In this document: positions 1-64,000 of the stretch, in pieces
Layout of the letters: each line of letters begins with the position of its first letter
How positions within the stretch are numbered: position 1 is the stretch's first letter
Assembly: GCA_963422305.1 (NCBI GenBank)
Contig: OY729422.1
Coordinates: 2,792,436 to 2,856,435 of the forward strand
Direction: 5' to 3'
Origin: Bryobacterales bacterium
GTDB lineage: Bacteria; Acidobacteriota; Terriglobia; Bryobacterales; UBA6623
Length of the DNA stretch: 64,000 bases
Translations under genes and position numbers: made by a program
Notes under the pieces: model-generated
The model's database searches: none
Seen by the model: only the letters and a program-made list of their open reading frames with translations
What the model was told of the DNA's origin: nothing

Positions 1-850
1 GCAGATCCGGCGCAGCCGCTTGCATCCGGAAAGCCAATTCATAGCCTGCTATACGGTCGGCGATTTGCCGGTCGCCGGTGAGCTCCAGATTTTCTTCGTT
101 CAGCTTGCGCAGTGTGTCCAAGCTCAAGCGTTGCGCTTGCCGGGTCACTCCTTTGGGGTTCGACAAGTAGAGAATCGGGTCGCCCGACTTGCGGAAAGGC
201 ACGCCGTTGTGACTTGACTGTAGAAAACCGCTGGAAAAATTCGAGGCGCCTCCGCTAGCTCCCCGGCCCGAGCTCAATACGACGAAACCGGGAAGGTTCT
301 GTGATTCGCTTCCCAAGCCGTAGGTCAACCACGAGCCGATCGTCGGACGGCCGACCAGCGGGCTGCCGCTCATCAGCAGCGACTGCCCGGGATGATGGTT
401 CACTTGATCGCTTTGCATCGAGCGCACCAGGCAGATATCGTCGGCGATCGTTTGTAGCCGCGGCAGATAGTCGCTAATAGTCATGCCGCTTTGGCCGCAC
501 TTCGTGAAGCGGCGCGGACTCGCCAGCACCTTCGCCGTCGGTTTGATGAACGCGAGCTGCATTTCTTTGGTCATCGAAGGCGGCAGCGGCCGTCCGTGCC
601 ACTTTTCAAGGCCGGGCTTCGGATCGAAAAGATCCATTTGACTCGGAGCTCCGGCCATGAAAAGGAAGATCAGATTCTTTGCCTTCGGCGCGAAGTGCGG
701 CGGACGGGGCGCGAGTGGATTGCCGTCGGACGCTGCCGACCGTCCTTCGCCGCCTATGAGGTGCGCCAACGCGGCTGAGCATGCGCCACCGGCGCAAGCG
801 TCCAGGAAATGCCTCCTCGTCCGAATGTTCCGGTATCGTTCGAAAGTCAT
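1..850 (-). CDS. DUF1501 family protein (sulfatase/alkaline-phosphatase superfamily), partial; C-terminus lies beyond the window edge
   Basis: Absent from the ORF track because it runs off the window. My reverse-strand translation from ATG (850-848) gives MTFERYRNIRTRRHFLDACAGG (twin-arginine-like leader) ...NLIFLFMAGAPSQMDLFDPKP...GSWLTYGLGSESQNLPGFVVL. This is collinear with the complete DUF1501 ORFs at 36009-37382 and 43092-44516. It starts 7 nt after the stop of the upstream DUF1553 gene. Confidence 0.85.
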   Translation of the reverse strand, partial: MTFERYRNIRTRRHFLDACAGGACSAALAHLIGGEGRSAASDGNPLAPRPPHFAPKAKNLIFLFMAGAPSQMDLFDPKPGLEKWHGRPLPPSMTKEMQLAFIKPTAKVLASPRRFTKCGQSGMTISDYLPRLQTIADDICLVRSMQSDQVNHHPGQSLLMSGSPLVGRPTIGSWLTYGLGSESQNLPGFVVLSSGRGASGGASNFSSGFLQSSHNGVPFRKSGDPILYLSNPKGVTRQAQRLSLDTLRKLNEENLELTGDRQIADRIAGYELAFRMQAAAPDL

Positions 851-856
851 TTTGGG

Positions 857-3385
857 TCACTCGCGGGTAAGGAATTCATCGAGGTTCAAAAGGATGCGGC
901 TGATACCGACCCAGGTGGCAGCTTCGCCGGTATCGATACCGGCGAGAGTCGCCGGAAACCATGCCTTGACTATCTCCGGGTCGGCCTCGAGCAACTCTCG
1001 CTGGTTGACGAAATAGCCCAACATCTCTTCCTGCTCGCTCACGCGGGGCGACCGCGCCAAGCAAAGTTTATACGCATAGTCGAGACGCTCCTCGAATGTG
1101 TCGCCGGCGGCTTCCGTCAAAATCCGCAGCGCCAGGCCCTGAGCGATTTCCCAGAACACCGGATCGTTCAGCAGATTCAGCGCTTGCAGCGGAGTATTCG
1201 AGCGCCCGCGCGTACAGGAGGCGACATTGCGTTCGCCAAGATCGAAGTTGGCTAGAAAAGGGTACGGAGCGGTTCGCTGGTAGTGGATGTAGAGACCGCG
1301 ACGGTAGCGGTCGCTGCCCGCGCTCTCGTTCCACTTCACCGAGCCGGCATAAGCCAGCTCGGCCACGCCGGACGGCTGCGGCGGACGGACGCTCTTGCCG
1401 CCGACACGGGGATCCAGCAGTCCCGAGACGGCAAGCGCCGTATCCCGCAGGCTCTCGGCCGGCAGGCGCAATCGAACTTGGCGGGCGAGCAAACGGTTGC
1501 CCGGGTCTTTCCCGGTTAAATCCGGACGTACATTCGACGACTGGCGGTATGTAGCCGAGGTAACAATCAGACGGTGGATGCGCTTCAGGCTCCAACCCGA
1601 CTCGATGAGCTCCGACGCCAGCCAATCGAGCAGATCGGGATGACTGGGCTCTTCTCCCTGAAAGCCGAAGTTGTTCGCCGTCGATACCAGCCCGACGCCG
1701 AAGTATTCCTGCCAGATGCGGTTGACCGCGACTCTTGCTGTCAGGGGATTCTCGGTCGAGACGATCCAGCGGGCAAGATCGAGCCGGGTCGGCCTCCGGC
1801 CCACGTGTTGGAGAGGCTGCAGTGCCGAAAGCACTCCGGGGTTAATCGACTCGCCGGGCTCGTCCCATTCGCCGCGCTCGTGAACGTAGGTCCGGCGAGG
1901 TTCCCTAGATATTTCAATCACGCGCGCCCGGCTCACATCGGGAAAAGAATCCACGACGGCGTTCAGTTCCTTTACCGCCTCTCGAAACCCTGTCGCGGCA
2001 TACTCTTCCTTGCTGGTCACACGGCCGTAGTTGCGCAGAAACCATTCCGTGACGACGTAGTCGTCGCGTTCGCTGCGCTGATCGGGAGGCGTCTTCAGGA
2101 TGCGTTGACCGTTGTCGAGATAGAGGCCGATGATGTCCCAACTCGTATCCCACTGGTGCTCCACGCCGGGATTGTCGGCGGCCCAGAGCATTTTGGCCTC
2201 CCATGGCCGCTGCAACTCGCGCACTTTGTATTTCTTGTAGATTTCCGTAATCTTGGCGTCGAGTTCGGGCTTGGCCTGAAGATAGGGTCCGATTTCGCCC
2301 GGCAGCGGCGCGTCGATGTTGACTTCATTCAGTTCGTTGATAAAGGCGAAAAGCCGGTAATAGTCTTTCTGGGGGATCGGATCGAACTTATGGTCGTGGC
2401 AGCGCGCGCACTCGACCGACAGGCCCAGCCAGACCGTTGCGATCGTATTGGTGCGGTCGACGACCTCCTCGAAGCGGAACTGCTCGATATCGACGCCGCC
2501 CTCCCGATTTTTCAAGGTATTGCGGTAGAAACCGGTAGCTACGCGCTGTTCGACTGACGTGCCGGGAAGAAGGTCTCCGGCAAGTTGCTCGATCGTGAAG
2601 CGGTCGAACGGCATATCGGCGTTGAGCGCATGGATAACCCAGTGTCGATAGCGCCACGCATGCGGGCGCGCCAAGTCCTTCTCGTAGCCGTCCGAGTCTG
2701 CATAGCGCACCTGATCGAGCCAAGGGGCGGCCCAACGTTCTCCGAAGTGTTCCGAGTGGAGGAGCCGGTCGACGAGCAACTCATAGCCGCCTGCCGTTTC
2801 GGCGTCATGAGCCTCGGGAGGGAGTCCCGTCAAATCCAGGGACGCGCGGCGCAGCAAAGTGCGCGCGGGGGCTTCGGGGGATGGTTGAATGCCTTCGCGT
2901 TCCAATCGCGCCAACACGAAAGCGTCGATCGGATTCCGCGGCCAATCCTTATTGCGCACCTGCGGCGCGGCCGGCCGGCGATTGGGACGGAAAGCCCAGT
3001 GGCTGCTTTGGGGCCGAGCCGTGATTTCCGCTGTGGACTCCCACTTCGCGCCCTGGTTGATCCATTGTCTGAACAATTCGACCTGCTCACGCGGCAGCGG
3101 CCGGCCGGGCGGCATCTGTTGCAAGTTGTCGAGGCCGGCGAGTCGTTTCATCAACAAGCTTTGGACGCCGCGGCCCGGCTCGATCGCCGGACCGGACTTG
3201 CCGCCGTTCATCGCATCTTCCCGACGGTCGAGCCTCAGACCGTTTTGCTGTAATGCGGGTCCGTGACACAGCGTGCAATTCCGCGTGAGAATCGGCTCGA
3301 TGTCTTTTGCGAATGACACTTCATCTCGGGCGGCTGCCGGCGCTGACGAAACGAGCAGACACAACCAGAGCCCCTGGAGCTTCAT
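857..3385 (-). CDS. PSCyt1 (CxxCH) / DUF1549 / DUF1553 multidomain protein, secreted
   Basis: 842-aa ORF with a signal peptide (MKLQGLWLCLLVSSAPAAA). N-terminal CTLCHG cytochrome-c-like motif, RRASLDLTGLPP (DUF1549), CARCHDHKFDPIPQKDYY signature and a DUF1553-like C-terminus. Paralogous to 44532-47684. Confidence 0.9.
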   Translation of the reverse strand: MKLQGLWLCLLVSSAPAAARDEVSFAKDIEPILTRNCTLCHGPALQQNGLRLDRREDAMNGGKSGPAIEPGRGVQSLLMKRLAGLDNLQQMPPGRPLPREQVELFRQWINQGAKWESTAEITARPQSSHWAFRPNRRPAAPQVRNKDWPRNPIDAFVLARLEREGIQPSPEAPARTLLRRASLDLTGLPPEAHDAETAGGYELLVDRLLHSEHFGERWAAPWLDQVRYADSDGYEKDLARPHAWRYRHWVIHALNADMPFDRFTIEQLAGDLLPGTSVEQRVATGFYRNTLKNREGGVDIEQFRFEEVVDRTNTIATVWLGLSVECARCHDHKFDPIPQKDYYRLFAFINELNEVNIDAPLPGEIGPYLQAKPELDAKITEIYKKYKVRELQRPWEAKMLWAADNPGVEHQWDTSWDIIGLYLDNGQRILKTPPDQRSERDDYVVTEWFLRNYGRVTSKEEYAATGFREAVKELNAVVDSFPDVSRARVIEISREPRRTYVHERGEWDEPGESINPGVLSALQPLQHVGRRPTRLDLARWIVSTENPLTARVAVNRIWQEYFGVGLVSTANNFGFQGEEPSHPDLLDWLASELIESGWSLKRIHRLIVTSATYRQSSNVRPDLTGKDPGNRLLARQVRLRLPAESLRDTALAVSGLLDPRVGGKSVRPPQPSGVAELAYAGSVKWNESAGSDRYRRGLYIHYQRTAPYPFLANFDLGERNVASCTRGRSNTPLQALNLLNDPVFWEIAQGLALRILTEAAGDTFEERLDYAYKLCLARSPRVSEQEEMLGYFVNQRELLEADPEIVKAWFPATLAGIDTGEAATWVGISRILLNLDEFLTRE

Positions 3386-4866
3386 ATGCGCCTCGTTGCT
3401 TCGATCTCGTTCATGCGGCGGCGCAGAGCCCGGTCAAGCCGCTCGACGGCCTTCCGCGCTTTCGGTCGAGGGTCGTCTATCAGATTGCGATGTTCTCCCG
3501 GATCGCTGCTCAAATGATAGAGCTCGTCCATACCCTCTCTGCTGTCCCGCACGAGCTTCCATTCCGGGGTGCGCCACATACGTTGGTCCGCCGCCTCGAC
3601 GTGTTTCTGGTTGTACTCGGCGTAGAACGCTGTTCGCCACTTAGTGCGTTTTTGCTCGAGCAACGGCAGAAAGTTCTTTCCGCGGATCAGTATCTCATCC
3701 GGCAATGCCGCGTCCGCCATGGCCAACAGCGTCGGAAACCAATCGATATTCAGCACGACCTCATCGACTCTCAGCCCCGCGCTCAGGCGTTTCGGCCAGC
3801 GAACGACCGCCGGCGTCCGCAAGGAGTGGTCATACATGTTGGCGCGCGGACCTCGATTGTCGGTCAGCAGCCAACGTCCGTTGCCCTTGTGCCAGAGTCC
3901 GTGATGGCTCAGATTATAGCCGTGATCGCTGCTGAAGACGACGACCGTGTTGTCCGCCATGCCCGTCTTATCGAGAGCATTCAGGATGCGGCCTACATTG
4001 CGGTCAACGCTCGCGACCGCCGCGAGGTATTCGCGCATCATGCGCTTGGCCCGCGCAATGTCCAGCTTGGGGTAGTCGGCCTGAGGCAGTATCGGGTCGA
4101 GGCCTCGGAACGGCTTCCAATCCGCATCGCTCAACGGCAGCCAGGTTCGGTCGCCGTCGGGCGTTCTGTTCGCGGTATTGGCGTGCGGCGCCCAATAATG
4201 AATGTTGACAAGAAAGGGACGTTTTCCATCTTGCGCCTGAATAAACCGAATTGCCTCGTTCGTCAGGATGTCGGGCGTGTATCCGCGAACGACGTTGATC
4301 TCTCCGGCGGATTCGACCTTGGGGTCTTTCGAAATCCCCGCTCCGTTACGAAAGCCATAAAACCGGTCGTAGCCGTTTCGGGTGGGCAGATACTTATCGA
4401 GAACCCCGAGATGCCACTTGCCTATGAACAACGTTTTATAGCCGTCGGCCTGCAATATCTTCGGCCACGTCGGAATCGTTGGGTCGAGGCCGTTATCGGG
4501 TTCGGCGTCCGGATTGAGATAATCGGTGATCCCGATATCGGTACCGTAGCGGCCCGTCATCAAGCCCGCCCGCGACGGGCTGCAAACCGGGGTTGTCGTG
4601 AAAGCATTGGTAAGCCCCGCGCCTTCCCTGTAGAGGCGGTCGATGTTCGGCGTGTGCGCTTGGCCGTTGCCCAAGGCGCCGATGCTCCAGGCGGCCTGAT
4701 CGTCGGCGTATAGAAAGACGATGTTCGGCCGCGAGACGGCCGCTCCTGCCGGAGCAACGCTCAGCAACGCAAGGCATAGACGGCGCTTCGCAGACAACTG
4801 TCCCCATTGTACGACAGAAGCGGTTAACTTGAAACCGAAACCAGAGATATTGAAATACGGTTTCAT
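3382..4866 (-). CDS. Sulfatase (formylglycine-dependent, arylsulfatase family)
   Basis: 494-aa ORF. NIVFLYADD plus the sulfatase signature PVCSPSRAGLMTGRY (C-x-P-x-R). The stop overlaps the start of the downstream gene by 4 nt (ATGA). Confidence 0.9.
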   Translation of the reverse strand: MKPYFNISGFGFKLTASVVQWGQLSAKRRLCLALLSVAPAGAAVSRPNIVFLYADDQAAWSIGALGNGQAHTPNIDRLYREGAGLTNAFTTTPVCSPSRAGLMTGRYGTDIGITDYLNPDAEPDNGLDPTIPTWPKILQADGYKTLFIGKWHLGVLDKYLPTRNGYDRFYGFRNGAGISKDPKVESAGEINVVRGYTPDILTNEAIRFIQAQDGKRPFLVNIHYWAPHANTANRTPDGDRTWLPLSDADWKPFRGLDPILPQADYPKLDIARAKRMMREYLAAVASVDRNVGRILNALDKTGMADNTVVVFSSDHGYNLSHHGLWHKGNGRWLLTDNRGPRANMYDHSLRTPAVVRWPKRLSAGLRVDEVVLNIDWFPTLLAMADAALPDEILIRGKNFLPLLEQKRTKWRTAFYAEYNQKHVEAADQRMWRTPEWKLVRDSREGMDELYHLSSDPGEHRNLIDDPRPKARKAVERLDRALRRRMNEIEATRRI

Positions 4867-4872
4867 ATATTG

Positions 4873-6783
4873 TTATTGCCGGTCCCGGTCTCGCTGAAAC
4901 TCCGCAAGAGCCTTTTTTGCAAGGGCGGCCGCTTGCGGGTAGCTGCCGGCGGCAGCCGCTTGGTAGTGCCGGAGCGCGGCCTCCGTGTCGCCGGCCGCTT
5001 TGTATAGCCCGGCGAGATTATAATGCACGGTTCCGATCCCGGGTTCGATTTCGAGCGCCTTTTCATAGATTGCCGCCGCTTCATCGAAGCGGCGGAGGGA
5101 CACGAGAACCGCGCCGAGATTACCGTAGGCGTCGGCATACCGAGGATCGACCCTGATGGCGGCCTGGAGCTGCCGCTCGGCCCTTTCCACCTCGCCCTTG
5201 TTGGCTAGCGCGACGGCAAGATTATTGTATGACGGGCCGTGGCCGGGGTCCGCCCGGATCGCCTTGCGGTAGTAGGCGACGGCGTTCTCGGCGTCTCCCT
5301 TGAGATTCCAGGCCACTCCAAGGTTGTGAAGAATGAAAACGGACGGCGGCGATTTGGCCGCCGCCGCCGTTTCGAAGTGCTCGACGGCTTGGTCGACTTG
5401 ACCGGACTGCAAGTATCGATATCCGAGGTCGATGCGTCTTGGCAGATCGCCCGGGTCGACTTCGAGTTGTTTCCTGAGCCCGGCGATTTGCGCCGCAACT
5501 TCCTTCGTCTGAAATTTCTCAGCCAGAATTTCGCGGTCGGCGGCTGTTTCAGGCATCACCTGAAGCCATAGATCGCCCATCTCCTGAGAGGTCTTCCAGC
5601 CATAGGTCACGCGCTCGGGTGGACGGCTCGGGTTTCGGTGGTTGTTGGCGGAGTTGTCGTAATGAAAGCGTGTGAACAGTATGCTTCCCTTGGGCAAGAA
5701 CACCGGTTGCTTGTAGCGGTATTCATCCTGCCAGTCGAAGCTCCATTCGTCGATTTGCAACAGGGGCTGCCGGGACCCGTCGGGCAGCTTGGCCCATGCC
5801 TCGATCGATTTGGCGAGATAGTGGGCGTGGGCGTAAACGTTCAGTGCCTCGACATCGACGGGCAAAACGAAAGAGTCCTCCGTCCGATAGTTCTCCTCGC
5901 CGCCCGGGATGTCGATCGTGTTTTTTCCCAACCTCAGGATGAAAGGCTTGCGGGACGGTGCTTGGTCGGTGAAATAGAGCCCCAGCGATGCCCGGATCGT
6001 TTCCGGCTTGCCGGTCGGAACCATATGCAGCTCGATCACCAGGTCCGTCCCGGGATCCAACGTCCAGGCCATGTCCAGCGGACGGAGAGCCGGTTGCTTG
6101 CCCGGCGTCCAACCGATCCAGTGCCCCTCGGGATCGAACACGGCGTCGAGCGCCATACCGCCGTCGAACCCCGGCCCGCCGGTTAACGCATCTTGCGCCC
6201 GCGAGCGCCCGGAGCGGTCCAGTAGCATCCGTGCGTGGTGTACCAGACGGGCATTTCCGGGCCGAAATTCGAATCCGCGCACAAAGCGGCACTTTTCAAC
6301 TGGGATGGGGATCACGAAGTTGTGGAAAACGTCGGGGCCGTCGGCCGGAACGGGAAACGCTTCGGTCATTTCGACGATGAGATCGGGCGCGCCGAGTTGC
6401 CAGCCCGCGGGCCAAGCCGGTTGAGGCGGCAACTCGGCTGGGTCGCCTTCCGGTAGGCCGCCGTCGAGCCATTCGAGAAGAGTCCGGCGCTCCGCAGGCG
6501 TCAAGCTGCGATCGCCTTCGAACTCGCCGTGTCCCGCCGCAGGCGGCCAAGGCGGCATGTAGCCGCTGCGTACAACGGTCTGGATGGACTTCGACCGTTT
6601 GACGACGTTCCGATAGCTCAGCAGTGGGAACGGGCCGGCCTCGCCGGGTCTGTGGCAGCCGGCACAGCGGTTCCAGACGATGCGCGCAATGTCTCGGTTG
6701 AATGTTGGCGCGACGGCCGCCGACTGTGCCGCGAGCGATAAGGCTGCAAGCGAGAAACCGGCGCAAAAGCCTTTCACAGCCAT
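4873..6783 (-). CDS. Secreted fusion protein: CxxCH haem-binding-like module + PHM/DBH-like copper monooxygenase fold + C-terminal TPR repeats
   Basis: 636-aa ORF with a signal peptide and CAGCHRPGEAGPF. His/Met pattern matches copper type II ascorbate-dependent monooxygenases: LVHHARMLL, IELHMVP, YAHAHYLAKS, SQEMGDLW. The C-terminal roughly 200 aa are TPR-like (AVEHFETAAAA..., YYRKAIRADPGH, IYEKALEIEPG). Confidence 0.75.
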   Translation of the reverse strand: MAVKGFCAGFSLAALSLAAQSAAVAPTFNRDIARIVWNRCAGCHRPGEAGPFPLLSYRNVVKRSKSIQTVVRSGYMPPWPPAAGHGEFEGDRSLTPAERRTLLEWLDGGLPEGDPAELPPQPAWPAGWQLGAPDLIVEMTEAFPVPADGPDVFHNFVIPIPVEKCRFVRGFEFRPGNARLVHHARMLLDRSGRSRAQDALTGGPGFDGGMALDAVFDPEGHWIGWTPGKQPALRPLDMAWTLDPGTDLVIELHMVPTGKPETIRASLGLYFTDQAPSRKPFILRLGKNTIDIPGGEENYRTEDSFVLPVDVEALNVYAHAHYLAKSIEAWAKLPDGSRQPLLQIDEWSFDWQDEYRYKQPVFLPKGSILFTRFHYDNSANNHRNPSRPPERVTYGWKTSQEMGDLWLQVMPETAADREILAEKFQTKEVAAQIAGLRKQLEVDPGDLPRRIDLGYRYLQSGQVDQAVEHFETAAAAKSPPSVFILHNLGVAWNLKGDAENAVAYYRKAIRADPGHGPSYNNLAVALANKGEVERAERQLQAAIRVDPRYADAYGNLGAVLVSLRRFDEAAAIYEKALEIEPGIGTVHYNLAGLYKAAGDTEAALRHYQAAAAGSYPQAAALAKKALAEFQRDRDRQ

Positions 6784-6901
6784 AATTCTAGCTTGGGATT
6801 CTCATTACGCGATCAGGGATGCTCGGCTTCTTAGCCTCAATGAAAACGGCCGACCCGGTTGTGGGCCGACCGTTCTGCGCCTCGAAGAATTTTGGTGAAA
6901 A

Positions 6902-9900
6902 CTAGAATTCGAACCTCAGGCTGAATTGTGTTTCGCGGCCCGGTCTGGTGGACGTGACGCGCCCGAAGCCTCCGCGGATGGTGTCGGAGCCTCCGCCGCG
7001 CGTATTCGTATCGACGCCGCCAAAATTGGTGTGATTCAGGGCGTTGAACAAATCAACCCTGAGCTGCACTCTCATGCCTTCTTCGTTGAGTTTGAGACTC
7101 TTGGAGAGGGACATGTTGACCGTCCATGCGCCGGGACCGTAAATCGAACGCCGCCCCATCGTACCCGGTCGAATCGTTCGATTGCCGCGCGCATTGCGCG
7201 GGACGTTCTGAAACGCATCCGGGTTCAGGTATTGGTATTGGCCGTTCGTCGATGTGCGGTTATCGCTGCGCACCGCCTCCGCGTGGCTGCCGCCGATGAA
7301 GTCGGGGCGCGCGCCCGGCCCGCTGGCGCCTTGATAAATGCGCAGCGGATTGCCGGTCGCAGCGGTCAACAGGCCGCCGATCTGCCAACCTTCGACGAGC
7401 AGGCGCCGCGCCGCGCCGCCGCGGCCCTTGAATGGCAGCTCATAGATCCAATCAGTCACGAAGCGGTGCCGGATATGGAACGGCGTCGGTGCATGATTGA
7501 GCTTCAGATTGGTCAGATTCTGGGGCTCTTCGCCTCCGCCGCAGCATGTATAGTCGCCTCGGAAATACGAGGTGTTGCTGCCGTAGGTGTAGTTGAAGTT
7601 CGCCTGCAGGTTGGCTGAGAGCCTTTTCTTCAACGACGTTTGCAGGCTGTGATAGTCGCTGTTGTCGGCGCTCTGGTAGTAGCGGAACTGGCGGGCGAAG
7701 TTGGCTACCGGGAGTTGTCCCGTCTGTCGGTCATTGCGGTTGAAGCCGGGGCTGTAGATGAGCTTCACGCCTCGGTTGCCGACATACGCGATGTCGAAAA
7801 CCAGAGTGTCCGTCAACTGCCGTTGAATGCCATAAGACCATTGCAGGCTGTAGGAGTTTTCCCAATTCGGGTCAACAGCCGAACCGGTGACGATATCGCT
7901 GGCGGCGACCAAGGGTAGGACCTGTTCGCGCGTCGCCCCGTAGTTGACCCCGAATTGCTGCAGTTGCGAACGGTCGAGACTCGCCTGCGTCGGGGTTGTC
8001 AGGTCGTTTCGGACCAACTCGACCGGGCCCGAGAACAGATTGAACGGGATGTAGAACACGCCGAAGCCGCCTCGTATCACGGTCTTGTCGTTAAGCGAGT
8101 AGGCGAAACCGAACCTCGGCGAGAACATGTTGAAATGTTCTTTCCAAACGTCATCTGAAGACAGGAAGGGGCCAAACGGGCCGTCGCGGTTGAAGAAGCG
8201 CTCGTCGCGCTCGACCGGAACGGTTCCGTAGTCCCAGCGCAGGCCGAGATTGACCGTCAGCCTCTTGGATATGCGGATGTCGTCTTGCACGAACAGGCCG
8301 AAGAAATTCCGGCGGATTTCAAACTCGCTCAAACCGAAATTGAAGAACGCCGACTCCGGGTTGTTGGCCAGTGCATCTTCCAGAGTGTTGTATGAAAACC
8401 GAGGAGTGTCGTTCAGGACGCGGCGGGCGAAGTGAACGCGGAAAAGACCGCCGAACTTCAGAGAGTGCCTACCGCTGGTCTTGGCGAAGTTTTGCTCGAA
8501 GGTAGTAGTGGAGCCGGTTTTGGAAAACTGCCGGGCCTGTCCGGCGTCGGGCAGGCCCGCGCCCAATACTTTGGCAACGTTTAACGTCAGCAGTTGATCG
8601 ATGCGGTCCATATCCGAGCGGTTATAGCCGAAACGCGACTCAGTCGTCATGGTGGGGCTGAGCACGCGGTTGAAGGTGGCGGCCACGTTCTCGTTCAGGC
8701 CGTCGTGTAAGCGGGGATTCCCCTTGGCCAGCCTGGGCGTGAGCTGCAAGGGGCGGCCTCGCGTGTAGCGAACTGTCAACAGGGAATTGGCGTCCACCTG
8801 GTAGTCGCCGCGGAGAACTAGGTGGTTGTCTTCGTTCTGCTTCGCTCCGGAGCCGCTGAAGAAAGCGCGCGCGTCGTCGGGGTTCACTGGATTTTCGGTC
8901 GGCAGATACCAAGCGTCCCAATAGGTCTTCGATTCCGGAATGGCCCGCGTGATTTCCTCGCGGAACTTCAGCGACGGCACGAATCCGGTCAGAGGTCTTT
9001 GCTCATTGAGACGGTAACCCTCGAATGCTCCGAACAGGAAGACCTTGTTCTTCACGAGCGGGCCGCCGAGCGAGCCTCCGTACTGGTGGTACACCCTGGA
9101 GGTCTTGCGCGCCAGGATATGGTTGTTCGCATTCAGACCGCCGGATTGATACTGCTCGAATAAGCTGCCGTGCAGGTCGTTCGTTCCGCCTTTGGTGATG
9201 ATGTTGAAATTGCCGGCGACGGTCTGTCCGATTTCGGCTGAGAAGATGTTCTTCGATATCTCGACTTCTTGCACGGCTTCCAAGCTGACGCCCTTGATGA
9301 AATTGAAATTCTGATAGAGCGAAATCGACGGGAATTCGGAATCGGGAGCGGCGTCCACGCCGTCCACGGAGAACGAGAAGCCGCGTGGCGGAAGGCCGTT
9401 GATCGATACCGTCGTTCCATTCCCGTCGGACAAGCCTGTGCCGTTCTGCAGGATTCCTGTGATATCACGGCGCAAAAGCGGGAGCTCGTGAACCTGGTCG
9501 CTGTTGAGGTTGATGTCTTGCTCGGCGCTGACCGTGTTGAGCAGCGGCGCTTCTGCGGAAACATTCACCGTCTCGGTCGTCACGCCGAGTTCGAGCGTGA
9601 AGGCGACATTCGCCTTTTGGCCCGAAGACAACTGCAAGCCCGTTTGTTCATAGCTTTTAAAGCCTTCTGAAGAAACCAATGCCGTATAACTGCCGACCGT
9701 AACAAACGGTATGGTCACCTCGCCGCGTTCATTGCTGACGGCCTCTTTTGTAAAGCCGGTATTGTCGTTCACTAGAGTAACCCGGGCGCCCGGGATCACC
9801 GCGCCGGACGGGTCTTCGACACGCCCGTAGAGCGTGGCGGTTGTGACTTGCGCGAAGCTCGGTGCAACCAACGCCGGCGCCGTCAGCGCGATGAACGCGG

Positions 9901-9934
9901 TCCATAAAAAACCGCGCGACATGATGTCTTTCAT
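6902..9934 (-). CDS. TonB-dependent outer-membrane receptor with N-terminal carboxypeptidase-regulatory-like domain
   Basis: The ORF runs 6902-10006. I prefer the internal ATG at 9934 (MKDIMSRGFLWTAFIALTAPALVAPSFAQ signal peptide), which is preceded by AAGGAGAG 6 nt upstream. TATLYGRVEDPSGAVIPGARVTL is CarboxypepD_reg-like. Long beta-rich body ending in ...FSLRFEF (terminal aromatic, as in OM barrels). Confidence 0.85.
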   Translation of the reverse strand: MKDIMSRGFLWTAFIALTAPALVAPSFAQVTTATLYGRVEDPSGAVIPGARVTLVNDNTGFTKEAVSNERGEVTIPFVTVGSYTALVSSEGFKSYEQTGLQLSSGQKANVAFTLELGVTTETVNVSAEAPLLNTVSAEQDINLNSDQVHELPLLRRDITGILQNGTGLSDGNGTTVSINGLPPRGFSFSVDGVDAAPDSEFPSISLYQNFNFIKGVSLEAVQEVEISKNIFSAEIGQTVAGNFNIITKGGTNDLHGSLFEQYQSGGLNANNHILARKTSRVYHQYGGSLGGPLVKNKVFLFGAFEGYRLNEQRPLTGFVPSLKFREEITRAIPESKTYWDAWYLPTENPVNPDDARAFFSGSGAKQNEDNHLVLRGDYQVDANSLLTVRYTRGRPLQLTPRLAKGNPRLHDGLNENVAATFNRVLSPTMTTESRFGYNRSDMDRIDQLLTLNVAKVLGAGLPDAGQARQFSKTGSTTTFEQNFAKTSGRHSLKFGGLFRVHFARRVLNDTPRFSYNTLEDALANNPESAFFNFGLSEFEIRRNFFGLFVQDDIRISKRLTVNLGLRWDYGTVPVERDERFFNRDGPFGPFLSSDDVWKEHFNMFSPRFGFAYSLNDKTVIRGGFGVFYIPFNLFSGPVELVRNDLTTPTQASLDRSQLQQFGVNYGATREQVLPLVAASDIVTGSAVDPNWENSYSLQWSYGIQRQLTDTLVFDIAYVGNRGVKLIYSPGFNRNDRQTGQLPVANFARQFRYYQSADNSDYHSLQTSLKKRLSANLQANFNYTYGSNTSYFRGDYTCCGGGEEPQNLTNLKLNHAPTPFHIRHRFVTDWIYELPFKGRGGAARRLLVEGWQIGGLLTAATGNPLRIYQGASGPGARPDFIGGSHAEAVRSDNRTSTNGQYQYLNPDAFQNVPRNARGNRTIRPGTMGRRSIYGPGAWTVNMSLSKSLKLNEEGMRVQLRVDLFNALNHTNFGGVDTNTRGGGSDTIRGGFGRVTSTRPGRETQFSLRFEF

Positions 9935-10063
9935 TTCGACTTCTCTCCTTATTCGAGTGGGTTCAAGGTTTGCAGATTTGCTCCTCATCAGAGATCTGCG
10001 AGTCAATGTGACCTAAAATAGACTTGTATCGAAAAGATAACCTCTGTATCGAATGGATGTCAA

Positions 10064-10091
10064 GAAAATATGAAACCGGTTTCATATTTTC
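10064..10091. promoter_or_regulatory. Perfect 28-bp palindrome GAAAATATGAAACC/GGTTTCATATTTTC in the divergent TBDR-IclR intergenic region; probable operator
   Basis: Read directly from the sequence. AT-rich in a GC-rich genome. It sits between two divergently transcribed genes, one of which encodes an IclR regulator. Confidence 0.55.
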
Positions 10092-10166
10092 TTAAAACCG
10101 ACCTTGGCGGAGCATGGTGCGCTCTGTGTTCTCATAAAGAAAGGGGATGCGCGGCGAAGCAGTTCG

Positions 10167-10955
10167 ATGAAGAGTTCGACGAAGGAAAAAGCGCCGATCA
10201 AGGAGCCGTATACCTCGCAAACCGTGCTTCGCGCGCTCAAGGCGCTCGATGCTCTTGGTCAAGCGCAGGAAGCCCAATCGTTGCAATCGCTTTGCGAGCA
10301 GCTTGGCGTGGCTAAGGCATCGACGTTTCGTCTGATGCATACCCTGGAGGAAGCCGGATATGTCGGGAAGGATGCCGCCGGCGGGTATTTTGCCATGGGT
10401 CGAGGATCGCTGCAGTCCGCCCGGTACCGTCGCCAACTACCCGAGGCGGCGAGCCCTGAAATGCTTCGTCTGAGACGGCGGTTCCGCGAAACGGTCAGCC
10501 TGGCAGCTCTGTTCGACAATCATGTAGAGGTAGTCGAAGTCTTTGAAAGCCCGGAGTTTATGCGCATGAGCAACACCGTTGGACGCATTCTGCCGCCACA
10601 CGCCAGCTCGCTTGGCAAGGCCATCGTCGCGTTTCAAACCGAGCAGCGGCGCGAAACGCTGGTGCGCAGCTACGGAATCTATCGCTACACTGAGCACACC
10701 GTCATCGATGAAAGCGACTTGCAGCAGGAATTCGAAGAGATTCGGCATCGGGGCCACGCAACCGATGCCGAAGAAAACACCAAGGGCGGCCGTTGCTATG
10801 GCGTGCCCCTGCTCGACAGATCGGGCACGGCCTTTGCGGCATTAAGTGTTTCGATGCCGACAAGCCGCCACAAAACCGAAAGCGTGCAACAACGCATCGT
10901 CGAAGCGCTCAAGGAGAGCGCGGAGAATGTCGTTCGGGAGTTTGACTTGACCTAG
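10167..10955 (+). CDS. IclR family transcriptional regulator
   Basis: The ORF spans 10104-10955 (TTG start); ATG at 10167 (MKSSTKEK) is more plausible. TVLRALKALDALG...SLCEQLGVAKASTFRLMHTLEEAGYV is the IclR wHTH. The C-terminal effector domain ends ...GVPLLDRSGTAFAALSVSMP. Confidence 0.85.
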   Translation: MKSSTKEKAPIKEPYTSQTVLRALKALDALGQAQEAQSLQSLCEQLGVAKASTFRLMHTLEEAGYVGKDAAGGYFAMGRGSLQSARYRRQLPEAASPEMLRLRRRFRETVSLAALFDNHVEVVEVFESPEFMRMSNTVGRILPPHASSLGKAIVAFQTEQRRETLVRSYGIYRYTEHTVIDESDLQQEFEEIRHRGHATDAEENTKGGRCYGVPLLDRSGTAFAALSVSMPTSRHKTESVQQRIVEALKESAENVVREFDLT

Positions 10956-10995
10956 GCAAGCGGACGGATGAAGAGGCAAACGCCGGAAATCCTAA

Positions 10996-11024
10996 AAAAT
11001 GAAACTTTTATGCTAAAATGAAAC
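10996..11024. promoter_or_regulatory. Two direct AAAATGAAAC repeats upstream of the DapA-like gene, sharing the ATGAAAC half-site with the 10064-10091 palindrome
   Basis: AAAATGAAAC occurs at 10996-11005 and 11015-11024 in an AT-rich stretch about 70 nt upstream of the 11092 start. The second copy lies inside an imperfect inverted repeat, TGCTAAAATG-AAA-CATTTTGAGCA. Confidence 0.35.
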
Positions 11025-11091
11025 ATTTTGAGCATTTATGTGTGCTTTCGCTGGCTTTACGGACCGGAGCGCCCTGCGTTGAACACTGTGG

Positions 11092-11994
11092 TTGCAAGTG
11101 AATAACGGCCAAATAACATTCCATGCGGCGCTCTTGACCCCGACTACTGCTGGAGGGGCGCTTGATCTGAATGCCTTGAGCCGAAATATCGAGTTTGTGA
11201 TTGGCGCCGGCATTGACGGCGTTTGCGTAAACGGCGTCACCGGCGAGTATCCTCGCTTTACATCCTTAGAAAGGCAGGCGGTCACTGAGAACGCGAGCGC
11301 GCTTTTGAAGGGCCGCGGTCGATTGATCGTCGGTATCGGTGCATCGACGCTCGACGAGTCGGTCGCCCTCGGCCGGCACGCTCTCGACCATGGGGCGGAT
11401 GCTCTGCTGTTGCCCCCGCCGCATTTTTTCCTGTACGAGCCGCAGGATGTCGCCTCTTTCTACTACGAAGCGGCGTCGCGCCTGGACGGCTCGATTCTGA
11501 TCTACAATATCCCGGCGTTTACGAATCCCGTGGCTCCGGAGTGGATTGCGCGGCTGGTCGCGGCGGCGCCCAACATCGTCGGCGCAAAGGACAGCAGCGG
11601 AAGCCTCGAATCTCTGGCCGCGCTCAGAAAACAGCGGGCGGAAGTTCGCTGGATGGGCAACGACTCGAAAATCTCGGCGGCTTTGTCGTCAGGCGCCGCG
11701 AACGGCTTGATTTCCGGCATTGCCGGCGTGTTCCCGGAAGTCGTAGGCGCACTGGTGAGCGCCCATCGAGACGGCAAGGAACATGCGGCCGCAGGCGCGG
11801 TTCTGCTTGAGATCATCGTGCGCATCGAGACTCTCCCGGTTCCCTGGGGACTGAAGCTGCTGGCGCAGTGCCGCGGCCTCGGGGAGGCGCGTTTTGCCTT
11901 GCCGGTCTCGAACGGCCGGCGACAAGAGTTGGCCGCATTGGAAGAATGGTTCGAGCGTTGGTCCGCCGACCGTTGCTTATTGTCGGTCGCATGA
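11092..11994 (+). CDS. Dihydrodipicolinate synthase / N-acetylneuraminate lyase family aldolase
   Basis: 300-aa ORF. GVCVNGVTGEYPRFTSLER, GASTLDESVALGRHA...GADALLLPPP, YNIPAFT, and GAKDSSG (Schiff-base Lys context) are typical of the DHDPS/NAL family. The start codon (TTG 11092 or GTG 11098) is uncertain. Confidence 0.85.
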   Translation: MQVNNGQITFHAALLTPTTAGGALDLNALSRNIEFVIGAGIDGVCVNGVTGEYPRFTSLERQAVTENASALLKGRGRLIVGIGASTLDESVALGRHALDHGADALLLPPPHFFLYEPQDVASFYYEAASRLDGSILIYNIPAFTNPVAPEWIARLVAAAPNIVGAKDSSGSLESLAALRKQRAEVRWMGNDSKISAALSSGAANGLISGIAGVFPEVVGALVSAHRDGKEHAAAGAVLLEIIVRIETLPVPWGLKLLAQCRGLGEARFALPVSNGRRQELAALEEWFERWSADRCLLSVA

Positions 11995-12031
11995 GAATTC
12001 GAAAGATGTTTCAAGAGAGCCGCCAGGGGCA

Positions 12032-13099
12032 ATGATAAGCTCAACCACACGCCGTCAGTTCTTGCGGAGCGGAGCGGCGCCGTCTGTCGCGGCCGCCGCT
12101 GCGGCCTACAGGAAGCCCGCTCGTCCCGCCATCGACTGCCAAAGCCACCTTTTTGTCCCCGAGCTGGTCGAGATGATGGCGAAGCGAAAAACCCCGCCGT
12201 ACTCCTATAAGCAAGACGGCAACATTTACGTCGTCACGGGGCCGCCGGGCGAATGGCGCCGCCGGCTTCGGGACAAACACATGGACGTGGACGCCAAGCT
12301 GGCCGACATGGATGAGGCCGGGATCGAAAGGACGATGATCAGCATCAACGATCCAGGGCCGGAGACGTTCGGAGCGGACGGTCGAGCCGCTGCGCGCATT
12401 TGCAACGACTGGATCGCCGATCTGGGCAAGCGCCGCCCCGGTAGGTTTTTCGGTCTCGCCGTGCTGCCGTTGCAGAACATGAACGCGTCGCTCAAGGAGC
12501 TCGACCGTTGCGTGAACAAGCTGGGGATGAAAGGCATCCTGCTCTATTCGAATCTCGCCGGAAAGTTTCCCGACGAAGAAGAGTTCCGAGAGTTGTTCGC
12601 GGAGGCGGAGCGCCTGGATATTCCGATTCTGTTGCATCCCGCGCACCCGGTGACGTTCGACGCAACCAAGGGTCACGGTATGACGGCGGGGCTGGGTTTG
12701 ATGTTCGACACCACCATCGCGCTTGCCCGTATCATCCTGGCGGGAATCCTGGAGCAGCATCCAAGGCTGAAGCTCGTTTGCCCGCACGCGGGTGGCGCCT
12801 TGCCTTACCTGATCGGCCGCATCGATCACCAGACCCAGGTTCTTAAGCGCGGCGCCGAGCACATCGCGAAGCCTCCGAGTGAATACTTGAGGCGGATATA
12901 TCTCGATGCGGTCTCGCCTGTTTCCACGGCGATTCAATACGGAATCGACTCCGTCGGCGTTGACCGCATGCTCTATTCGAGCGATCATCCATGGGTGGCG
13001 CCGAAAACCATCGCCGGGCATATCCAGAGCCTGGGGTTATCGCCCGAGGACGAGGCGAAAATTTTCGGCGGAAACGCAGAGAAATTGTTCAACCTGTGA
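12032..13099 (+). CDS. Amidohydrolase-2 family protein (ACMSD/LigI-like metal-dependent hydrolase or decarboxylase) with Tat-type leader
   Basis: ATG at 12032 gives [25 protein letters not shown]. Also IDCQSHLF, MDEAGIERTMIS, GFFGLAVLP, ILLHPAHP and SSDHPW, as in PF04909-type enzymes. The longer ORF from 11894 overlaps the previous gene. Confidence 0.8.
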   Translation: MISSTTRRQFLRSGAAPSVAAAAAAYRKPARPAIDCQSHLFVPELVEMMAKRKTPPYSYKQDGNIYVVTGPPGEWRRRLRDKHMDVDAKLADMDEAGIERTMISINDPGPETFGADGRAAARICNDWIADLGKRRPGRFFGLAVLPLQNMNASLKELDRCVNKLGMKGILLYSNLAGKFPDEEEFRELFAEAERLDIPILLHPAHPVTFDATKGHGMTAGLGLMFDTTIALARIILAGILEQHPRLKLVCPHAGGALPYLIGRIDHQTQVLKRGAEHIAKPPSEYLRRIYLDAVSPVSTAIQYGIDSVGVDRMLYSSDHPWVAPKTIAGHIQSLGLSPEDEAKIFGGNAEKLFNL

Positions 13100-14034
13100 A
13101 TCTGACTGCACTAAATCCGACGCGCCGCAACTGGCTGAGCATGGCCGCCGCAGCGGCGTGCTCGTGCAGGCAGTCGGGCCCGGCAGCGGAACCGCGGCCG
13201 TTCCACTTTCGTCTTGCCGTCTGCAACGAAACGTTTCAACGCGCTGACTTTGAGGAAGGTTGCCGCTTGGCCCGCGAAACCGGTTATACAGGTTTTGAAA
13301 TCGCTCCGTGGACGCTTAGCGACGATCCTGCGTCCGTCACTCGGGCCGCCCGCGCGGACTGCCGTCGGGCCATGGCCGAAGAAGGTCTGACCTGTGTCGG
13401 GCTGCACAGTTTACTGACGGCGCCGCCGGGACAGCTCCATATCACTACCCCCGACGACCGGGTTCGCCGCAGGAGTTGGGACTACTTCCGCAAATTGATC
13501 GATCTTTGCGCTGACCTGAGAGGCGACAAACTCATGATCCTGGGCTCGGGCAAACAGCGTGGCTCCGTTGCCGGTTCAAGCGTCGAAGATGCGTTGCAAC
13601 GGCTCGCGGACGGGTTGGCGCACGCTGCGCCCCATGCGGAATCGCGGGGCGTGACGATCTTGCTCGAGACGCTCGCGCCGCACCTCTGCGACGTGATGAC
13701 GACGATGGACGAAACGATAGAGATCGTCCGCCAAATCGACAGCCCGGCTGTGAAGACGATGTTCGACACCCACAACGCCGTTGCCGAAGAGTTGCCTCAC
13801 GACCGCCTCATCAAAAAATACGGGCTGTATATTAAACATGTCCACGTCAACGAAATGGACGGCCGCCGTCCCGGCACAGGTAGCTACGACTTCGCGGCGC
13901 TGATGAAAACGCTTAAAGATATCTACTATCAAGGCCGGCTCTCGCTTGAGATTTTCCATTTCGAGCCGAGCGGCGAGGTTGCCGCCCGCGAGGCCGCGCA
14001 ATTCCTGCACCGGGTCGAGGCCGGACTCTCATAA
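13096..14034 (+). CDS. Xylose-isomerase-like TIM-barrel protein (sugar phosphate isomerase/epimerase family) with RR leader
   Basis: The GTG at 13096 overlaps the previous stop (GTGA). NPTRRNWLSMAAAAACSC leader. GYTGFEIAP, KLMILGSG, ILLETL, HVHVNE and LSLEIF are characteristic AP_endonuc_2/TIM-barrel motifs. The start could alternatively be ATG 13141. Confidence 0.8.
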   Translation: MNLTALNPTRRNWLSMAAAAACSCRQSGPAAEPRPFHFRLAVCNETFQRADFEEGCRLARETGYTGFEIAPWTLSDDPASVTRAARADCRRAMAEEGLTCVGLHSLLTAPPGQLHITTPDDRVRRRSWDYFRKLIDLCADLRGDKLMILGSGKQRGSVAGSSVEDALQRLADGLAHAAPHAESRGVTILLETLAPHLCDVMTTMDETIEIVRQIDSPAVKTMFDTHNAVAEELPHDRLIKKYGLYIKHVHVNEMDGRRPGTGSYDFAALMKTLKDIYYQGRLSLEIFHFEPSGEVAAREAAQFLHRVEAGLS

Positions 14035-14058
14035 ACGCCGCATGGAGGTTCAACTGCA

Positions 14059-15324
14059 GTGAATCGACGCTATTTTTTTGCAGCAGCGGCGACAACGGCC
14101 GCCGGCCGCTTGACGGCCGCGAGCGATAAGGTCAACCTTGCCTTCATCGGGGTAGGCGGGCGCGGGCGCAGCTTGGTCACCAGCTTTGCGAAACTCCCCG
14201 AGGTCAACGTCGCGCATCTCGTTGACGCCGACCAAGCTTCGCTCGAACGCGCCTTCGCCGGACTCCATCAAAACGGAATCGAGCGGCCGCCGGCGAGCAG
14301 CGACATGCGGCGGGCTCTCGACCGCGGCGACATCGACGCCGTCGTGATCGCGACTCCCGATCATTGGCATACGCCGGCCGCATTGCTCGCCTGTGAAGCC
14401 GGTAAGGACGTTTACGTTGAAAAACCCTGCTCCCACAACATTCGCGAAGGGCGGTTACTGGTCAATGCCGCTCGATATCGCAAGCGCATCGTGCAGCACG
14501 GCACGCAGGCACGCAACCGCCCTTCGACCATACGCGCGATCGACTACGTGAAATCGGGAAAGATCGGCAAAGTCCTGATGGCCAAGGCCTGGAATATCCA
14601 GTTGCGCGAGGACATCGGGCACAAGCAGGACGGCCCTGTTCCCGAAGGCGTAGACTACGATACTTGGCTTGGCCCGGCGCCATGGATTCCTTTCAACAAG
14701 AACCGCTTCCACTACAAATGGCATTGGCATTGGCATTTCGGCTCCGGAGATGCGGGAAACGACGGCGCGCACCAACTCGACATCGCCCGCTGGGCGCTGG
14801 GCGTCAGCTATCCGAAGACGATTTCAGGCATGGGACGCAAAGTGTTTTTTAAAGACGATCAACAGACTCCCGACACGATGAACGTCACTTTCGACTACGG
14901 AGACAAGGCGATGATCTGGGAAATGCGCATCTGGACGCCGTACAAAATGGAAGGCGTCGATAACGGGGTCGCCGTTTACGGCGCCGAAGGAATGGTCCAC
15001 ATCGGCCGTTGGAATCGCCGCTGGGGCTTCAAGGTCTTCGATGCGAAGGGCGGGGAAATCATGAACGACTCGGAAACCGAGGACGAGCCGTCCGCTCACG
15101 GGCAGGACTTCATCGACTCGATCAAATCCCGTAAGCTGCCGAACGCCGATATCGGAATCGCGCACTTGTCGGCGATGCACTGCCATTTGGCCAACATCGT
15201 CTCGCGCGTGAACCGCACGCTGCGCTTCGACTCAGAAAGCGAGACCGTTATCGGTGACGTGGAGGCGAATCTCCATGTTCAGCGGCGGTACCGAAGACAC
15301 TGGGGCGCCCCTAGGCATGTTTAG
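14059..15324 (+). CDS. Gfo/Idh/MocA family oxidoreductase with Tat leader
   Basis: MNRRYFFAAAATTAAG leader, FIGVGGRGRS Rossmann motif, ATPDHWH and YVEKP motifs. 421 aa. Confidence 0.9.
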   Translation: MNRRYFFAAAATTAAGRLTAASDKVNLAFIGVGGRGRSLVTSFAKLPEVNVAHLVDADQASLERAFAGLHQNGIERPPASSDMRRALDRGDIDAVVIATPDHWHTPAALLACEAGKDVYVEKPCSHNIREGRLLVNAARYRKRIVQHGTQARNRPSTIRAIDYVKSGKIGKVLMAKAWNIQLREDIGHKQDGPVPEGVDYDTWLGPAPWIPFNKNRFHYKWHWHWHFGSGDAGNDGAHQLDIARWALGVSYPKTISGMGRKVFFKDDQQTPDTMNVTFDYGDKAMIWEMRIWTPYKMEGVDNGVAVYGAEGMVHIGRWNRRWGFKVFDAKGGEIMNDSETEDEPSAHGQDFIDSIKSRKLPNADIGIAHLSAMHCHLANIVSRVNRTLRFDSESETVIGDVEANLHVQRRYRRHWGAPRHV

Positions 15325-15386
15325 CAGTCCGACGGGTTGACGTCCGCCGTATTCTGAGAGCGGAAGCACTCGTTTGGAGATGTCAA

Positions 15387-16178
15387 GTGGAGTTCCAATC
15401 CATTCTCTATGAAATTGAAGATCGTGTCGCGAGGATCACGCTGAATCGTCCGAAGGCGTACAACGCGCTCGACAAGCGGGCTTTTCAGGAATTCTTCGAT
15501 GCGGTCTCCGAGGCAGACGCCGATAAAGATGTGCGGGTCATCGTGATTACGGGCGCCGGCAATGCGTTTTGCGCCGGCGGCGATATCGCGGAGTTTATCG
15601 CGGGTCTCGATCGCTCGAGTTGGCTGTTGAAGCGGATGACGACTTGGGCGCACGGCGCGATGTCGCGTCTGGCCCGCTCGCGGAAGCCGTCGGTAGCAAT
15701 CGTCAACGGAGTCGCCGCCGGCGGCGGACTCGGACTTGCCCTGGGGGCGGATCTGGCCGTCGCAGCTGAGAGCGCCAAGTTCACTTTGGCCTACTCTGAC
15801 CTTGGAGTCAGCCCGGACAACAGCACTTCGTTCTACCTTCCTCGGTTGATAGGCATGCGGCGCGCGATGGAGCTGGTTTTGCTCAACCGCGTGTTGTCCG
15901 CGCAAGAGGCCGTTGCTTGGGGTTTGATCAACCGCGCCGTGCCGGATGACGACCTTGAAGCGGAAGCCGCCGGGATTGTCGCCCGTCTCGCCGACGGCCC
16001 GACTCTCGCCTACGGCGCGACGAAACGGCTGTTTCACCAGAGCTTCAGCAATACCCTCGAAAGCCAGATGGAGTATGAGGTGCAATCGATCGCCGATCTC
16101 AGCGAGACGCCCGATTTCCGCGAGGCCGTGACGGCTTTCAAGGAAAAGCGCAAGCCGGTATTCAAGGGAGTTCGGTAG
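15387..16178 (+). CDS. Enoyl-CoA hydratase/isomerase (crotonase) family protein
   Basis: 263 aa. ITLNRPKAYNAL, VIVITGAGNAFCAGGDI, IVNGVAAGGGLGLAL, and C-terminal DFREAVTAFKEKRKP. Confidence 0.9.
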   Translation: MEFQSILYEIEDRVARITLNRPKAYNALDKRAFQEFFDAVSEADADKDVRVIVITGAGNAFCAGGDIAEFIAGLDRSSWLLKRMTTWAHGAMSRLARSRKPSVAIVNGVAAGGGLGLALGADLAVAAESAKFTLAYSDLGVSPDNSTSFYLPRLIGMRRAMELVLLNRVLSAQEAVAWGLINRAVPDDDLEAEAAGIVARLADGPTLAYGATKRLFHQSFSNTLESQMEYEVQSIADLSETPDFREAVTAFKEKRKPVFKGVR

Positions 16179-16330
16179 AGCTTTGGGTTTCCGTCCGAAT
16201 CCCGTCGCAGCGCGGTATCGGCTCCAGAGCGCGTAACGCCGCCCGCTTACAGTCTGATTTTTTCGTGCCGCCGCGCCCGGCCTACGCTCAGTTTTCAAGA
16301 AAGTCCTGCAACCGCCGGGCAAGTGCGCTT

Positions 16331-16627
16331 TCAGGGGATAACGCTCATGCGCCCTCTCCGGTCTGCAATGCCGGCGCCGGCAAGCGACAAGTCTTGGCAA
16401 AGAAATGACGTCTAGGCAAGATAGGCGCGGCCCTGCAAATCCTCGGCGGTCACGTTTCCGACATCGCCACGCAGGTATCCTTTCGCTCCCCAATTTAGAC
16501 GGTATGCTGCAGCTTTTTTCCGGTTTATATCGTTTGCCAACAGGCGCCGCCAATGCTTGCCTAGACCGGCGCGCACCATCCCGGCCCCGGCAAAAAATTC
16601 ATAGAACGCGGGCTTCGACGGAATCAT
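16331..16627 (-). pseudogene. Decayed DNA (cytosine-5) methyltransferase gene; N-terminal remnant only
   Basis: The 71-aa ORF has motif I (FYEFFAGAGMVRAGLG) and LANDI. Reading through its TAG (16414-16412) in the same frame gives TSFLCQDLSLAGAG. So the conserved W-ASFPCQDLS block carries W->stop and PCQ->LCQ. Another stop follows at 16333-16331. Too little DNA remains before the next gene for the rest of the enzyme. Confidence 0.7.
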
Positions 16628-16876
16628 GAACCCGATGGAACTTCGGCGACGAACGCGCCCACTCGGGCGCCTTGCAGTTTAACACGCCAACCGGTTGCCG
16701 AAGACAGCGGATGAGGACGCGCCGGAGCCTTGGAACGCTCGCTGCATCGTTTTTTGCCAGTCCCGGCCGCTAACGACGCCGTTTCCGGTCCATCTTATGT
16801 TGGCAAAAGACGGTCGACGGTTGGCGTAACGGCTGTGATAAAGTGCGGTTCGAGATATCGTGGCTCAGGTTGGGTA

Positions 16877-17275
16877 ATGGTTCGTTTTATGGTTTTTTTA
16901 GTTTTGTCGGCGGCTGTTGCCGGCAGTTGGCTAGCCGCTCTCGCGTCGGGTGCGGAGACGTTGCAAAGCGCCGTCGCATACTCCGAGGAATCCATCCGTG
17001 CGGGACGGAAGGCGTATCTTCGACTCTGCCAATACTGCCACGGTCAGGACGGCCGTGCGCAGGCGAATCCCGACTTCGACGCGCCCAACCTGCGCAGGCC
17101 GCAAGAGTGGCGGAACGGTACGAGCGATGAGCGTCTTTTCCTGTCGATACGAGACGGGTTCGGACACGAGATGCCTCCGTTTCGGAAAAAACTCGAGGAT
17201 GAGCAGATTTGGCAAATCGTCCATTTTTTGAGAAGCATCGGTCCGGAGAAAAACCGCGGCCGAGCCGGTGAATAG
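16877..17275 (+). CDS. Class I c-type cytochrome, secreted
   Basis: ATG at 16877 gives the signal peptide [26 protein letters not shown]. Haem motif CQYCHG and a distal Met context (GFGHEMPPF). The longer ORF from 16730 has no support. Confidence 0.75.
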
Positions 17276-17292
17276 CTGGGGGAGAAAACAAC

Positions 17293-19209
17293 ATGTCGAA
17301 TGCAAATCGAGTGTCGCGGCGCAAGATTCTGGTAGGCGCGGCCGCCGTGCCTGCAGCGGCCGCGGCAGCAACGGAGCGCAACCGTGAAATCCTGGTTCCG
17401 AAAGAAGTGCCGGCGACGCTAAGCGAAGAGCCGCGGCCGGCCGATTTCCCCATGACGGGGGCGCAGGTCTTCGCCAAGGCTTGCAAGGCGGAGGGTCTTG
17501 CGGCGCTGTTCTGCGCACCTGGAAACTATACCGTAATCAATGCCATCGCGTCCGAGGGCATCCCCAGTTACGGCGGCAGGACCGAAGGCATGATGTGCTC
17601 CGCCGCCGACGGGTTTTCGCGCGTGACCGCTGAAGTCGCCGCTGCATCGGGTACCGAAGGCCCCGGTTTCACCAACATGATCATGAATGTCGCCGCTGCC
17701 AACTCGGCTCGCACGCCACTGTTGCTGCTGGCGAGCAATATGACCGTGGGCTTGGACGATACGGAGCAGGCGATCCAGAGAGGGTACCAGCAGCCCACGA
17801 CCGTCGGCCTGAAAAAGTATGGCAAGCGGCTCATCGATCCGTCCCGCGTCCACGAGTACGCCGCCTATGCTTTCCGTCAGTTGAAGACGGGGATACCGCG
17901 GCCGGTACACCTCGACTTTCCGGGCGAGGTTGCGCGGGCGGTTTTCGAGTCTCCCGAGGACCTTGCCTACTTTCACGACTGCGCGAAGTACCGCACCGAA
18001 TCGAAGCCCAACCCCTCGAAGAAAGGCATCGAGCGGGCCGCCGGCATGATCGCCGCATCGCAGCGGCCCATCATCGTTGCCGGCGCCGGCGTTTTTTACA
18101 ACAAGGCTTGGGATGCGTTGAAGACGACGGCCGAAAAGGCCGATATCGCTGTTGTCGAATCCGGCCCCAGCCGCGGCCATTTCGGCGATGGCCACCCGCT
18201 GTCGGCGAATACCGCGCCCGAAGCCTTGCTGAGCGCCGACCTCGTCATTCTCGTAGGACAGTACGTGATGCCGACGATCGGGGAATATGCGTTCGATCCC
18301 GATGCCCGCTACATCCGTATCGACCCCGACCCGGCGGACATCGGCCGTAATCTGCCGATCGACCTCGGGATTGTCAGTTGCGAAAAGGCCGCGCTCGAAG
18401 CGTTGGCCGAGACGCTCAAGAAAGCGGAGAGACCCGCTTGGCGGGACGAGCTGGCCGCCGCCCGCAAGACGTTCGAGGAGCAGAACGACGAGTACTACAA
18501 GCTTGGTCTGCAACACAGCAAGACGGCTCAAGCGGTCCATCCGGCGGTGATCGCCCGTGAGCTTGGAGATTTTCTGTACAATGCCAAGCTCGACCCCAAG
18601 CAAACGATGGTCGTATCCGGTGGTTACGGCATCGCGCGCTACACGCGGCGGTTTCTGAGAGCGTACCGTCCCGGACAAATTTGCAACGGCGCCTATCAGT
18701 ACGGCGCGATCGGCCCGGACGTGGGCTACACGGTCGGCGCCGGAGCCGCGGTCCAACAGGGAGTCGGACCGCAAAAGCCGTACAAGGGGGCGCCGGTCGT
18801 CGCCGTTACCGGCGACGCGGGCTTTGCTTACTCCGGCATGGAGCTCGAAACGCTTTCGAAGTACCGCATCCCCGCGGTCGTGATCGTTTACAACAACAAT
18901 GCCTGGGGCGTCTGGCGCAACGGTCGGACCGGCGGCAGGGGCAACACGGCGCGTGCGCAGCACATGTATCTCTTCCAGGAGAATCTGCGTTACGAGAAAA
19001 TCGGCGAGGCGCTGGGCGGACGCGGCGAGTACGTAACCGCCGCCGCGGAGTTCCGGCCGGCTCTGGAGAGGAGCTACGAAGCCGCGGCATCGCAAGGCGT
19101 CTCCACAGTGATCAACTGCCAGGCGGTCAAGGAGTTCTGGAGCTCGCAGGACTATCCGCCGGGCTTCCTGCAGAAGGTCGAGCCGGGCTGCATGGCCTAC
19201 TACCACTGA
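17293..19209 (+). CDS. Thiamine-diphosphate-dependent enzyme (acetolactate synthase / benzoylformate decarboxylase superfamily) with Tat leader
   Basis: 638 aa. [26 protein letters not shown] leader. GPGFTNM in the N-terminal Pyr domain. ThDP-binding motif [33 protein letters not shown] (GDG...NN). Confidence 0.85.
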
Positions 19210-19691
19210 TGGCTGCCGCGGAACGGACGTCCGATGACGTCGAGCGGTCGCTGCGCTGCTACGCTGACCGCGGCGTATTCCGTTCGTTCAGCGCGGCCGA
19301 CGTGCGCGGAGGTAAGCGAAAATTTTCTTTCGAGTACTTGTCCGAGCGGCGCATCGATCTGGTTTTCGATCCGCAGACGGGTTCGTTGACTTTCCCGCGC
19401 CTGCTACCCAACGTCCCAGTCGATTCGCGGATTTACCGCGATCTGAAAGCGTTTGTCCGTTCGCGGACGCTGCCGGACTTTCCCGAGCACCGCCGGATTC
19501 ATCCCGCGCGCGCGGCTGTGAAATGCGCCAACCGCAAGGGATGCGTCACGCTCAAGATCGTTCCGGTAAGCGGAGACGTCGAATACGCCTGCCGCTCGGC
19601 GGTCAAGTTGATCGGCGAAGTTTTTCTGGGATTCCTGAACGGGCCCTACGCGGAATACATGTTCGCCAATTTTGACCGGTCGGAAGAGTAG
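19209..19691 (+). CDS. Hypothetical protein (160 aa), translationally coupled to the ThDP enzyme
   Basis: The ATG at 19209 overlaps the upstream TGA (TGATG). It is the only part of ORF 18681-19691 not overlapping the ThDP gene. No motif recognised. Confidence 0.5.
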   Translation: MAAAERTSDDVERSLRCYADRGVFRSFSAADVRGGKRKFSFEYLSERRIDLVFDPQTGSLTFPRLLPNVPVDSRIYRDLKAFVRSRTLPDFPEHRRIHPARAAVKCANRKGCVTLKIVPVSGDVEYACRSAVKLIGEVFLGFLNGPYAEYMFANFDRSEE

Positions 19692-19946
19692 GCGGCAGTC
19701 CTTAAAGATCGACCGCGAATCCGCGGACAAGCGCTTCGATCGCGGCGTCAAACGCCCTGTCGCTATCCAGATAGTGCTTCCATGCTGCCTCGATGCCATC
19801 GGACGATCAGGCCAATTACGCTCCCACGGGACATGCTTAGGAGCATGGGCAGATTTGCATCGATGTATATCCCGGCTTCTCCACGGCCTCGTGGCCTCCG
19901 GTCTGAAAATAGGCCAAGCCGAGCGAATAGGCCACTCCGATGTGTT

Positions 19947-19967
19947 GGGGGGGCGGGGGGGGGCGGG
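19947..19967. repeat. G-rich homopolymer tract G7-C-G9-C-G3 in a convergent intergenic region
   Basis: Read directly: GGGGGGGCGGGGGGGGGCGGG. Confidence 0.9.
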
Positions 19968-20049
19968 TGTGCAGCAGACAGTGGAGCGCACCCGCCGATC
20001 GGCCGCAGGATCCGCAACGGCAACATCGGGCAGGGCAGTGAAGCCGGCC

Positions 20050-21657
20050 TCAGTCTTCCGGTAACCCGAAGCAATACAGCGTAGATGAGAAATCGACTGC
20101 ATAGATATGCCCGGCCGCGACGGCGATGCCGGTGAAATGGCTCCAGGTCTCGAAGACATCCGGACCGGAATCGTAGAGCACCTTCCCGGTTTGGGCGTCG
20201 AGAGCGCGCAGCCGGGCGTTGGCTTCGTGATCGGTACGCTGCGAATCTTTCAGAAGCTCCTCGGAGTTGAATTCCCCGAAAGGCATGATTCCCGCGTTGA
20301 TTGATTGCCGAGCGTTCTCGCCGTTCGACAGAACGAACGCCACTTCATTAGCGATCGCGACGGGCTCCGGCACGGCGGAATCGCCGCTGACCCACTCAGG
20401 CTTGAGATAGGGTTTACTGGATTCAGGATGGTCCGCCACCGTAAAAGCCATGACCGAGCCGTTCGGATTCGGGCCGTTCACGATCGGGAAATCGGGCGCC
20501 TTTACGGACATCGGCCCCCAGGTCGGCGCATAGACCCAGACCTTGTTCCGGTCGTCCACATAGCTCGAAAAACCGCCCCAGAGACCCTTTGCCTCGAACC
20601 ATTCGTCGTCGTTCGATAGCAACGGGGTGGTGTACAGATTGTCGTGGTGGGTCATGCCGCCCATGTCGTCGGCGGCCATCAGGTACAGTACGCCTTCCTT
20701 GCCGCCGATGACGACGAGCTCCCGCCCCTTGTACTCGATCACGACGGCGGAGGCCGTGATATCAAAATCGCGTTTCCAGACGTATTCCCAGTTCGCTGGC
20801 GTGAAGTAATCTTCCAACTCGAGGGTGTCGGGGTTGAGTCGAAACATCGTATTGCCGAAGATGCGCAGTCCCGGATTGTAGGGAGCGTCGCCTGTGCCGG
20901 CATAAATTCCGCCGTCCCTGCCGATGGCCGCGCCGCCCCGCCCCCATACGCCAGCGCCGTATTCGGGCGTCGCGCGCCAGACGCGGATCACGATGTTTTC
21001 CGGATTGGAAACGTCGATTGAGGACACGCCCGAGACCGTATCGCCGCAGTTCTGAGACAAGGTCGTGTAGAGCACATCCCCGATGCGGTTCAAGCTCCAG
21101 GCCTTGGCGAAAGCCGGAACCCATTGCTGAGAGCGGAATTTCTCCTCCCCCGTGGCCAAGTCGAGGGCATAGAGGCGCCCATCGGTCGAAACGGCGTATA
21201 TGACATTCTTGGCGATATCGACGGTCGGCGTGGCGTTCAGCCCTTTGGGGCACAACCACATGCCGGGGGCCTTATTGACCACGTCGGTCTTGAATTTTTT
21301 CTCCCAGACAATCTCCCCGTTCGCCGCGTCGATGGCGTAGAAAACGTCTCCTGTTCCAGCGGTATAGACCAAGTCTTTGCGCGCGCGCCGCTCTCCGCCG
21401 GTGCGCACGTAGGTTACGACGATGGGCGCGGTCAACGCGGCCAACGACTTCGGCTCGTTCTCGACCGTTGTCTTCCACTTGAGGACCAGGCTACCGACGT
21501 TTTCCCGGTTCAGAATGACCTCGGAGCGGGCCCAGCCGCTGCGCCGGGCGTCGTAGCCGAACGTCGGCCAGTCGCCCGCCGGACACGGCGGCGTTGCAAC
21601 GAGCAACAGGAACGGCGCGAGCCAATGTACTTTCATGAGTAGCGATCCTTTCATGGG
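20050..21657 (-). CDS. Secreted PQQ-like / BamB-like beta-propeller repeat protein
   Basis: Start chosen at MKGSLLMKVHWLAPFLLLVATPPCPA (signal peptide). Repeated ...VYTAGTGDVFYAIDAANGEIVW, IYAVSTDGRLYALDLATGEE and HIYAVDFSSTLYCF blocks are typical of PQQ-like propeller blades. Confidence 0.8.
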   Translation of the reverse strand, partial: PMKGSLLMKVHWLAPFLLLVATPPCPAGDWPTFGYDARRSGWARSEVILNRENVGSLVLKWKTTVENEPKSLAALTAPIVVTYVRTGGERRARKDLVYTAGTGDVFYAIDAANGEIVWEKKFKTDVVNKAPGMWLCPKGLNATPTVDIAKNVIYAVSTDGRLYALDLATGEEKFRSQQWVPAFAKAWSLNRIGDVLYTTLSQNCGDTVSGVSSIDVSNPENIVIRVWRATPEYGAGVWGRGGAAIGRDGGIYAGTGDAPYNPGLRIFGNTMFRLNPDTLELEDYFTPANWEYVWKRDFDITASAVVIEYKGRELVVIGGKEGVLYLMAADDMGGMTHHDNLYTTPLLSNDDEWFEAKGLWGGFSSYVDDRNKVWVYAPTWGPMSVKAPDFPIVNGPNPNGSVMAFTVADHPESSKPYLKPEWVSGDSAVPEPVAIANEVAFVLSNGENARQSINAGIMPFGEFNSEELLKDSQRTDHEANARLRALDAQTGKVLYDSGPDVFETWSHFTGIAVAAGHIYAVDFSSTLYCFGLPED

Positions 21658-22183
21658 GCGTCGGCGGAATGCCTGCCTGAAGACTCCGGACGGCCGGACG
21701 ATGTTCCGAGGAGCAGCCGCCGGTCGAGTTGCTTGCGGTCCGCTTGCAGTTGTTGGTACTCCTTCGGTTGCTCGCACTGGGTTGAGGTTTTGCCGACCTC
21801 GCGGTACGCCCGAGCGATCCGGCAGCGCGGAAGCGGATCGGGCGGATCCAGTTCGACGGCTTTCTCCAGGCGGCCCATCGCCTTTTCGACGCGCTTCATA
21901 TCGAGCAGAACCCGTCCGCGAGCCAAGTGCGCTTCTCCGAATTCGGGTCGCAGCCGGACAGCCTGTTCATATTAGCGCAGACCGGGGAGGTCAGGATCAT
22001 TGTCCAGGGCTTTGTGGTGCGATTCGCGAAGTTGTTGTTCTTCAGAACTTGGAGCTGAGCGGCCGTGACTTCCGCGGGATCGAGTTCCGCTTTCGGCTCC
22101 GTGGAATGCTCGGCGCAGGGAAGCGGCGCGGCGGCGGCAACCGCGATCGCGGCAAGGCTGCGGAATAGGACGAACCGCATCAT
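21651..22183 (-). pseudogene. Possible disrupted small TPR lipoprotein gene (frame change plus in-frame TAA)
   Basis: ORF 21896-22183 begins with a coupled start (ATGA overlap with the upstream gene) and a signal/lipobox-like MMRFVLFRSLAAIAVAAAAPLPC. TPR-like sequence (HHKALDNDPDLPGLR*YEQAVRLRPEFGEAHLARGRVLLDMKRVEKAMGRLEKAVELDP) lies in another frame and is interrupted by TAA near 21973. Confidence 0.35.
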
Positions 22184-23184
22184 GACCCTTTCACGCCGGA
22201 TCCGGCAGCTGTTTCCTGCCCCGGCTCGGTCTTCGCAATCGTCTGCTCAATAAAACGGCGGGCCGAGTCGGCTGCGCGTTCTGCATCCGCTGGTTCCGGC
22301 GTCAATTCCGCGAATTTCACCATATCGGCATGACGGAGAAATTCCTTCAGCAGGTCTTTGTGTGCCCGCTCGACGGCGTGTGAGTCGCGCATCGCTTCGA
22401 GAAATTCCTCGGTCGTCTGCTCGGGAGCGCACAAACCGAAACGGTCTTCCATATAGTGCCGTAAAAGGTCTGAGAGTCGCCTGTAAAACGGCTTGATAAT
22501 GCCTTTTGAAGGCAGGTCTTCGGCAAGCAGCGCCCGCAGAACCGCGAGCGCGGTTTCATGAGGCAGGGGCGGCGGAGGCGCCGCCGCTTCTTGCTTGCGC
22601 TTTCGCCACCGGAGATATCCCGCAACGGCGGCGGCCGCCGCCGGTCCGCCCAAGGCCCACCACCACCAAGGCGCCGGGATGTCCACCGGATCGCCGATAT
22701 CCCGCAACTCGGAGTTCTCGGGATCGTCCAGAACGCTTGTTACTGTGACTGTTACCGGGTCCGTCTTGATTTCCGATGAGTCATTCAGTACAACGGCAAG
22801 GGCGGGGATATCGAATTCTCCGGGCAGGAACGGTTCGAGCTCGTAGCGGTGGCCGTGAGTCACGCGGTCTTCCGCACCCAACCGGGCCGGCGCCGGCTCG
22901 TCGTTCACCGACTCGAATTCGCCGAAGCTCGATGCCGGATTCGGGAACGCAACCCGGTCGGACTCCGCTGCTTCCACTTCCAGCGTCAAAAGCAGTCTGT
23001 CGACGGTTGACAAGGCGCGGCGGTCCAGCGTCAAAGTCAGCGTTGCGCCGTCCGCTTTATAGACCTGCTCAATGCTTTCGACGGGTTCTCGGTCCGCGGT
23101 CGAACAGCTCAGCAGGCAGCCCGCGAAGGCCGCCGCCGAGAGCAGCCCGCATGTTCGCCGGTGGGACGGTTTGACCGCGCTCAC
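22180..23184 (-). CDS. Membrane-anchored BatD-like / DUF4381-like protein of the MoxR-DUF58 operon
   Basis: 334 aa. Lipoprotein-like N-terminus (AFAGCLLSCS), beta-rich ectodomain and a single TM (PAPWWWWALGGPAAAAAVAGYL). Cytoplasmic tail ALAVLRAL...FYRRLSDLLRHYMEDRFGL.APEQTTEEF resembles DUF4381. 4-nt overlaps with both neighbours. Confidence 0.55.
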   Translation of the reverse strand: MSAVKPSHRRTCGLLSAAAFAGCLLSCSTADREPVESIEQVYKADGATLTLTLDRRALSTVDRLLLTLEVEAAESDRVAFPNPASSFGEFESVNDEPAPARLGAEDRVTHGHRYELEPFLPGEFDIPALAVVLNDSSEIKTDPVTVTVTSVLDDPENSELRDIGDPVDIPAPWWWWALGGPAAAAAVAGYLRWRKRKQEAAAPPPPLPHETALAVLRALLAEDLPSKGIIKPFYRRLSDLLRHYMEDRFGLCAPEQTTEEFLEAMRDSHAVERAHKDLLKEFLRHADMVKFAELTPEPADAERAADSARRFIEQTIAKTEPGQETAAGSGVKGS

Positions 23185-24056
23185 CGCCGCCGCTCCCGTT
23201 TGCGGAACAGTAGCATCAGATCGCGGACATAGTCCTCTCCGGTTTCCACTGCGACCTGATCGATGCTCATCGAGCGGAAAAGCTCGCGCAGGGCATTTTG
23301 CCGCCGCGCGGCGGTTTCTGCGTATCGGTTGCGAATTTTCCGGCTGGAGGTGTCCACGAGTACGCGCTTACCCGTCTCCGCGTCTTCCAACTCGACCAAG
23401 CCCACGTCGGGCAACGCCGCCTCGCGCGGGTCGGCGATCGAAACCGCGATCAGATCGTGGCGTCGGGCAACGATGCCCAGAGGTTTACGGTAGTCCGAAG
23501 CAAAAAAGTCGGAGACAAGGAAAACGACGCCCTTCTTATGCGTAATCCGGCCGAGATAGTCCAGCGCCTCGGCGATATCTGTTCCGCGGCCTTGCGGACG
23601 AAAGTTCAGTAGGTCTCGAATCAGCCGGAGGACGTGCGAGCGCCCCTTATTAGGAGCAACGAACAACTCGACGCGGTCGGTGAAAACGACCAAGCCGACC
23701 TTATCGTTGTTCTTGATCGCCGAAAACGCCAGTAGAGCGCACAATTCGGCGGCGACTTCGTTCTTGAGCTGCGCGCGGCTGCCGAACGAGCCCGATGCCG
23801 AGAGATCGACCATCAGCCAGACCGTCAACTCACGCTCTTCCACGTAGCGTTTTACGAACGGGCGCCCCATGTGGGCGGTGACGTTCCAGTCGATCGTGCG
23901 GATTTCGTCCCCGGGCGTGTATTCGCGGACCTCGTCAAATTCCATCCCGCAGCCCTTGAAGACCGAGTGGTACTCGCCGGCCAGCACGTCGTTGACGGCC
24001 TTGCCTGTCTGAATTTCGATCAGACGGATTTTTTTCGCCAGCTTTTTCGAGATCAT
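23181..24056 (-). CDS. DUF58 domain protein (vWA-like, MoxR partner)
   Basis: 291 aa. GEYHSVFKGCGMEFDEVREYTPGDEIRTIDWNVTA..PFVKRY.EERELTVWLMVDLSASG is the canonical DUF58 signature. Confidence 0.85.
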   Translation of the reverse strand: MISKKLAKKIRLIEIQTGKAVNDVLAGEYHSVFKGCGMEFDEVREYTPGDEIRTIDWNVTAHMGRPFVKRYVEERELTVWLMVDLSASGSFGSRAQLKNEVAAELCALLAFSAIKNNDKVGLVVFTDRVELFVAPNKGRSHVLRLIRDLLNFRPQGRGTDIAEALDYLGRITHKKGVVFLVSDFFASDYRKPLGIVARRHDLIAVSIADPREAALPDVGLVELEDAETGKRVLVDTSSRKIRNRYAETAARRQNALRELFRSMSIDQVAVETGEDYVRDLMLLFRKRERRR

Positions 24057-24082
24057 GGACAGCGGATCAGCGCGCCGTGCAG

Positions 24083-25072
24083 TCAGGGAACATCGACAGT
24101 GTCCAGCACTCTCTTGATGAGGTCTTCCGGCGTCAATTCTTCCGCCTCGGCCTCGTAGGTAACCATCACCCGGTGTCGCAGCACGTCGTAGGCGACGGAT
24201 TTGACATCCTGAGGCGTCACGTATCCGCGACCCTGGAGCAACGCCCCCGCCCGCGAGGCCATCGCGAGGAAGATCGTCGCGCGCGGCGATGCTCCGTGGC
24301 GTATCAACTCGGCGATATCGAGACTGTACTGGCCGGGGTTGCGGGTGGCTTCGATGATGGAGACGATGTACTCCTCGATCTTGGCGTCCATGTAAATTTC
24401 GTCCGCCAGCGCTCGAAGTCGAACGATATCTCCCGGCTCGACGATCGAGGCGATTTCATGGGCGTTGTTGGAACGCGCCATGCGCCTGAGAATCTTCAAT
24501 TCCTGCTCTTTCGACGGGTAGCTGATGCGCAGCTTGAGCATGAAGCGGTCGACCTGGGCTTCCGGAAGAGGATAGGTTCCTTCCTGTTCGATCGGATTCT
24601 GGGTCGCCAGCACGAGAAAAGGCTGCGGCAAGGCGAAGGTCTCGTCGCCGATCGTGACCTGACGCTCCTGCATCGCCTCCAGCAAAGCGCTCTGCACCTT
24701 CGCCGGCGCCCGGTTGATCTCGTCCGCGAGGACGATGTTAGCGAACACCGGACCTTTCTTGACGGTGAATTCGCCGGTTTTAGGACTGTAAATCAAGGTG
24801 CCGATCAAGTCCGCCGGCAATAGGTCCGGAGTGAACTGAATGCGTTGAAACGAAGCTCGGACCGCCTGGGCCAAGGTCGTGATCGAGAGTGTTTTGGCCA
24901 GCCCCGGAACGCCTTCGATCAAAACATGGTTATTGCAAAGCAAGGCCAGCAGAAGGCCGTCGATTAACTCTTCTTGCCCGACGATAACCTTGCCTATTTC
25001 TTCCCGTATTCGCGACAGTAACGGAGCTTCGGACTCCACGCTCTCATTAATCGCCTTGACGTCGACGGACAA
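24083..25072 (-). CDS. MoxR family AAA+ ATPase
   Basis: 329 aa. Walker A LIEGVPGLAKT, Walker B VLADEINRAPAKVQSALLEAMQE, and ATQNPIEQEGTYPLPEAQVDRF. Confidence 0.92.
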   Translation of the reverse strand: MSVDVKAINESVESEAPLLSRIREEIGKVIVGQEELIDGLLLALLCNNHVLIEGVPGLAKTLSITTLAQAVRASFQRIQFTPDLLPADLIGTLIYSPKTGEFTVKKGPVFANIVLADEINRAPAKVQSALLEAMQERQVTIGDETFALPQPFLVLATQNPIEQEGTYPLPEAQVDRFMLKLRISYPSKEQELKILRRMARSNNAHEIASIVEPGDIVRLRALADEIYMDAKIEEYIVSIIEATRNPGQYSLDIAELIRHGASPRATIFLAMASRAGALLQGRGYVTPQDVKSVAYDVLRHRVMVTYEAEAEELTPEDLIKRVLDTVDVP

Positions 25073-25110
25073 AGCACTCTACCTCCAAATCCGATGGATA
25101 TTTTTCTATG

Positions 25111-26031
25111 CTATCCCACCAGGGCAAAGGCTTTTTTCATGGCTCGGGCGGTGGTTGCGCCGGCTTGCTCGTCGCCCATTGCGTTCAACAGTTTATTGAA
25201 CGGCTCGGCGCGGACCGGACCGTCATATCCGATTTCCGCAAGGGCGCCGAGAAATGCTTTGGCGTCGATCATGCCGGTGGACAAGGGCAGCTCGCGCTGG
25301 TTGTCCCGTTGCCGGTCGCGCTCGATGCCGTTGGGTGCGTCGTTGAGGTCTGCGGAGACGATATCGCCGTTCGAGAGGGCCCGGATGTCGTCCGCAGTTT
25401 CGTACGCCGTCCACCAATGCCAACTGTCAATGACCAATCCGATGTTGGACTTGCCGGTTTCCCTAATGAGTGCTCGGCATTCGGCCATCGAATGCACAAA
25501 GGCGTGGCGGCGCGCGGTCCAAAGGTGCTTGGTGCCGAGATACTCCAGGCCCAGGCGGAGGCCGTGATCTTCCAACACGGAACCGACCTCGCGCAGCCGA
25601 CGGGAAGTTTGCTTGAAGTTTTCAAGATAGTTGAGCGTGTCGCTGCTCGATGAAATCGCGGTCCCTACCCGAGTGGCTCCGGCTCGATGCAATGCTTGAG
25701 CCTCCTGCGGCAGATTCTTTAGACCATCGGAGAATGTGTCTTCATCGCCGCGCAAGTTCACCGAAAGGCTCGCGGCCGCCCATTGCAAATTGCTCGACTT
25801 CAGCGCTTCGACGTAGCGCGAAACGCCCTCTTGCAGCAACTGTCGGCCGAACGGTTGGACGGATTCGAAGCCGTGCTTCGCGGCCAATTCGATCGAGCGC
25901 CCCTGGTCGGCCTTGATACCGATGCTGCCCGGAATGAATGCAATGGTGAATTTCCTGTCGGCTGCCGCCACGCCCGCGGCCGTCGCCACGAGGCTCCCGC
26001 AAAGAAACTGCCGTCGAGTGCTTTCCGCCAT
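25111..26031 (-). CDS. Xylose-isomerase-like TIM-barrel protein with Tat leader
   Basis: 306 aa. MAESTRRQFLCGSLVATAAGVAAA leader. GFESVQP, LGLEYL, VIDSWHWW and VRAEPF motifs. Confidence 0.8.
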   Translation of the reverse strand: MAESTRRQFLCGSLVATAAGVAAADRKFTIAFIPGSIGIKADQGRSIELAAKHGFESVQPFGRQLLQEGVSRYVEALKSSNLQWAAASLSVNLRGDEDTFSDGLKNLPQEAQALHRAGATRVGTAISSSSDTLNYLENFKQTSRRLREVGSVLEDHGLRLGLEYLGTKHLWTARRHAFVHSMAECRALIRETGKSNIGLVIDSWHWWTAYETADDIRALSNGDIVSADLNDAPNGIERDRQRDNQRELPLSTGMIDAKAFLGALAEIGYDGPVRAEPFNKLLNAMGDEQAGATTARAMKKAFALVG

Positions 26032-26077
26032 AGCGTTGCTACTTTAACAAATGAGCCGCTGTCTTGTTCGTAAACCG

Positions 26078-27079
26078 CTACGGCACGTCGGCGAGCGGAA
26101 CGCGAACGTACTTGATCCGTTCGCGTTTCCATGTGTAGGTCATATGCAAATCGCCGCTGCTGCCTTGGATGAGCGCTGGGTAGGAATATTCCCCCGGCTC
26201 CGTCTCGAGATCGAGAAACGGTTTCCAGGAATCGCCGTCGTCGTTCGAAACGGCAAGATTCAAGGGCGTGCGGCCTTTCGCCGTGTGGTTGTAGATCATC
26301 ACTGCGCGGCCGTCGGCGAGCTTGACCGCATCGATGCCTGCGTTGGGATTCGGTAACTCGATTTCGCGGGCCGGAGTCCAACTGCTGCCGCCGTCGAAAG
26401 AATCTGCGTAGCAGATCGAGCCAATATTCCGCGCCCGCGTGAACATGCGGATACCTCCGCTTGACAGCGGAATCAAGGTGGGTTGAATGATGCCGTAGGG
26501 TTCGCGGGTGTGGCTCACGGGACCGTGCTTCGTCCAGGATTGCCCATGGTCGGTCGACCGCTCGACCCAGGCCGACCAGGATCGGTAACTTTCGACCGAT
26601 GTCCCGGCCAGGACGTCGCCGTTCGGCAAAATCAGCGGCTTGGCCCGGATCGGCCCCAGCAATCCTGCGGGAAGCGGCTTAGGATCAGACCAAGTCCGGC
26701 CGTCGTCGTCCGACCGCCGGTAGGCGCCGGTCCATTGGCGGGGGTCGGTCCCGAATTTGTAGAACAGCCAAGTCATGCCGTCCAGCGTGCGGAATAGCAC
26801 AGGGTTCCATGTGGGCGTGTTCTCGTGGCGCGCCATCTCTTCGGGGGGCGACCAGCCGCCGGAGCCCCGCCGCGCCATCCAGATGGCGACATCGGGATGT
26901 TTTTCGCGCGTACCGCCGAACCATGCCGCGAGGATCTCCCCGTCCTTGGTTTCCATTACGGTCGAAGCGTGGCATTGCGCGAACGGGGCGATGGTGAAAA
27001 CGAATTCTTCGCGCGGCGCGGCGGCAGCCGTGCTTGAAACAAGACAGAAAGCCAACAATTTTCGAATCTGCGCAGTCAT
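26078..27079 (-). CDS. BNR/Asp-box repeat glycosyl hydrolase, sialidase (GH33)-like, secreted
   Basis: 333 aa with a signal peptide. Four Asp-boxes: SDDDGRTWS, STDHGQSWT, SFDGGSSWT, SNDDGDSWK. Confidence 0.8.
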   Translation of the reverse strand: MTAQIRKLLAFCLVSSTAAAAPREEFVFTIAPFAQCHASTVMETKDGEILAAWFGGTREKHPDVAIWMARRGSGGWSPPEEMARHENTPTWNPVLFRTLDGMTWLFYKFGTDPRQWTGAYRRSDDDGRTWSDPKPLPAGLLGPIRAKPLILPNGDVLAGTSVESYRSWSAWVERSTDHGQSWTKHGPVSHTREPYGIIQPTLIPLSSGGIRMFTRARNIGSICYADSFDGGSSWTPAREIELPNPNAGIDAVKLADGRAVMIYNHTAKGRTPLNLAVSNDDGDSWKPFLDLETEPGEYSYPALIQGSSGDLHMTYTWKRERIKYVRVPLADVP

Positions 27080-27136
27080 CGCGTCCGGCTGCCCTCCAGC
27101 TTATATGAGCCGGTTCGCAACCGCAAGAGTCAGTGA

Positions 27137-27199
27137 ATAGTGGATAGCAAGACCTTTGCGCGGGACGGCAAGACACCGCGGGAGCTCGACCCGCCTTCC
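27137..27199. repeat. Copy A of a roughly 55-60 nt intergenic repeat (ATAGTGGATAGCAAGA...GGGACGGnAAGAC...GCCTTCC)
   Basis: Alignment by eye with 33635-33689. It lies in the divergent sialidase/vWA promoter region. Confidence 0.5.
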
Positions 27200-27242
27200 A
27201 CGTGACTTTCACCACGGGTTTCCGGGTGCTAAGATTCCGGAC

Positions 27243-28067
27243 ATGCAAGGCAGCATTGGGAAGTCGTTCAAGTGGCTTGCTCTCGCCGCCGCCTTCGCGC
27301 CGAGCCTGTACGCCCAAGAAGCCGCGTTGCGCGTAACTGCATTCGACGAAAAGACGGGCGAGACCGTCGGCGGGCTTTCGCCCGAGCATTTTATCGTCAC
27401 TGACGACAAAAGGGCGCTGCGCGTGGAAGCAGTCAAACCGGCGCAGGGTATGCTCGATGTTCTACTGCTGGCTGATGCCAGCCTTGTGGGCGAGATCGTG
27501 CGGCCGTTCGTCCCGGCATTCATCGACCGCCTCGGATCCGGCGAGCAGATGGCGCTCGTCACTTACCACAATTACGCCGACTTGGCGCAAGACTTCACTG
27601 CCGGCAAGCAACTGCTGCATCGAGCGGCTGCTAATGTTCGTTACGGCAATGCGCCGCGCGTGTTGGATGCGGTCTTCGCTTCGATTGACGGCGGCTTCGA
27701 GAAAAGCGCCGGGCGCAGGGTGGTCATGATGTTGTCCGCCGGCATTGAGGACCGCAGCCGCAGCTCCCAATCCGAGGCGCTTGCGCTGGTGAGGGAGAAA
27801 GGCGTTTCTATCTATTCGGTATTCGTCCAGGCAAAGGCCCGAGGCTTGTTCAAAACCCTCTCGATGCGTTCCGGAGGCGCCTATTTTCACGCTAAGCGGT
27901 TCAAGGGCGGCCCGCAGGCGCTCAGCGAGCTTGTTTTCGCCGCGGCGCGCGGGCAATATGAACTGACCGTCAGCGGCGCCCGACTGCTCAGCAACCGCGT
28001 CCAGGTCAAGGTAGCCAAGCCACAGTCGAAACGGAAGATCGCCGCATCGGCCCTCGTTCTGGAATAG
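27243..28067 (+). CDS. vWA domain protein (acidobacterial VWFA-related type), secreted
   Basis: ATG 27243 gives the signal peptide MQGSIGKSFKWLALAAAFAPSLYAQ. VLLLADASL...MALVTYHNYADL...VVMMLSAGIEDRS...GVSIYSVFV matches the vWA beta-alpha pattern. Confidence 0.75.
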   Translation: MQGSIGKSFKWLALAAAFAPSLYAQEAALRVTAFDEKTGETVGGLSPEHFIVTDDKRALRVEAVKPAQGMLDVLLLADASLVGEIVRPFVPAFIDRLGSGEQMALVTYHNYADLAQDFTAGKQLLHRAAANVRYGNAPRVLDAVFASIDGGFEKSAGRRVVMMLSAGIEDRSRSSQSEALALVREKGVSIYSVFVQAKARGLFKTLSMRSGGAYFHAKRFKGGPQALSELVFAAARGQYELTVSGARLLSNRVQVKVAKPQSKRKIAASALVLE

Positions 28068-28080
28068 GAGGCTGACTTTA

Positions 28081-28989
28081 CTATTCCGTCGCGCCGCCGG
28101 CGCCCCGCGGACGGTCTTTCGGCGTCGCCAGATAACCTGCGATCTGTTCCTTGTCAATTTTGTTGACGACCAACTCGTAGGGGGCGCGCGATCCGATGAC
28201 ATAGAACTGCACCGGTTCGAGCAGAGTCTTGCGACGTTTCTCGATCCTTTTGTCGTCCGCCCAAAGCTCGATCGAGTAGCGGTTCCTCTTGCGGTCCGTT
28301 CCGGTCAGCTTGATACGGATCGGACCCACTTTGCTGGGTTGTCTGCTCTTACGCATGTCGAACTCGTAATAGTCCCTCTCACCCAAACTTTTCAGTGCCG
28401 CGAGCTCTTCGCCGTTGGTCGCGATCAGTCCGCTCTGCACACCGAGATCGCCACGTACGCTCGACAGATCGGCGATGGTTTTCTCCAACTCGGCTTTGGT
28501 CTTGTCGACCTCTTCCTTGACCGTCGTTACGCGACCGTCGAGCGAGCCGACTTTGCTTGTCGTGTCCTCTTCGAACTCTTCCAGTCTGCCGCCGACCGCG
28601 CTGATTCTTGCTTGTTGGTTGGCTGCGGTTTCCTCGAGTTTCTTCTCGATGGCGCCAGCCCGACCTAATGCCCGACTTTCGACCTGGAGCGTGCGCCGGC
28701 TCAGCTCCTTTTCCGCCGAGACGACTAAATTTTTGACCTCGCCGACTTTCGAGTCGAGCTGGGTGGATGTCCGCTCGACGCTGCCGTCCAGCAATGCCAG
28801 TCTCTCGTCGACGACCGTAAATTGCTGGACGACTTCGTCTCGCAGAGACTGAATCTCGAGATAGGAATATACGTTGGCGCCAACGAGCAGCGCGATGGCC
28901 GCCAGCAAAATGATTGCGATCGGAGGCACGGAACCTTCGCCGGCGTTTGCGGCCGTCCTCCGGTCCGATCGGACAATTATATTAGACAC
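28081..28989 (-). CDS. Hypothetical membrane-anchored coiled-coil protein
   Basis: 302 aa. One N-terminal TM (PPIAIILLAAIALLVGANVY), a long heptad-like region and a basic C-terminal domain. No motif recognised. Confidence 0.55.
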   Translation of the reverse strand: MSNIIVRSDRRTAANAGEGSVPPIAIILLAAIALLVGANVYSYLEIQSLRDEVVQQFTVVDERLALLDGSVERTSTQLDSKVGEVKNLVVSAEKELSRRTLQVESRALGRAGAIEKKLEETAANQQARISAVGGRLEEFEEDTTSKVGSLDGRVTTVKEEVDKTKAELEKTIADLSSVRGDLGVQSGLIATNGEELAALKSLGERDYYEFDMRKSRQPSKVGPIRIKLTGTDRKRNRYSIELWADDKRIEKRRKTLLEPVQFYVIGSRAPYELVVNKIDKEQIAGYLATPKDRPRGAGGATE

Positions 28990-29154
28990 TACTGAATGTA
29001 CCTCTTGTTGAATTTCGATGACAGCACCATACTCACTTTACCAGTTTATGACGAGTCGAACGCTCTTGATGGTTTCACCCGGAGACGCAAAACCCGATCC
29101 GTCCGGGAGCACGATTTCCCACTCGCGGCCCGCCGGTGTTACGCTGGTGCTTCC

Positions 29155-30114
29155 ATGTCTCGACCGACGATCGCTATTCCCGACGACTACCCTGCGGTGA
29201 TGGGTCCAAGCGCGGCATATCGGTCGCTGATAAGCCGCGCGGATGTCAGCTACTACGACAATCTCCCGGTTTCGACTGACGTCCTGCTCGACCGCATCCG
29301 CGATGCCGAGTACGTGATCAATATACGATCGTCGGTTTCTTTTACCGAGGATGTACTGGCGGCCTGTCCGCGGCTCAAGGTGCTATCGCTGTGGGGTACC
29401 GGAACCGACCATATCGATCTCGCAGCCGCAGCGCGCTTGAGAGTGACCGTCACCAACACGCCGGCGGTCTCGGCAATCGCCATGGCCGAGCATGCCTTGG
29501 CGTTGATGTTGTGCGTGGCGCGGGAGATTCCCCGCATTGACGCCAAGACGAAAAAGGGCGCTTGGCCGCGCGGCTTCGTGACGCAGCTTCACGGCAAGAC
29601 GCTCGGCGTTGTCGGACTGGGCGCCATCGGCCTGCAAACCGCGCGCATCGCCCGCGGCATCGGCATGAACGTCATCGCCTGGACGATGCACCCAGTCGGC
29701 AAACCGTTCGACGAGATCGGCATTCGGCCGGTAGATTTAGACAAACTGTACCGGCAGAGCGATGTGGTCAGCCTGCACCTGCGCCAGTCGTCCGACACGA
29801 TCGGTTTTATCGGCAGGCGCGAATTTGGGCTGATGAAACCGTCGGTGATTTTCATCAACACCGCCCGTGGGCCGATTGTCGATGAGGCGGCGCTGATAGA
29901 CGCCTTGCGTTTGAAGTCAATCCGCGGAGCAGGCCTGGACGTTTACGACACCGAGCCCTTGCCTGAAAATCATCCCCTGTCGGCGCTGCCGAACGTCGTG
30001 ATGACGCCGCATTCGGGCGGAGTGACGACCGAGGCGCTCGAAGCCGGGTTGCAACTGGCGGTCGACAACGTCTTCCAAGCCATCGCAGGCAACACGCCGT
30101 ATCGGGTTGCTTGA
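29155..30114 (+). CDS. D-isomer-specific 2-hydroxyacid dehydrogenase family protein
   Basis: Start at ATG 29155 (MSRPTIAIPDDYP). GKTLGVVGLGAIGLQTARIARGIGMNV NAD-binding motif, INTARGPIVDE, and PHSGG catalytic His context. Confidence 0.88.
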   Translation: MSRPTIAIPDDYPAVMGPSAAYRSLISRADVSYYDNLPVSTDVLLDRIRDAEYVINIRSSVSFTEDVLAACPRLKVLSLWGTGTDHIDLAAAARLRVTVTNTPAVSAIAMAEHALALMLCVAREIPRIDAKTKKGAWPRGFVTQLHGKTLGVVGLGAIGLQTARIARGIGMNVIAWTMHPVGKPFDEIGIRPVDLDKLYRQSDVVSLHLRQSSDTIGFIGRREFGLMKPSVIFINTARGPIVDEAALIDALRLKSIRGAGLDVYDTEPLPENHPLSALPNVVMTPHSGGVTTEALEAGLQLAVDNVFQAIAGNTPYRVA

Positions 30115-30127
30115 GGTTTAGTGAAAA

Positions 30128-31012
30128 ATGGGGAGTGGAGAGCGACACCGCTGCATGTGCCGGCGTTTTCTGTCGATTTTTTTCATTGTTTTCGGCTTTG
30201 TGAACGTCGCTGAATCTCAAACCGTCGGGCCGAAAAACGGCTCGTTGGTGATCGTCGGCGGAGCCATGCAGGACCCGGCGATTTTCGAGCGGTTTCTCGA
30301 CTTGGCCGGCGGTCCGGAAGCACCTATCGTGGTGATTCCGACGGCCGGCGGCGCGAAATCCTACGGCGCTCACTGGCCCGGCCTTGCGCGGTACCGCGAG
30401 ATGGGTGCGCGCAACGCGGTGTTATCGCATACCTACGACCGCGGGGAAGCCGACCGGGACGAGTTCGTCGAACCGATCCGCCAAGCCCGCGGCGTCTGGT
30501 TTCCGGGAGGCCGGCAATGGCGTCTCGCCGATGCGTATCTCAACACCAGAGTCCATGAGGAATTGCGGAATCTGTTGGCGCGCGGCGGGGTGATCGGCGG
30601 AAGCTCGGCGGGCGCGACGATTCAAGGATCGTACTTGGTGCGCGGCGACACCGCAAACAACACGATCATGATGGGCGACCACGAAGAGGGCTTCGGATTT
30701 CTGAAGGGCGTGGCGATCGACCAACATCTGCTGCGGCGCAACCGGCAATTCGATCTGCTCGAGGCGATTCGCGCCTATCCTGCATTGCTCGGCATCGGCA
30801 TCGATGAGAACACCGCCATCGTTGTGACCGGCGATCGCTTCGACGTGATCGGGCGGGGTTACGTTGCAATCTACGATGCCAAACGGAGAATTGATACGGG
30901 CGGCGATTTCTATTTTTTGGCTCCGGGAGACCGCTACGACCTCGTGGCGCGGCAAGCGTTTCGCCGACGCGAGAGCTTCGCGCCCATCGAGCGGGTCGTC
31001 GCGCGGCCGTGA
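30128..31012 (+). CDS. Cyanophycinase-like peptidase (S51 family), secreted
   Basis: 294 aa with a signal peptide. LVIVGGA, VVIPTAGGA and GGSSAGATIQGS (nucleophile Ser motif). AIDQHLLRRNR and GIGIDENTAIVV. Confidence 0.8.
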   Translation: MGSGERHRCMCRRFLSIFFIVFGFVNVAESQTVGPKNGSLVIVGGAMQDPAIFERFLDLAGGPEAPIVVIPTAGGAKSYGAHWPGLARYREMGARNAVLSHTYDRGEADRDEFVEPIRQARGVWFPGGRQWRLADAYLNTRVHEELRNLLARGGVIGGSSAGATIQGSYLVRGDTANNTIMMGDHEEGFGFLKGVAIDQHLLRRNRQFDLLEAIRAYPALLGIGIDENTAIVVTGDRFDVIGRGYVAIYDAKRRIDTGGDFYFLAPGDRYDLVARQAFRRRESFAPIERVVARP

Positions 31013-31617
31013 CGATCGGCATCGCCGGCGCCTCAGGCGCGGGAAAGACAACGTTCGCGAAAGCGCTCATGGCGCGCATGCCCGATGCGGCGCTGCTGTC
31101 GATGGATTCGTATTACCGCGACCTTTCTTACTTGTCGCCGTCCGAACGGGACGCGGTGAACTTCGACCGCCCGGATGCGATTGACTGGAAAACGCTGTTG
31201 GAGCATCTGACATCGCGGCGCACCGGGTGGTCCGTGCCTGTCCCCGGCTACGATTTCAAGACGCATACGCGCCGAGCCGAGCCGCGAATCGTCGCCCCGT
31301 CCGCAACGACCGTTCTCGAAGGCATCTTCGCGCTTTGGCATCCCCGGGTGCGCGGCATGCTCGATCTAGCCGTCTTTGTCGATACTGCCGACGATGTCTG
31401 CCGGGGGCGGCGCATCGTCCGCGATGCCGCGGAGCGCGGCCGTCCGCCGGAGTCTGTCCGCCGACAGTGGGAACGCCACACGCTGCCGATGTTCCGCCGG
31501 CATACATCTCCGACGCGCCGCTACGCTGATTGCATCGTCAAGGGCGCAGTCCCGCCCGAGGATGAGGTTCGCCGCATATTCGGTTTCCTCCGCGGCCTGC
31601 CGTCGGACGCCGCTTGA
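31009..31617 (+). CDS. udk: Uridine kinase
   Basis: The GTG start overlaps the upstream stop (GTGA). P-loop GIAGASGAGKTT. SMDSYYRDL, NFDRPDAIDW and ILEGIFAL motifs. Confidence 0.85.
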   Translation: MTIGIAGASGAGKTTFAKALMARMPDAALLSMDSYYRDLSYLSPSERDAVNFDRPDAIDWKTLLEHLTSRRTGWSVPVPGYDFKTHTRRAEPRIVAPSATTVLEGIFALWHPRVRGMLDLAVFVDTADDVCRGRRIVRDAAERGRPPESVRRQWERHTLPMFRRHTSPTRRYADCIVKGAVPPEDEVRRIFGFLRGLPSDAA

Positions 31618-31647
31618 CCGCCGGCCTCCCGGATAAACTTAAGATGG

Positions 31648-33645
31648 ATGATTCAAATCACCGCGGCCAAAATGCGCTACGGCGACCGGATACTGTTCAG
31701 CGGTCTCGATTGGCTGATCGTACCCGGTGACCGCGTGGGCGTCGTCGGCGCCAACGGCGCGGGCAAATCGACCCTGCTCAAAGTTCTCAACGGCATGGAG
31801 CACCTCGATTCCGGCGCCGTCTCGATGCAAAAAGGCATCCGCATCGGCTATCTCCCGCAAGACGGGCTGAAGCTTTCGGGCCGTACCGTCTTCGAGGAAT
31901 GCTTAAGCGTGTTCGATGAGGCTGTCTCCCTCGAGGAAGAACTGGAGGATCTTGCGGATAAGATGTCGGTTCTCGACCCGACCGGCGGCGCATACCAAGC
32001 CGTCATTGACCGCTACGAATGGTGTTCCAACCGCTACCAGGCGCTCGACGGCTACACGAAGGAAGCCCAAGTCGGAACGGTACTGGGGGGCTTGGCGTTC
32101 CCGAAAGAAGACTGGGGCCGCCCCTGCGAGGAATTTTCCGGAGGGTGGCAGATGCGCATGGCGCTGGCCAAACTGCTGCTCGAAAAGCCCAACCTGCTGC
32201 TGCTCGACGAGCCGACGAACCATCTCGACCTGGAGGCCCGCAACTGGCTCGAGGACTATCTCAAAGACTATCCCTACGCGTTCCTCGTCATCTCGCACGA
32301 CCGCTTTTTTCTGGATACGACGGTCAACAAGATCGTCCATCTCTGGAACGGGCGGGCGCACTTTTACGTGTCGAATTATTCGAAATTCGAAAAGCTGAAG
32401 GAGGACCGCTTGGCGCGGCTGCGGGCGGCCCATAAAAACCAGCAAAACCGCATCGAGCAACTCGAAGCGTTCATTCATCGCTTCCGTTATCAGGCAACCA
32501 AGGCGAAGCAGGTTCAGAGCCGCCTCAAGGAGCTCGAAAAAATCGAGCGCATCGATCTGCCGTCCGAAGAGAAAACGATCCGTTTTAAATTTTCCCAGCC
32601 CCATGCCTCGGGGCGCGTCGTTGCCGAGCTCAAGGACGCCGCCAAGAGCTACGGCGAGACCCGCGTCTTCTCCAGCGTCTCGCTCCATGTCGAGAAGGGC
32701 GACCGCATAGCGCTCGTGGGAGCGAACGGGGCGGGGAAGTCCACCTTGATCCGCCTGCTGGCCGCAATCGACCCGCAGACCGCCGGTATGCGCAAAATCG
32801 GGCACAAAGTCGATATCGACTATTTTGCTCAGGATCAGTACAAGGAACTCGACCCTGAAGCCGTGCTCTTTGACGATCTGGCCTCGCGGGTACCCCAGTC
32901 GAGCGACTCGCAGATTCGAGGCTTGCTCGGATGTTTCCTGTTTTCCGGGGACGATGTTTTCAAAAAGATCAAAGTTCTCTCCGGCGGCGAGCGCAACCGT
33001 TATGCGCTCGCCAGAATGCTGGCGAAGCCCGGCAACTTTCTGCTGATGGACGAGCCCACCAACCATCTCGATCTGCGCGCCAAAGACGTGTTGCTGCAAG
33101 CGTTGCTCGACTTCAACGGTACGCTCGTTTTCGTCTCGCATGACCGCTACTTCATCGACCGCCTGGCGACGAAGGTATTCGCCGTCGGCGGCGGAAAGGT
33201 GGACGTTTATCCAGGCAATTACGAGGACTATCTGTGGGCTTTGGAGAGGAGAGGCGCCGCCGAGAAAGCCGCTGCCGCAATCAGCCCGGAGTTGCAGGCC
33301 GCACTCGCAGTCGCTGGGACTGCTCCCAACAGCATTTCCAAAAACGGCGGCTCCGGCAGACTCTCCGGCAAGCAAGGGAAACGTCTCAATCCGCTCAAAG
33401 CCGAAAAAATGCGCAAACGAATCGCGGCGCTCGAAAACGAAATTGCAGCGCTCGAAGACGAGAGCGACAGGCTTCAGGCCGAGATCGGAGAAAGCGGGTG
33501 CAATCATGAGCACCGCCGCCGCGTTCTCGTCGATATCGAGGAACGCCGGCAGTTAATCCAGGAGCGAGAAAGCGAGTGGACGGAGTTGGTCGAGCGATTG
33601 GAAAGCGCTGCGGGGCCGCTTGCGCAGCCAATGGATAGTGGATAG
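31648..33645 (+). CDS. ABC-F family ATPase (two ABC domains plus C-terminal coiled-coil tail)
   Basis: 665 aa. Two Walker A motifs (GANGAGKST twice), signatures LSGGWQMR and LSGGERNR, and two LLLDEPTNHLD / LLMDEPTNHLD Walker B motifs. No TM segments. Confidence 0.92.
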   Translation: MIQITAAKMRYGDRILFSGLDWLIVPGDRVGVVGANGAGKSTLLKVLNGMEHLDSGAVSMQKGIRIGYLPQDGLKLSGRTVFEECLSVFDEAVSLEEELEDLADKMSVLDPTGGAYQAVIDRYEWCSNRYQALDGYTKEAQVGTVLGGLAFPKEDWGRPCEEFSGGWQMRMALAKLLLEKPNLLLLDEPTNHLDLEARNWLEDYLKDYPYAFLVISHDRFFLDTTVNKIVHLWNGRAHFYVSNYSKFEKLKEDRLARLRAAHKNQQNRIEQLEAFIHRFRYQATKAKQVQSRLKELEKIERIDLPSEEKTIRFKFSQPHASGRVVAELKDAAKSYGETRVFSSVSLHVEKGDRIALVGANGAGKSTLIRLLAAIDPQTAGMRKIGHKVDIDYFAQDQYKELDPEAVLFDDLASRVPQSSDSQIRGLLGCFLFSGDDVFKKIKVLSGGERNRYALARMLAKPGNFLLMDEPTNHLDLRAKDVLLQALLDFNGTLVFVSHDRYFIDRLATKVFAVGGGKVDVYPGNYEDYLWALERRGAAEKAAAAISPELQAALAVAGTAPNSISKNGGSGRLSGKQGKRLNPLKAEKMRKRIAALENEIAALEDESDRLQAEIGESGCNHEHRRRVLVDIEERRQLIQERESEWTELVERLESAAGPLAQPMDSG

Positions 33646-33689
33646 CAAGATCGCCGCCCGGGACGGAAAGACGCTCCGGCCTGCCTTCC
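33635..33689. repeat. Copy B of the intergenic repeat (see 27137-27199)
   Basis: Overlaps the last codons and TAG of the ABC-F gene and extends into the convergent intergenic region. Confidence 0.5.
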
Positions 33690-33809
33690 GATTCATTCGG
33701 GCGCCCGCCGATCTCACCGGCAATCTCGGCCGCAATACGTTCCGCTTCACCCTGCGGCTGGAGTTCTGGTCCCCGGCGCGAACGATTCCGCGGCGCTTGC
33801 GGTTCGCCT

Positions 33810-34691
33810 TCAAGACCGTCGCGGCCGTTCAAGCTTGCGCAGGTCCATGTATTCCTTGAGGCAATCCGTCAAGGCAGGCATGGGTAAAATGCCCTCCGCC
33901 TTGATCTTGGCGTTCGAGAGCGCCGCATAGCGGGGCCTCTTCGCGGCCGTCAGATACTCGTGGCGCGTAACGGCGGAGATATCGGCTTCCTTGCCGGCCG
34001 CCTCCGCGATCTTCACCGCGTAGGCATGCCAGGAAATCTCTTGACCGCCTCCCAAGTGGTAGAGACCATAAGGAATCTTCTTCTCCAACAGGTCGATCGA
34101 ACGGACCGCCAACGCCGGACTGTAAGTAGGTGTGGCGACAAAGTCTTTCACAATCCGTAGCGGAGACCCTTCGTCCGCCTTGCGCAAGATCAATTCCGGG
34201 AAATTGCCGAGATTTGTGTACCGCCCCGCCGGTCCGAAGACCCCCGCAACCCGAACGACATACTGTTTTACGCAGTATGCCTGCACAAAAAGCTCGCCGG
34301 CAAGCTTGGAAATCGCATAGGTCGACGGCGGCTGCGGTTGATCCTGCTCGGTATAGGGCGTTTTCTTAGTCCCGCTAAAAACGTGGTCGGTGGAGTAGTG
34401 GAGCAGAGTGGTCCCCGTCTCCGCGCAAGCCGCGGCGATGCCCTGCACGGCGACTGCGTTGACGCGCATTGCGGCCTCGGGCTGGGTTTCGGCGAGATCG
34501 ACTTTGTTGTAAGCCGCGGTGTTGATCGCCCAGTGCGGCCGATAGCGCTCGATGGTGTCGAGCACGGCAGCCGCGTCCGCGACATCGAGCTTTTCACGCC
34601 GCAGCGCCAGGATACTGTGGCCGCGCTTGCGGCATTCACGGATCAAATCAGTGCCAAGCTGTCCACCCGCGCCGAAAACGATCACTCTCAA
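33810..34691 (-). CDS. rfbD: dTDP-4-dehydrorhamnose reductase
   Basis: 293 aa. MRVIVFGAGGQLG, INTAAYNKVD, HYSTDHVF and YAISKLAGE (YxxxK) are typical RmlD motifs. Confidence 0.88.
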   Translation of the reverse strand: MRVIVFGAGGQLGTDLIRECRKRGHSILALRREKLDVADAAAVLDTIERYRPHWAINTAAYNKVDLAETQPEAAMRVNAVAVQGIAAACAETGTTLLHYSTDHVFSGTKKTPYTEQDQPQPPSTYAISKLAGELFVQAYCVKQYVVRVAGVFGPAGRYTNLGNFPELILRKADEGSPLRIVKDFVATPTYSPALAVRSIDLLEKKIPYGLYHLGGGQEISWHAYAVKIAEAAGKEADISAVTRHEYLTAAKRPRYAALSNAKIKAEGILPMPALTDCLKEYMDLRKLERPRRS

Positions 34692-34709
34692 ATTGAAATT
34701 CTATCAGCC

Positions 34710-35984
34710 CTATCGGATGACCGCGCGCATCGCCTGCGTCAACTCAAGACGCGCCTTGTGGGATTCTGCGGTCGACCGGTCGACCGGAACAAATGCTTTT
34801 TCCTCTCGCCCCGATGACATGTCGAACAGACGTCCTTCGTCGTACAATTTCCACCGCTGCGTCCGCATCGTTCGGTTTTCGCCGCGTTCCGCGAAGGCAT
34901 AGCGCCGTGCGCCCGGCCCCTCGCCGCGCAGCCGCGCAGCCAGACTTTTGCCGTTGAGACCGGCGGGCGGGGTTCCGCCGGCCAATTCGACGAACGTCGG
35001 CAGCCAATCGCTGAAATCTACGAGGTCGTCGACCGTTTGGCCGGCATCCAGGACGCCCGGCCAATTCGCAATCAGCGGAACGCGCGTCCCCGCGTCCGTC
35101 AGTTCGCCTTTGCCGCCCTTGGTCTTCTGTCCTTTCCACAAAAACTCGATCGGCTGCTTCAGCATCTTCTGATTCTGCGCTGTAAAGTAATAGCTCTTCG
35201 GCGTCCCGTTATCGGCCGTAAAGATCACGATGGTGCGCCTACGGATCCCTGCTTCATCAAGGGCGTCCACAAGCCGCCCCACCCGTTCGTCCATGTTTTC
35301 GACCATGACCTTGTAACTGTCGTAGTGACCCTGCGGACCCAACGGCGGCGGCGAGCCGATATCGTCGGTCACATCGTGGGCCAGCGCCATCGGGTAATAC
35401 GCAAAAAACGGCTTGTCCTTATAGCGCTCGATAAATGCCGTGAGAAACTCCACGTAAACATCAGGCCCGTAGCGGTCGTTCGTATCGGAACGCACGCGGC
35501 CGTTCTCGTAAATCATCGGTCGGTAATATCGGGGACCTTCATGCCATCCGAAGAGCGCATAGGCATCGAATCCCAACCTGCGCGGATGGTCGGGATCGTC
35601 CCGCAGCATCGTCAATTGCCACTTGCCGGCAACCGCCGTCGCATACCCTAATTTCTTCAGTGCGTTCCCGATCGCGTTCGCCTCTTCGGTTTTGGGGAAA
35701 GTGCCCCACTGCGGGCTGCCGACTCGGAAGGGATATTTCCCGGTCATGATGGCAATCCGCGACGGATGACATACCGGCATCGAGTAACAGTGCCGGAACC
35801 GTGCGCCGCCGGCAGCCAGCGCGTCCACCCGCGGAGTTGCGTACGATTGACCGCCGTAACAACCGACGGCCTGGTCCCCGACGTCGTCGGCCATGATAAA
35901 TACGATGTTGGGTTTCTCCGGCACGGCGGCGGGCGCCGAACCGAGTGCCGCAAGCAAGGGCAACAACTTACGCATGAGCTTCAA
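34710..35984 (-). CDS. Sulfatase
   Basis: 424 aa with a signal peptide. NIVFIMADD and PVCHPSRIAIMTGKY signature. Confidence 0.9.
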   Translation of the reverse strand: MKLMRKLLPLLAALGSAPAAVPEKPNIVFIMADDVGDQAVGCYGGQSYATPRVDALAAGGARFRHCYSMPVCHPSRIAIMTGKYPFRVGSPQWGTFPKTEEANAIGNALKKLGYATAVAGKWQLTMLRDDPDHPRRLGFDAYALFGWHEGPRYYRPMIYENGRVRSDTNDRYGPDVYVEFLTAFIERYKDKPFFAYYPMALAHDVTDDIGSPPPLGPQGHYDSYKVMVENMDERVGRLVDALDEAGIRRRTIVIFTADNGTPKSYYFTAQNQKMLKQPIEFLWKGQKTKGGKGELTDAGTRVPLIANWPGVLDAGQTVDDLVDFSDWLPTFVELAGGTPPAGLNGKSLAARLRGEGPGARRYAFAERGENRTMRTQRWKLYDEGRLFDMSSGREEKAFVPVDRSTAESHKARLELTQAMRAVIR

Positions 35985-36008
35985 TTATACGGACTACCGT
36001 CCGATCCC

Positions 36009-37382
36009 TTACGCGAACAGTTCCTCGACAACCCGATTGGCCAACAACTGCGTAGGCGAGAAAATCTCGATGTAATAATAAGCACGCCCCGAGGGGGTCT
36101 CTTCGATCTTCTTGGTCCAATCGATACCCATCGCGGAATAGATCGTCGTCGCCAAATCTTCCGGATAAACCCCGCGTCCGCCGCTCCAACCGGGATCGAC
36201 GATCTTCGCGCCGTGCTCGTCGGTGCCGCCGAGCACTTGCCCGGGCTTGACTCCGCCGCCTGCGAACAACGCGGTAAAGGCGTACTGGTAGTGGTCGCGC
36301 CCTGCGATGTTAGTCAACGCTCCCGGCGTACGTCCGAACTCTCCCACGCAAACAATCAGAGTCTCGTCCAAGACCGAGGAGCCGTCTTCGCGTTTGGCCG
36401 CTTCCAGATCGTCGAGGAGTTGGCTCAGCGCAGTGTCGAGTTCGTAGGAGCGCTTATAGAAATTCTGCCGGTCGTAGATCTTGCCGTGATGATCCCAGTC
36501 CTCATGGGTGAGGAAAATGAAATGCGTTCCGGCATCCGCGGTTACCAGGTTGCGCGCCAGGATGAACGCGTCGCCAGTCGAATTTTTGCCGTAGCGCTTG
36601 CGCTCGTCCCCTTGAATCGAAAAAATTCCGGCACTGCGCGGATCCGACATCATTTCGACCGCGCCTTCATAGTAGTTGTGAAAATCTCGGTACGCCTTTT
36701 TCTCGAGTGCCGGGTCCGTTCGGATGCGGCTGTCGAACTGCTGCAGTAATTCCCAGCGGCGTTGAAACTCAGGCAGATCCTCTTTCGCCGGGGCCAGCGC
36801 CGAAATGTCCGAGGCCGTGTTCACATGAAAAGGCGTGTAACGCGCGGGCAGGAACCCCGAGCCGAGCAAGCCGACCTGAGGAAACGTATTGAACCCCACG
36901 AACGGCGGCAGCGAATCGGTTTTCCGCCGGTGCGAGGCATATTCGTAAGCGATAACCGATCCGATCGACGGCAACTCGGGCGCCAGCGCCGGATTGTGCT
37001 GATGCCCTGTCTGCATGTAGTATTGCCCGCGTCCGTGCTGGCTCTCCCAGGCTTCCATCGAACGCAGCAGTGTGTATTTACCGCGTCGTTTGGCCAGTTC
37101 GGGATAGAGTCCCAACGGCCACTTGCCTACTCCCGGCAGAGTGTGAATATTGAAGTCTTGCGGCGTCCACGGGCCTTCCTTTAAATCCCACGAATCCACG
37201 TGCGACTGGCCGCCTTCGAGCATCACAAAGATGCAGAACCGCGCGCTGCCCCGCGGCGCCGCGCGCCCGTCGGCCTTCGCCTTGGGCTGGATTAACGGCA
37301 GGAAGTGGTAACTGGTCATGCCGACGCCGCCGATGCGCAGCATCTGCCGGCGCGTAATGAAATGGTCTTCGAAGCGTCTCAT
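36009..37382 (-). CDS. DUF1501 family protein with Tat leader
   Basis: 457 aa. ITRRQMLRIGGVG leader; CIFVMLEGGQSHVDSWDLK; GEFGRTP. Paralogue of 43092-44516. Confidence 0.9.
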   Translation of the reverse strand: MRRFEDHFITRRQMLRIGGVGMTSYHFLPLIQPKAKADGRAAPRGSARFCIFVMLEGGQSHVDSWDLKEGPWTPQDFNIHTLPGVGKWPLGLYPELAKRRGKYTLLRSMEAWESQHGRGQYYMQTGHQHNPALAPELPSIGSVIAYEYASHRRKTDSLPPFVGFNTFPQVGLLGSGFLPARYTPFHVNTASDISALAPAKEDLPEFQRRWELLQQFDSRIRTDPALEKKAYRDFHNYYEGAVEMMSDPRSAGIFSIQGDERKRYGKNSTGDAFILARNLVTADAGTHFIFLTHEDWDHHGKIYDRQNFYKRSYELDTALSQLLDDLEAAKREDGSSVLDETLIVCVGEFGRTPGALTNIAGRDHYQYAFTALFAGGGVKPGQVLGGTDEHGAKIVDPGWSGGRGVYPEDLATTIYSAMGIDWTKKIEETPSGRAYYYIEIFSPTQLLANRVVEELFA

Positions 37383-37402
37383 CGCAGCGGCCTCGTCTTA
37401 TC

Positions 37403-39244
37403 TCATCGGTGAAACAAAAACTCCACCTTGTTCATTAAAAGCCATTGCAGATCTTCTCCGCCGGCTTCGCGGCCGCGGTCTGCAAGCAGCGTCAATGCGG
37501 AATCCTTCTCGTGATTTTCGGGGCCGCGGGTCAAGAACCGCCAGAACAGCGACTCGATGATCTCTTCGTTGCCCATGTCGTCGGCAAGCAATTCTGCAAG
37601 ATAGCTTCCCGGGCGCGGCTCGGCCTTTTCCTTTACCAAGCTGCTGTTCATCATCAGCGCCGCCTGAACGATCGAGCCCTCTCGCTTCGGCTCGTTGAAT
37701 TCGCGGTTCGCCTGGCCGAATGATTCCGCGAAAAACTGCAAGTCCAATTGCGTTTTCGGATTGAGATTCGGAGCGCGTTTGAGGTCCGCCGGTCCGCGCA
37801 TCTGCACCATGTACTTTACCGTTTTGTCCGTTAAGGGAATGCGGATCGGAATGTGCAGGTTGGTCGCTTTCATCACGGCGTCGTAAACCTGCTCGGAGGA
37901 CATGCGCCGAACGAACTTGCGCGCGAAATACTTGGCGTAACCGGGCTTCCACTCAGCCGGAAAGCTCGATGCAAGCTGATATGCCGACGACTTCGCGATG
38001 GTCTTTTGCAAGTGCTGGATGTCGTAACCGCTGTCTATAAAGTCCTGCGCCAGCCGGTCGAGCAGTTCCGGGTGCGTCGGCTGCATGTTCCAGCCGGCAG
38101 GCAGGTTGTCCGGGTCCATTCGCGCCAAGTCGAACCCGTCAACGGGATCGACGATGCCGACGCCCATGAACTCCGCCCAGAAGCGGTTCACCACGCCGCG
38201 GGCGAATTGCGGATGCATGGTAAAGATGCGCGCCAATTCCTGACGCAACGGCTTGCCGGCTTCGGGCGTCGCGCCGCCGAGGATGAATTTCGGCGGGACC
38301 ATTCCCTCGCCCAAACGCGCTACGCGCACCGCGCTCGGCGCGGCCCGCGAATAACCGACCCGCGTATTGTCCTTGTCGTCGATGCGGTATTCGTCTTGCG
38401 TATTCCGCAATTCGACTCGCCGGAGCACCCGTGTATTGCCGAAAAACGCCGCCTGCGCCCAGAGTTCCTCGCGCTTGCGCTCCGTCAGCCAGACGTTGAC
38501 CTGCTCGAGATGATTCGTCCCATCGTGGCAGGAAACGCACTGCAGGTTGATGCCCATGAAATGCTTGAACATCATCACGGTCATCTCGTCGGCTGTGTCT
38601 TCGTGCATGATCTCCGTGCAGTTGTCGGCGAACTGCGCCCAGCGCACGAGATAATTTGCCGGCCCGACGTACCAGTTGCTGCGCGCCTCCGATGTCAACA
38701 ACTCCCGTACCAACTCGTCGTACGGCTGGTTGAGCAGCAGAGCGTCGGCAATATAGTCGTGAAACAGATTCCGTCCCGCCCAGCCGATCCGGTTCTGGCT
38801 CGTACGCCACAGGTCGAGATGCCAATGCGTCCAACGGTCGCGCCAATCGATGCTCCCCACCAGTTTGTCGATCAGTTTGTCTCTTTTTGCCGGGTCGCCG
38901 TCTTCCACGAACGCGCGGGCTTCCTTGCCGGTCGGAATCCGTCCGGTAAGGTCTATGTAGATCCGTCGCGCGAAAGTCCGATCGTCCGCTGACGGAGCGT
39001 GCGGGATGCCGTCGCGCTCGATTTTTCGGAAAATGTATTCGTCGATGAAATTTCTTTGGGCGACCCGTCCGGCGGCAGTCGTTCCGCCTGCGCTCAGACT
39101 CTCCGTCAACGCCGACAATTCCGCCCGACGGTCGCCTGAGCGGATTTCCGAGTGGCCGGCCGGCGGCTGCGGGTTTTGCAACTGCTGCCCGAAAGCTGTT
39201 GCTGTCAGGCTTGCGGCAACAAAAATTCCTGGGAGCTTCATCAT
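37403..39244 (-). CDS. DUF1549/DUF1553 (PSCyt2/PSD1-type) protein, secreted, lacking the N-terminal CxxCH module
   Basis: 613 aa with a signal peptide. RRIYIDLTGRIPT, QCVSCHDG and a DUF1553-like C-terminus ending LLMNKVEFLFHR. Confidence 0.88.
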   Translation of the reverse strand: MMKLPGIFVAASLTATAFGQQLQNPQPPAGHSEIRSGDRRAELSALTESLSAGGTTAAGRVAQRNFIDEYIFRKIERDGIPHAPSADDRTFARRIYIDLTGRIPTGKEARAFVEDGDPAKRDKLIDKLVGSIDWRDRWTHWHLDLWRTSQNRIGWAGRNLFHDYIADALLLNQPYDELVRELLTSEARSNWYVGPANYLVRWAQFADNCTEIMHEDTADEMTVMMFKHFMGINLQCVSCHDGTNHLEQVNVWLTERKREELWAQAAFFGNTRVLRRVELRNTQDEYRIDDKDNTRVGYSRAAPSAVRVARLGEGMVPPKFILGGATPEAGKPLRQELARIFTMHPQFARGVVNRFWAEFMGVGIVDPVDGFDLARMDPDNLPAGWNMQPTHPELLDRLAQDFIDSGYDIQHLQKTIAKSSAYQLASSFPAEWKPGYAKYFARKFVRRMSSEQVYDAVMKATNLHIPIRIPLTDKTVKYMVQMRGPADLKRAPNLNPKTQLDLQFFAESFGQANREFNEPKREGSIVQAALMMNSSLVKEKAEPRPGSYLAELLADDMGNEEIIESLFWRFLTRGPENHEKDSALTLLADRGREAGGEDLQWLLMNKVEFLFHR

Positions 39245-39586
39245 GTCTTAGGCACAGTTTAGACGATCCCGCCGGCGACTGCCGCTCGATTTGCGAATTC
39301 AAGCGGGACGCCGGGAGAGGACTGGAGATTCAGCGCGGCAGGTCCTCTTATCATCCTCATTCTTCCTTAGCCGAGGGAGGCTGCTCTATTCGCGAGGGGA
39401 CGGGGCATAGAAGCCGCCGCGCTTATCGCCGGCTGATCGTTGTGAAGCCCGAGCGCGTCAACGCAAACCCGCTCAATCTACTCAATGCCGTGGCTGCTCT
39501 TTCTCGTTCGATACGATTAAGAAAGCACCTTAAGACAGTTCAAGCATGCCGCGCAGCGCCACGGCAGACGGTTCGGAAACGTGTCG

Positions 39587-40233
39587 TCAGTTCGTCAGAT
39601 TGAGGAGACTCTCAAGCTCGCCGACGATCGCGAGCGCCGACGTCGCAGTCTGTTTTGGGATATCCGCCACGCCCCCGACCTTTCGTCTTAAACGTTGCAG
39701 GGCAGCCCGCGCTTGCTCGTCCGTCGCGCCTTCTTGGAACATCTTCAGGAAGTCGCGCCAGTACCTTGAATTGATGCCGCACAGCTGCACGTCGCCCAAC
39801 GGAACTTTCTCAAGGTTTGGGTGTTGGCGTTCCCTGCGACGTGCCCCATACCCTTGTCCCACACGTTGCAGCAGCGATACGTCCAGCCGTGCGCCGCCAG
39901 CGCCGGATGAACATTGGCCCAACCGATCTCCGTGTTCCAGAACCATAAGGTCGTGGCCGGCGTCGAACGAGCGCTCCACGCGCGTATATGCGACTCGTAC
40001 CATTCTGCCAAAGAGTCCACAGTGCGGTGATCCCCGGGAAAGCCGTTGACGCCGTACGGACCGTCCGAGATCAGACAGGTCGGCGCGGGCCACGCCCCGT
40101 AGCAATCTTCAGCGCGGCCAAAGTAGAGATGCGCATTCCCACGGGAAAAGCCTTCGTCGGACGCCGGTTCTGGCCGGCGCGCGCACTGTCGTGAGAATAA
40201 GACGCCCTGTCCCGGGGGCGAAAAATCACTCAT
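39587..40233 (-). pseudogene. DNA methyltransferase-like remnant (DGPYG catalytic-type motif), frameshifted and apparently truncated
   Basis: From ATG 40233: ...CLISDGPYGVNGFPGDH...TTLWFWNTEIGWANVHPALAAHGWTY..NVWDKGMGHVAGNANTQTLRKF. The sense then continues in another frame (PLGDVQLCGI...) after an apparent 1-nt loss near 39800-39805. No FxGxG/SAM motif follows before the stop at 39587. The family assignment is from memory of similar amino-MTases. Confidence 0.45.
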
Positions 40234-40440
40234 GATTTCGCCTTCAGCGTAGCATTCGCAATCTCGGAACCGCCAAGCCGCTCCTGGAAGGCGACCGGGC
40301 GCGAGTGGCGGTGTCTTTTCTCGTATGCGCCCCTTGCATTCACCGGCCGGCCCGCTTCCCGCAGTCCGGGCGGCCGCACAGGAAGAAGAATCGAGACGGG
40401 CGGAAGAAGAGCAGCGTGAGGAGCGCCTCGGCAACTCCTT

Positions 40441-41874
40441 TCAAATATCGAACGGAACGTCGTCGTCAGCGCCGCCGCTCGCCGGTTCGTCGTCGCCGGC
40501 TTTTTCGATGTCCTCAGCCAAGTTCTCGAACTTGGCGAACCTGTTCAAAAACGCCAGCTTAATTTTCCCTGTGGGGCCGTTACGTTGCTTCGAGACGATC
40601 AACTCCGCAATCCCGTGCAGATCCTCACGGGCCGGCTTGTAAACCTCTTCACGGAAGATGAAGCAAACCATATCCGCGTCCTGCTCGATCGAACCCGAAT
40701 CGCGCAGATCGCTCAGCAACGGCCGATGATCTCCCTGCCGCGTCTCCGGAGCGCGGCTCAACTGCGAGAGCGCAAGAATCGGTATATCCAAATCCTTCGC
40801 CAGCAGCTTCAAACCGCGGGAAAATGCCGAAATCTCCTGCACACGGCTTTCCACCTTGCCCTTCGATCCCAACAATTGCAGGTAATCCACCACCACCAAA
40901 GCCAACCCGTGCTCCGAGCGCAGCCTCCGGCACTTCGCGCTGATTTCCATGATGTTGGTGTCCGCCGAATCGTCGAAAAACAACTTGCTCTGCACCAGCC
41001 GATTGAGTGAGCGGGTCAACCTCTGCCGCTCTTCTCGGTTCAGATATCCGCCGCGGAACCGATGCTGATCGACTTGCGCCTCGGAACAGAGCATGCGGGT
41101 CAACAGAGACTCCTTTGACATCTCCAGCGAAAACACCGCTACGGGCTTGCCCGCGTAGCCCGGCCGCTCCATCGCAATGTGCGCGGCGATATTCAACGCA
41201 AGAGCGGTCTTGCCCATTGCCGGGCGCGCCGCGATCACGATCAACTGCCCGCTGTGCATGCCGGTAGTCATTTCCTCGAACTTGTGGAACGGTCCAGCCA
41301 AACCTTTGGGGCGCCTGCTCGGGTCCAAAAACGTCTGCAGCCCGCCCGGATAGTTCTCGATCGTCCGCTGCGGGCCTTCCAGTCCGGTCCGCAATTGCCG
41401 GTCGCCGATTTTCATGACCGCCGACTCGGCCTCGGCCAGAATCTCGTCCACGCCGCGGCTTTCGTCGATGCACGACGAAATGATCCCCTGCGAGGTGAAA
41501 ATCAAGCGGCGCAGCAGCGACTTGTCTTTGACGATCTTGATGTAGCTGTCGATGCTGGCCAGTCGCGGCAGTCCCTCGTTCAATGACGCGATGTAGGAGA
41601 TGCCGTCCACCGCCTGCAATTGCCCGTGTTTCTCCAGCTCGTTGATCAACGTCAGGTACTCGATGCGCTCTCCGCGGTCGCTCAGATCCGTCATCCGCGC
41701 GAACATTCTGCGGTGCTTCTCGATCGCGAAGTCCTCCGCGTCCAGCAGTCCCGCCACCTGGGCAAACAGCGTATCGTCGAGTAAAACGGAACCGAGGACG
41801 AATTTCTCGGCCTCTATATTGGTCGGGAGACCTTTTTCCAGGGCGAGCGCGTCGGGGGACGTAACTATCGGCAT
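40441..41874 (-). CDS. dnaB: Replicative DNA helicase DnaB
   Basis: 477 aa. N-terminal PTNIEAEKFVLGSVLLD. Walker A ARPAMGKTALALNIA. SLEMSKESL, VVVDYLQLL, LSQLSRAPE and IEQDADMV motifs. Confidence 0.95.
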   Translation of the reverse strand: MPIVTSPDALALEKGLPTNIEAEKFVLGSVLLDDTLFAQVAGLLDAEDFAIEKHRRMFARMTDLSDRGERIEYLTLINELEKHGQLQAVDGISYIASLNEGLPRLASIDSYIKIVKDKSLLRRLIFTSQGIISSCIDESRGVDEILAEAESAVMKIGDRQLRTGLEGPQRTIENYPGGLQTFLDPSRRPKGLAGPFHKFEEMTTGMHSGQLIVIAARPAMGKTALALNIAAHIAMERPGYAGKPVAVFSLEMSKESLLTRMLCSEAQVDQHRFRGGYLNREERQRLTRSLNRLVQSKLFFDDSADTNIMEISAKCRRLRSEHGLALVVVDYLQLLGSKGKVESRVQEISAFSRGLKLLAKDLDIPILALSQLSRAPETRQGDHRPLLSDLRDSGSIEQDADMVCFIFREEVYKPAREDLHGIAELIVSKQRNGPTGKIKLAFLNRFAKFENLAEDIEKAGDDEPASGGADDDVPFDI

Positions 41875-42188
41875 CGTGTATCCTTCGTTGCGAAAAGGCT
41901 TTCAGAATACCCATTAGAGGCCGTGGCGAAAAGCAATTTTTTCAACCTCTTGTTTTCAATGCCTTAGCCTCTGAAGAACGCTGTGGAAAGCGATGTGGAA
42001 AACATCGGAGCGTCCCGCGAGACCCGAACCGCGCATTCAAGCGCCGCACGGCGCCGTCCGCCAGTCAAAACAACCCACAAAAAAATGTTTCGATCTGATT
42101 TTCGCATGACCTGTCGGTCAAGTAAAGAAAATCCCGCCTCGGTTTTCACTGCGACTGAAGGGCTTCATGCGCTGCTACGCTGAAGCCA

Positions 42189-43073
42189 GTGCTGTCCGGA
42201 CGATCCCGCTTCGCCTGCTTTGCCTGGGGCTTCCTCGCCTATCTGATCGCCGTGATCCTCTTCGGGGCGTGGGTGCGCATCACCCATTCCGGCGCGGGAT
42301 GCGGCAGTCATTGGCCGACATGCAACGGCGAGATCGTTCCCATTGAACAGTCGACCGGCGCTCTCATCGAATATACCCACCGACTTACCAGCGGTTTGTG
42401 CGGCATTCTGGGGATCGTTCTGCTTGTTTGGGCCTGGAAAGCGTTCGGCAAGGGGCCCGTCACCGCCGCGGCCGGGCTTACGCTTTTGTTTCTCTTCCTC
42501 GAGAGCGCGATCGGAGCGGGTCTCGTACTCGGCGGCCTGACGGCAAACGACGACTCAGCCGCGCGGGCGGCGGCGATCGCGATTCATCTGGTCAACACTC
42601 TTTTCCTGACGGCGTCCGCGGCGCTCTGCGCGTACTGGCCGCGGGCGCGCGATGCCGACCGCAACGTCTTCGCCGGCCGCGCCCCTGCATTCGCGCTCGG
42701 TATGGCGGCCTTCATTCTGACCGCGGCCAGCGGAGCGGTGACGGCGCTGGGCGATACCCTTTTTACATCCGCAGAGGTCATTGACGCCGGGCATTTTCTG
42801 GTCCGCCTCAGGATCGTTCATCCTTTCGTCGCCGTGGCCGCAGCCGGCTATCTGCTGTGGCTGCTGGCGCCTCAAGCCCCTACCGACCCTTGGTCCAAGG
42901 CGGCTATGCATACGGCCGGCGCGCAAGTCGCCCTCGGATTTCTCAACATCGCGCTGTCAGCGCCGGCTTGGCTGCAGATCGTTCATCTGCTTGCCGCGAA
43001 CGTCTTATGGGTCTGTCTGGTCATAGCCGCCGGCGTTCGGACGGAAAACAAACGACGACCGGTGGAGGCGTGA
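42189..43073 (+). CDS. ctaA: Haem A synthase-like (COX15/CtaA family) membrane protein
   Basis: 294 aa, multi-TM. RITHSGAGCGSHWPTCNGE and EYTHR motifs are typical of CtaA. GTG start. Confidence 0.8.
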   Translation: MLSGRSRFACFAWGFLAYLIAVILFGAWVRITHSGAGCGSHWPTCNGEIVPIEQSTGALIEYTHRLTSGLCGILGIVLLVWAWKAFGKGPVTAAAGLTLLFLFLESAIGAGLVLGGLTANDDSAARAAAIAIHLVNTLFLTASAALCAYWPRARDADRNVFAGRAPAFALGMAAFILTAASGAVTALGDTLFTSAEVIDAGHFLVRLRIVHPFVAVAAAGYLLWLLAPQAPTDPWSKAAMHTAGAQVALGFLNIALSAPAWLQIVHLLAANVLWVCLVIAAGVRTENKRRPVEA

Positions 43074-43091
43074 CCGCCGCAGGCGATGCGG

Positions 43092-44516
43092 CTAAGCAAT
43101 CAACTCGCGGACCACGCGGCCGTGAACGTCGGTCAGGCGGAAGTCGCGGCCCGCATAGCGGTACGTAAACCGCTCATGGTCGAATCCCAGCAGATGGAGC
43201 AGCGTTGCATGTAAGTCATGCACGTGAACCTTGTCCTGCTCCGCTCGAAAGCCGAACTCGTCTGTCGCGCCGTGAACGTATCCCGGCCGCGTCCCGCCTC
43301 CGGCCAGCCACATCGAGAACCCGTAAGAATTGTGATCGCGGCCGTTTTGGCCGGTGTTCGCGCCGAAAGTTGTCAACTCGACGACGGGCGTCCGCCCGAA
43401 TTCGCCTCCCCAGATGACCAGCGTGTCATCGAGCATCCCGCGCTGTTTGAGGTCGGTCAGCAGGGCGGCGATCGGGCGGTCGCACTGGCCGGCCAAGCGG
43501 CGGTGATTCGCTTCGATTTCGTTATGGCTGTCCCAGGGTTGCCCCGCCCCGTGCCAGACCTGTACGAAGCGCACTCCTTTTTCGAGCAGCCGCCGTGCGA
43601 TCAACATCTGCCGCCCGTGCAGCGTTTCGCCGTACAATTCGCGGATTTTCGCGGGCTCCGCGTCGACGTCGAACGCATCCGCGGCCTCCGCCTGCATGCG
43701 GTAGGCCAATTCGAACGACTGCACGCGGGCTTCCAAGAGCGGATCTTCTCCCCGCTGCTCGTTATGCGCCCTGTTCAACTCCGCCAACAAATCCAACTGC
43801 CGCCGCTGTGCCTCTCGACCGCTGAAACTGCTGCGGACGTTGGCAATCAACTTCTCGGGCTCGCTGTATTTCGTGTCCACGTGCGCGGCCTGATAAGCGC
43901 CCGGCAGAAACGCCGAACGCCAGTTCTTGGCGCCCCAGATCGGATAGCCGCCGGGACACAGAACAATGAATCCCGGAAGATTCCTGTTCTCCGTGCCCAG
44001 GCCGTAGGTCAGCCACGAACCGAAGCTCGGCCGCGACAATTGCGTCGTGCCGGTATTCATCATCATTAACGATGGGCCGTGATTGGGCACGTCGGTATGC
44101 ATCGAACGAATCACGCACAGGTCGTCGACATGCTCGCCGACCTTAGGGAATATCTCGCTGACCTCGATGCCGCTACGGCCGCGCCTGTGGAACTCGAACG
44201 GCGACGGAAAAGCCGCTCCGGTCGGCCGCTCGGTGCGCAAATGAATGGGGATGGATTGTCCCGCGTATTTCCGCAGGGCGGGCTTGGGGTCCCAAGTATC
44301 GACTTGCGACGGCCCGCCGTTCATAAAGATGTGGATAACCCGTTTGGCCTTTGCCGGTAATGGCGGCGGTTTCGGCGTCAGCGGATCGGAGGAGTCGAAC
44401 GCAGGCTCGGCGTCAGCGCGCAACGCGGCCAAGGCAACGGCGCCCATACCCATCGTCGATTCGCGCAAGAAACAGCGCCGGCTCACGAAATCGTTTGGCG
44501 GCTCGAGAAATGTCAA
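43092..44516 (-). CDS. DUF1501 family protein with Tat-like leader
   Basis: 474 aa. VSRRCFLRESTMGMGAVALA; IHIFMNGGPSQVDTWDPKP; GSWLTYGLGTENRNLPGFIVL; GGEFGRTP. Confidence 0.9.
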   Translation of the reverse strand: MTFLEPPNDFVSRRCFLRESTMGMGAVALAALRADAEPAFDSSDPLTPKPPPLPAKAKRVIHIFMNGGPSQVDTWDPKPALRKYAGQSIPIHLRTERPTGAAFPSPFEFHRRGRSGIEVSEIFPKVGEHVDDLCVIRSMHTDVPNHGPSLMMMNTGTTQLSRPSFGSWLTYGLGTENRNLPGFIVLCPGGYPIWGAKNWRSAFLPGAYQAAHVDTKYSEPEKLIANVRSSFSGREAQRRQLDLLAELNRAHNEQRGEDPLLEARVQSFELAYRMQAEAADAFDVDAEPAKIRELYGETLHGRQMLIARRLLEKGVRFVQVWHGAGQPWDSHNEIEANHRRLAGQCDRPIAALLTDLKQRGMLDDTLVIWGGEFGRTPVVELTTFGANTGQNGRDHNSYGFSMWLAGGGTRPGYVHGATDEFGFRAEQDKVHVHDLHATLLHLLGFDHERFTYRYAGRDFRLTDVHGRVVRELIA

Positions 44517-44531
44517 GATATTCCCCCTTTT

Positions 44532-47500
44532 TTAGTCCACGAACGCGAACTCGTTCGTCATCAGCAAGACTTGCGCGTACTGCTCCCAGGCGTCGAGCGA
44601 TTTTTCGTCCGGCAGGCGGAAGTCGTCCGCCGCGCTCCAGCGCCTCGCGGTCATGCCGGCTTCTTTCTGCGCGGACGAGAGCGTTTCTTCGATCACCGGC
44701 GCCCATCTGAAAGCGTCGGATTCGTAGTCTCCCCTCGAGTCCACTACGAAGTCGAGCGTCTCCCCGCGTTCGACTTCGAGCCGCTCGATGTCAGTTGCCG
44801 CCTGCATGCCCGTGAGGGTCCAGCCGGCCACCGCGCCGCTCCGGCCGGACACGATCCAACCGCGAATGCCGTTCGAGTAACCGAATCGTTGCGCCTGGTC
44901 GCTCATTGAGTGGTTCAATGTTCCCTCGATCGCGATCCGTCCATCGATCGGCGATATCCAGCGCCGCGTCACTGCCGCTGCAAGGTCGTCGCCCGGCGCG
45001 CCGCCCTGCGCGGTCAGAGAAGCCCGTCCGCCGCGTCGGGCGGGCAGGATCGCCCCGTGTTGCAAGCGCTCGCCTTGCCGGTAGGCGAACTCGCGGAATC
45101 CGCTTACGCCTGCCCCGTTCGCAGCGAGGGCAACCGTTCCGTAGCGCCAGGGGCTTGCGGGCGGCTGTTCGCTTTCCGCTGCGCCGGGATGATTGCGCAT
45201 AAAACGCTCGGCCGCCTCCGCTTCGTCGGGGCGCGGCTCTCTGCCGAGCAGCCGCTCGTAAAGCTCGGCGATCCGCCCGGCGGAATTCGTTGCCGTCAGA
45301 CCCGCGGCGACCGCCCGCGCCTGCTCGCCGACGAACGGACTGTTGAGTAGGAACAGCGCCTGCTGCGGCACGGTAGTCAGCGAACGCTGCGCCGTGTGCT
45401 GCTCGGGATTCGAAAAGTCGAACGAACGCATCAATCCCGACGGCTCTTCCCGAGAAATGTACGCGTAGATCGAGCGCCGCGTCGCCGCGGGCCGCGCCTC
45501 CAAAGCAAACGGAGGTCCGCCGACGGCGCTGTCGAGACGCCCCGCGACCGCCAGCATGGAGTCGCGCAGAGCTTCGAAATCCATGCGGCGGCGGTTTTGC
45601 CGCCACAACAGCCGGTTGGTCGGATCGACCGCCGCGCAGTCCGGCTCATCACCGCTGCGTTGGCGGTAAACACGCGAGAGCATCACCCGCCGAATCAGTT
45701 TCTTCACCGACCAGCCGTCCTCGATGAAGGCCACCGCCAAGTAGTCGAGCAATGCGGGATGCGAGGGACTGTCGCCGCGCTTGCCGAAGTCGCTCGGCGT
45801 ACGCACCAGGCCCTCGCCGAAAAGATGCTGCCAGACGCGGTTGACCATTACGCGCGCCGTCAAGGGGTTGTCGGCGGAGGCGATCGCCCGCGCCAGTTCA
45901 AGCCGTCCGCTGCCGTTGCGAAACGGCTCGTTGGAGATGACGGAGACGAAATGAGGCTCGACCCGCGCGCCCTTGTCGTGTTGATTTCCGCGCACGAAAA
46001 CATAGGCCGGTTGGCGTTCGGCGGCATCGGCGACGGTCATCGCGTGCCGCGGTCCTCCTCGGAAACTCCAATCCGTCATGACGGCGTGGTACTGCCATTT
46101 GAGCGCCTTCATGACGTTGGAGTCGCCTTCGTTCTGTATCCACCAGAAATCTTCGATGGGAACGTTCGTCGGCGCCTCGGCGCCGCGCAGCGTCTGCCGC
46201 AAGCGTTCGCGTTCGGCATCGGGCCACGGTGCGCCGCGGTCGGCCTCCGCCAGCCGCGCCGCGAGGTCTTTCGCTCCCGCCGCCGCCTCCAGGCCGGCAA
46301 GCAGAGCCGATCCCTCGTCTTCCCGGGCAAGAAGGTATTTGCGCCAACGCTCCAACAAGTACTGGTTCAGGTTGTTCTCTTTGCCGAGAGCCTCTAACCG
46401 GCGGTTCGACAGGTTGCGCCCGCGCCATGCGGCATTGATGTAGCGTTCCAGCGCTTCCGGCTTGCGGAATTCGGCGGTGTGCCAAGCCAAGCGCTCGCGG
46501 CGGAATGCGTTGATCCGCTCGCGGCGCATTTTCAGCTTTTCTTTGAAGAACCGCGCTTCACCGCCGCTGGGCGCCGACTCGATCGGAATCGGCTCGAGCA
46601 CATCCGGCGAGTTCAAAAAAATGCTGTAGATCGAGTAATAATCTTTCTGAGGAATGGGATCGAATTTGTGATCGTGGCAGCGTGCGCAGGTGACCGACAG
46701 TCCCAGAAACCCGCGTGTCACCACGTCGATTCTGTCGTCCAGGTTTTCCGGAACGTCCGTGGGGCGGGGAAGATTGATGCCCACGGTCAAAAAACCCAGA
46801 GCTGCGAGATGCCGCCGGTCGTCTCCGGTCAGGTCCGCCGCGATTTGCCGTGTAATGAACCGGTCGTAAGGCATGTCTTCGTTGAAGGCGTCGATGACCC
46901 AGTCGCGGTATGTCCACGAGATGGGGAACGGCCGTGCTTGGAAGCCTTCGTCCGCGTAGCGCGCAGCGTCGAGCCAATACCGCGCCCATCGCTCGCCGAA
47001 GTGCTTGGATGCCAGCAGACGGTCGACAAGCTCGCGGTAGGCGCCGTCCGACGAGTCCGATGTAAAAGCTCGGACGTCTTGCGGGCTCGGCGGTATCCCG
47101 ATCAGATCGAAGTACGCGCGGCGGATGAGCGTCCGCCGGTCCGCTTCCTCCGAAGGCGGCAGTCCGGCGGCGTTGAGCTTCGCTTCGATGAAGTGGTCGA
47201 TCGGCGTCAACGCCCAAGCGCTGATCTTGGCCGGAGGCTCCGGGCGCGCCGGGCGTATAAACGCCCAATGTCCGTCAGCCCGATCCGCGGACGATGCGGA
47301 CGGACCGGCCTCATCGGGCATCGGCGCGCCCATGCGGATCCACTGTTCGACCGCAGCGATCTCACCGCCCGCGAGCTTACCCGTCGGCGGCATCTTGACT
47401 TCGCCCTTATAGCTCAGGACGCGCGCCAGCAGGCTGCGCTCGGGCTTGCCGGGGACGACCGGCGGGCCGGCGTTGCCTCCGGCCAGAATCGCTTCCGGCG

Positions 47501-47684
47501 AATCAACGCGCAGACCGCCCTGAGCTTGGGGGCTCTGCCGGCTGTGACAGGCGTAGCAATTGGCCGCCAACACCGGACGCACGTTTTCCTCGAAAAACCG
47601 CTCCCCGGCGCGGTCTTGGGCTTGAACAGCCGCGACCGCCGGCAACGCCACTGTAAGGATACTGATTGCTCGTCTGGAGTTCAT
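44532..47684 (-). CDS. PSCyt1 (CxxCH) / DUF1549 / DUF1553 protein with long extra C-terminal region
   Basis: 1050 aa with a signal peptide. CYACHS, RRAYFDLIGIPPS, CARCHDHKFDPIPQKDYY and a DUF1553 block, then about 300 additional residues. Confidence 0.9.
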   Translation of the reverse strand: MNSRRAISILTVALPAVAAVQAQDRAGERFFEENVRPVLAANCYACHSRQSPQAQGGLRVDSPEAILAGGNAGPPVVPGKPERSLLARVLSYKGEVKMPPTGKLAGGEIAAVEQWIRMGAPMPDEAGPSASSADRADGHWAFIRPARPEPPAKISAWALTPIDHFIEAKLNAAGLPPSEEADRRTLIRRAYFDLIGIPPSPQDVRAFTSDSSDGAYRELVDRLLASKHFGERWARYWLDAARYADEGFQARPFPISWTYRDWVIDAFNEDMPYDRFITRQIAADLTGDDRRHLAALGFLTVGINLPRPTDVPENLDDRIDVVTRGFLGLSVTCARCHDHKFDPIPQKDYYSIYSIFLNSPDVLEPIPIESAPSGGEARFFKEKLKMRRERINAFRRERLAWHTAEFRKPEALERYINAAWRGRNLSNRRLEALGKENNLNQYLLERWRKYLLAREDEGSALLAGLEAAAGAKDLAARLAEADRGAPWPDAERERLRQTLRGAEAPTNVPIEDFWWIQNEGDSNVMKALKWQYHAVMTDWSFRGGPRHAMTVADAAERQPAYVFVRGNQHDKGARVEPHFVSVISNEPFRNGSGRLELARAIASADNPLTARVMVNRVWQHLFGEGLVRTPSDFGKRGDSPSHPALLDYLAVAFIEDGWSVKKLIRRVMLSRVYRQRSGDEPDCAAVDPTNRLLWRQNRRRMDFEALRDSMLAVAGRLDSAVGGPPFALEARPAATRRSIYAYISREEPSGLMRSFDFSNPEQHTAQRSLTTVPQQALFLLNSPFVGEQARAVAAGLTATNSAGRIAELYERLLGREPRPDEAEAAERFMRNHPGAAESEQPPASPWRYGTVALAANGAGVSGFREFAYRQGERLQHGAILPARRGGRASLTAQGGAPGDDLAAAVTRRWISPIDGRIAIEGTLNHSMSDQAQRFGYSNGIRGWIVSGRSGAVAGWTLTGMQAATDIERLEVERGETLDFVVDSRGDYESDAFRWAPVIEETLSSAQKEAGMTARRWSAADDFRLPDEKSLDAWEQYAQVLLMTNEFAFVD

Positions 47685-47722
47685 CGCAAGTTACTTCATA
47701 GTATTATCAACAAGCGCATGTC

Positions 47723-49075
47723 TTATCGACTGCCGACGACCGCTTCCCACGCCGCCATCTCCGTCATCATGCGGCTCACGCGCTGCGGCTCTTCCGCTGC
47801 GATGTCGTTTTGCTCGGTCATGTCCGTCCGCAAATTGTAGAGCTCGGGCTTGGCGGCGCCGAGTTGCACGAGCTTCCAGTCGTCCCGGCGCATCGCCCGT
47901 TTTTCTCGCATCTTCCAGAAGAGGCTTCGTTGCGCAAGCGGCGCGCCCTCGACCAGCAGCGAGGCGAGGCTCACGCCGTCAAAGGCGATGCCGCTTGAGG
48001 ATGCTCCCGCCAAATCCATCAACGTAGGGAATAAATCGAACGTTGACGCCGTCTCGTCGGTAAGCCCGGGGGCGATGCGTCCCGGCCACCAGGCGATCGC
48101 CGGCACGCGGTGGCCGCCCTCGTAAACATCCGTTTTCTGGCCACGGAGCGGACCATTGCTCGAAATGTTGTGGAAGCCTCCCTCGTAGGTCAGGTACCCA
48201 CCGTTATCGGACGTGAAAATTACCAGCGTGTTTTCCTCGATCCCGCGGTCGCGCAGCGCCTGAACGATGGCGCCGACGCTGCCGTCCACGGCCTCGATCA
48301 TCTCTTGAACTTTCGCCGAAACGTCTTTGCTTTCGTGGATGCCGAGCTTACTGAAATCCCGGTAGTCGCCCCCTTCTATGCGGTAACCGCTTTCGTTCGG
48401 CCCCTGCCATGGGAAATGGATGGCAAGATGCGGCACATACAGGAAAAACGGCCTGTCGGCGTGCTTTTCGATGAAGGCGACGCTGTGCCGGGTGATCAGA
48501 TCGACGCTGTAGCCTTGCTCCATGTCGATCTCGCCGTTATGCCACCAGTCTTTGCGTCCGGAGCGGTCGATGTGGGAATGATGGTCGCCGCCGCCGGAGG
48601 TCAGTCCGCGAAAATCGTCAAACCCCTGATTGCCGGGCATGAAAGGCGCATGGTAACCGAGATGCCATTTGCCGTACATGCCGCAGGCGTAGCCGGCCTT
48701 GCCCAGCGCGTCAGCGATGGTGAGCGCATCGACCGGCAGCCCGATGTCGTAATGCGCTTGGCCCGATAGCGCGGCCTCGAACTCCGTCCCGAAGCGTTGT
48801 TGATAGCGGCCGGTGAGCAAGGCCGTCCGCGTCGGCGTACACATCGGCCCGTTGGCATGAAAATCGGTGAAGCGCAAACCCTCCGCTGCCAGACGGTCGA
48901 GATTCGGCGTCCGGTTTCGGGCGTTGCCATAGCAGCTGAGATCGCCGTACCCCAGATCGTCCGCGAGAACGATCACGAAATTCGGGGGGCGCTTTCCGGA
49001 TTCGGCCGTTGGCGGGCCGCAGCCTGCCGCAGCCGGCCATGCCGTGAGACAAATCCAGACGAATCGGCAAAGCAT
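47723..49075 (-). CDS. Sulfatase (lipoprotein-like signal)
   Basis: 450 aa. NFVIVLADD, and PMCTPTRTALLTGRY signature. Confidence 0.9.
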   Translation of the reverse strand: MLCRFVWICLTAWPAAAGCGPPTAESGKRPPNFVIVLADDLGYGDLSCYGNARNRTPNLDRLAAEGLRFTDFHANGPMCTPTRTALLTGRYQQRFGTEFEAALSGQAHYDIGLPVDALTIADALGKAGYACGMYGKWHLGYHAPFMPGNQGFDDFRGLTSGGGDHHSHIDRSGRKDWWHNGEIDMEQGYSVDLITRHSVAFIEKHADRPFFLYVPHLAIHFPWQGPNESGYRIEGGDYRDFSKLGIHESKDVSAKVQEMIEAVDGSVGAIVQALRDRGIEENTLVIFTSDNGGYLTYEGGFHNISSNGPLRGQKTDVYEGGHRVPAIAWWPGRIAPGLTDETASTFDLFPTLMDLAGASSSGIAFDGVSLASLLVEGAPLAQRSLFWKMREKRAMRRDDWKLVQLGAAKPELYNLRTDMTEQNDIAAEEPQRVSRMMTEMAAWEAVVGSR

Positions 49076-49187
49076 TGCTTCCGGCGTCAGTATAACTGTA
49101 AATCCCCGCCGCGGCGCGCAGCCGGGAATGAACTATGTATACTCTCGGCTCAAGCCCCGCCGTTCAGGGTTGTGAAGCGGGGCGAAT

Positions 49188-50594
49188 GTGATGACCGATC
49201 GACCGAAATCGACTGCAGCCGACCGGCACTCCGGCGGCGACCGCTTTACCGCGGCCGCAACTCTCATCGGCGGACTGATCCCCGACGCCATGACCACCGC
49301 CATTGCGTTGATGGCCGCCGTGGCCGGCATCGCGCTGCTCATCGGCAACACCTTCACGCAGACCGCCGAAGCCTACTACCGCGGGTTGTGGATGCTGCTG
49401 CCTTTCACGATGCAGATGACGCTCATTCTCGTGCTCAGCTCGACGCTGGCGTCCACGTCGTTTTTCCGGCGCCTGATCGTGACTCTGTCGCGACTCCCCA
49501 ACAGCCCCGGCCAAACATTGGCGCTGGCCATGCTTACCACCGGGACGCTCTCCTACTGTTACTGGGGCCTCGGCTTGGCCATGGGGCCGCTGGTCGCTGT
49601 GAACTTTGCCAGGCAGTCCGAACGCAAGGGCCGCCCCGTCGATTTCCCCTTCCTGCTGGCCGCGGGAGGCGCAGCCGGCGCCGTCTGGCAATTCGGTTTC
49701 TCGGCGAGCGCGCCGCTGCTTATGAATACCCCGGGTCACTTCCTGGAAGACATAACCGGTTTGATGCCGCTGTCGACAACAATCTTCGCGCCCGCTACCC
49801 TGGTTTTCTTACCGCTGTTTCTCGTCTCGATCTATGCCGCCGCCCGGATATTGCTGCCCCGGAATCCCCGCCCGATTTCGCAATTTCCCAGATCATGCGC
49901 CCTGGCCGACGCCGGGCCGGCCGGCGCCGAAGCCGAAACGGAACGCAGCGCGGACGGACCCGAAGCGACTCCGGCCGAGCGCATCGAATCGCACTGCCTG
50001 CCGACCATGATTTTGGCGCTCGGCCTCGCCGGCTGGCTGATCTACCACTTCAGAGTCAGAGGCGGCGGCCTCGACCTCAATTCGCTGAACACGACGCTTC
50101 TGCTGCTTTGCCTGGCGTTTCACGGCAATGTGCGCAGCTTTTCCAAAGCGCTGCCCGCCGCCGTGGTGACCGCATGGCCGGTGATCGTGCTTTATCATCT
50201 GTACGCCGGCGTCGCCGGCTTGATCCAATACACATCGGTCGGCGCCGACTTCGCGGCGTATGCAGCCTCTATCGCCAATGAGCATACGTTCCCGTTTTTC
50301 ACGGCGTTGTCGGCCGCCGCCGTTTCGATCTTCGTGCCTTCGAGCGGAGGCCAGTGGGTGATTCAAGGCTTCATTACAACGAAGGCGGCCGCGGCGGTGG
50401 GCGTCAGCGCGCAGCGCGGCCTTTTAGCGTTGAGTGTCGGCGATCACGTCGGCAATCTCGTATCGCCGTTTTGGGCGGTCATTGCCGCCGGAATTGCCCG
50501 TATCGACTTCCGCGCCTACATCGGCTACAACATTATCTATGTCGTCCTGTGGTTCGTCTTCGGCGTGCTCTGCTTCACTTTTTTACCCTGCTGA
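49188..50594 (+). CDS. Short-chain fatty acid transporter (AtoE/SCFA_trans family) membrane protein
   Basis: 468 aa, polytopic. The N-terminal IPDAMTTAIALMAAV...WMLLPFTMQMTLILV pattern resembles AtoE-type transporters, recalled from memory. Start is GTG 49188 or ATG 49191. Confidence 0.7.
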   Translation: MMTDRPKSTAADRHSGGDRFTAAATLIGGLIPDAMTTAIALMAAVAGIALLIGNTFTQTAEAYYRGLWMLLPFTMQMTLILVLSSTLASTSFFRRLIVTLSRLPNSPGQTLALAMLTTGTLSYCYWGLGLAMGPLVAVNFARQSERKGRPVDFPFLLAAGGAAGAVWQFGFSASAPLLMNTPGHFLEDITGLMPLSTTIFAPATLVFLPLFLVSIYAAARILLPRNPRPISQFPRSCALADAGPAGAEAETERSADGPEATPAERIESHCLPTMILALGLAGWLIYHFRVRGGGLDLNSLNTTLLLLCLAFHGNVRSFSKALPAAVVTAWPVIVLYHLYAGVAGLIQYTSVGADFAAYAASIANEHTFPFFTALSAAAVSIFVPSSGGQWVIQGFITTKAAAAVGVSAQRGLLALSVGDHVGNLVSPFWAVIAAGIARIDFRAYIGYNIIYVVLWFVFGVLCFTFLPC

Positions 50595-50921
50595 TCAGCT
50601 GTATTTTTGCGCCTACCGGCTTCACGCCAAGATAACATGCAAGACAGATGGCTAATGCTCTATGAAAGGGGCGTCATTTGACATTCCCATTATATTTTGG
50701 AAACTTTCTTCCGGCATCGCCTTGCTTGTAGAACGTCGCGGTTGGGAATCTCAAGACTACCTCATTCCGACTATTGATGAAGGCGCGGTCACGGAACGAA
50801 CCGAGATGCAGTTTCGGCGTTGATCGTACGCAAGCCCACAGTGGCGATCGGTTCATCTTGGCATCGCCTGCGCCGGTATGACCTGCATGCTGCCCGGCTC
50901 CCGCCGGGATATACTGCGCCT

Positions 50922-52247
50922 ATGATGCTCCGTCTGCTCTGCATACTCCCAGCGTTTTTCCTTGCTTCCGCTTTAGAGGCGGACGGACCGATCAACGTCG
51001 TCCTGATCATGGCCGACGACGTGGGCTACGAGTGCTTCGGCGCCTACGGAAGCAAGCAGTACAAAACGCCCCGACTCGACAAGATGGCCGATAGCGGCGT
51101 CAAGTTCACCCATTGCTACTCGACTCCGCTCTGCACGCCCAGCCGCGTAGCGTTGATGACCGGCAAGAACAACGCCCGCAACTATACTGACTTCGGCGCC
51201 CTGGCGCCCGGGGAATACACCTTGGCCGATCTTTTCCGCGAAGCCGGCTATGCGACCGCGATCGCCGGAAAATGGCAATTGCAAGGCAACGACCGCAGCG
51301 CGGGAGTTCCCGCAGGCAGCGGTTTCGATACGCACTGCCTTTGGAACACGGCGCTTACCGGGCGGAACCGCTTCTGGAATCCCTCGCTCGATTGCAACGG
51401 CAAGTTGATGAAGGTGGAAGAAGACGACTACGGCCCCGATATTTTCACCGACTTTCTTCTTGATTTCATCGGGACGAATCGAGAACGGCCGTTTTTCGCC
51501 TACTACCCGATGGCGCTCGTTCATACGCCTTTCGTGCCCACGCCGGACTCCGCCGACCGCAATTCGCAAGACATCCGGAAAAACTTCGAAGACATGGTCG
51601 CCTACACCGACAAGATCGTCGGACGCTTCGAGGACAAGCTCGCCGAGCTCGGCCTGCTGGAGAAAACCCTGGTCGTCTTCACTGCCGACAACGGCTCGCA
51701 TCACAATCTATACTCCAAACTTGACGGCCGAACAATTCGCGGCGACAAGGGCGCGCCCACTGACGCAGGGACGCATGTTCCGTTGTGCATACGCATGCCG
51801 GGCACGGTTCCGGGAGGACGGGTCGTCGACGACCTCATCGACTTTACGGATTTCCTGCCCACGCTGGCGGATGCCGCCGGGCTGCGGTTTGCGAACCGCT
51901 CGCAACTCGACGGCCGCAGTTTCTGGCCGCAACTGAAAGGCGAAACCGGCAATCCGCGCGAGTGGAGCTACACCTACTATTTTCCCCGTCCGTTCGCCGA
52001 CAAGTTCGCCACGCCCTACACCAGCCCGGAAGTCCGCTACGTCCGCGATAAACGCTACAAGCTTTACGGCAGCGGCGAGTTATTCGACTTGCAAACCGAC
52101 CCGCGTGAGGAGCGTCCATTGGAGGCTGCGCGGGATATCCGCGTCAAGCTGCAAGCAGCCCTGGATTTGATGCCTGAGCATGGCGCAAAAATTCCCCAAG
52201 AGCGGTCCCGAGAGTCGCAAGCGGCCGAGCGGCCCAGATGGGAATAG
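50922..52247 (+). CDS. Sulfatase
   Basis: Start chosen at ATG 50922 (MMLRLLCILPAFFLASALEA signal peptide). NVVLIMADD, and PLCTPSRVALMTGKN signature. Confidence 0.9.
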   Translation: MMLRLLCILPAFFLASALEADGPINVVLIMADDVGYECFGAYGSKQYKTPRLDKMADSGVKFTHCYSTPLCTPSRVALMTGKNNARNYTDFGALAPGEYTLADLFREAGYATAIAGKWQLQGNDRSAGVPAGSGFDTHCLWNTALTGRNRFWNPSLDCNGKLMKVEEDDYGPDIFTDFLLDFIGTNRERPFFAYYPMALVHTPFVPTPDSADRNSQDIRKNFEDMVAYTDKIVGRFEDKLAELGLLEKTLVVFTADNGSHHNLYSKLDGRTIRGDKGAPTDAGTHVPLCIRMPGTVPGGRVVDDLIDFTDFLPTLADAAGLRFANRSQLDGRSFWPQLKGETGNPREWSYTYYFPRPFADKFATPYTSPEVRYVRDKRYKLYGSGELFDLQTDPREERPLEAARDIRVKLQAALDLMPEHGAKIPQERSRESQAAERPRWE

Positions 52248-52271
52248 CCGGCGGCAGGCGGTGCGGGCGGC

Positions 52272-53489
<1,218 letters not shown>

Positions 53490-53566
53490 TCGATTCGACC
53501 TCCCGTGCGGAGTCATTCTAGCGCTTCGGAGCGTGCCGTGCAGTCAATGCCTTAGATGTGGAAGAT

Positions 53567-53643
53567 TGGTACGCCCGGCAGGATTCGAACCTGCGGCCTC
53601 TTGCTCCGGAGGCAAGCGCTCTATCCAGCTGAGCTACGGGCGC
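53567..53643 (-). tRNA. tRNA-Arg (anticodon CCG), CCA encoded
   Basis: The reverse complement GCGCCCGTAGCTCAGCTGGATAGAGCGCTTGCCTCCGGAGCAAGAGGCCGCAGGTTCGAATCCTGCCGGGCGTACCA folds as a cloverleaf. It has a 7-bp acceptor stem, GCTC/GAGC D stem, CTTGC/GCAAG anticodon stem with loop CTCCGGA, and GCAGG/CCTGC T stem with TTCGAAT loop. Confidence 0.93.
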
Positions 53644-53758
53644 GAACGAGAGAACGGCGCGACGCCGGCGGCGGGCCCGGCGGCGCTGCCTTCAGCATAG
53701 CGCGGCGCCGGCGGGACGGCGAAAGAGATTACAATCGGCGGACAATAAGGGACGGGCA

Positions 53759-56700
53759 ATGAATGACGAGAACATGCGCAACAGCATACGCGACGCAATC
53801 AGGGCTGCGCCGGCGGCGGGCTCCGGCGGCGGCTTCGCGCAGTGGGCAAGCAATCTATTGGCAGTCCTGGGCTACCGCAGCGAGCGCGCGCCGGACGGGC
53901 AGACGGGCGATGTTAACGAATTCATCGCAGATTTCCCGGCACTGAAGCCGAGCGCTCAATCGGAGCGCAATTTGCGCAGCAGCGCCGCATCCATACGCAT
54001 CCTCTTTCAGTTCACCAATACCGAGATCGCCGAGACGGCTCCAAGCGCATTGCTCGATGCCGCCGCTTTCGACTCGGGCAACGCCGAGAGCTTCATCTTT
54101 GCCGCCGTCGAACTGAACGGTGAAACCTATTCGCGGAGCAAGTACGCCGAATTCACCCGCGAGGTCAACAAACGGCTGCCGATGCCCATCGTGATTCTGT
54201 TCCGCGCCGCCGCCGGCCGTCTCACCCTGGCTTTCGTGCATCGCCGGGTCAACAAACGCAACATCGAGCGGGATGTGTTGGGCAGCGTCTCGCTGATCCG
54301 TGAGATCGACCCTGTCGATCCGCACCGCGCCCATATCGACGCGCTGGCCGAGTTGACGCCGGCCAAGCGGCTGCAATGGATGGGCAGCCGCGGCAAGCCG
54401 CGCAACTTCGACGGCCTGCTCGACGCTTGGTTGGACGCGCTCGACGCTAGGGAACTGAACCGCAAGTTTTACCGGGAGTTGTTCGCTTGGTTCGAGCGCG
54501 CCGTCGCCAAGACGAAATTTCCTGCCGGCGTTCCTCCTGAAGAGCACGTTATCCGTCTCATAACCCGCTTGTTGTTCGTATGGTTCATCAAGCAAAAGCG
54601 GCTGATTGCCGAGGAACTGTTCGTCGAAAACGAGATTCGCCGGCTGCTCAAAGACTATGACCGCGACGCCGGCGATTCCTACTACCGCGCCGTGCTGCAG
54701 AACCTGTTTTTCGCCACGCTGAACACCGAAATCGATCAGCGGCGCTTCAGCAAAGAGAGCAACGCCGATCACCGCGACTTTTCCCGCTACCGCTATCGAG
54801 ACGAAATCAGCGGTCCCGACCGCCTGATTGCGCTGTTCGCCCGAACGCCCTTCATTAACGGCGGCCTGTTCGATTGTCTGGATAGCTATGAAGCAGGCGG
54901 CAAGGGTGGGCGGCGCATCGACTGTTTTACCGACAACCGGAATCATCGCAAGCTGCTGTCCATCCCCAACCGCCTGTTTTTTGACCCCGAAGCTGGCCTG
55001 TTCCCTTTGTTCAACCGCTATAAGTTCACGGTGGAGGAGAACACGCCGGTTGAACGGGAGGCAGCCCTCGACCCCGAGTTGCTCGGCCGGGTCTTCGAAA
55101 ACCTGCTGGCCGCATACAATCCGGAGACGCGCCGGACGGCGCGCAAGGCCACCGGCTCCTACTACACGCCGCGTCCGGTAGTGGATTACATGGTTGACGA
55201 GGCGCTGACGGCAGCGCTGACGCAACGATGCAAGCCGACGGACGGCGACGATGAATTCTGGCGCGAGCGCCTGCGCTATCTGCTGGATTACAACGACGCC
55301 GGGGAACTGTTCGACTCGGACGAAACGGAAGCCGTGGTCCGAGCGGTCGCCGGACTGCGGGTGCTGGATCCGGCCGTCGGCTCCGGCGCATTTCCAATGA
55401 GCGTGCTGCACAAGCTCACTCTGGCGCTGCGCCGTCTCGACCCTGATAACGAACTCTGGAAGGAATTGCAGAAAGATCAAGCTCGTCGCCGAGCGGGCGC
55501 GGCCTTCGACGCCGATGACCGGGCAGAGCGTGAAAGACAGCTGGCCGCAATCAGCGATAACTTCGAGCGCTATCGGCGCTCCGACTTCGGGCGCAAGCTG
55601 TACTTGATCCAGAACGGCATCTACGGCGTGGACATCCAGCCCATCGCCTGCCGGATTGCCCAACTGCGCTTCTTCATCTCCCTGACCATCGAGCAGGAAC
55701 CCGACCCCGCCGCCCCCAATTACGGCATCAAGCCGCTGCCCAACCTCGAAACCCGCTTCGTCGCGGCGAATGCGCTGCTCGGTCTGGACAAGCCCGCCCA
55801 ATCGACACTGGGGCAAACCGACGCCGTCAAGCAACTGGAGCGGCGGCTGAAAGAAAACCGTGAGCGGCATTTTCACGTCAACAACCGTCAGAAAAAACTG
55901 GAATGCCGCAATAAAGACAGAGAACTGCGGGATGAGTTGGCTGCGGAGTTGAGAGCGGGCGGCATGCCCGCCGGCGCCGCCGAAAAAGTCGCCCGCTGGA
56001 ACCCCTACGACCAGAACGCCGTTGCCGACTGGTTCGACGCCGAATACATGTTCGGCCTAGCCGACGGCTTCGATATCGTCATCGGCAACCCGCCCTACGT
56101 GCGCGGCGAGAAGATAGCGGGCAAGGCGAGATTGCGCGCCGCTTTCGGGGACTTCTATAAGGGGACGGCCGATCTCTACGCCTATTTCTTCAAGAAGGGC
56201 GTGGAGTTCCTGGCAGCCAATGGGCTGCTCTGCTTCATCACCTCGAACAAGTTCATGCGGGCGGCTTACGGGCAGCCGCTGCGGGCTTTTTTGAAACGGG
56301 AAGCGCCGCCGGTTTTTCTTCTCGACATGGGGCGAACGGGAGCTTTCGATGCGACAGTGCGCCCCGCGATCATGCTGGCGGGGAAGGGCGGCAGCCGTAA
56401 AGCACTGCGCGCCGCCACCGTGCGGGAAAAAGACGGCGTGACGGACGACTTGCGCGCCTTCATGGAAGAGAGCGGATTCCTCATGTCCTTCGCCGCGTTG
56501 TCGGATAAGGGTTGGTCTCTCGCGGAACCGGCGCTGCTGCGACTGCGCGGCAAGATCGAGAAGGCGGGGGCGCCGCTGCGGGAATATCTGAAAGAAGGAC
56601 TCTACCGCGGCATTATTACGGGATTGAACGAAGCGTTTGTGATTGACGCGCAGACGCGCAAACGGCTGATCGCTGAAGACCCGAACAGCGCGGAACTGAT

Positions 56701-57388
56701 CCGGCCGTGGCTGCGCGGCCGGGACGTTCGGCGCCGGCGCGCGGATTGGGCCGGCCTGTATGTGATCGCCATTGCCTCAAGCGCCAACAAATCGTGGCCG
56801 TGGTCGTCCGCGAGCCCGGCAGTCGATGCCGTTGCTATTTTCAAGAAGACTTATCCGGCCGTTCACGGTCATCTGTCCCGATTCGAAGACAAGCTCTGCG
56901 AGAGACAGGACAAAGGGAGATTCTTCTGGGAACTGCGCGCCTGCGCCTACTACGAGGCGTTCGATCAACCGAAGATCATCTATGCCGACATTGGAACGGA
57001 AATGCGGGCGCTGCTCGACCGCGACGGCCGGCTGACGGGCAATACATGCTATATCATCCCCGGCGATGACGGCTACCTTCTCGCTCTACTGAACGCGAAG
57101 CTGCTGGACTTCTACTTCCGCTTGGCCATGCCCTGCCTGGATGACCCGTTCAGCGGCGGGGACATGAGATTCTTTCGCGTGGACATGGAGCGCACGCCCA
57201 TCGCAGCGGCCGGCCCGGCAAAGAAAGATCGCTTAGCCGCCCTGTCAAACGCAATCCAGACGGCCAAGCAAGCGGACCCCGCCGCCGATACATCCGCCCC
57301 CGAACGCGAAATCGACCGCATCGTCTATGACCTCTACGGCCTCGATGCAAGCGAAACCGCGCTGATTGAAAAGACCGCCGAGCGTTGA
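53759..57388 (+). CDS. Eco57I-family N6-adenine DNA methyltransferase with type IIG / BREX PglX-like architecture (1209 aa)
   Basis: Motif I VLDPAVGSGAFP, motif IV IVIGNPPYV, helical region with LLFVWFIKQK, LQNLFFATLN and PFINGGLF. TaqI_C-like specificity region (YRGIITGLNEAFVID...CYIIPGDDGYLLALLNAKLLDFY) and the typical C-terminal tail IVYDLYGLDASETALIE. Confidence 0.85.
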   Translation: MNDENMRNSIRDAIRAAPAAGSGGGFAQWASNLLAVLGYRSERAPDGQTGDVNEFIADFPALKPSAQSERNLRSSAASIRILFQFTNTEIAETAPSALLDAAAFDSGNAESFIFAAVELNGETYSRSKYAEFTREVNKRLPMPIVILFRAAAGRLTLAFVHRRVNKRNIERDVLGSVSLIREIDPVDPHRAHIDALAELTPAKRLQWMGSRGKPRNFDGLLDAWLDALDARELNRKFYRELFAWFERAVAKTKFPAGVPPEEHVIRLITRLLFVWFIKQKRLIAEELFVENEIRRLLKDYDRDAGDSYYRAVLQNLFFATLNTEIDQRRFSKESNADHRDFSRYRYRDEISGPDRLIALFARTPFINGGLFDCLDSYEAGGKGGRRIDCFTDNRNHRKLLSIPNRLFFDPEAGLFPLFNRYKFTVEENTPVEREAALDPELLGRVFENLLAAYNPETRRTARKATGSYYTPRPVVDYMVDEALTAALTQRCKPTDGDDEFWRERLRYLLDYNDAGELFDSDETEAVVRAVAGLRVLDPAVGSGAFPMSVLHKLTLALRRLDPDNELWKELQKDQARRRAGAAFDADDRAERERQLAAISDNFERYRRSDFGRKLYLIQNGIYGVDIQPIACRIAQLRFFISLTIEQEPDPAAPNYGIKPLPNLETRFVAANALLGLDKPAQSTLGQTDAVKQLERRLKENRERHFHVNNRQKKLECRNKDRELRDELAAELRAGGMPAGAAEKVARWNPYDQNAVADWFDAEYMFGLADGFDIVIGNPPYVRGEKIAGKARLRAAFGDFYKGTADLYAYFFKKGVEFLAANGLLCFITSNKFMRAAYGQPLRAFLKREAPPVFLLDMGRTGAFDATVRPAIMLAGKGGSRKALRAATVREKDGVTDDLRAFMEESGFLMSFAALSDKGWSLAEPALLRLRGKIEKAGAPLREYLKEGLYRGIITGLNEAFVIDAQTRKRLIAEDPNSAELIRPWLRGRDVRRRRADWAGLYVIAIASSANKSWPWSSASPAVDAVAIFKKTYPAVHGHLSRFEDKLCERQDKGRFFWELRACAYYEAFDQPKIIYADIGTEMRALLDRDGRLTGNTCYIIPGDDGYLLALLNAKLLDFYFRLAMPCLDDPFSGGDMRFFRVDMERTPIAAAGPAKKDRLAALSNAIQTAKQADPAADTSAPEREIDRIVYDLYGLDASETALIEKTAER

Positions 57389-57497
57389 CCGGCGTGATGC
57401 GCGCCGGCGTCTGGCCGCTCTCTATATAGCGGTGGGGAGTGCAGGCGGAACTCCGAAGACGGAGCAGTCTGCGGTAACGTACAAGGGTGAATTCGGT

Positions 57498-57677
57498 ATG
57501 AGTAAAAAGAAAAACCCTCCGCCGCCAGAACCGCCGGTAAGTCCTCTGCCGGAGCCGTTGGAAAAGAGCATTGAGGCTGTCAGGTCCACTGTGCGCCCCC
57601 CGCGGACGAAGCCGCCGCCGCGGCCGAAGCCTCCGGCAGACCCGGCCAACGACGGCGCCGAAGAAGGCGGTTCTTGA
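57498..57677 (+). CDS. Hypothetical 59-aa proline/lysine-rich, probably disordered protein
   Basis: ATG preceded by AAGGGTGA. MSKKKNPPPPEPPVSPLPEPLEKSIEAVRSTVRPPRTKPPPRPKPPADPANDGAEEGGS. It ends 26 nt before the next gene. Coding status is uncertain. Confidence 0.35.
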   Translation: MSKKKNPPPPEPPVSPLPEPLEKSIEAVRSTVRPPRTKPPPRPKPPADPANDGAEEGGS

Positions 57678-57703
57678 TTGCGTTGCTATGATAAGCATCG
57701 TTC

Positions 57704-58243
57704 ATGACGAATGAGGGTTTTGATGATTTGCTGTTTGGCGTGCGCCGTTCGATACGCTACCATTCGAGGCGGCAAGCGTTTTTCGAAAGGCTTGATCGCT
57801 GGTCCGCGTTTGTGTTGCTGCTGTTGGGTTCTGGAGCGGTCGCGTCGGTCCTGCAAGACAATAAAACCTGGGCTCTCATCGCGGGGCTTGGCGTGACGTG
57901 CGTCTCCGGTCTGAACCTTGTCTTTGGGTTTGGAGTCAGGGCAAGCCGGCATGCCCAATTCGTCAAGGACTTCACGCGGTTTGAAACGCGGCTTCAGGAC
58001 GACGACTCCGACGAGACCGTAGCAGCCGTCGCCAAAGAACGTCTTGGCGTCGAGGCGGCGGAACCTCCGGTTATGCGGGTGCTTGACGTTATTTGCCACA
58101 ACGAGTTGCTCACGGCCATGGGTTACGAAGGCAATATTCTGCAACAGGAGCGAGTTCGGCTAACACGTCTCCAGCGCTTGACCGCCAATCTTTTCAATTG
58201 GGGCGAGCATCGATTGATAAAGGGCGGTCAAGAGTTGAGTTGA
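57704..58243 (+). CDS. Two-transmembrane-helix protein, SLATT/DUF4231-like topology (putative membrane effector)
   Basis: 179 aa. N-terminal amphipathic RRSIRYHSRRQAFFERLDRW, TM1 SAFVLLLLGSGAVASVL, TM2 WALIAGLGVTCVSGLNLVFGF, then ASRHAQFVKDFTRFETRL and a soluble C-terminal tail. The SLATT assignment is by pattern only. Confidence 0.5.
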   Translation: MTNEGFDDLLFGVRRSIRYHSRRQAFFERLDRWSAFVLLLLGSGAVASVLQDNKTWALIAGLGVTCVSGLNLVFGFGVRASRHAQFVKDFTRFETRLQDDDSDETVAAVAKERLGVEAAEPPVMRVLDVICHNELLTAMGYEGNILQQERVRLTRLQRLTANLFNWGEHRLIKGGQELS

Positions 58244-58281
58244 GCGTTTTTCGGCGTGCGCGGCGTCGTGGACCGATCGGC

Positions 58282-58437
58282 CGTCGTTCCAAAACCGTTC
58301 CAAGGCGGCGTAAAGCTCTTGTAAATGGTTTATGCGCTCTACGGCTCGATCGAGAAAGAAATTGCGCCGGCGGAAGAACGGACAAGGCGTCGCCGCCGCT
58401 TCAAGACCATTCCAAGGTGACGTAAAGCGCTTGTAAA
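58282..58437. repeat. Two 44-nt imperfect direct repeats (58282-58325 and 58394-58437, 36 of 44 identical) upstream of the ECF sigma gene
   Basis: CGTCGTTCCAAAACCGTTCCAAGGCGGCGTAAAGCTCTTGTAAA versus CGCCGCTTCAAGACCATTCCAAGGTGACGTAAAGCGCTTGTAAA, aligned by eye. Period 112 nt. Confidence 0.7.
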
Positions 58438-58503
58438 GAGAGTTTAACCTGGGTTTTACCGTTGTGGAATAACCGCTCCGGGAGGCCGCTGCGTCTTATC
58501 GGC

Positions 58504-59073
58504 ATGACTGTCGATCCTGAAATCATCCGCCAAGCTCAAAATGGGGACGAGGCTGCCTTCAGCGCCGTTTTCCGCGCCTACAAACAGCGTGTGTTCGGCA
58601 CGGTCTATCGCCTGCTCGGACGCCGTGACGCCGTCGAAGACGTGGGTCAGGATGTCTTTATTCGTCTGTACCGGTCGCTCGGACAACTGCGCGCGGTCGA
58701 GGTGTTCGAGACATGGCTGTACCGCCTGACGGTCAATACCGTTTATGATTATCTGCGCAAGGAGCGGCGGCGCTGCGACGTGCGGTTGGCCGACCTGAGC
58801 GAAGAGCAGATTCGCCTAGCCGATAGCGCCGCCTCCGGCAGGGACATGGCGGTTACGCGGCGCCGGACGGAAGCGCGCTGTCTGCTGCAGGCTCTGTTGG
58901 CCAACGTCTCGGAAGCGGACAAGCGGCTGTTGACGCTGAAGGAAGTCGAGGGTCTGACGCTGAAAGAGATGGAAGGCATTTACTGCTCGAACGAAAACGC
59001 CTTGAAAGTGAGGCTGTTTCGGGCGCGCAAGCGAGCGCGCCGGGCATACCAACAGATGCCGGCCGCGTATTAG
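58504..59073 (+). CDS. ECF-type RNA polymerase sigma-70 family factor
   Basis: Start at ATG 58504 (MTVDPEIIRQAQNGDEAAF). Region 2 is VEDVGQDVFIRLYRSL...FETWLYRLTVNTVYDYLRK. Region 4 is LTLKEVEGLTLKEMEGIYCSNENALKVRLFRARKRAR. Confidence 0.88.
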   Translation: MTVDPEIIRQAQNGDEAAFSAVFRAYKQRVFGTVYRLLGRRDAVEDVGQDVFIRLYRSLGQLRAVEVFETWLYRLTVNTVYDYLRKERRRCDVRLADLSEEQIRLADSAASGRDMAVTRRRTEARCLLQALLANVSEADKRLLTLKEVEGLTLKEMEGIYCSNENALKVRLFRARKRARRAYQQMPAAY

Positions 59074-59557
59074 CCGCCACTACAACGCTTGCTCGACCAG
59101 CGCCGCGAGATCGTCCGATTCGTCGCTTTGAAACTCGATTTCGAGCGCATGGGGCGGTTGCGCAAGATCGCTGCCGGTCGTTGATACGGATACTGCGCCG
59201 GCCGTTGCGGCCGCCCGTGAGCGTTTTGAAACGATTGCCGGGCGAATGCCGAGCCGAGCGCTGCTGTTGTTGTCGACGTCCGCAGCGAAGAAGGATGCGG
59301 TATAATAGCAGCAGTCTCAAGGGAACAAGCCGTGTATTCGCTCGACACGCATCGTCGATGCTGGCCTATCGGCCCGGTAGCCATTCGAGGATGGATTGAA
59401 AACAGCCTTCTTTTCAACGGCTTACCAGTCTTTCTGTTCTTCGACCTCCGCTATCTGAACCGAGACCGCGTTGCAGGTTCAGGACACGACCTTACCGGGA
59501 TTTGGTCTCCATCCGCAAGCAGAAGCAGCCTCTTTCCATTAGCAACGTCGCGCTTCC

Positions 59558-59604
59558 CCCTGTCCGACGAATTGGTGTAAAATACACCAATTCGTCGGAC
59601 AGGG
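59558..59604. promoter_or_regulatory. Perfect 47-bp palindrome (22-bp arms, AAA centre) 11 nt upstream of the RHH gene; operator and/or SD-sequestering hairpin
   Basis: CCCTGTCCGACGAATTGGTGTA-AAA-TACACCAATTCGTCGGACAGGG read directly. The 3' end of the right arm (CAGGGA) is the only SD-like element before ATG 59616. Confidence 0.7.
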
Positions 59605-59615
59605 ATTCGATACCC

Positions 59616-59852
59616 ATGGGTCGTCCAAGGCAACACAAGCAGACCGCTCGGCTGAGCGTCAGCTTCGAAAAGGTCGATTATGACCGCGTGACCGCGATTG
59701 CCGAAGCCAACGATGTCTCTACAGCGTGGATCATCCGAAAGGCCGTAACCGCCTATTTGGATACTTTTGGACATTCCGCCCTTCCCATTGGTGCGCAGCG
59801 CGAGCAGCAGCAAGTAGGCGCACTGGCGACTGATGAAAGGCAGATCCGGTGA
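59616..59852 (+). CDS. Ribbon-helix-helix (CopG/Arc-like) DNA-binding protein, putative controller of the R-M operon
   Basis: 78 aa. MGRPRQHKQTARLSVSFEKVDYDRVTAIAEANDVSTAWIIRKAVTAYL has the beta-strand/helix/helix RHH pattern. The stop overlaps the nuclease GTG start (GTGA). Confidence 0.7.
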   Translation: MGRPRQHKQTARLSVSFEKVDYDRVTAIAEANDVSTAWIIRKAVTAYLDTFGHSALPIGAQREQQQVGALATDERQIR

Positions 59853-61216
59853 GCAAAAAAAGTGATCTTCCCTTCGGCAGCGAGTTCTCACCCTCGCAGA
59901 TCGCACTTCCAAAGGTATTGGAGTTTGCGGCTCTTCATGGCGGCAACTGGCGCGCCTTTGAGGAAACCGTACGAGAAGCCTATTTCGAGGGACACAAGAC
60001 CAGCGCCTACAACCGCGCAAAACTCGCCAACAATACTAAACTGGGAATGATCGCCTACGGGATCATTGACCGGGATGCGACGCTGACCCCGTTGGGCCAA
60101 GATCTCTACGATCTACGCAATGACGAAAATGTGTTGCATGACCGATTGGCCCGGCACATTCTTCTAAACCTTCGTGGAATGACCCTCGTCCAGTGTATTC
60201 GCGATATGGTGGCGGCTGGCGAACAAGTAAATCTCACCACCCTTCGAGAGGGCCTCGCAGCACGGGGCATTCACTACCCATCCGGAGGCAAACACCCCAG
60301 CATGATGCGCCTATGGCTCGCCAAAGCCGAAGTCTTTATCGGCAGCCGGTGGCAAGTCAATGAACGCAGAATTGAAGAAATCCTCGGCATTGACCCGGAC
60401 GAATTCGCGGTCCTGGGCGACTTTACCGTCGAGCAAAGAGCCTTCCTGAAAGCTCTAGCGAACATGGGGACCGACGAACCCCAACTCGCCAATGCGGTGG
60501 CCAAGCTCGCTACAGCGACCTATGGCGTGAAGTTTCCAGAAAAGAGCCTGCCGAAGCTGGTCCTCAACGATTTGGAGAGGGCAGGATACATCACAACAGA
60601 GAAGACCACGACTGGACGAGGGGCTAAGCCCTTTCAAGTGTTTCCCACCAACAAGCTGATCGCCGATGTAGTTGAACCACTCCTTGAGCAGCTTCGAGGG
60701 CAGACCGATCCAAAGCTGTTGGCGTTATTGCGAACGCCGCTCTCCGCGATCTTGAGGGAGATGAAAGGCAAGGATCGCTATAGGGCAGGGCTTGCCCTTG
60801 AAGCGTTGGCCTTCAAGATCATGCGCCTCCTTGACATGACCTACGTTGCGACTCGATTGCGCGCGAACCAGACAGGCGGCGCAGAAGTCGATCTGATCTT
60901 TGAGAGCGCCCGCCTAGTGTTCTTCCGTTGGCAGATTCAGTGCAAGAACACAGCTCGTGTTTCTCTAGACGATGTTGCAAAGGAAGTGGGCCTTACCCAT
61001 TTCCTGAAGAGTAACGTGATTGTCATAGTGACAACAGGAGAAATCAGCAGCCAGGCCCGACGATACGCTAACAAGATTATGGCTGATTCAAACCTTGCAA
61101 TCGTCATTCTGGACGGTGGAGACCTGATCGCAATAAGTGAACAACCAGCGGAAATATTGCGGGCATTCGAACGTGAAGCACGCCACGCGATGAACCTAAA
61201 GAAGCTTGATCTCTAA
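59849..61216 (+). CDS. Restriction endonuclease with C-terminal Mrr-like PD-(D/E)xK catalytic domain
   Basis: 455 aa. C-terminus GLALEALAFKIMRLLDM...GGAEVDLIFE...RWQIQCKNT...VIVIVTTGEISSQARRYA...IVILDGGDL matches the Mrr_cat pattern (D...QxK). The N-terminal roughly 330 aa are helical/wHTH-like and likely bind DNA. Confidence 0.75.
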   Translation: MSKKSDLPFGSEFSPSQIALPKVLEFAALHGGNWRAFEETVREAYFEGHKTSAYNRAKLANNTKLGMIAYGIIDRDATLTPLGQDLYDLRNDENVLHDRLARHILLNLRGMTLVQCIRDMVAAGEQVNLTTLREGLAARGIHYPSGGKHPSMMRLWLAKAEVFIGSRWQVNERRIEEILGIDPDEFAVLGDFTVEQRAFLKALANMGTDEPQLANAVAKLATATYGVKFPEKSLPKLVLNDLERAGYITTEKTTTGRGAKPFQVFPTNKLIADVVEPLLEQLRGQTDPKLLALLRTPLSAILREMKGKDRYRAGLALEALAFKIMRLLDMTYVATRLRANQTGGAEVDLIFESARLVFFRWQIQCKNTARVSLDDVAKEVGLTHFLKSNVIVIVTTGEISSQARRYANKIMADSNLAIVILDGGDLIAISEQPAEILRAFEREARHAMNLKKLDL

Positions 61217-61232
61217 TGGGGGAGGCTAGACG

Positions 61233-62285
61233 ATGACAACCAGCAAGCCTCCGAGTGTAGTCCACAGAACGTCTCTCGGTCGCATCTACCACGGCGATAG
61301 TTTAGAGGTAATGAAGGCTACAAAGCCAGCATCAATCGCTCTAGTTATGACGAGCCCACCGTTCGCATTAACTCGCAAGAAGGACTACGGAAACGAGCAA
61401 GAAGATGATTATCTCGAATGGTTTCGCCGCTTCGCGGAGCAGTTTCGTCGCATCTTGAAGGATGACGGAAGCGTTGTGATCGATCTAGGCGGCGCATGGA
61501 AACCCGGAATACCGGTGCGTAGCCTTTATCACTTCAAGCTACTAATCATGCTTTGCGAAGAATACGATTTTCATCTGGCACAGGAATTCTATTGGTGGAA
61601 TCCCTCTAAGCTCCCCACGCCTGCTGAGTGGGTCAATGTACGGAGAATTCGGGTAAAGGATGGTGTCAACACCGTTTGGTGGTTGTCCAAGACACCATGG
61701 CCGCGCGCCAGTAATCGACGAGTCTTGCAGCCATACAGTGACAGCATGAAGACCTTGTTGAGCAACGGCTATAAGCCAATGCTACGCCCATCGGGGCACG
61801 ACATCAGCGATAAGTTCTCCATCAACAATGGTGCCGCGATCCCACCGAACCTTATCGCGATTCCAAACACAGAGAGCAACAGCAGTTATTTGCGTTACTG
61901 CAAGGAGATTGGGATCAAGGCTCATCCTGCACGTTTCCCAGCCGCATTGCCGGAGTATTTTGTCAGGATGGTGACGGATCCGGGAGATTTGGTTCTGGAT
62001 CCCTTTGCTGGAAGCTGCGTCACGGGCGAAGTCGCCGAACGACTTGGGCGGAAGTGGGTATGTGTAGAAATTGTCGAGTCATATCTGCGCGGTGCTAAGG
62101 GAAGGTTTGGACAGATAGTGGACGCACCGAAACCGAAGAATCCGAAGAATCCGAAGAAGGATGCTGACGGTTACTATCGCATTCCCCATCCCGGGTTGCT
62201 TTGGAATGGACGTGCGGAAGATGACGAAGAACCGCTTCCCAAGGATGGCGGTAGACGGCGCACCACGGCGGCGAATCTGCCGTAG
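61233..62285 (+). CDS. Beta-class amino DNA methyltransferase (N4-cytosine/N6-adenine family; SPPF motif suggests N4-cytosine)
   Basis: 350 aa. Motif IV LVMTSPPFAL. HPARFPAALPEYFV. Motif I VLDPFAGSCVTGEVAERLGRKWVCVEI. Basic repetitive tail KPKNPKNPKK. Confidence 0.9.
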   Translation: MTTSKPPSVVHRTSLGRIYHGDSLEVMKATKPASIALVMTSPPFALTRKKDYGNEQEDDYLEWFRRFAEQFRRILKDDGSVVIDLGGAWKPGIPVRSLYHFKLLIMLCEEYDFHLAQEFYWWNPSKLPTPAEWVNVRRIRVKDGVNTVWWLSKTPWPRASNRRVLQPYSDSMKTLLSNGYKPMLRPSGHDISDKFSINNGAAIPPNLIAIPNTESNSSYLRYCKEIGIKAHPARFPAALPEYFVRMVTDPGDLVLDPFAGSCVTGEVAERLGRKWVCVEIVESYLRGAKGRFGQIVDAPKPKNPKNPKKDADGYYRIPHPGLLWNGRAEDDEEPLPKDGGRRRTTAANLP

Positions 62286-62327
62286 CACCGTCGCCATCGG
62301 TGCAGACTTTCGAGTGAGGGAAGCGGT

Positions 62328-63221
62328 TTAGCGGCAAAGCTTGCGCTGAATTGCCGCCGCCACCCGCTCGGCGGCTTGGCTCAGCGTCGCATCGTCAAGA
62401 TGGACGTAGCGGTTTGTCGTGGTAGCCCGGCGATGCCCGAGCAGGCGTCCGGCGACATGCAGGCTCTCGCCGTTCATGACCGCGTGCGAGGCGTGCGCAT
62501 GGCGCAGGTCATGCAGTCGCGTATCCGCCACAATTCCGGCCGCGTCGCGCGCCTTGATCCAGAACCTCCGCAGGTCATCTGTACTCAAAGGCCCGTTTCC
62601 CTTGTCGCACGGAAACACCCACTCGCCGGATGCTGTATTGGCCAGCCTGTCCAGCAGATCCCGCGCCGCCTCTCCGAGCAGAACGTGCCTCGGGCCGGTC
62701 TTCGCGTCAATCAGCGCGAGCCGGTCGGGCTTGACCTCGCACCGGCGCAGGCAGCGAATCTCGCCCGGCCTGCATCCGGTCAGCAGGAGCAGCCGCACCG
62801 CCGCGACGCAAACCGGGTTCTCGTCTTCGCTCTGGCGCAGGACCGCGCCGAGCCTCGCAAGGTCGTCCGCCCCGAGCAGCCGCCCGCGCGGCGGTCGCCG
62901 GTAGCGGACAATGCCGATGCACGGGTTCCCCGCAGCTTCGGGCCGATGGCCCCACGCGATGGCGCAGTCGAACATGTTGCGCAGTATGTCATGACTTCGA
63001 TTCGCGCCGCCCGGCTTTCTGCGTCCGTATTCGTGGAAGAAGCGGGCAATATTGGCGCGCACGACCGAGCCGACGCGGAGATGGCCGAGAGCGGGCAGGA
63101 TGGCGCTGTTGAGATAGCTCATGGTGGCCTTCACCGTGGACGGCTTCCACGAAGGCGAGCGCCGCTCGACGTATTCGGCGGCGAACTTCGTCAGCGTCGG
63201 GCCGGAAGCGGGAAGCGGCAC
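62328..63221 (-). CDS. Tyrosine recombinase / phage-type integrase (core-binding and catalytic domains)
   Basis: 297-aa ORF (GTG start). LLLLTGCRPGEI (Arg), HDLRHAHASH (HxxR) and LGHRRATTTNRYVH (His...Tyr). Confidence 0.85.
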   Translation of the reverse strand: MPLPASGPTLTKFAAEYVERRSPSWKPSTVKATMSYLNSAILPALGHLRVGSVVRANIARFFHEYGRRKPGGANRSHDILRNMFDCAIAWGHRPEAAGNPCIGIVRYRRPPRGRLLGADDLARLGAVLRQSEDENPVCVAAVRLLLLTGCRPGEIRCLRRCEVKPDRLALIDAKTGPRHVLLGEAARDLLDRLANTASGEWVFPCDKGNGPLSTDDLRRFWIKARDAAGIVADTRLHDLRHAHASHAVMNGESLHVAGRLLGHRRATTTNRYVHLDDATLSQAAERVAAAIQRKLCR

Positions 63222-63372
63222 CGGACTCCCGCCGCCTCCATGTCCTGCGCCCGTTCGGTCGCGCCCGCAGTCCGAGCCCCGGCACCGCGCTGTCCCACAG
63301 CACGGCCTCGCGACCGTCCTCAGCGGTGAGGGCGCGAGCGCCCACCATGGTGATCTTCGTTCTGTTCGTCAT
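63222..63372 (-). pseudogene. Out-of-frame N-terminal (DUF4102/arm-binding-like) fragment of the same integrase
   Basis: ORF 62989-63372 begins MTNRTKITMVGARALTAEDGREAVLWDSAVPGLGLRARPNGRRTW, the usual N-terminus of P4-type integrases. It then leaves the integrase frame. Only about 12 codons separate it from the PTLTKFAAEYVERR block, where roughly 40-50 are expected. Confidence 0.5.
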
Positions 63373-63531
63373 CTTCCGATCCCTCCCGTTCGTTTACGTC
63401 GCGACCGGCGCGGCGCAGGTGCCCATAGTTGGGGAACACCCAGGACACGCCGGGTAACGAAGCCGGGTTCGAAGATCGGAAGGGTCGGAAGTGCCGCGCT
63501 CAAACGCCGCGCGGGCTGCAAGCCGTTGTCA

Positions 63532-63900
63532 ATGAAGGGCTTTCGGCGCTTCGCGGATGCGCGGAGGAAGTGCGATTCTCTACGCCATGCGGCGGTTTGG
63601 TTCTCACACCACACTCATGCCGCCGTTCGCGACCTGGAGGCGGCCGGCCTCGAGCTGCAGCACGCCGAGGCCATTGTTGCGGCCGTCAGCCGCGCTGACG
63701 AGCAACTTGCTACGAAGGTTGATGTCGCGGCGGTTGAAACCGGCGTGGCGGCGCTCCGGAGCGATATGGTAATGGTCAAGGCCGATATTGCGTGGCTTAA
63801 AGCCGATGCCGCGGCGCGGCGTTCCGAGGTCCGCTGGATGTTCGGTTTCCAGTCGGCGATCATTCTGGCCATAGCCGCACGGCTGTTCGTTCTCGTGTGA
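63532..63900 (+). CDS. DUF1640-like coiled-coil protein with C-terminal membrane anchor
   Basis: Last 122 codons of ORF 63121-63900. AVRDLEAAGLELQHAEAIVAAV...LATKVDVAAVETGVAALRSDM...MFGFQSAIILAIAARLFVLV resembles DUF1640 family proteins. The start codon is uncertain. Confidence 0.5.
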   Translation: MKGFRRFADARRKCDSLRHAAVWFSHHTHAAVRDLEAAGLELQHAEAIVAAVSRADEQLATKVDVAAVETGVAALRSDMVMVKADIAWLKADAAARRSEVRWMFGFQSAIILAIAARLFVLV

Positions 63901-64000
63901 GACTCAGGCCGGTTATTTGCCATAGATAAGCGCGGCATGGCGAACAGCAGCCGCTGCGGGTTGCTGTTCGGCGCGCGGCGAGATGACGGGCGCCGGCCGC

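Follow-up and report, generated by a model that had tools for sequence, protein, structure and literature searches.

The window, a 64-kb stretch of Bryobacterales DNA, carries four co-directional, closely placed ORFs beside a tRNA-Arg gene. They encode a DNA methyltransferase (MTase), a micro-protein, a SLATT-like protein with two transmembrane (2-TM) segments and an ECF sigma factor, with spacings of 109, 26 and 260 nt. A first-pass annotation had read these four genes as one undescribed module for modification-linked abortive infection, in an island with an integrase and an R-M operon. The ORFs, their coordinates and spacings, the gene identifications and the adjacent tRNA-Arg were all as it described, and thus the observation itself is confirmed; the interpretation as a whole is partly supported. 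Genes upstream of the four code for sulfatases, an SCFA transporter, a member of the MR_MLE enzymes and a protein of the PSD1/PSCyt type, and domain calls downstream gave an RHH protein, an Mrr_cat nuclease, an N6_N4 MTase and an integrase. Since the order SLATT-sigma-RHH-Mrr-MTase recurs unchanged in an independent contig built from short reads (Logan ERR11641160, L001), the gene arrangement is not an assembly artefact.

Table 1 Features of the analysed region, in window coordinates.
Feature	Position	Strand	Details and basis
tRNA-Arg(CCG), core gene	53567..53643	-	ARAGORN; Rfam tRNA 70.8 bits
4.7-kb foreign block (MTase, micro-ORF, SLATT-like gene)	53705..58421		blastn vs L091
N6-adenine DNA MTase, gamma-class, TaqI_C-type target-recognition domain	53759-57388	+	1209 aa; Pfam, PADLOC, NCBIfam, motifs
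Conserved micro-ORF, hydrophilic	57498-57677	+	59 aa; family motif ...VRSTVRPPRTKPPPRPKPP...
SLATT-like 2-TM protein, PHROG 11791	57704-58243	+	179 aa; phrog_11791 1.3e-46
Junction scar	58298..58438		Sequence read directly; repeat search (D3); alignments; translation
ECF sigma factor	58504-59073	+	189 aa from ATG; Pfam Sigma70_r2 2.5e-16, Sigma70 r4_2
Perfect 22-nt inverted repeat, 3-nt spacer, just 5' of RHH gene	59558..59604		Repeat search I1, 100% complementary
Type II R-M operon	59616..62285	+	Pfam RHH_1, Mrr_cat 5.9e-10, N6_N4_Mtase 1.4e-40; PADLOC MTase_II 4.8e-123
RHH controller	59616-59852	+	
Mrr_cat nuclease	59849-61216	+	
N4/N6 MTase	61233-62285	+	
Tyrosine integrase	62328..63372	-	Pfam Phage_integrase 1.7e-19
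CCDC90/DUF1640-like coiled-coil protein, C-terminal TM	63532..63900	+	Pfam CCDC90-like 1.5e-4, sub-threshold

The boundaries of the region emerged from blastn against L091, a related Bryobacterales genome with ~86% nucleotide identity. Homology ends at 53704 and restarts at 58422, and its left anchor is the tRNA-Arg(CCG), which L091 shares (window 53557-53704 matches L091 6726-6857 at 82%). Because the tRNA-Arg and the sigma gene lie only ~60 nt apart in L091, the intervening DNA is a 4.7-kb insertion. No integrase is encoded within this block, and a search for direct repeats flanking it found none. Its right end is marked by a junction scar in which a ~30-nt sequence (CCRTTCCAAGGYGRCGTAAAGCKCTTGTAAA) occurs twice, the second copy being the native upstream region of the sigma gene, and a degenerate fragment resembling the MTase 3' end (MVYALYGSIEKEI...) sits between the two copies.

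The sigma gene, for which a TTG at 58462 offers an alternative start (203 aa), lies in a syntenic block (58422-59170) with 80% nucleotide identity to L091 6919-7691. An 85%-identical sigma protein (P0242) stands beside the same MR_MLE, sulfatase and SCFA_trans genes, and among 7763 homologues thousands show 60-85% identity in Acidobacteria. We sampled 79 genomic and 75 viral loci (IMG/VR contigs) carrying the 2-TM protein, and this sigma factor was next to it in none of either set. The gene is an ordinary core chromosomal gene that flanks the insertion by chance, not the dedicated sigma factor of the first-pass annotation. Synteny with L091 ends at 59170, and a second foreign block, which includes the R-M operon, begins at 59171. 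The integrase and R-M operon were correctly noticed, but they do not share a single island with the MTase: the core sigma gene stands between two foreign blocks.

The MTase matched Pfam Eco57I (1.6e-32) and TaqI_C (1.3e-10), and PADLOC favoured REase_MTase_IIG (5e-114) over PglX (2e-14). Both motifs are intact (SAM-binding DPAVGSG at residue 537, catalytic NPPY at 777), and the protein is a full-length and probably active N6-adenine DNA methyltransferase. The proposed "BREX-PglX / type IIG" architecture survived only in its second half, because NCBIfam BREX PglX models scored 40-50 bits against cut-offs of 400-900. Superfamily and approximate size are shared with PglX, whereas PglZ, BrxC and BrxL are absent from the window and from the relatives' loci. 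The resemblance to type IIG enzymes (Eco57I / MmeI-like) lies in a gamma-class N6A MTase and a TaqI_C-type TRD joined in one chain, and in IIG models being the top PADLOC matches. Unlike in those enzymes, the IIG matches span only residues ~600 to 1205 and a nuclease domain was undetectable in the N-terminal 440 aa, a region (AF2 pLDDT 71) with no Pfam match, no Foldseek PDB match and no recognisable fold; relatives of the MTase have a separate nuclease gene.

That gene encodes a ~1100-aa HKD(PLD)-Snf2 helicase-nuclease, which precedes the MTase homologue in 6/6 homologous loci (L008, L009, L010, L086, L087 and L088) and matches PADLOC model C3a139 at E 1e-105 to 1e-120. Type-2 BREX-related (BR) systems are described as having effectors of this build, with the HKD nuclease at the N-terminus and a Swi2/Snf2 helicase fused to it (PMC12839542). 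The pairing of MTase orthologues with such a protein, and secondary PADLOC matches of both proteins to DrmD/HmaA and DrmMI, recall Hma, type-2 BR systems and DISARM class 1 (DrmD + DrmMI). The loci differ from these systems in that the six examined showed neither a DUF499 ATPase nor a DUF3780 gene, and in that the best PADLOC model is "C3a139 HKD+Snf2", neither HmaA nor DrmD. In contrast to all three, the window is entirely devoid of the helicase-nuclease: an HKD-Snf2 query against all 64 kb found no match, and genes for a helicase, PglZ or BrxC were absent within 10 kb, in agreement with the earlier remark that known partners are missing. Since the HKD-Snf2 partner is missing from the whole window, the MTase here is an orphan; the partner could reside elsewhere in the 4.3-Mb genome. 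We suggest that the MTase is the subunit for modification and specificity in an R-M-like system of two genes, that the HKD(PLD)-Snf2 restriction partner has been lost, and that this copy is therefore probably capable of methylation only.

The 2-TM protein, which has 357 homologues, carries a basic helix (RRSIRYH) at its N-terminus, then a TM hairpin (residues ~34-78) and a cytoplasmic C-domain (EPP...CHNE) that is conserved; the family alignment shows invariant columns. NCBIfam SLATT_1 hit the window protein and 23/26 family members tested below threshold. The AF2 model (pLDDT 94.6) found annotated SLATT proteins as its best BFVD matches (probability 1.0, TM 0.5-0.68), which bears out the SLATT-like topology claimed at first pass. 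SLATT 2-TM effectors are SMODS/SLOG-associated and are also coupled to CBASS, retron and DRT10 reverse-transcriptase systems. The window protein resembles them in its basic helix followed by a hairpin, in sub-threshold SLATT_1 / SLATT_4 matches across most of its family, in its best structural matches and in its carriage on mobile elements. It departs from them in having no nucleotide synthase, SLOG, SAVED or reverse transcriptase nearby, in its own C-terminal domain and conserved upstream micro-ORF, and in that no family member passes the curated SLATT HMM cut-offs and no Pfam family covers the full protein.

The micro-ORF is genuine and belongs to a family of small hydrophilic ORFs ending in the motif V-x-[DN]-T-x-x-P-P-P. 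An ORF with this motif closely precedes the SLATT-like gene in 56/79 genomic loci (control 2.2%) and in 63 of the 72 viral loci scored (control 1.7%), whereas 14/79 genomic loci have no recognisable micro-ORF; in L010 a DUF1640-like gene stands in its position. The orthologue in L008 starts at the same ATG and differs by in-frame indels of 33 and 9 nt. Because all four proline codons are in use across the family (CCA 101, CCG 95, CCC 59, CCT 53), the motif is conserved at the protein level. The gap to the SLATT ATG has a median of 23 nt, with overlap in some pairs. By these comparisons, the two genes form a widespread, conserved and apparently undescribed pair typical of Mu-like phages: the literature searched gave no description of it, and no PADLOC model matched either protein. 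The pair occurs in Mu-like phages, in further prophages and in defence islands, and is the only unit with cross-genome support. The claim of an undescribed module thus holds for these two genes, and fails once the MTase and the sigma factor are included.

We propose that these two genes act as a switch, carried by mobile elements, that permeabilises the membrane. The SLATT-like protein would insert its TM hairpin into the inner membrane, oligomerise, and permeabilise or depolarise it. The micro-protein, presumably disordered and made just upstream, with frequent translational coupling, may use its V-x-[DN]-T-x-x-PPP motif to bind the SLATT cytoplasmic domain and restrain the SLATT-like protein, acting like a labile antitoxin or antiholin. 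A reduced supply of micro-protein, or a trigger that removes it, would then breach the membrane; this could serve lysis timing or exclusion in Mu-like phages and abortive infection in islands. The arrangement resembles type II toxin-antitoxin and holin-antiholin pairs in its small upstream gene near or overlapping a larger one for a potentially lethal membrane protein, in its presence on prophages and islands, and in its position beside the lysis cassette in phages. What sets it apart is its upstream product, which has neither a DNA-binding nor a folded domain and carries just a short Pro-rich motif; since this product lacks a folded domain, direct binding is a conjecture. Our best explanation joins this switch and the orphan MTase to a mosaic region of four independent things, namely the MTase, the pair, the ECF sigma gene and the R-M operon element, and as a joint whole we consider it reasonably probable.

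Another reading, which we regard as possible though rather doubtful, makes the pair a device for phage lysis (holin/antiholin-like or timing lysis) that has no part in defence, and the window copy a stranded phage remnant with no current role. Mu-like phages among the IMG/VR contigs do carry it directly upstream of holin, endolysin and Rz (holin at a median of +268 nt, endolysin at +723 nt). Phage BcepMu, where an unannotated micro-ORF lies upstream of gp19, has the pair in the same place before its holin-endolysin cassette, and so does a Klebsiella plasmid-prophage, whose micro-ORF is likewise unannotated and whose holin, endolysin and Rz genes follow downstream. However, BcepMu already has an annotated holin (gp21), and copies of the pair lie apart from lysis genes as well: one in the early/immunity region of an Acidobacteriota prophage, one after an R-M system, and others next to KAP and STAND NTPases in Bryobacterales islands. 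Both ORFs of the window copy, moreover, are intact.

Instead of direct binding, the polyproline run could just as well work in cis, on the ribosome. The micro-ORF would then be a leader or arrest peptide whose EF-P dependent pause at DT-x-x-PPP sets the SLATT level and senses translation stress. A short ORF placed 0-75 nt from the SLATT start, with the invariant run at its C-terminal end and a freely varying N-terminal part, is consistent with this, and there is a precedent in the stalling uORF toiL upstream of topAI-yjhQ, which controls a toxin (PMC12121999). We nevertheless find it unlikely. The PPP run lies at variable distances from the SLATT ATG (~35 to 135 nt or more), and ORFs of 45-65 aa exceed the length needed for arrest alone. 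Around the micro-ORF/SLATT junction there is no stable, conserved RNA fold for a stalled ribosome to melt (mean z 0.07 over 124 loci, 2.4% below -2), which argues against an RNA attenuator.

Co-occurrence of the MTase and the 2-TM protein across genomes, raised at first pass, was confined to 4/79 genomic and 0/75 viral loci, the four being the closest Bryobacterales relatives. Because both genes occur together, in like order and orientation, in five Bryobacterales genomes (the window, L008, L009, L010 and L086), a loose functional link is possible there. The HKD-Snf2/MTase system might cooperate with the SLATT-like protein, perhaps with the DUF1640-like one, the former being a backup suicide effector; auxiliary "backup" effectors are reported to be embedded in BREX-related loci (PMC12839542). 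We hold this to be improbable: each locus has different genes between MTase and SLATT-like gene (DUF5343, a 352-aa unknown, KAP NTPase, TPR), the MTase homologues of L087 and L088 have no SLATT gene, and repeated MTase 3'-end fragments in L086 point to serial cassette insertion. The original four-gene system, under the dedicated control of the sigma factor, drew on co-directional, narrowly spaced genes, three of them without a PADLOC model. It is already refuted by synteny and co-occurrence, and the first-pass annotation itself had named the lack of a conserved neighbourhood in other genomes as a refutation. The sigma gene adjoins tRNA-Arg in L091 and the conserved MTase partner is the HKD-Snf2 protein, so that we give this system next to no credence.

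The type II R-M operon and a decayed integrase form a separate element. The operon has a GC content of 0.53-0.57 against ~0.61 elsewhere, and the inverted repeat before it is the probable operator of the R-M controller. The integrase ORF (62328-63221) lacks ~65 N-terminal residues, with tblastn covering only residues 65-356 of a 393-aa relative; since an overlapping out-of-frame ORF (62989-63372) may hold the missing residues, the gene is probably frameshifted. Beyond it, homology of the DUF1640-like region to relatives starts from ~63601 (junction alignment; tblastx vs L008, L009, L010 and L086). In relatives the DUF1640-like homologue lies directly 3' of the SLATT-like gene, while in the window the two are 5.3 kb apart, on opposite sides of the core sigma gene.

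The four ORFs proposed as a defence module, namely a PglX-like methyltransferase (MTase), a 59-aa proline-rich micro-ORF, a 179-aa SLATT-like protein with two transmembrane (2-TM) segments and an ECF sigma factor, lie exactly where the first-pass annotation had placed them, with intergenic gaps of 109, 26 and 260 nt. The observation was confirmed, but its interpretation proved mostly wrong. We collected the loci encoding a relative of the 179-aa protein, 79 genomic and 75 viral contigs, and found no sigma factor near the SLATT-like gene in either set (0/79 and 0/75), nor any Mrr nuclease, RHH or integrase gene. The MTase was present in 4 of the 154 loci, those of the four closest Bryobacterales relatives only, and the genes between it and the SLATT-like gene differed in all four (DUF5343, a 352-aa unknown protein, a KAP NTPase and TPR proteins). 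The first-pass annotation had itself named the lack of a conserved neighbourhood as grounds for rejecting the module; with the sigma factor in 0/154 loci, the MTase in 4/154 and the sigma gene lying in syntenic core DNA, the four-gene module is therefore refuted. The proposed architecture does not exist and has no place in a count of candidate defence systems; a core sigma gene between two insertions, together with an R-M-like MTase that has lost its nuclease, can mimic a novel operon. All-against-all clustering of the ORFs of the 79 SLATT loci revealed no neighbour common to more than about 10 of them, the result being swamped by spurious high-GC ORFs.

Coordinates of features in the window and in the comparison loci (L008, L009, L010 and L086 are the four closest Bryobacterales relatives)
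Feature	Locus	Coordinates	Strand	Remark
tRNA-Arg(CCG)	window	53567-53643	-	
MTase	window	53759-57388		
Micro-ORF	window	57498-57677		
SLATT-like 2-TM protein	window	57704-58243		
ECF sigma	window	58504-59073		
GCTAYAAT-like element	window	57681-57703		also in L008, L009, L011, L017, L019, L020, L086
MTase 3'-end copies	window	57280-57393, 58325-58425		
MTase 3'-end direct copies	L086	4530-4643, 7586-7693, 10304-10451		
Perfect 22-nt inverted repeat	window	59558-59604		3-nt spacer; 12 nt 5' of RHH gene
Type II R-M operon with controller	window	59616-62285		RHH_1, Mrr_cat, N6_N4_Mtase (Pfam)
Integrase	window	62328-63372	-	ORF without ~65 N-terminal residues
Out-of-frame ORF	window	62989-63372		overlaps integrase
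DUF1640-like	window	63532-63900		
DUF1640-like	L008	10578-11027		
DUF1640-like	L009	10578-10877		
DUF1640-like	L010	9653-9937, 10583-10822, 11363-11698		also 5' of SLATT-like gene
tRNA-Ile(TAT)	L008	9151-9239		89 nt; ARAGORN
Interrupted MTase relative	L087	8001-10692		DDE transposase
Split MTase relative	L088	8001-11553		689 + 500 aa
Micro-ORF	L089 (BcepMu record)	10494-10682		unannotated
Micro-ORF	L090 (Klebsiella plasmid OW969859)	5778-5978		unannotated

The ten kb on the 5' side encode sulfatases, an SCFA transporter, an MR_MLE enzyme and a PSD1/PSCyt protein, and 3' of the sigma gene follow an RHH gene, an Mrr_cat nuclease, an N4/N6 MTase and a tyrosine integrase; the tRNA was the sole match in an Rfam scan, and a promoter and terminator scan gave no informative signal. 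By its closest relatives, the window most likely belongs to a Bryobacterales (Acidobacteriota) genome. The order SLATT, sigma, R-M was repeated in an independent short-read contig. A related Bryobacterales locus, L091, is collinear with the window at ~86% identity (blastn): 47884-53526 aligns to it, 53557-53704 (tRNA and flank) corresponds to L091 6726-6857, and the next block, 58422-59170 with the sigma gene, corresponds to L091 6919-7691, after which synteny stops at 59170. Since only ~60 nt separate tRNA-Arg from the sigma gene in L091, 53705-58421 is by alignment a 4.7-kb insertion between the two, with which the junction alignment is consistent. The sigma protein of L091 (P0242) is 85% identical to that of the window, its gene has the same neighbours (sulfatase, SCFA_trans, sulfatase, MR_MLE and tRNA-Arg), and there are more than 7000 matches to the protein at 60-85% identity in Acidobacteria. 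Judged by these comparisons, the ECF sigma factor is a core gene native to the chromosome, and it is the MTase-SLATT block, not sigma, that is inserted DNA. In L091 the sigma gene is likewise without an adjacent anti-sigma gene, which indicates that this absence is native to the lineage. A single insertion spanning 58249-63595 (sigma, R-M and integrase) that split a SLATT/DUF1640-like pair was rejected because sigma is native in L091. No convincing repeats (att) flank either foreign block.

What recurs across genomes is the micro-ORF next to the SLATT-like gene. We scored a pair when the end of a same-strand ORF carrying [DNS]T-x(1-3)-PP fell between -160 and +70 nt relative to the SLATT start. 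This motif was found in 56 of the 79 genomic loci against 2.2% at random positions of the same loci, and a looser pattern in 65/79 against 7.4%; an independent viral set gave 63/72 (control 1.7%) and, for the looser pattern, 68/72 (control 6.1%). Motif-centred alignment yielded V-[RT]-[DN]-T-[VLH]-x-P-P-P-x-P followed by a charged tail of 8-30 aa, and the motif prolines are spread over all four codons, which places selection on the peptide. The orthologue in L008 keeps the start codon, and its indels, of 33 and 9 nt, preserve the frame. A median of 23 nt separates the micro-ORF from the SLATT ATG, with overlap in several pairs; in BcepMu an unannotated micro-ORF overlaps the start of gp19, and on Klebsiella plasmid OW969859 another overlaps the start of an annotated SLATT-like CDS. 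On the sequence evidence, the micro-ORF is a real gene and a conserved partner of the SLATT-like gene. A small upstream gene tightly coupled to a downstream effector and conserved across genomes recalls type II toxin-antitoxin systems. The routinely unannotated micro-ORF and the SLATT-like protein occur in at least 119 independent loci and in the well-known phage BcepMu; the pair is present in several bacterial phyla and in Mu-like phages. We found no description of the pair in PADLOC 2.0 or the literature searched, including searches for SLATT with a small ORF and for BcepMu gp19. The two-gene cassette is a new variation on SLATT-based effectors and offers a tractable system for studying how stand-alone SLATT effectors are controlled. 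A GCTAYAAT-like element, conserved in Acidobacteriota loci 8-12 nt 5' of the SLATT start and without a Shine-Dalgarno sequence, may be the -10 box of a leaderless mRNA; Proteobacterial loci carry an SD-like GGAG/GAGG before the SLATT-like gene instead.

The first-pass reading of the 179-aa protein as SLATT-like held for the fold but not for the curated models. Searches detected 357 members of the family, which Pfam does not cover, and its invariant positions include R15, S16, R18, Y19, R23, H83, E94, E120, P121, P122, C131, H132 and N133. The window protein reached 20.9 bits against the NCBIfam SLATT_1 cut-off of 41; this model matched 23 of 26 members below threshold (E < 0.1, best E 3.8e-6), Pfam SLATT_1 matched 5 of the 26, and PHROG 11791, of unknown function, matched at 1e-46. 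AF2 modelled the protein with confidence (pLDDT 94.6), and the model resembles the SLATT fold in its long N-terminal helix and 2-TM hairpin. In BFVD its top-ranked matches carry SLATT annotation (probability 1.0, TM 0.5-0.68, best E 4.5e-3), and Foldseek against the PDB returned only non-significant helical-hairpin matches. The label SLATT-like is thus backed by the predicted fold and not by curated thresholds. Known SLATT systems have SMODS, SLOG or RT signalling partners, whereas the window and the annotated neighbourhoods showed none of these. Several Acidobacteriota loci (L013, L014, L015, L018, L021, L081 and L010) have tandem SLATT-like paralogues, two per locus, with 36-42% and ~61% identity to the query.

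The viral contigs with the pair are mostly Mu-like phages, MuA-like genes being present in 34 and TerL in 38. The pair lies just upstream of the lysis genes, at median distances of +268 nt for holin, +723 nt for endolysin and +1332 nt for Rz, and BcepMu has the same pair-then-lysis order. Elsewhere it is found in the early/immunity region of a prophage, after an R-M system, and in islands that also hold KAP and STAND NTPases. We infer that the SLATT-like protein would make the membrane permeable and that its coupled micro-protein, akin to an antitoxin or antiholin, would hold it back or set its timing. Control by a cis-acting polyproline pause at the micro-ORF is a live alternative, although folding the junction RNA of 124 distinct loci showed no excess structure (mean z 0.07), which weakens an attenuator-type leader-peptide model. 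It is possible, though on balance doubtful, that the pair is a new, widespread two-component membrane switch, in which a disordered micro-protein with an invariant DT-x-x-PPP motif gates a SLATT pore, either as a labile antitoxin/antiholin or by sensing translation state through ribosome pausing, used by phages beside their lysis genes and by defence islands for abortive infection. The occurrence of the pair also makes it of interest whether Mu-like phages employ a SLATT protein in lysis or in exclusion.

For the MTase, the reported lack of BREX partners was borne out, since neither PglZ nor BrxC/PglY was found within 10 kb, where the genes are metabolic, sigma, R-M or integrase. The PglX identity fell, the protein scoring far below the NCBIfam BREX PglX cut-offs (bits/cut-off of 50.1/400 for BREX_2, 46.9/500 for BREX_1 and 40.1/900 for BREX_6). 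Its Pfam domains are Eco57I and TaqI_C, the SAM (DPAVGSG) and catalytic (NPPY) motifs are intact, and the best PADLOC models are type IIG (REase_MTase_IIG, 5e-114; PglX far weaker, 2e-14), enzymes that it resembles in joining an N6A MTase and a TRD on one polypeptide. Conservation of the N-terminal 440 aa extends to more than 1200 proteins; in a search for a fused endonuclease domain (PD-(D/E)XK or similar), residues 1-440 gave no Pfam domain and no PDB sequence match, and their AF2 model (pLDDT 71) gave nothing below E = 0.1 in Foldseek against the PDB. Upstream of the MTase relative, a ~1100-aa HKD(PLD)-Snf2 helicase-nuclease is encoded in 6/6 loci (L008, L009, L010, L086 and the comparison loci L087 and L088), directly adjacent in L086, L087 and L088, and matches PADLOC 'C3a139 HKD+Snf2' at 1e-105 to 1e-120. 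Unlike BREX, these loci carry this protein in place of PglZ/BrxC, and the pairing resembles the type-2 BREX-related (Hma-like) architecture of an HKD-Snf2 effector with an N6-MTase (PMC12839542). Neither the DUF499 (HmaC) ATPase nor DUF3780 was seen in the Pfam lists of L087, L088 and a further comparison locus, L002. No tblastn match to the helicase was obtained anywhere in the 64-kb window, and because this partner of all six loci is missing there, the window MTase is, by gene content, an orphan modification subunit of an incomplete system. Truncation or splitting is very common among MTase relatives (400-770 aa), as in L087 and L088, and the named matches, at ~60% identity, belong to sponge-associated MAGs representing several phyla. 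These sequences suggest horizontal spread and frequent decay of the family.

In L086 the final ~90 nt of the MTase gene occur three times in near-identical form around successive cassettes, which hold TPR, or else KAP NTPase together with SLATT/DUF1640 fragments, and a degenerate copy directly follows the SLATT-like gene of the window. The arrangement suggests that defence cassettes insert serially at the MTase 3' end, which would serve as their landing pad. In the Bryobacterales relatives, a CCDC90/DUF1640-like coiled-coil protein with a C-terminal TM is encoded directly 3' of the SLATT-like gene; in the window its counterpart lies 5.3 kb off, past the core sigma gene and the R-M/integrase block, with its N-terminus replaced. 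As a general SLATT partner this gene was rejected, being found only in the same 4 relatives. A tRNA-Ile between the DUF5343 gene and the micro-ORF of L008 may be another integration landmark.

The R-M operon had been called complete, and its gene content agrees, with predicted controller, nuclease and MTase in one operon, the last matching PADLOC MTase_II at 4.8e-123. The operon is low in GC (0.53-0.57) and, with the integrase, makes up a second foreign block. The inverted repeat ahead of the RHH gene probably serves as operator for the controller protein. For the integrase ORF, the alignment to a full-length relative covers only residues 65-356 of the latter, and the overlapping out-of-frame ORF contains the stretch 'LWDSAVPGLGLRARPNGRRTW', which we take to resemble the arm-binding domain of P4-type integrases; the integrase is truncated or frameshifted, probably the latter.

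Follow-up and report, generated by a model that had tools for sequence, protein, structure and literature searches.

What controls a SLATT-like membrane protein when no nucleotide-signal synthase is encoded beside it? Few predicted membrane effectors of bacterial immunity are as common as SLATT-type proteins, and SLATT itself is predicted to be a pore-forming toxin, with its mode of activation still described as an open, central question (bioRxiv 10.64898/2026.04.29.721553). The question is raised by a 64,000-nucleotide stretch of a Bryobacterales genome (contig OY729422.1; hereafter the window), in which a proline-rich micro-ORF precedes a gene for a protein with two predicted transmembrane (TM) helices, the 2-TM protein. 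Here we show that the two genes make up a self-contained, mobile and widespread cassette, of which this locus is one copy and which occurs on prophages, plasmids and defence islands in many phyla. We give about an even chance to the reading that the cassette is an undescribed, nucleotide-independent exclusion, abortive-infection or toxin–antitoxin-like module, in which a membrane effector would stand under peptide control. Its most informative features are the prophage immunity-region context and the peptide motif.

An earlier note, made from the letters of the window, described two ORFs 26 nt apart, a Shine–Dalgarno sequence and an upstream product with more than 30 percent proline; the peptide motif and the immunity-region context do not figure in it. 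The coordinates, the gap of exactly 26 nt and the AAGGGTG element are as described (Table 1), and proline makes up 18 of the 59 residues (30.5%). No sigma-70 consensus promoter was found in positions 57200–58600. A known upstream non-coding RNA, as in DRT10, was considered and rejected, as the window pair has no Rfam match and no RT nearby. The pair lies within a tRNA-Arg island, with a type IIG R-M enzyme on one side and an Mrr/MTase pair on the other.

Table 1. Features of the two-gene locus, in positions of the window
Feature	Position	Strand	Remarks
Shine–Dalgarno-like AAGGGTG	57483..57489	+	8 nt 5′ of the micro-ORF ATG; read from sequence
Micro-ORF	57498..57677	+	ATG start, 59 aa; from sequence
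Micro-protein family motif V28-R-S-T-V-R-P-P35	57579..57602	+	Logo of 55 distinct loci
2-TM ORF (P0001)	57704..58243	+	179 aa
N-terminal basic helix motif LLFGVRRSIRYHSRR, residues 9–23	57728..57772	+	Conservation; predicted cytoplasmic
Transmembrane hairpin, TM1 ~33–52, TM2 ~56–78	57800..57937	+	Hydropathy, AF2 helices
Post-TM helix A80-x-x-H83...F...L-E94	57941..57985	+	Conservation
C-terminal motif E120-P-P-V-M-R-V-L-D-V-I-C-H-N-E-L135	58061..58108	+	Family-specific

The 2-TM protein is a clear member of phrog_11791 (E = 1.3e-46; residues 7–170 of 179 against profile positions 11–172 of 173). Its family is large and unnamed, with 1599 clusters at 50% identity and more than 357 homologues, nearly all of them 165–195 aa long, and includes gp19 of phage BcepMu; a tblastn search with a Pseudomonas homologue (P0061, 174 aa) matched BcepMu gp19 at 65.5% identity and Pseudomonas phage TC7 at 37.1%. 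Titles and abstracts retrieved on BcepMu gp19, and on SLATT with prophages or small proteins, contain no study of this family. Hydropathy and AF2 bear out the two close hydrophobic helices proposed earlier; the N-terminal helix is basic, seven of the first 32 residues being K or R, and by hydropathy the two TM helices are joined by a five-residue loop, QDNKT. Among 44 homologues, F11, S16, R18, Y19 and R23 in the basic helix are invariant and L10, R14, R15, I17 and H20 reach 90% conservation or more. The A-x-x-H...F...LE helix that the earlier note had picked out is borne out by the same alignment, with A80 and H83 at least 90% conserved and E94 invariant. Also invariant are E120, P121, P122, L127, C131, H132 and N133 of the C-terminal EPP...CHN motif, which lies beyond the SLATT-aligning region (the Pfam and NCBIfam SLATT_1 alignments end at residue 104–109).

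We then asked how far the resemblance to SLATT extends. The AF2 model (pLDDT 93.6, pTM 0.85) places helices at residues 4–50, 54–74, 76–99, 103–118 and 125–138. Its top matches in BFVD are SLATT-annotated giant-virus proteins with TM-scores of 0.5–0.68, the best at E = 4e-3 (probability 1.0, TM 0.64, rmsd 3.4 Å, 156 columns). Of the top 25 matches, 9 or more carry a SLATT annotation; because the E-values run from 4e-3 to 0.2, this agreement is consistent without being overwhelming. A Foldseek search of the PDB returned only non-specific helical hairpins (ESCRT-III, PspA, Vipp1 and colicins) at E of about 1, with no solved SLATT structure among the fold matches. In profile searches, every match of the 2-TM protein to Pfam and NCBIfam SLATT_1–6 and DUF4231 fell below its cut-off, with Pfam SLATT_1 at 12.9 bits against 26.3 (E = 0.12), NCBIfam SLATT_1 at 20.9 against 41 and SLATT_4 at 13.9 against 55. 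Sub-threshold NCBIfam matches recur in the family, to SLATT_1 in 38 of 44 members and to SLATT_4 in 34 of 44; the best SLATT E-value over the 44 is 3.8e-6, and none was reported above a curated cut-off. Comparing the family alignment with 5 and with 17 true SLATT_1/SLATT_4/DUF4231 proteins in hhalign gave probabilities of 3.9% and 5.1%, and the aligned part was limited to TM2 and the next helix. This is a weak negative, because the alignments compared against are shallow and restricted to a single clade. Among PADLOC models the sole match was a weak one to a CBASS 2TM effector, at E = 0.01. Thus the layout that the earlier note attributed to SLATT/DUF4231 holds, whereas membership of curated SLATT_1–6 or DUF4231 does not, given scores below the curated cut-offs and hhalign probabilities of 4–5%. 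The 2-TM protein is, on its predicted structure, SLATT-like in fold and outside the curated SLATT families.

The same searches bear on a different idea, in which the 2-TM protein serves envelope stress or membrane maintenance, as a PspM/Rv2743c-like or ESCRT-III/PspA-like hairpin with a small accessory, and has no part in conflict. Weak Rv2743c/PspM matches do occur in 4–6 of 44 members (best E about 3e-4), and PspA, Vipp1 and ESCRT-III are among the PDB hairpins. However, the Rv2743c/PspM and PspA-type matches are weaker and rarer than those to SLATT and do not reach significance, the family is patchily distributed on mobile elements rather than in core genomes, and no psp genes were found among the immediate neighbours of 80 loci. 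We regard this idea as highly improbable.

Returning to a membrane effector with a dedicated partner, we examined the gene neighbourhoods. Like the earlier note, which had remarked on the absence of a nucleotide-signal synthase here, we found no cyclase, SMODS, TIR or SLOG gene in the window island; SMODS, SLOG, TIR and RT are likewise absent from the 25 commonest Pfam families among 150 immediate neighbours of the 80 loci. No other conserved neighbour emerged from that set, in which the micro-ORF is the only recurrent one. Many of the immediate neighbours are ordinary housekeeping genes, and defence genes are scattered among them; one homologous locus (L002) adjoins a SmaI-type R-M system. 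Eco57I-type enzymes flank the pair only in the close relatives of the window locus and in one Binatia group. A four-gene unit with the type IIG enzyme and an ECF sigma factor was rejected as a general arrangement, because the ECF sigma factor does not recur among the neighbours.

The micro-ORF is a real gene. In about 75 of 82 loci, drawn from 8 or more phyla, an ORF of about 60 codons with disorder-like composition ends at the 2-TM start, and the strict motif is present in the upstream ORF of 61 of the 82 against about 1.4 expected by chance. Across the family the motif reads [VI]-x-[DN]-T-[LVH]-x-P-P, with V or I at motif position −2 in 49 of 55 distinct loci; the window copy has Ser in place of D/N and continues RTKPPPRPKPP, and the nearest relative (L006) carries VRNTVGPP. 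Across the 55 loci the motif T and P are encoded by every synonymous codon, and micro-ORF dN/dS is mostly 0.2–0.8 and stays under 1 for the majority of pairs. A chance ORF was rejected on these grounds, together with the conserved motif and the natural fusions described below. The earlier note would have given up its reading had the micro-ORF been conserved at no homologous locus, and the micro-ORF is conserved; the tight geometry it described is also kept across loci, and some pairs are fused.

The short linear motif is the only conserved feature of a product otherwise rich in Pro, Lys, Arg and Asp, with 14.5% hydrophobic residues across loci; the window copy is basic (pI 9.3) and disorder-like in composition. 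An O-spanin (Rz1-like) identity for the Pro-rich peptide was rejected, as it lacks both a signal peptide and a lipobox Cys, with Cys accounting for 0.2% of residues. Runs of PPP and PPPP are conserved, and in most loci the micro-ORF stop overlaps the 2-TM start or lies within about 60 nt of it, often overlapping or within about 30 nt. Both features would also suit a micro-ORF that works in cis as a translational leader, EF-P-dependent passage through polyproline, which could act as an arrest peptide, setting 2-TM translation while the free peptide has no function. Nevertheless, 66 to 254 nt separate the motif from the coding motif of the 2-TM gene and the post-proline tail has 2 to 27 residues, so a stalled ribosome would not sit at a set distance from the start of the next gene. 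EF-P dependence by itself does not call for the conserved V/I at −2, D/N at 0, T at +1 and L/V/H at +2.

Natural fusions speak to the same point. In five distinct cases (P0246 and P0267–P0270) the micro-ORF and 2-TM gene are joined in frame, with the motif about 25 residues N-terminal of the LLFGVRRSIRYH helix; this layout implies that both products act together on the cytoplasmic side, and the motif is retained in the mature protein, contrary to a leader that acts only in translation. In the AF2 model of one natural fusion the peptide part is unstructured and undocked (pLDDT 44–58), so that direct intramolecular contact is not predicted, an outcome that a leader would share. Weighing these points, we consider a mainly cis-acting leader very unlikely.

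In phages, the pair occupies recurrent positions. The gene order is repressor, membrane protein, micro-ORF, 2-TM gene in BcepMu and phiE255, and HTH, HTH, micro-ORF, 2-TM gene in a Mu-like phage common in metagenomes. Lambdoid Pseudomonas phage TC7 has an S24 repressor gene followed by the micro-ORF and the 2-TM gene, which is the position of cI-rexA-rexB, and the pair is also found inside a Mu-like prophage on Klebsiella plasmids. The micro-ORF is annotated as gp48 in phiE255, and the BcepMu copy, which falls in phrog_27674, is unannotated, as are those in TC7 and the Klebsiella plasmid record examined. The distribution of the cassette is patchy and accessory, with copies in 16 of 401 Acidobacteriota genomes and in 0 of 3 genomes of the same order; complete E. 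coli genomes hold no copy at the DNA level.

These phage loci also invite a reading in which the 2-TM protein is an antiholin, a holin-like protein or a lysis-timing regulator of temperate phages, with the peptide as its modulator and the island copies as remnants. The pair lies upstream of holin, endolysin and spanin genes in BcepMu, phiE255, Pseudomonas and metagenomic Mu-like prophages and the Klebsiella plasmid prophage, directly adjacent in most of these and with one small gene, gp20 or gp50, intervening in BcepMu and phiE255, and the N-in/C-in two-TM topology resembles that of class II holins. Yet a holin of their own is already encoded by these phages (BcepMu gp21; DUF7940 or Holin_2-3 genes), and in TC7 the pair sits in the immunity region, far from the lysis genes. 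Most of the 80 genomic loci, the window included, have no adjacent lysis cassette or phage structural genes, and a 175-aa protein whose cytoplasmic domain is conserved would make an unusual holin. A role in lysis seems decidedly unlikely to us.

A closer competitor to an exclusion or abortive-infection module is an addiction pair, in which a constitutively toxic 2-TM protein is held in check by a labile, disordered antitoxin; its main role would be to stabilize prophages, plasmids and islands, not to oppose phages, and cells would die when the antitoxin is lost through loss of the mobile element or a shut-off of transcription. As in type II toxin–antitoxin operons, the first gene is small and either overlaps the larger second gene or is coupled to it in translation, the cassette is borne by prophages, plasmids and islands, and disordered proteins, as the peptide seems to be from its composition, are typically protease-sensitive. 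At one locus (L007) the 2-TM copy is truncated (P0009, 140 aa) and the micro-ORF is absent, a coincidence in keeping with an antitoxin. A recognizable micro-ORF is missing at about 8 of the 82 loci, which would be awkward were the micro-protein an essential antitoxin, and these include intact 2-TM genes (for example, at L008, L056 and L063). Moreover, the natural fusions are hard to square with differential turnover unless the tail is clipped, and the peptide has no DNA-binding fold for autoregulation. We judge addiction as the main role to be unlikely, although the two readings overlap because many toxin–antitoxin modules are also abortive-infection systems.

Under the reading that we prefer, a membrane effector under peptide control, the cassette would provide mobile elements with superinfection exclusion or abortive infection and possibly also serve as an addiction module. 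The 2-TM protein (N-in/C-in) would be the effector, oligomerizing as other SLATT-type proteins do and damaging or depolarizing the inner membrane. The small protein would stand in for the partner, nucleotide-signal or RT, that classical SLATT systems use, its motif binding the cytoplasmic face of the effector and setting its state by inhibiting, gating or sensing. Four parts of this scheme are inferred: damage to the membrane, direct binding, which way control runs, and action against phages. A more specific version, possible but to our minds doubtful, makes the disordered peptide of about 60 aa itself both sensor and gate, through [VI]-x-[DN]-T-x-x-P-P, of a nucleotide-independent class of SLATT-type pores. 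The pore might then open once a phage factor binds, cleaves or outcompetes the peptide or, alternatively, once synthesis no longer offsets rapid peptide turnover; the cassette would amount to a bait-peptide-gated suicide pore in prophage immunity regions and defence islands of many phyla. There is also a very slim chance that the PRP-rich tail RPPRTKPPPRPKPP acts on the ribosome in the way of proline-rich antimicrobial peptides, linking the state of translation to the pore.

If the preferred reading is true, the large family to which the BcepMu and phiE255 proteins belong, unannotated so far and made up of about 1600 clusters at 50% identity, would gain a function. An encoded disordered motif peptide that is the sole conserved partner, and is sometimes fused, would also offer a minimal and tractable gating system, whose micro-gene is systematically missed in annotation.

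Several known systems invite comparison. The phage members of phrog_11791 (BcepMu gp19 and phiE255 gp49, the latter beside gp48 of phrog_27674) share the gene order of the window, and both phrog families carry no label beyond 'unknown function' or 'conserved hypothetical' and so yield no functional information. With SLATT systems the 2-TM protein shares a length of about 170 aa, a basic N-terminal helix, a tight two-TM hairpin, cytoplasmic helices and a setting in conflict or mobile-element contexts. Unlike them, the family has as its conserved partner a disordered motif peptide rather than a cyclase, TIR, SLOG or RT, and it has an N-terminal RRSxRYH motif of its own and an extra C-terminal region with the invariant EPP...CHN. 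PANGU NAP-sensor systems were set aside as unrelated, since they use folded nucleoid proteins. Type II-like toxin–antitoxin modules with membrane-depolarizing toxins, such as those neutralized by PanA/Panacea (PMC8832971), likewise couple a small upstream gene to a putative membrane-active protein and are carried on mobile elements; in contrast to them, the cassette has no folded antitoxin or DNA-binding domain, and natural fusions exist.

The remaining likeness is to lambda RexAB (and, for example, sieB), as a two-gene, co-directional module with a membrane effector immediately downstream of a prophage repressor gene. RexB is an ion channel that is triggered by RexA and causes abortive infection. 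No PADLOC or Pfam RexAB match was obtained for the pair, and the position downstream of a repressor is all that is common; there is no kinship in sequence or fold. RexB crosses the membrane with four TM helices and RexA, at about 280 aa, is folded, whereas the partner in the cassette is a disordered peptide, and the cassette occurs outside phages too.

The proline-rich micro-ORF and the gene that follows it, which encodes a protein with two predicted transmembrane helices (2-TM protein), very probably form a genuine conserved two-gene cassette, and the micro-ORF is itself a conserved gene rather than a chance ORF. In the window, its product, MSKKKNPPPPEPPVSPLPEPLEKSIEAVRSTVRPPRTKPPPRPKPPADPANDGAEEGGS, contains 18 prolines (30.5%) and has a pI of 9.3; the earlier note's description of a 59-aa ORF with more than 30% proline and a Shine–Dalgarno sequence was borne out by the ORF listing and the raw sequence. 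We fetched 80 genomic loci around 2-TM homologues from Acidobacteriota, Pseudomonas, Azotobacter, Stutzerimonas, Burkholderia, Paraburkholderia, Pandoraea, Rhodocyclus, Methylococcales, Arenicellales, Binatia, Nitrospirales, Desulfobacterota, Magnetococcales and Verrucomicrobiota, and phage loci brought the set to 82. About 75 of these 82 loci carry a same-strand ORF (median 62 aa) ending near the 2-TM start; in most cases its stop falls in the span from 61 nt before to 29 nt after the predicted start, and about a third of the ORFs overlap that start. A common motif, [VI]-x-[DN]-T-[LVH]-x-P-P-(P)n, runs through these ORFs. Its strict form, [DN]T..[PA]P, was present at 61 loci, where the six-frame background would give about 1.4, and position −2, although outside the search pattern, is V or I in 49 of the 55 distinct sequences. 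All synonymous codons are used for the motif's Thr and Pro, and dN/dS between related pairs is 0.2–0.8 for the micro-ORF and 0.1–0.4 for the 2-TM gene. The window copy, VRSTVRPP, has Ser in place of Asp/Asn; its closest relative reads VRNTVGPP. Proline makes up 13% of the micro-protein across the family, Lys+Arg 19%, Asp+Glu 15% and hydrophobic residues just 14.5%, a composition indicating intrinsic disorder. The micro-ORF is annotated as gp48 in phage phiE255 and is missing from the records of phages BcepMu and TC7 and of a Klebsiella plasmid; in TC7, the annotated start of the 2-TM gene TC7_041 (3872 in locus L087) overlaps it and was probably called too far upstream.

Features of the window locus and micro-ORFs missing from existing records (L-numbers are fetched homologous loci)
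Feature	Source	Position	Strand	Remarks
tRNA-Arg(CCG)	window	53567-53643	-	start of island
Eco57I-type type IIG enzyme	window	53759-57388		~1209 aa; directly upstream of cassette
AAGGGTG	window	5' of micro-ORF	+	raw sequence
Micro-ORF	window	57498-57677	+	59 codons; ORF listing and raw sequence
2-TM ORF	window	57704-58243	+	179 codons; starts after 26-nt gap from micro-ORF end
ECF sigma factor gene	window	58462-59073	+	220 nt 3' of cassette
Micro-ORF	BcepMu (NC_005882.1)	L086 4832-5020		about 10494-10682 in the record
Micro-ORF	phage TC7	L087 3796-3954		
Micro-ORF	Klebsiella plasmid (OW969859.1)	L102 4778-4978		

A conserved ORF in this position could be a pure translational leader or arrest peptide. 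Against this, the motif lies 66–254 nt from the 2-TM coding motif with no fixed geometry, the tail that follows the prolines differs in length between loci, and fusion of the two genes leaves the motif in place. Such in-frame fusions form five distinct clusters of different sources (P0246 and P0267–P0270; 220–230 aa, identity down to 65%), in which a linker of about 18 residues connects the peptide part, with its KVIDTIPPP, to the LLFGVRRSIRYH helix. By the Rosetta-stone argument, the fusions suggest that micro-protein and 2-TM protein work together at the cytoplasmic N terminus of the membrane protein. In an AlphaFold2 monomer model of a fusion, the 2-TM part is confident, residues 1–40 have a pLDDT of 44–58 and no docking is predicted.

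The arrangement is not absolutely fixed, as loci lacking the peptide and a paralogue variant indicate. In an acidobacterial locus (L011, 7472–7990 and 8001–8519), a diverged 2-TM paralogue lies directly 5′ of the canonical copy in the usual place of the micro-ORF, which is absent there; genomes G170 and G200 likewise each have two adjacent 2-TM matches. The upstream paralogue has degenerate motifs (LLFQVRTSSCYHARR) and lacks EPP/CHN, and the arrangement may represent a heteromeric variant. On a Methylococcaceae contig (L052, ~900–1230, frame 1), VMDTIKPPPRP sits inside a longer upstream ORF that runs on into a Gly/Ala-rich, hydrophobic, TM-like segment, and may thus encode the peptide in a membrane-anchored form. 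Upstream of 8001 in L058, the motif VDTIEPPPPPPP is kept behind an in-frame stop, reflecting either a pseudogenized micro-ORF or an assembly error; the ORF is intact in its relative L057.

The 2-TM protein belongs to a large family. A word-indexed search returned 357 homologues, and an exhaustive search 1,599 clusters at 50% identity (E ≤ 1e-3), 663 of them at E ≤ 1e-10; nearly all members are 165–195 aa long, no precomputed Pfam domain is assigned to any of the homologues, and the named ones are entered as hypothetical proteins. The window protein matches phrog_11791 over its full length (E 1.3e-46), and tblastn found BcepMu gp19, phiE255 gp49, related Burkholderia phages, TC7_041 and a Mu-like prophage on Klebsiella plasmids. 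PHROGs and GenBank list the function as unknown, and no study of the family appeared among the titles and abstracts that the literature searches returned. Hydropathy gave two hydrophobic segments after a basic N-terminal one, in line with the closely spaced helices noted earlier (residues 33–52 and 56–78, separated by QDNKT), and the A-x-x-H...F..LE helix recurs as a conserved block after TM2 in the family alignment. That alignment has 13 invariant positions and two further blocks, LLFGVRRSIRYHxRR in the N-terminal helix and E-P-P-[VI]-L-x-V-L-D-x-I-C-H-N-E-L in the C-terminal part. AlphaFold2, given a 44-sequence alignment, produced a confident all-helical model (pLDDT 93.6, pTM 0.85; helices 4–50, 54–74, 76–99, 103–118 and 125–138).

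The proposed likeness to SLATT/DUF4231, predicted pore-forming effectors, held for the fold but not for sequence profiles. Foldseek against BFVD placed SLATT-annotated giant-virus proteins at the top (probability 1.0, TM-score 0.5–0.68), and a fold search of the PDB returned nothing similar beyond generic helical hairpins. However, the window protein scored 12.9 bits against Pfam SLATT_1 (E 0.12; cut-off 26.3), which matched only 7 of 44 family members. NCBIfam SLATT_1 and SLATT_4 matched 38 and 34 of the 44 (best E 3.8e-6), with no reported match exceeding its curated cut-off, and the PADLOC CBASS '2TM effector' model matched at E 0.01. Compared by hhalign with genuine SLATT_1, SLATT_4 and DUF4231 proteins, collected from Acidobacteriota genomes together with homologues of these, the family reached a probability of only 4–5%. 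The modelled structure is thus SLATT-like and the protein may be a very distant SLATT relative, although by profile it falls outside every curated SLATT family. SLATT HMM alignments stop at residues 104–109, so the conserved EPP...CHN region is family-specific.

Clustering of up to four genes per side by BLAST showed that the 2-TM gene alone recurs. Pfam annotation of 150 immediate neighbours was heterogeneous, without a recurrent partner: Eco57I (three), Type ISP, N6_Mtase, AAA_15/AAA_21, KAP NTPase and HTH_3 (four) occurred with transposases, DUF2730, a holin and housekeeping enzymes, and SMODS, TIR, SLOG and RT were absent from the 25 most frequent families listed. Among the same genes PADLOC found scattered defence genes, namely type I MTase, MADS, PtuA, AbiL, AriA and GajA. 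The family is accessory, present in 16 of 401 Acidobacteriota genomes (9 of 228 genera) and in none of three from the window's order. The window island continues downstream with an ECF sigma factor, an Mrr-type nuclease and an N6/N4 methyltransferase and, as noted before, contains no cyclase, TIR or SLOG gene. We rejected the sigma factor as part of the module because it did not recur among the genes neighbouring the homologous copies. The window's closest relative also has an Eco57I-type enzyme upstream (L001, 662–4288), separated from the cassette by a DUF5343 gene and about 900 nt. Eco57I-type domains occur in three immediate neighbours, not identified individually, among the 80 loci; the association recurs without being general, and may stem from co-inheritance inside defence islands. 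Two Bryobacterales relatives encode a protein that combines a coiled coil with a C-terminal TM helix (...ADEQLATK...) and that the window lacks, downstream of the cassette in L001 (6620–7069) and in an upstream ORF ending at −39 in L008.

In BcepMu and phiE255, a cI/Cro-type regulator (gp17/gp46), a membrane protein (gp18/gp47; PHROG category 'moron'), the micro-ORF and the 2-TM gene precede a small gene and then holin, endolysin and spanins; a Mu-like phage in many metagenomes has two HTH genes, the pair, and lysis and late genes, and a Pseudomonas prophage (L003) is similarly ordered. This proximity raises a dedicated lysis function, against which stand the separate holins of Mu-like phages, the many loci outside phages and the arrangement in lambdoid TC7, where an S24-type repressor is followed after 31 nt by a 52-aa Pro-rich ORF and the 2-TM gene, with a convergent gene beyond and the lysis genes far away.

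The pair is most economically read as a conflict module of mobile elements. That it is specifically a peptide-controlled membrane effector we consider an evenly balanced proposition: through its short linear motif, a disordered peptide would bind a SLATT-like membrane effector directly and so control it, acting either as inhibitor (antitoxin or gate) or as activator (sensor), between which the sequence does not decide. The interpretation proposed in the earlier note is partly supported, its underlying observations having stood. Genes expressed in lysogens for exclusion or abortive infection, such as lambda rexAB, classically lie downstream of the repressor and co-directional with it, a position that the phage copies of the pair share. 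In a Holophagales control locus (L093, 1063–1473 and 1477–1977), the gene of a TIR-like 136-aa protein (YDIFLSHAW...), a classical SLATT partner, ends 3 nt before a genuine SLATT_1/DUF4231 gene, whereas the window family has no such partner. The cassette would resemble SLATT effector systems in its working without their defining enzymatic partners; its distinctive feature would be a SLATT-like effector partnered by a peptide rather than by a nucleotide-signal enzyme.

Follow-up and report, generated by a model that had tools for sequence, protein, structure and literature searches.

The window, by which we mean the whole 64,000-nucleotide stretch of Bryobacterales DNA that was analysed, contains three tightly packed genes on the plus strand: a 78-aa ribbon-helix-helix (RHH) protein (59616..59852), a 455-aa restriction endonuclease candidate (59849..61216) and a methyltransferase (61233..62285). 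The TGA stop codon of the RHH gene (59850-59852) overlaps the GTG start codon of the nuclease gene at 59849 (GTGA), and the nuclease and methyltransferase genes are separated by 16 nt. Directly in front of the RHH gene lies a perfect inverted repeat of 47 bp (59558..59604). An earlier note on this DNA had placed an RHH protein at the head of a restriction-modification (R-M) operon, in the position usually taken by a controller (C) protein, and this was confirmed: the open reading frame of 78 aa, its match to Pfam RHH_1 and the stop/start overlap are all present, and the gene lies directly upstream of the nuclease with 4 nt in common.

The only domain match of the nuclease is a C-terminal Mrr_cat domain (residues 316-428), while the N-terminal ~300 aa are uncharacterised. 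No sequence relative was found in the PDB (E<=1), PADLOC or NCBIfam, and the protein is not a homologue of R.PvuII. Its family is large, with more than 2600 matches, and highly conserved: in the loci that we fetched, which come from bacterial as well as archaeal phyla, identity is 53-94%, and the methyltransferase adjoins the nuclease in 78 of these 80 loci. The nuclease/methyltransferase family is very widespread, is found in both bacteria and archaea and is common in MAGs of sponge symbionts. The methyltransferase belongs to the N6_N4 type, has the TSPPF motif and matches M.PvuII (PDB 1boo_A, E=8e-109) over residues 10-292 (283 residues) as well as MTase_II of PADLOC (E=5e-123). Given this close homology to M.PvuII, it is very probably an m4C enzyme of the beta class, and the operon is a type II R-M pair that combines a PvuII-type methyltransferase with a non-PvuII nuclease. 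The homology to M.PvuII together with the avoidance of CAGCTG across the whole genome (249 sites observed, 700 expected; the second most avoided of the 64 six-base palindromes) suggests that the specificity of the system is CAGCTG. Methylation-sensitive control through a CAGCTG site in the operator was considered and rejected, as there are zero such sites in 59340-62330. A different site, GTGCAC (ApaLI), is nearly absent from the genome (11 observed, 370 expected), suggesting that the lineage has long had a second R-M specificity.

The RHH protein matches Pfam RHH_1 with 24.1 bits (cut-off 20.5) over residues 12-49. An AF2 model, built from an alignment of 16 sequences, has the expected strand-helix-helix order with helices at residues 19-31 and 36-51 and a pLDDT of 90-97 for residues 11-50; the tail (residues 51-78) is poorly conserved and has a pLDDT of about 50. 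Its top matches in structure, with TMt values of up to 0.82, are without exception DNA-binding proteins of the RHH fold: PutA-RHH on its operator, ORF56, CopA_SO, Arc and CopG. The R-x-S-x-S sequence of the beta-strand resembles that of CopG. In close relatives, the reading frame begins two codons further upstream (ATG CCC ATG, 80 aa); the first of these ATGs is ATA in the window (59610-59612), so that the shared MGRP start alone remains.

In 20 of the 80 loci, the nuclease gene is immediately preceded, on the same strand, by a gene for an RHH homologue. Two further loci, L035 (at 142) and L036 (at 2787), have a different small RHH-like protein upstream of the nuclease, with a match to RHH_9 that is below threshold; here an RHH protein may have been recruited independently. 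An RHH or RHH-like gene is therefore present in 22 of the 80 homologous nuclease loci and absent from 58, which still carry the methyltransferase, and there was no HTH C protein among the 63 upstream ORFs inspected in the loci that lack RHH. When RHH presence is mapped onto a tree of the nucleases it is strongly clustered (10 changes, where shuffling the labels gives about 18 and not one shuffle in 500 gave so few), yet well-supported branches of the same tree force at least five gains or losses, indicating that the RHH protein is an old but dispensable companion. It co-diverges with the nuclease. A search of metagenomes with the single RHH protein returned one locus.

The operon is part of a mini-island of ~3.9 kb (59340-63240) that has lower GC, consists of RHH, nuclease, methyltransferase and integrase, and is found end-to-end in two other loci (L004 and L086). 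Its left end is a non-coding leader (59340..59557) that is common to the closest relatives only, and its right end is a tyrosine integrase gene on the minus strand (62328..63221). The left edge is sharp, with blastn boundaries at 59339-59348 in six relatives, and the matches to L004 and L086 reach ~63200, through the integrase. A search for an att site gave no candidate: there is no direct repeat of 9 nt or more between the island ends and no tRNA gene in the region 58-64 kb. The triad of RHH, nuclease and methyltransferase recurs, with the 4-nt overlap kept, beside MmeI-like genes, GmrSD, OLD/UvrD, IS elements, integrases and housekeeping genes, and its recurrence in such unrelated neighbourhoods indicates that it moves as a unit.

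The inverted repeat consists of two arms of 22 nt (59558-59579 and 59583-59604) that are 100% complementary and surround the centre AAA, and it ends 11 nt before the ATG of the RHH gene (59616). At the outer end of the right arm lies a Shine-Dalgarno-like AGGGA on the plus strand (59601..59605), 10 nt before the ATG, and this is the sole purine-rich run preceding the start codon. The earlier note had described exactly this geometry, including the overlap with the only SD-like element, and the sequence bears it out. In relatives, the matching column has CAGGGA, CGGGGA, GAGGAG, TAGGAC or GAGGGT. The arm sequence occurs only once in the 4.33-Mb genome, and the repeat ranks first among all its perfect palindromes with a loop of up to 6 nt (the second has 18-nt arms); simple arithmetic gives a chance expectation of ~1e-6 per genome for such a palindrome. 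RNA folding of 141 nt that include the palindrome gave -59.8 kcal/mol, with z = -6.2 in comparison to shuffled sequences. Several ordinary explanations for a sequence of this kind could be discarded: a repeated element (REP, MITE or IS end) is ruled out by the uniqueness of the arm in the genome, searches for known RNA families returned only sub-threshold miRNA-hairpin look-alikes, and no intrinsic terminator is predicted at the palindrome, where a U-tract is absent.

Comparison with about 100 related loci showed that only the central 15-17 bp of the palindrome are conserved. This core, GGTGTAAAATACACC (59574..59588), has the form GGTG-N7-CACC with half-site centres 11 bp apart. Scored in 14 distinct RHH-bearing sequences of clade 1, it shows no variation in 12 of 15 columns and at least 90% conservation in the remaining three, and the only features that the 14 upstream regions have in common are tGGTGTAAAATACACCa and the SD-like run: in the more distant clade-1 loci, the sequence around these two elements is unrelated, and the blastn homology of diverged loci to the window starts exactly at the edge of the core, at 59573/4. 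RHH-bearing relatives always have the core 26-28 nt away from the ATG. The outer 16 nt of each arm, in contrast, have no conservation; perfect pairing outward from the centre extends over 2-9 nt in every relative, compared with 22 nt in the window, and RNAalifold retains a core stem of 7 bp alone across the relatives. Because no other genome has the 22-nt arms, the regulatory design cannot be the 47-bp palindrome in its entirety. The proposal of the earlier note that the palindrome is a regulatory site of the RHH protein is thus likely for the central 15-17 bp and unsupported for the full 47 bp with its 22-nt arms; as for conservation among homologous R-M loci, which the note had also raised, the core is kept in the 14 RHH-bearing relatives, while RHH itself is confined to 22 of 80 loci and perfect arms to this genome.

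The core also varies together with the protein. The RHH proteins fall into three clades with distinct beta-strands (TARLSVSF; ARLSVSL and variants; KTRFSVAL), each with its own version of the motif: clade 2 has GGTG-N7-CACC too (for example GGTGCAAAAAACACC), with another GGTG before it, and the motif of clade 3 is GCACCA-nn-ATGAACCA. In three loci (L006, L007 and L079), the RHH genes look decayed, with many changes at otherwise invariant positions, and the GGTG half-sites have decayed in parallel while the nuclease is intact. When the 16-mer TGGTGTAAAATACACC was searched in 400 genomes of the phylum, there was one extra match (L100), which has no RHH gene beside it; ~0.75 matches are expected by chance. 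Conservation, co-variation and joint decay are most likely the phylogenetic footprint of an operator that is recognised by the RHH protein: a palindromic site upstream of the RHH gene is phylogenetically conserved, which makes operator binding the best reading, and we infer that the protein binds the core. The spacing of 11 bp between the half-site centres fits two RHH dimers on adjacent major grooves.

The putative promoter coincides with this core. A -10 hexamer TAAAAT (59578..59583, plus strand) is predicted within the spacer of the operator, together with a weak -35-like TTCCCC (59554..59559, plus strand) at a distance of 18 nt, compared with 16 nt in relatives. In nearly all clade-1 loci, the sequence within 130 nt of the ATG that looks most like a sigma-70 promoter consists of a weak-to-moderate -35 (boxes include TTGCTC, TTCAAA, TTTCCA and TTTCCC), a spacer of 16-18 nt and a TAAAAT at a fixed position; in the window and the rest of its subclade, the -35 (TTCCCC or TTTCCC, 3/6) is weak. 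Clade 2 has TTGCTA-16-TTTAAT and TTGCTC-17-TTTAAT abutting the GGTG motifs and clade 3 has TTGACA-17-CAAAAT inside its motif; the -35 boxes of these two clades (TTGCTA, TTGCTC, TTGACA) are better than those of clade 1, and the -10 overlaps the GGTG/CACC motifs. The decayed loci L006, L007 and L079 keep the T-A---T of the -10 (TAGAAT or TAGGAT). A strict consensus scan found no plus-strand promoter at the palindrome. As all three RHH clades back this position of the -10, we place it at 59578-59583 and expect transcription to start near 59590, inside the right arm. No clade has a second conserved operator upstream of the -35; clade 1 has a single dyad over the -10.

RHH protein bound at GGTGTAAAATACACC would occlude the -10 and repress its own transcription, a simple negative autoregulation that would extend to the coupled nuclease, with its weak GTG start, and to the downstream M.PvuII-like methyltransferase. 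The circuit would then be a negative-feedback limiter rather than an activator/repressor switch of the C-protein type, and any excess of methyltransferase over nuclease would stem from translation signals: the methyltransferase has an ATG and a strong SD (GGGAGG, 61220-61225), while the nuclease gene starts with GTG behind a poor SD and relies on coupling, so that translation should favour the methyltransferase. A repressor-only circuit does not alone explain safe establishment in a new host.

The perfect outer arms require a different explanation. In alignments with 8 close and 13 wider relatives, a patch of ~10 nt in the left arm (59563..59572), including a 2-nt insertion, is found in the window alone, and this patch is the exact complement of positions 59590-59599 of the right arm. 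The right arm of the window is typical for the family, with just one position off the consensus of the relatives. The predicted hairpin has a dG of -42 kcal/mol in the window and of -4 to -32 kcal/mol in relatives. Quasipalindrome correction via template switching is an established mutational mechanism (PMC7202029), and most likely the perfect arms arose by one replication template switch in a pre-existing quasipalindrome, with the patch as the rewritten tract: a single switch accounts for all left-arm changes at once and independent mutations do not. The likeness to the mutations of that study is that a cluster of substitutions plus an indel perfects an imperfect inverted repeat in one step; the difference is that here a natural event in a regulatory region is deduced by comparison, and not measured with a reporter (PMC7202029). 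The switch would have widened the spacer between -35 and -10 from 16 to 18 nt and extended the complementarity as far as the SD. The outer arms therefore look like a recent copying error that is unique to this genome, and not like a conserved RNA switch. In another pair of near-identical loci (L092 and L034), a single base lengthens each arm of the perfect palindrome from 6 to 9 nt and lowers the hairpin dG from -26 to -32, a difference which hints that palindrome-extending changes recur in this region.

We therefore favour, as the probable though by no means certain explanation of the locus, a combination of two layers: a conserved promoter-operator core that would serve autorepression by the RHH protein, and genome-specific arms that a template switch would have added. 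The alternatives differ mainly in what they make of the arms. One possibility, which we consider unlikely, is that the extended pairing was selected: by analogy to IS10 and IS50, an anti-SD in the left arm would silence only read-through transcripts from outside the island, the arms would have been perfected adaptively after insertion downstream of a plus-strand sigma-factor gene, and transcripts from the operon's own promoter would be translated. Fold-back inhibition in IS10 and IS50 was reportedly described by Davis, Simons and Kleckner in 1985. The geometry, with the -10 in the loop and the SD at the end of the right arm, fits such a function, no terminator is predicted between the upstream plus-strand gene and the operon, and a read-through transcript from upstream would fold into a hairpin of about -42 kcal/mol that buries the SD. 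Pairing in relatives is also above controls: 59% of cells are paired at outer arm positions (23-41% in slid controls) and 78% at the five SD-proximal pairs in clade-1 relatives (20-61% in slid controls), with double changes at two pairs, and CCCT/AGGG-type pairing is kept in most clade-1 relatives (the same 78% of cells), with CTCCT/AGGAG in L034 and L092. However, slid controls reach 55-61% and the match is thus partly compositional, because the C/T-rich -35 region faces the purine-rich SD; the observed pairing was reached in 5 of 500 shuffles, a control that is weak for related sequences, and an anti-SD, judged by eye, is present in only one of five clade-2 loci. The pairing above controls leaves room for some selection for an extended hairpin, or for recurrent template switching.

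Less probable still is the RNA mechanism proposed in the earlier note, in which both arms are part of the mRNA that the operon itself makes, and a 22-bp stem keeps the SD of RHH and, via coupling, that of the nuclease inaccessible until it is opened. In its favour, the hairpin, if transcribed, would be very stable and would contain the SD, and the -35 of the predicted internal promoter is weak. But the best -10 lies in the loop of the palindrome and is conserved there, so that the operon's own mRNA should start in the right arm and lack the left arm; the hairpin would be unable to form in such transcripts or to regulate them, and only read-through RNA could carry it. Moreover, the arms are perfect in this genome only, RNAalifold keeps no more than the 7-bp core stem, and a perfect stem of 22 bp would be a near-permanent block and not a switch. 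We therefore do not uphold the hairpin as a regulator of translation.

The earlier note, which compared the RHH protein with C proteins, had also suggested a timing switch, and in its explicit form the RHH protein would activate a weak promoter when scarce and repress it when abundant, giving a bistable system that delays the nuclease in a new host. We regard this as very unlikely. The gene has the position of a C gene and the -35 is weak, but the sole dyad lies over the -10, a second operator upstream of the -35 was seen in none of the clades, and one operator over the core promoter predicts repression only, whereas a timing switch of the C.PvuII kind requires both activation and repression; in addition, the methyltransferase is in the same operon, so a delay of nuclease relative to methyltransferase cannot arise from this promoter. 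To our knowledge, RHH regulators are nearly always repressors. The odds appear longer still for an antitoxin-like partner that would bind the nuclease through its tail (residues 51-78) and inhibit it in the manner of type II toxin-antitoxin pairs, with conditional autoregulation: the 4-nt overlap with the nuclease gene, the semi-conserved LP(L/I) motif in the C-terminal extension beyond the RHH fold and the RHH antitoxins among the structural matches would suit it, but the pairing is not obligate, as most homologous nuclease loci have a methyltransferase but lack RHH altogether, and the tail shows little conservation and a low pLDDT. That assembly or polishing made the arms perfect is hardly credible, even though they are known from a single assembly, as the change is a clean 10-nt patch amid otherwise ordinary sequence and the genes on both sides are intact and 87-94% identical to relatives.

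Full-text searches of the literature turned up no type II R-M system for which an RHH controller has been described. The closest parallel in architecture are the PvuII C-protein systems (C.PvuII-R.PvuII / M.PvuII; PMC2175313, PMC2377437), in which a small autoregulator gene directly precedes the endonuclease gene and the two are expressed together, the regulator's own promoter has a palindromic operator and the methyltransferase is a close homologue of the one described here. The differences are substantial: C proteins are Xre-type HTH proteins and not RHH proteins; the OL/OR C-boxes of PvuII mediate activation and then repression, whereas one operator over the -10 predicts repression here; PvuII has divergent units in place of a single operon with the nuclease before the methyltransferase; and the 157-aa R.PvuII is unrelated to the 455-aa Mrr_cat protein. 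RptR, found in an island with a type I R-M system and DarTG (PMC12255303), is likewise a small pure repressor that heads an R-M operon, binds short repeats in the operon promoter and is conserved with the R-M genes across genomes. Its sites, however, are TAGCTA direct repeats and it belongs to type I systems of Gammaproteobacteria (PMC12255303); it is also not homologous to the RHH protein, which has no sequence match in the PDB and for which the fold search returned RHH proteins only. CopG/Arc autorepressors have the same fold, and binding here would be as a dimer of dimers on a ~15-bp dyad that overlaps the promoter. MtsR of MANTIS (bioRxiv 10.64898/2026.09.23.753747), a putative repressor of the Arc/CopG type, belongs to a defence operon based on methylation. 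Unlike the protein described here, CopG/Arc proteins and MtsR act on the copy number of plasmids, on phage genes or on a BREX-related system, and no classical type II R-M pair is described as being under the control of one. The RHH-led operon does not overturn current understanding; controllers of R-M operons are already known as a kind, and it is the RHH type for which we found no published precedent in type II systems.

The control of restriction enzymes after horizontal transfer is a matter of life or death for the recipient and has been studied almost solely with HTH C proteins. With a putative RHH repressor and a clearly definable 15-bp operator in about a quarter of the family, and no regulator in the rest, the system offers a natural comparison of loci with and without control and makes a testable case for a repression-only design, and the homology to M.PvuII ties it to the best-studied C-controlled system. 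The window is, in addition, a clean natural case of quasipalindrome perfection inside a promoter, with effects on expression that can be predicted. As a tentative and rather doubtful generalisation, the RHH protein and its portable promoter-operator could form an undescribed class of controllers that act on type II and occasionally type IIG systems by pure negative feedback. The quasipalindromic flanks of the operator would then be a mutational tuning knob: single template switches could lengthen the spacer between -35 and -10 and give rise to a stem that sequesters the SD and, after each new insertion, shields the toxic nuclease gene from transcription that comes from outside.

Three loci (L093, L094 and L095, at 3201-6637) have the same RHH gene and operator, but behind them only 40 aa of the nuclease N-terminus are left as a stub, and next comes an unrelated Eco57I-like type IIG gene of ~1000 aa. 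The RHH protein of these three loci (P0140) occurs on 11 contigs, and it seems that recombination has joined the RHH module to a different restriction gene. The Eco57I-like gene that lies upstream of the operon in the window was considered as a relative of the IIG gene behind RHH in L095, but the two are not closely related. In a further locus (L091, 3201-5600), an intact RHH gene with its operator is followed by IS transposase genes instead of the nuclease, and the same metagenome has the intact triad L092.
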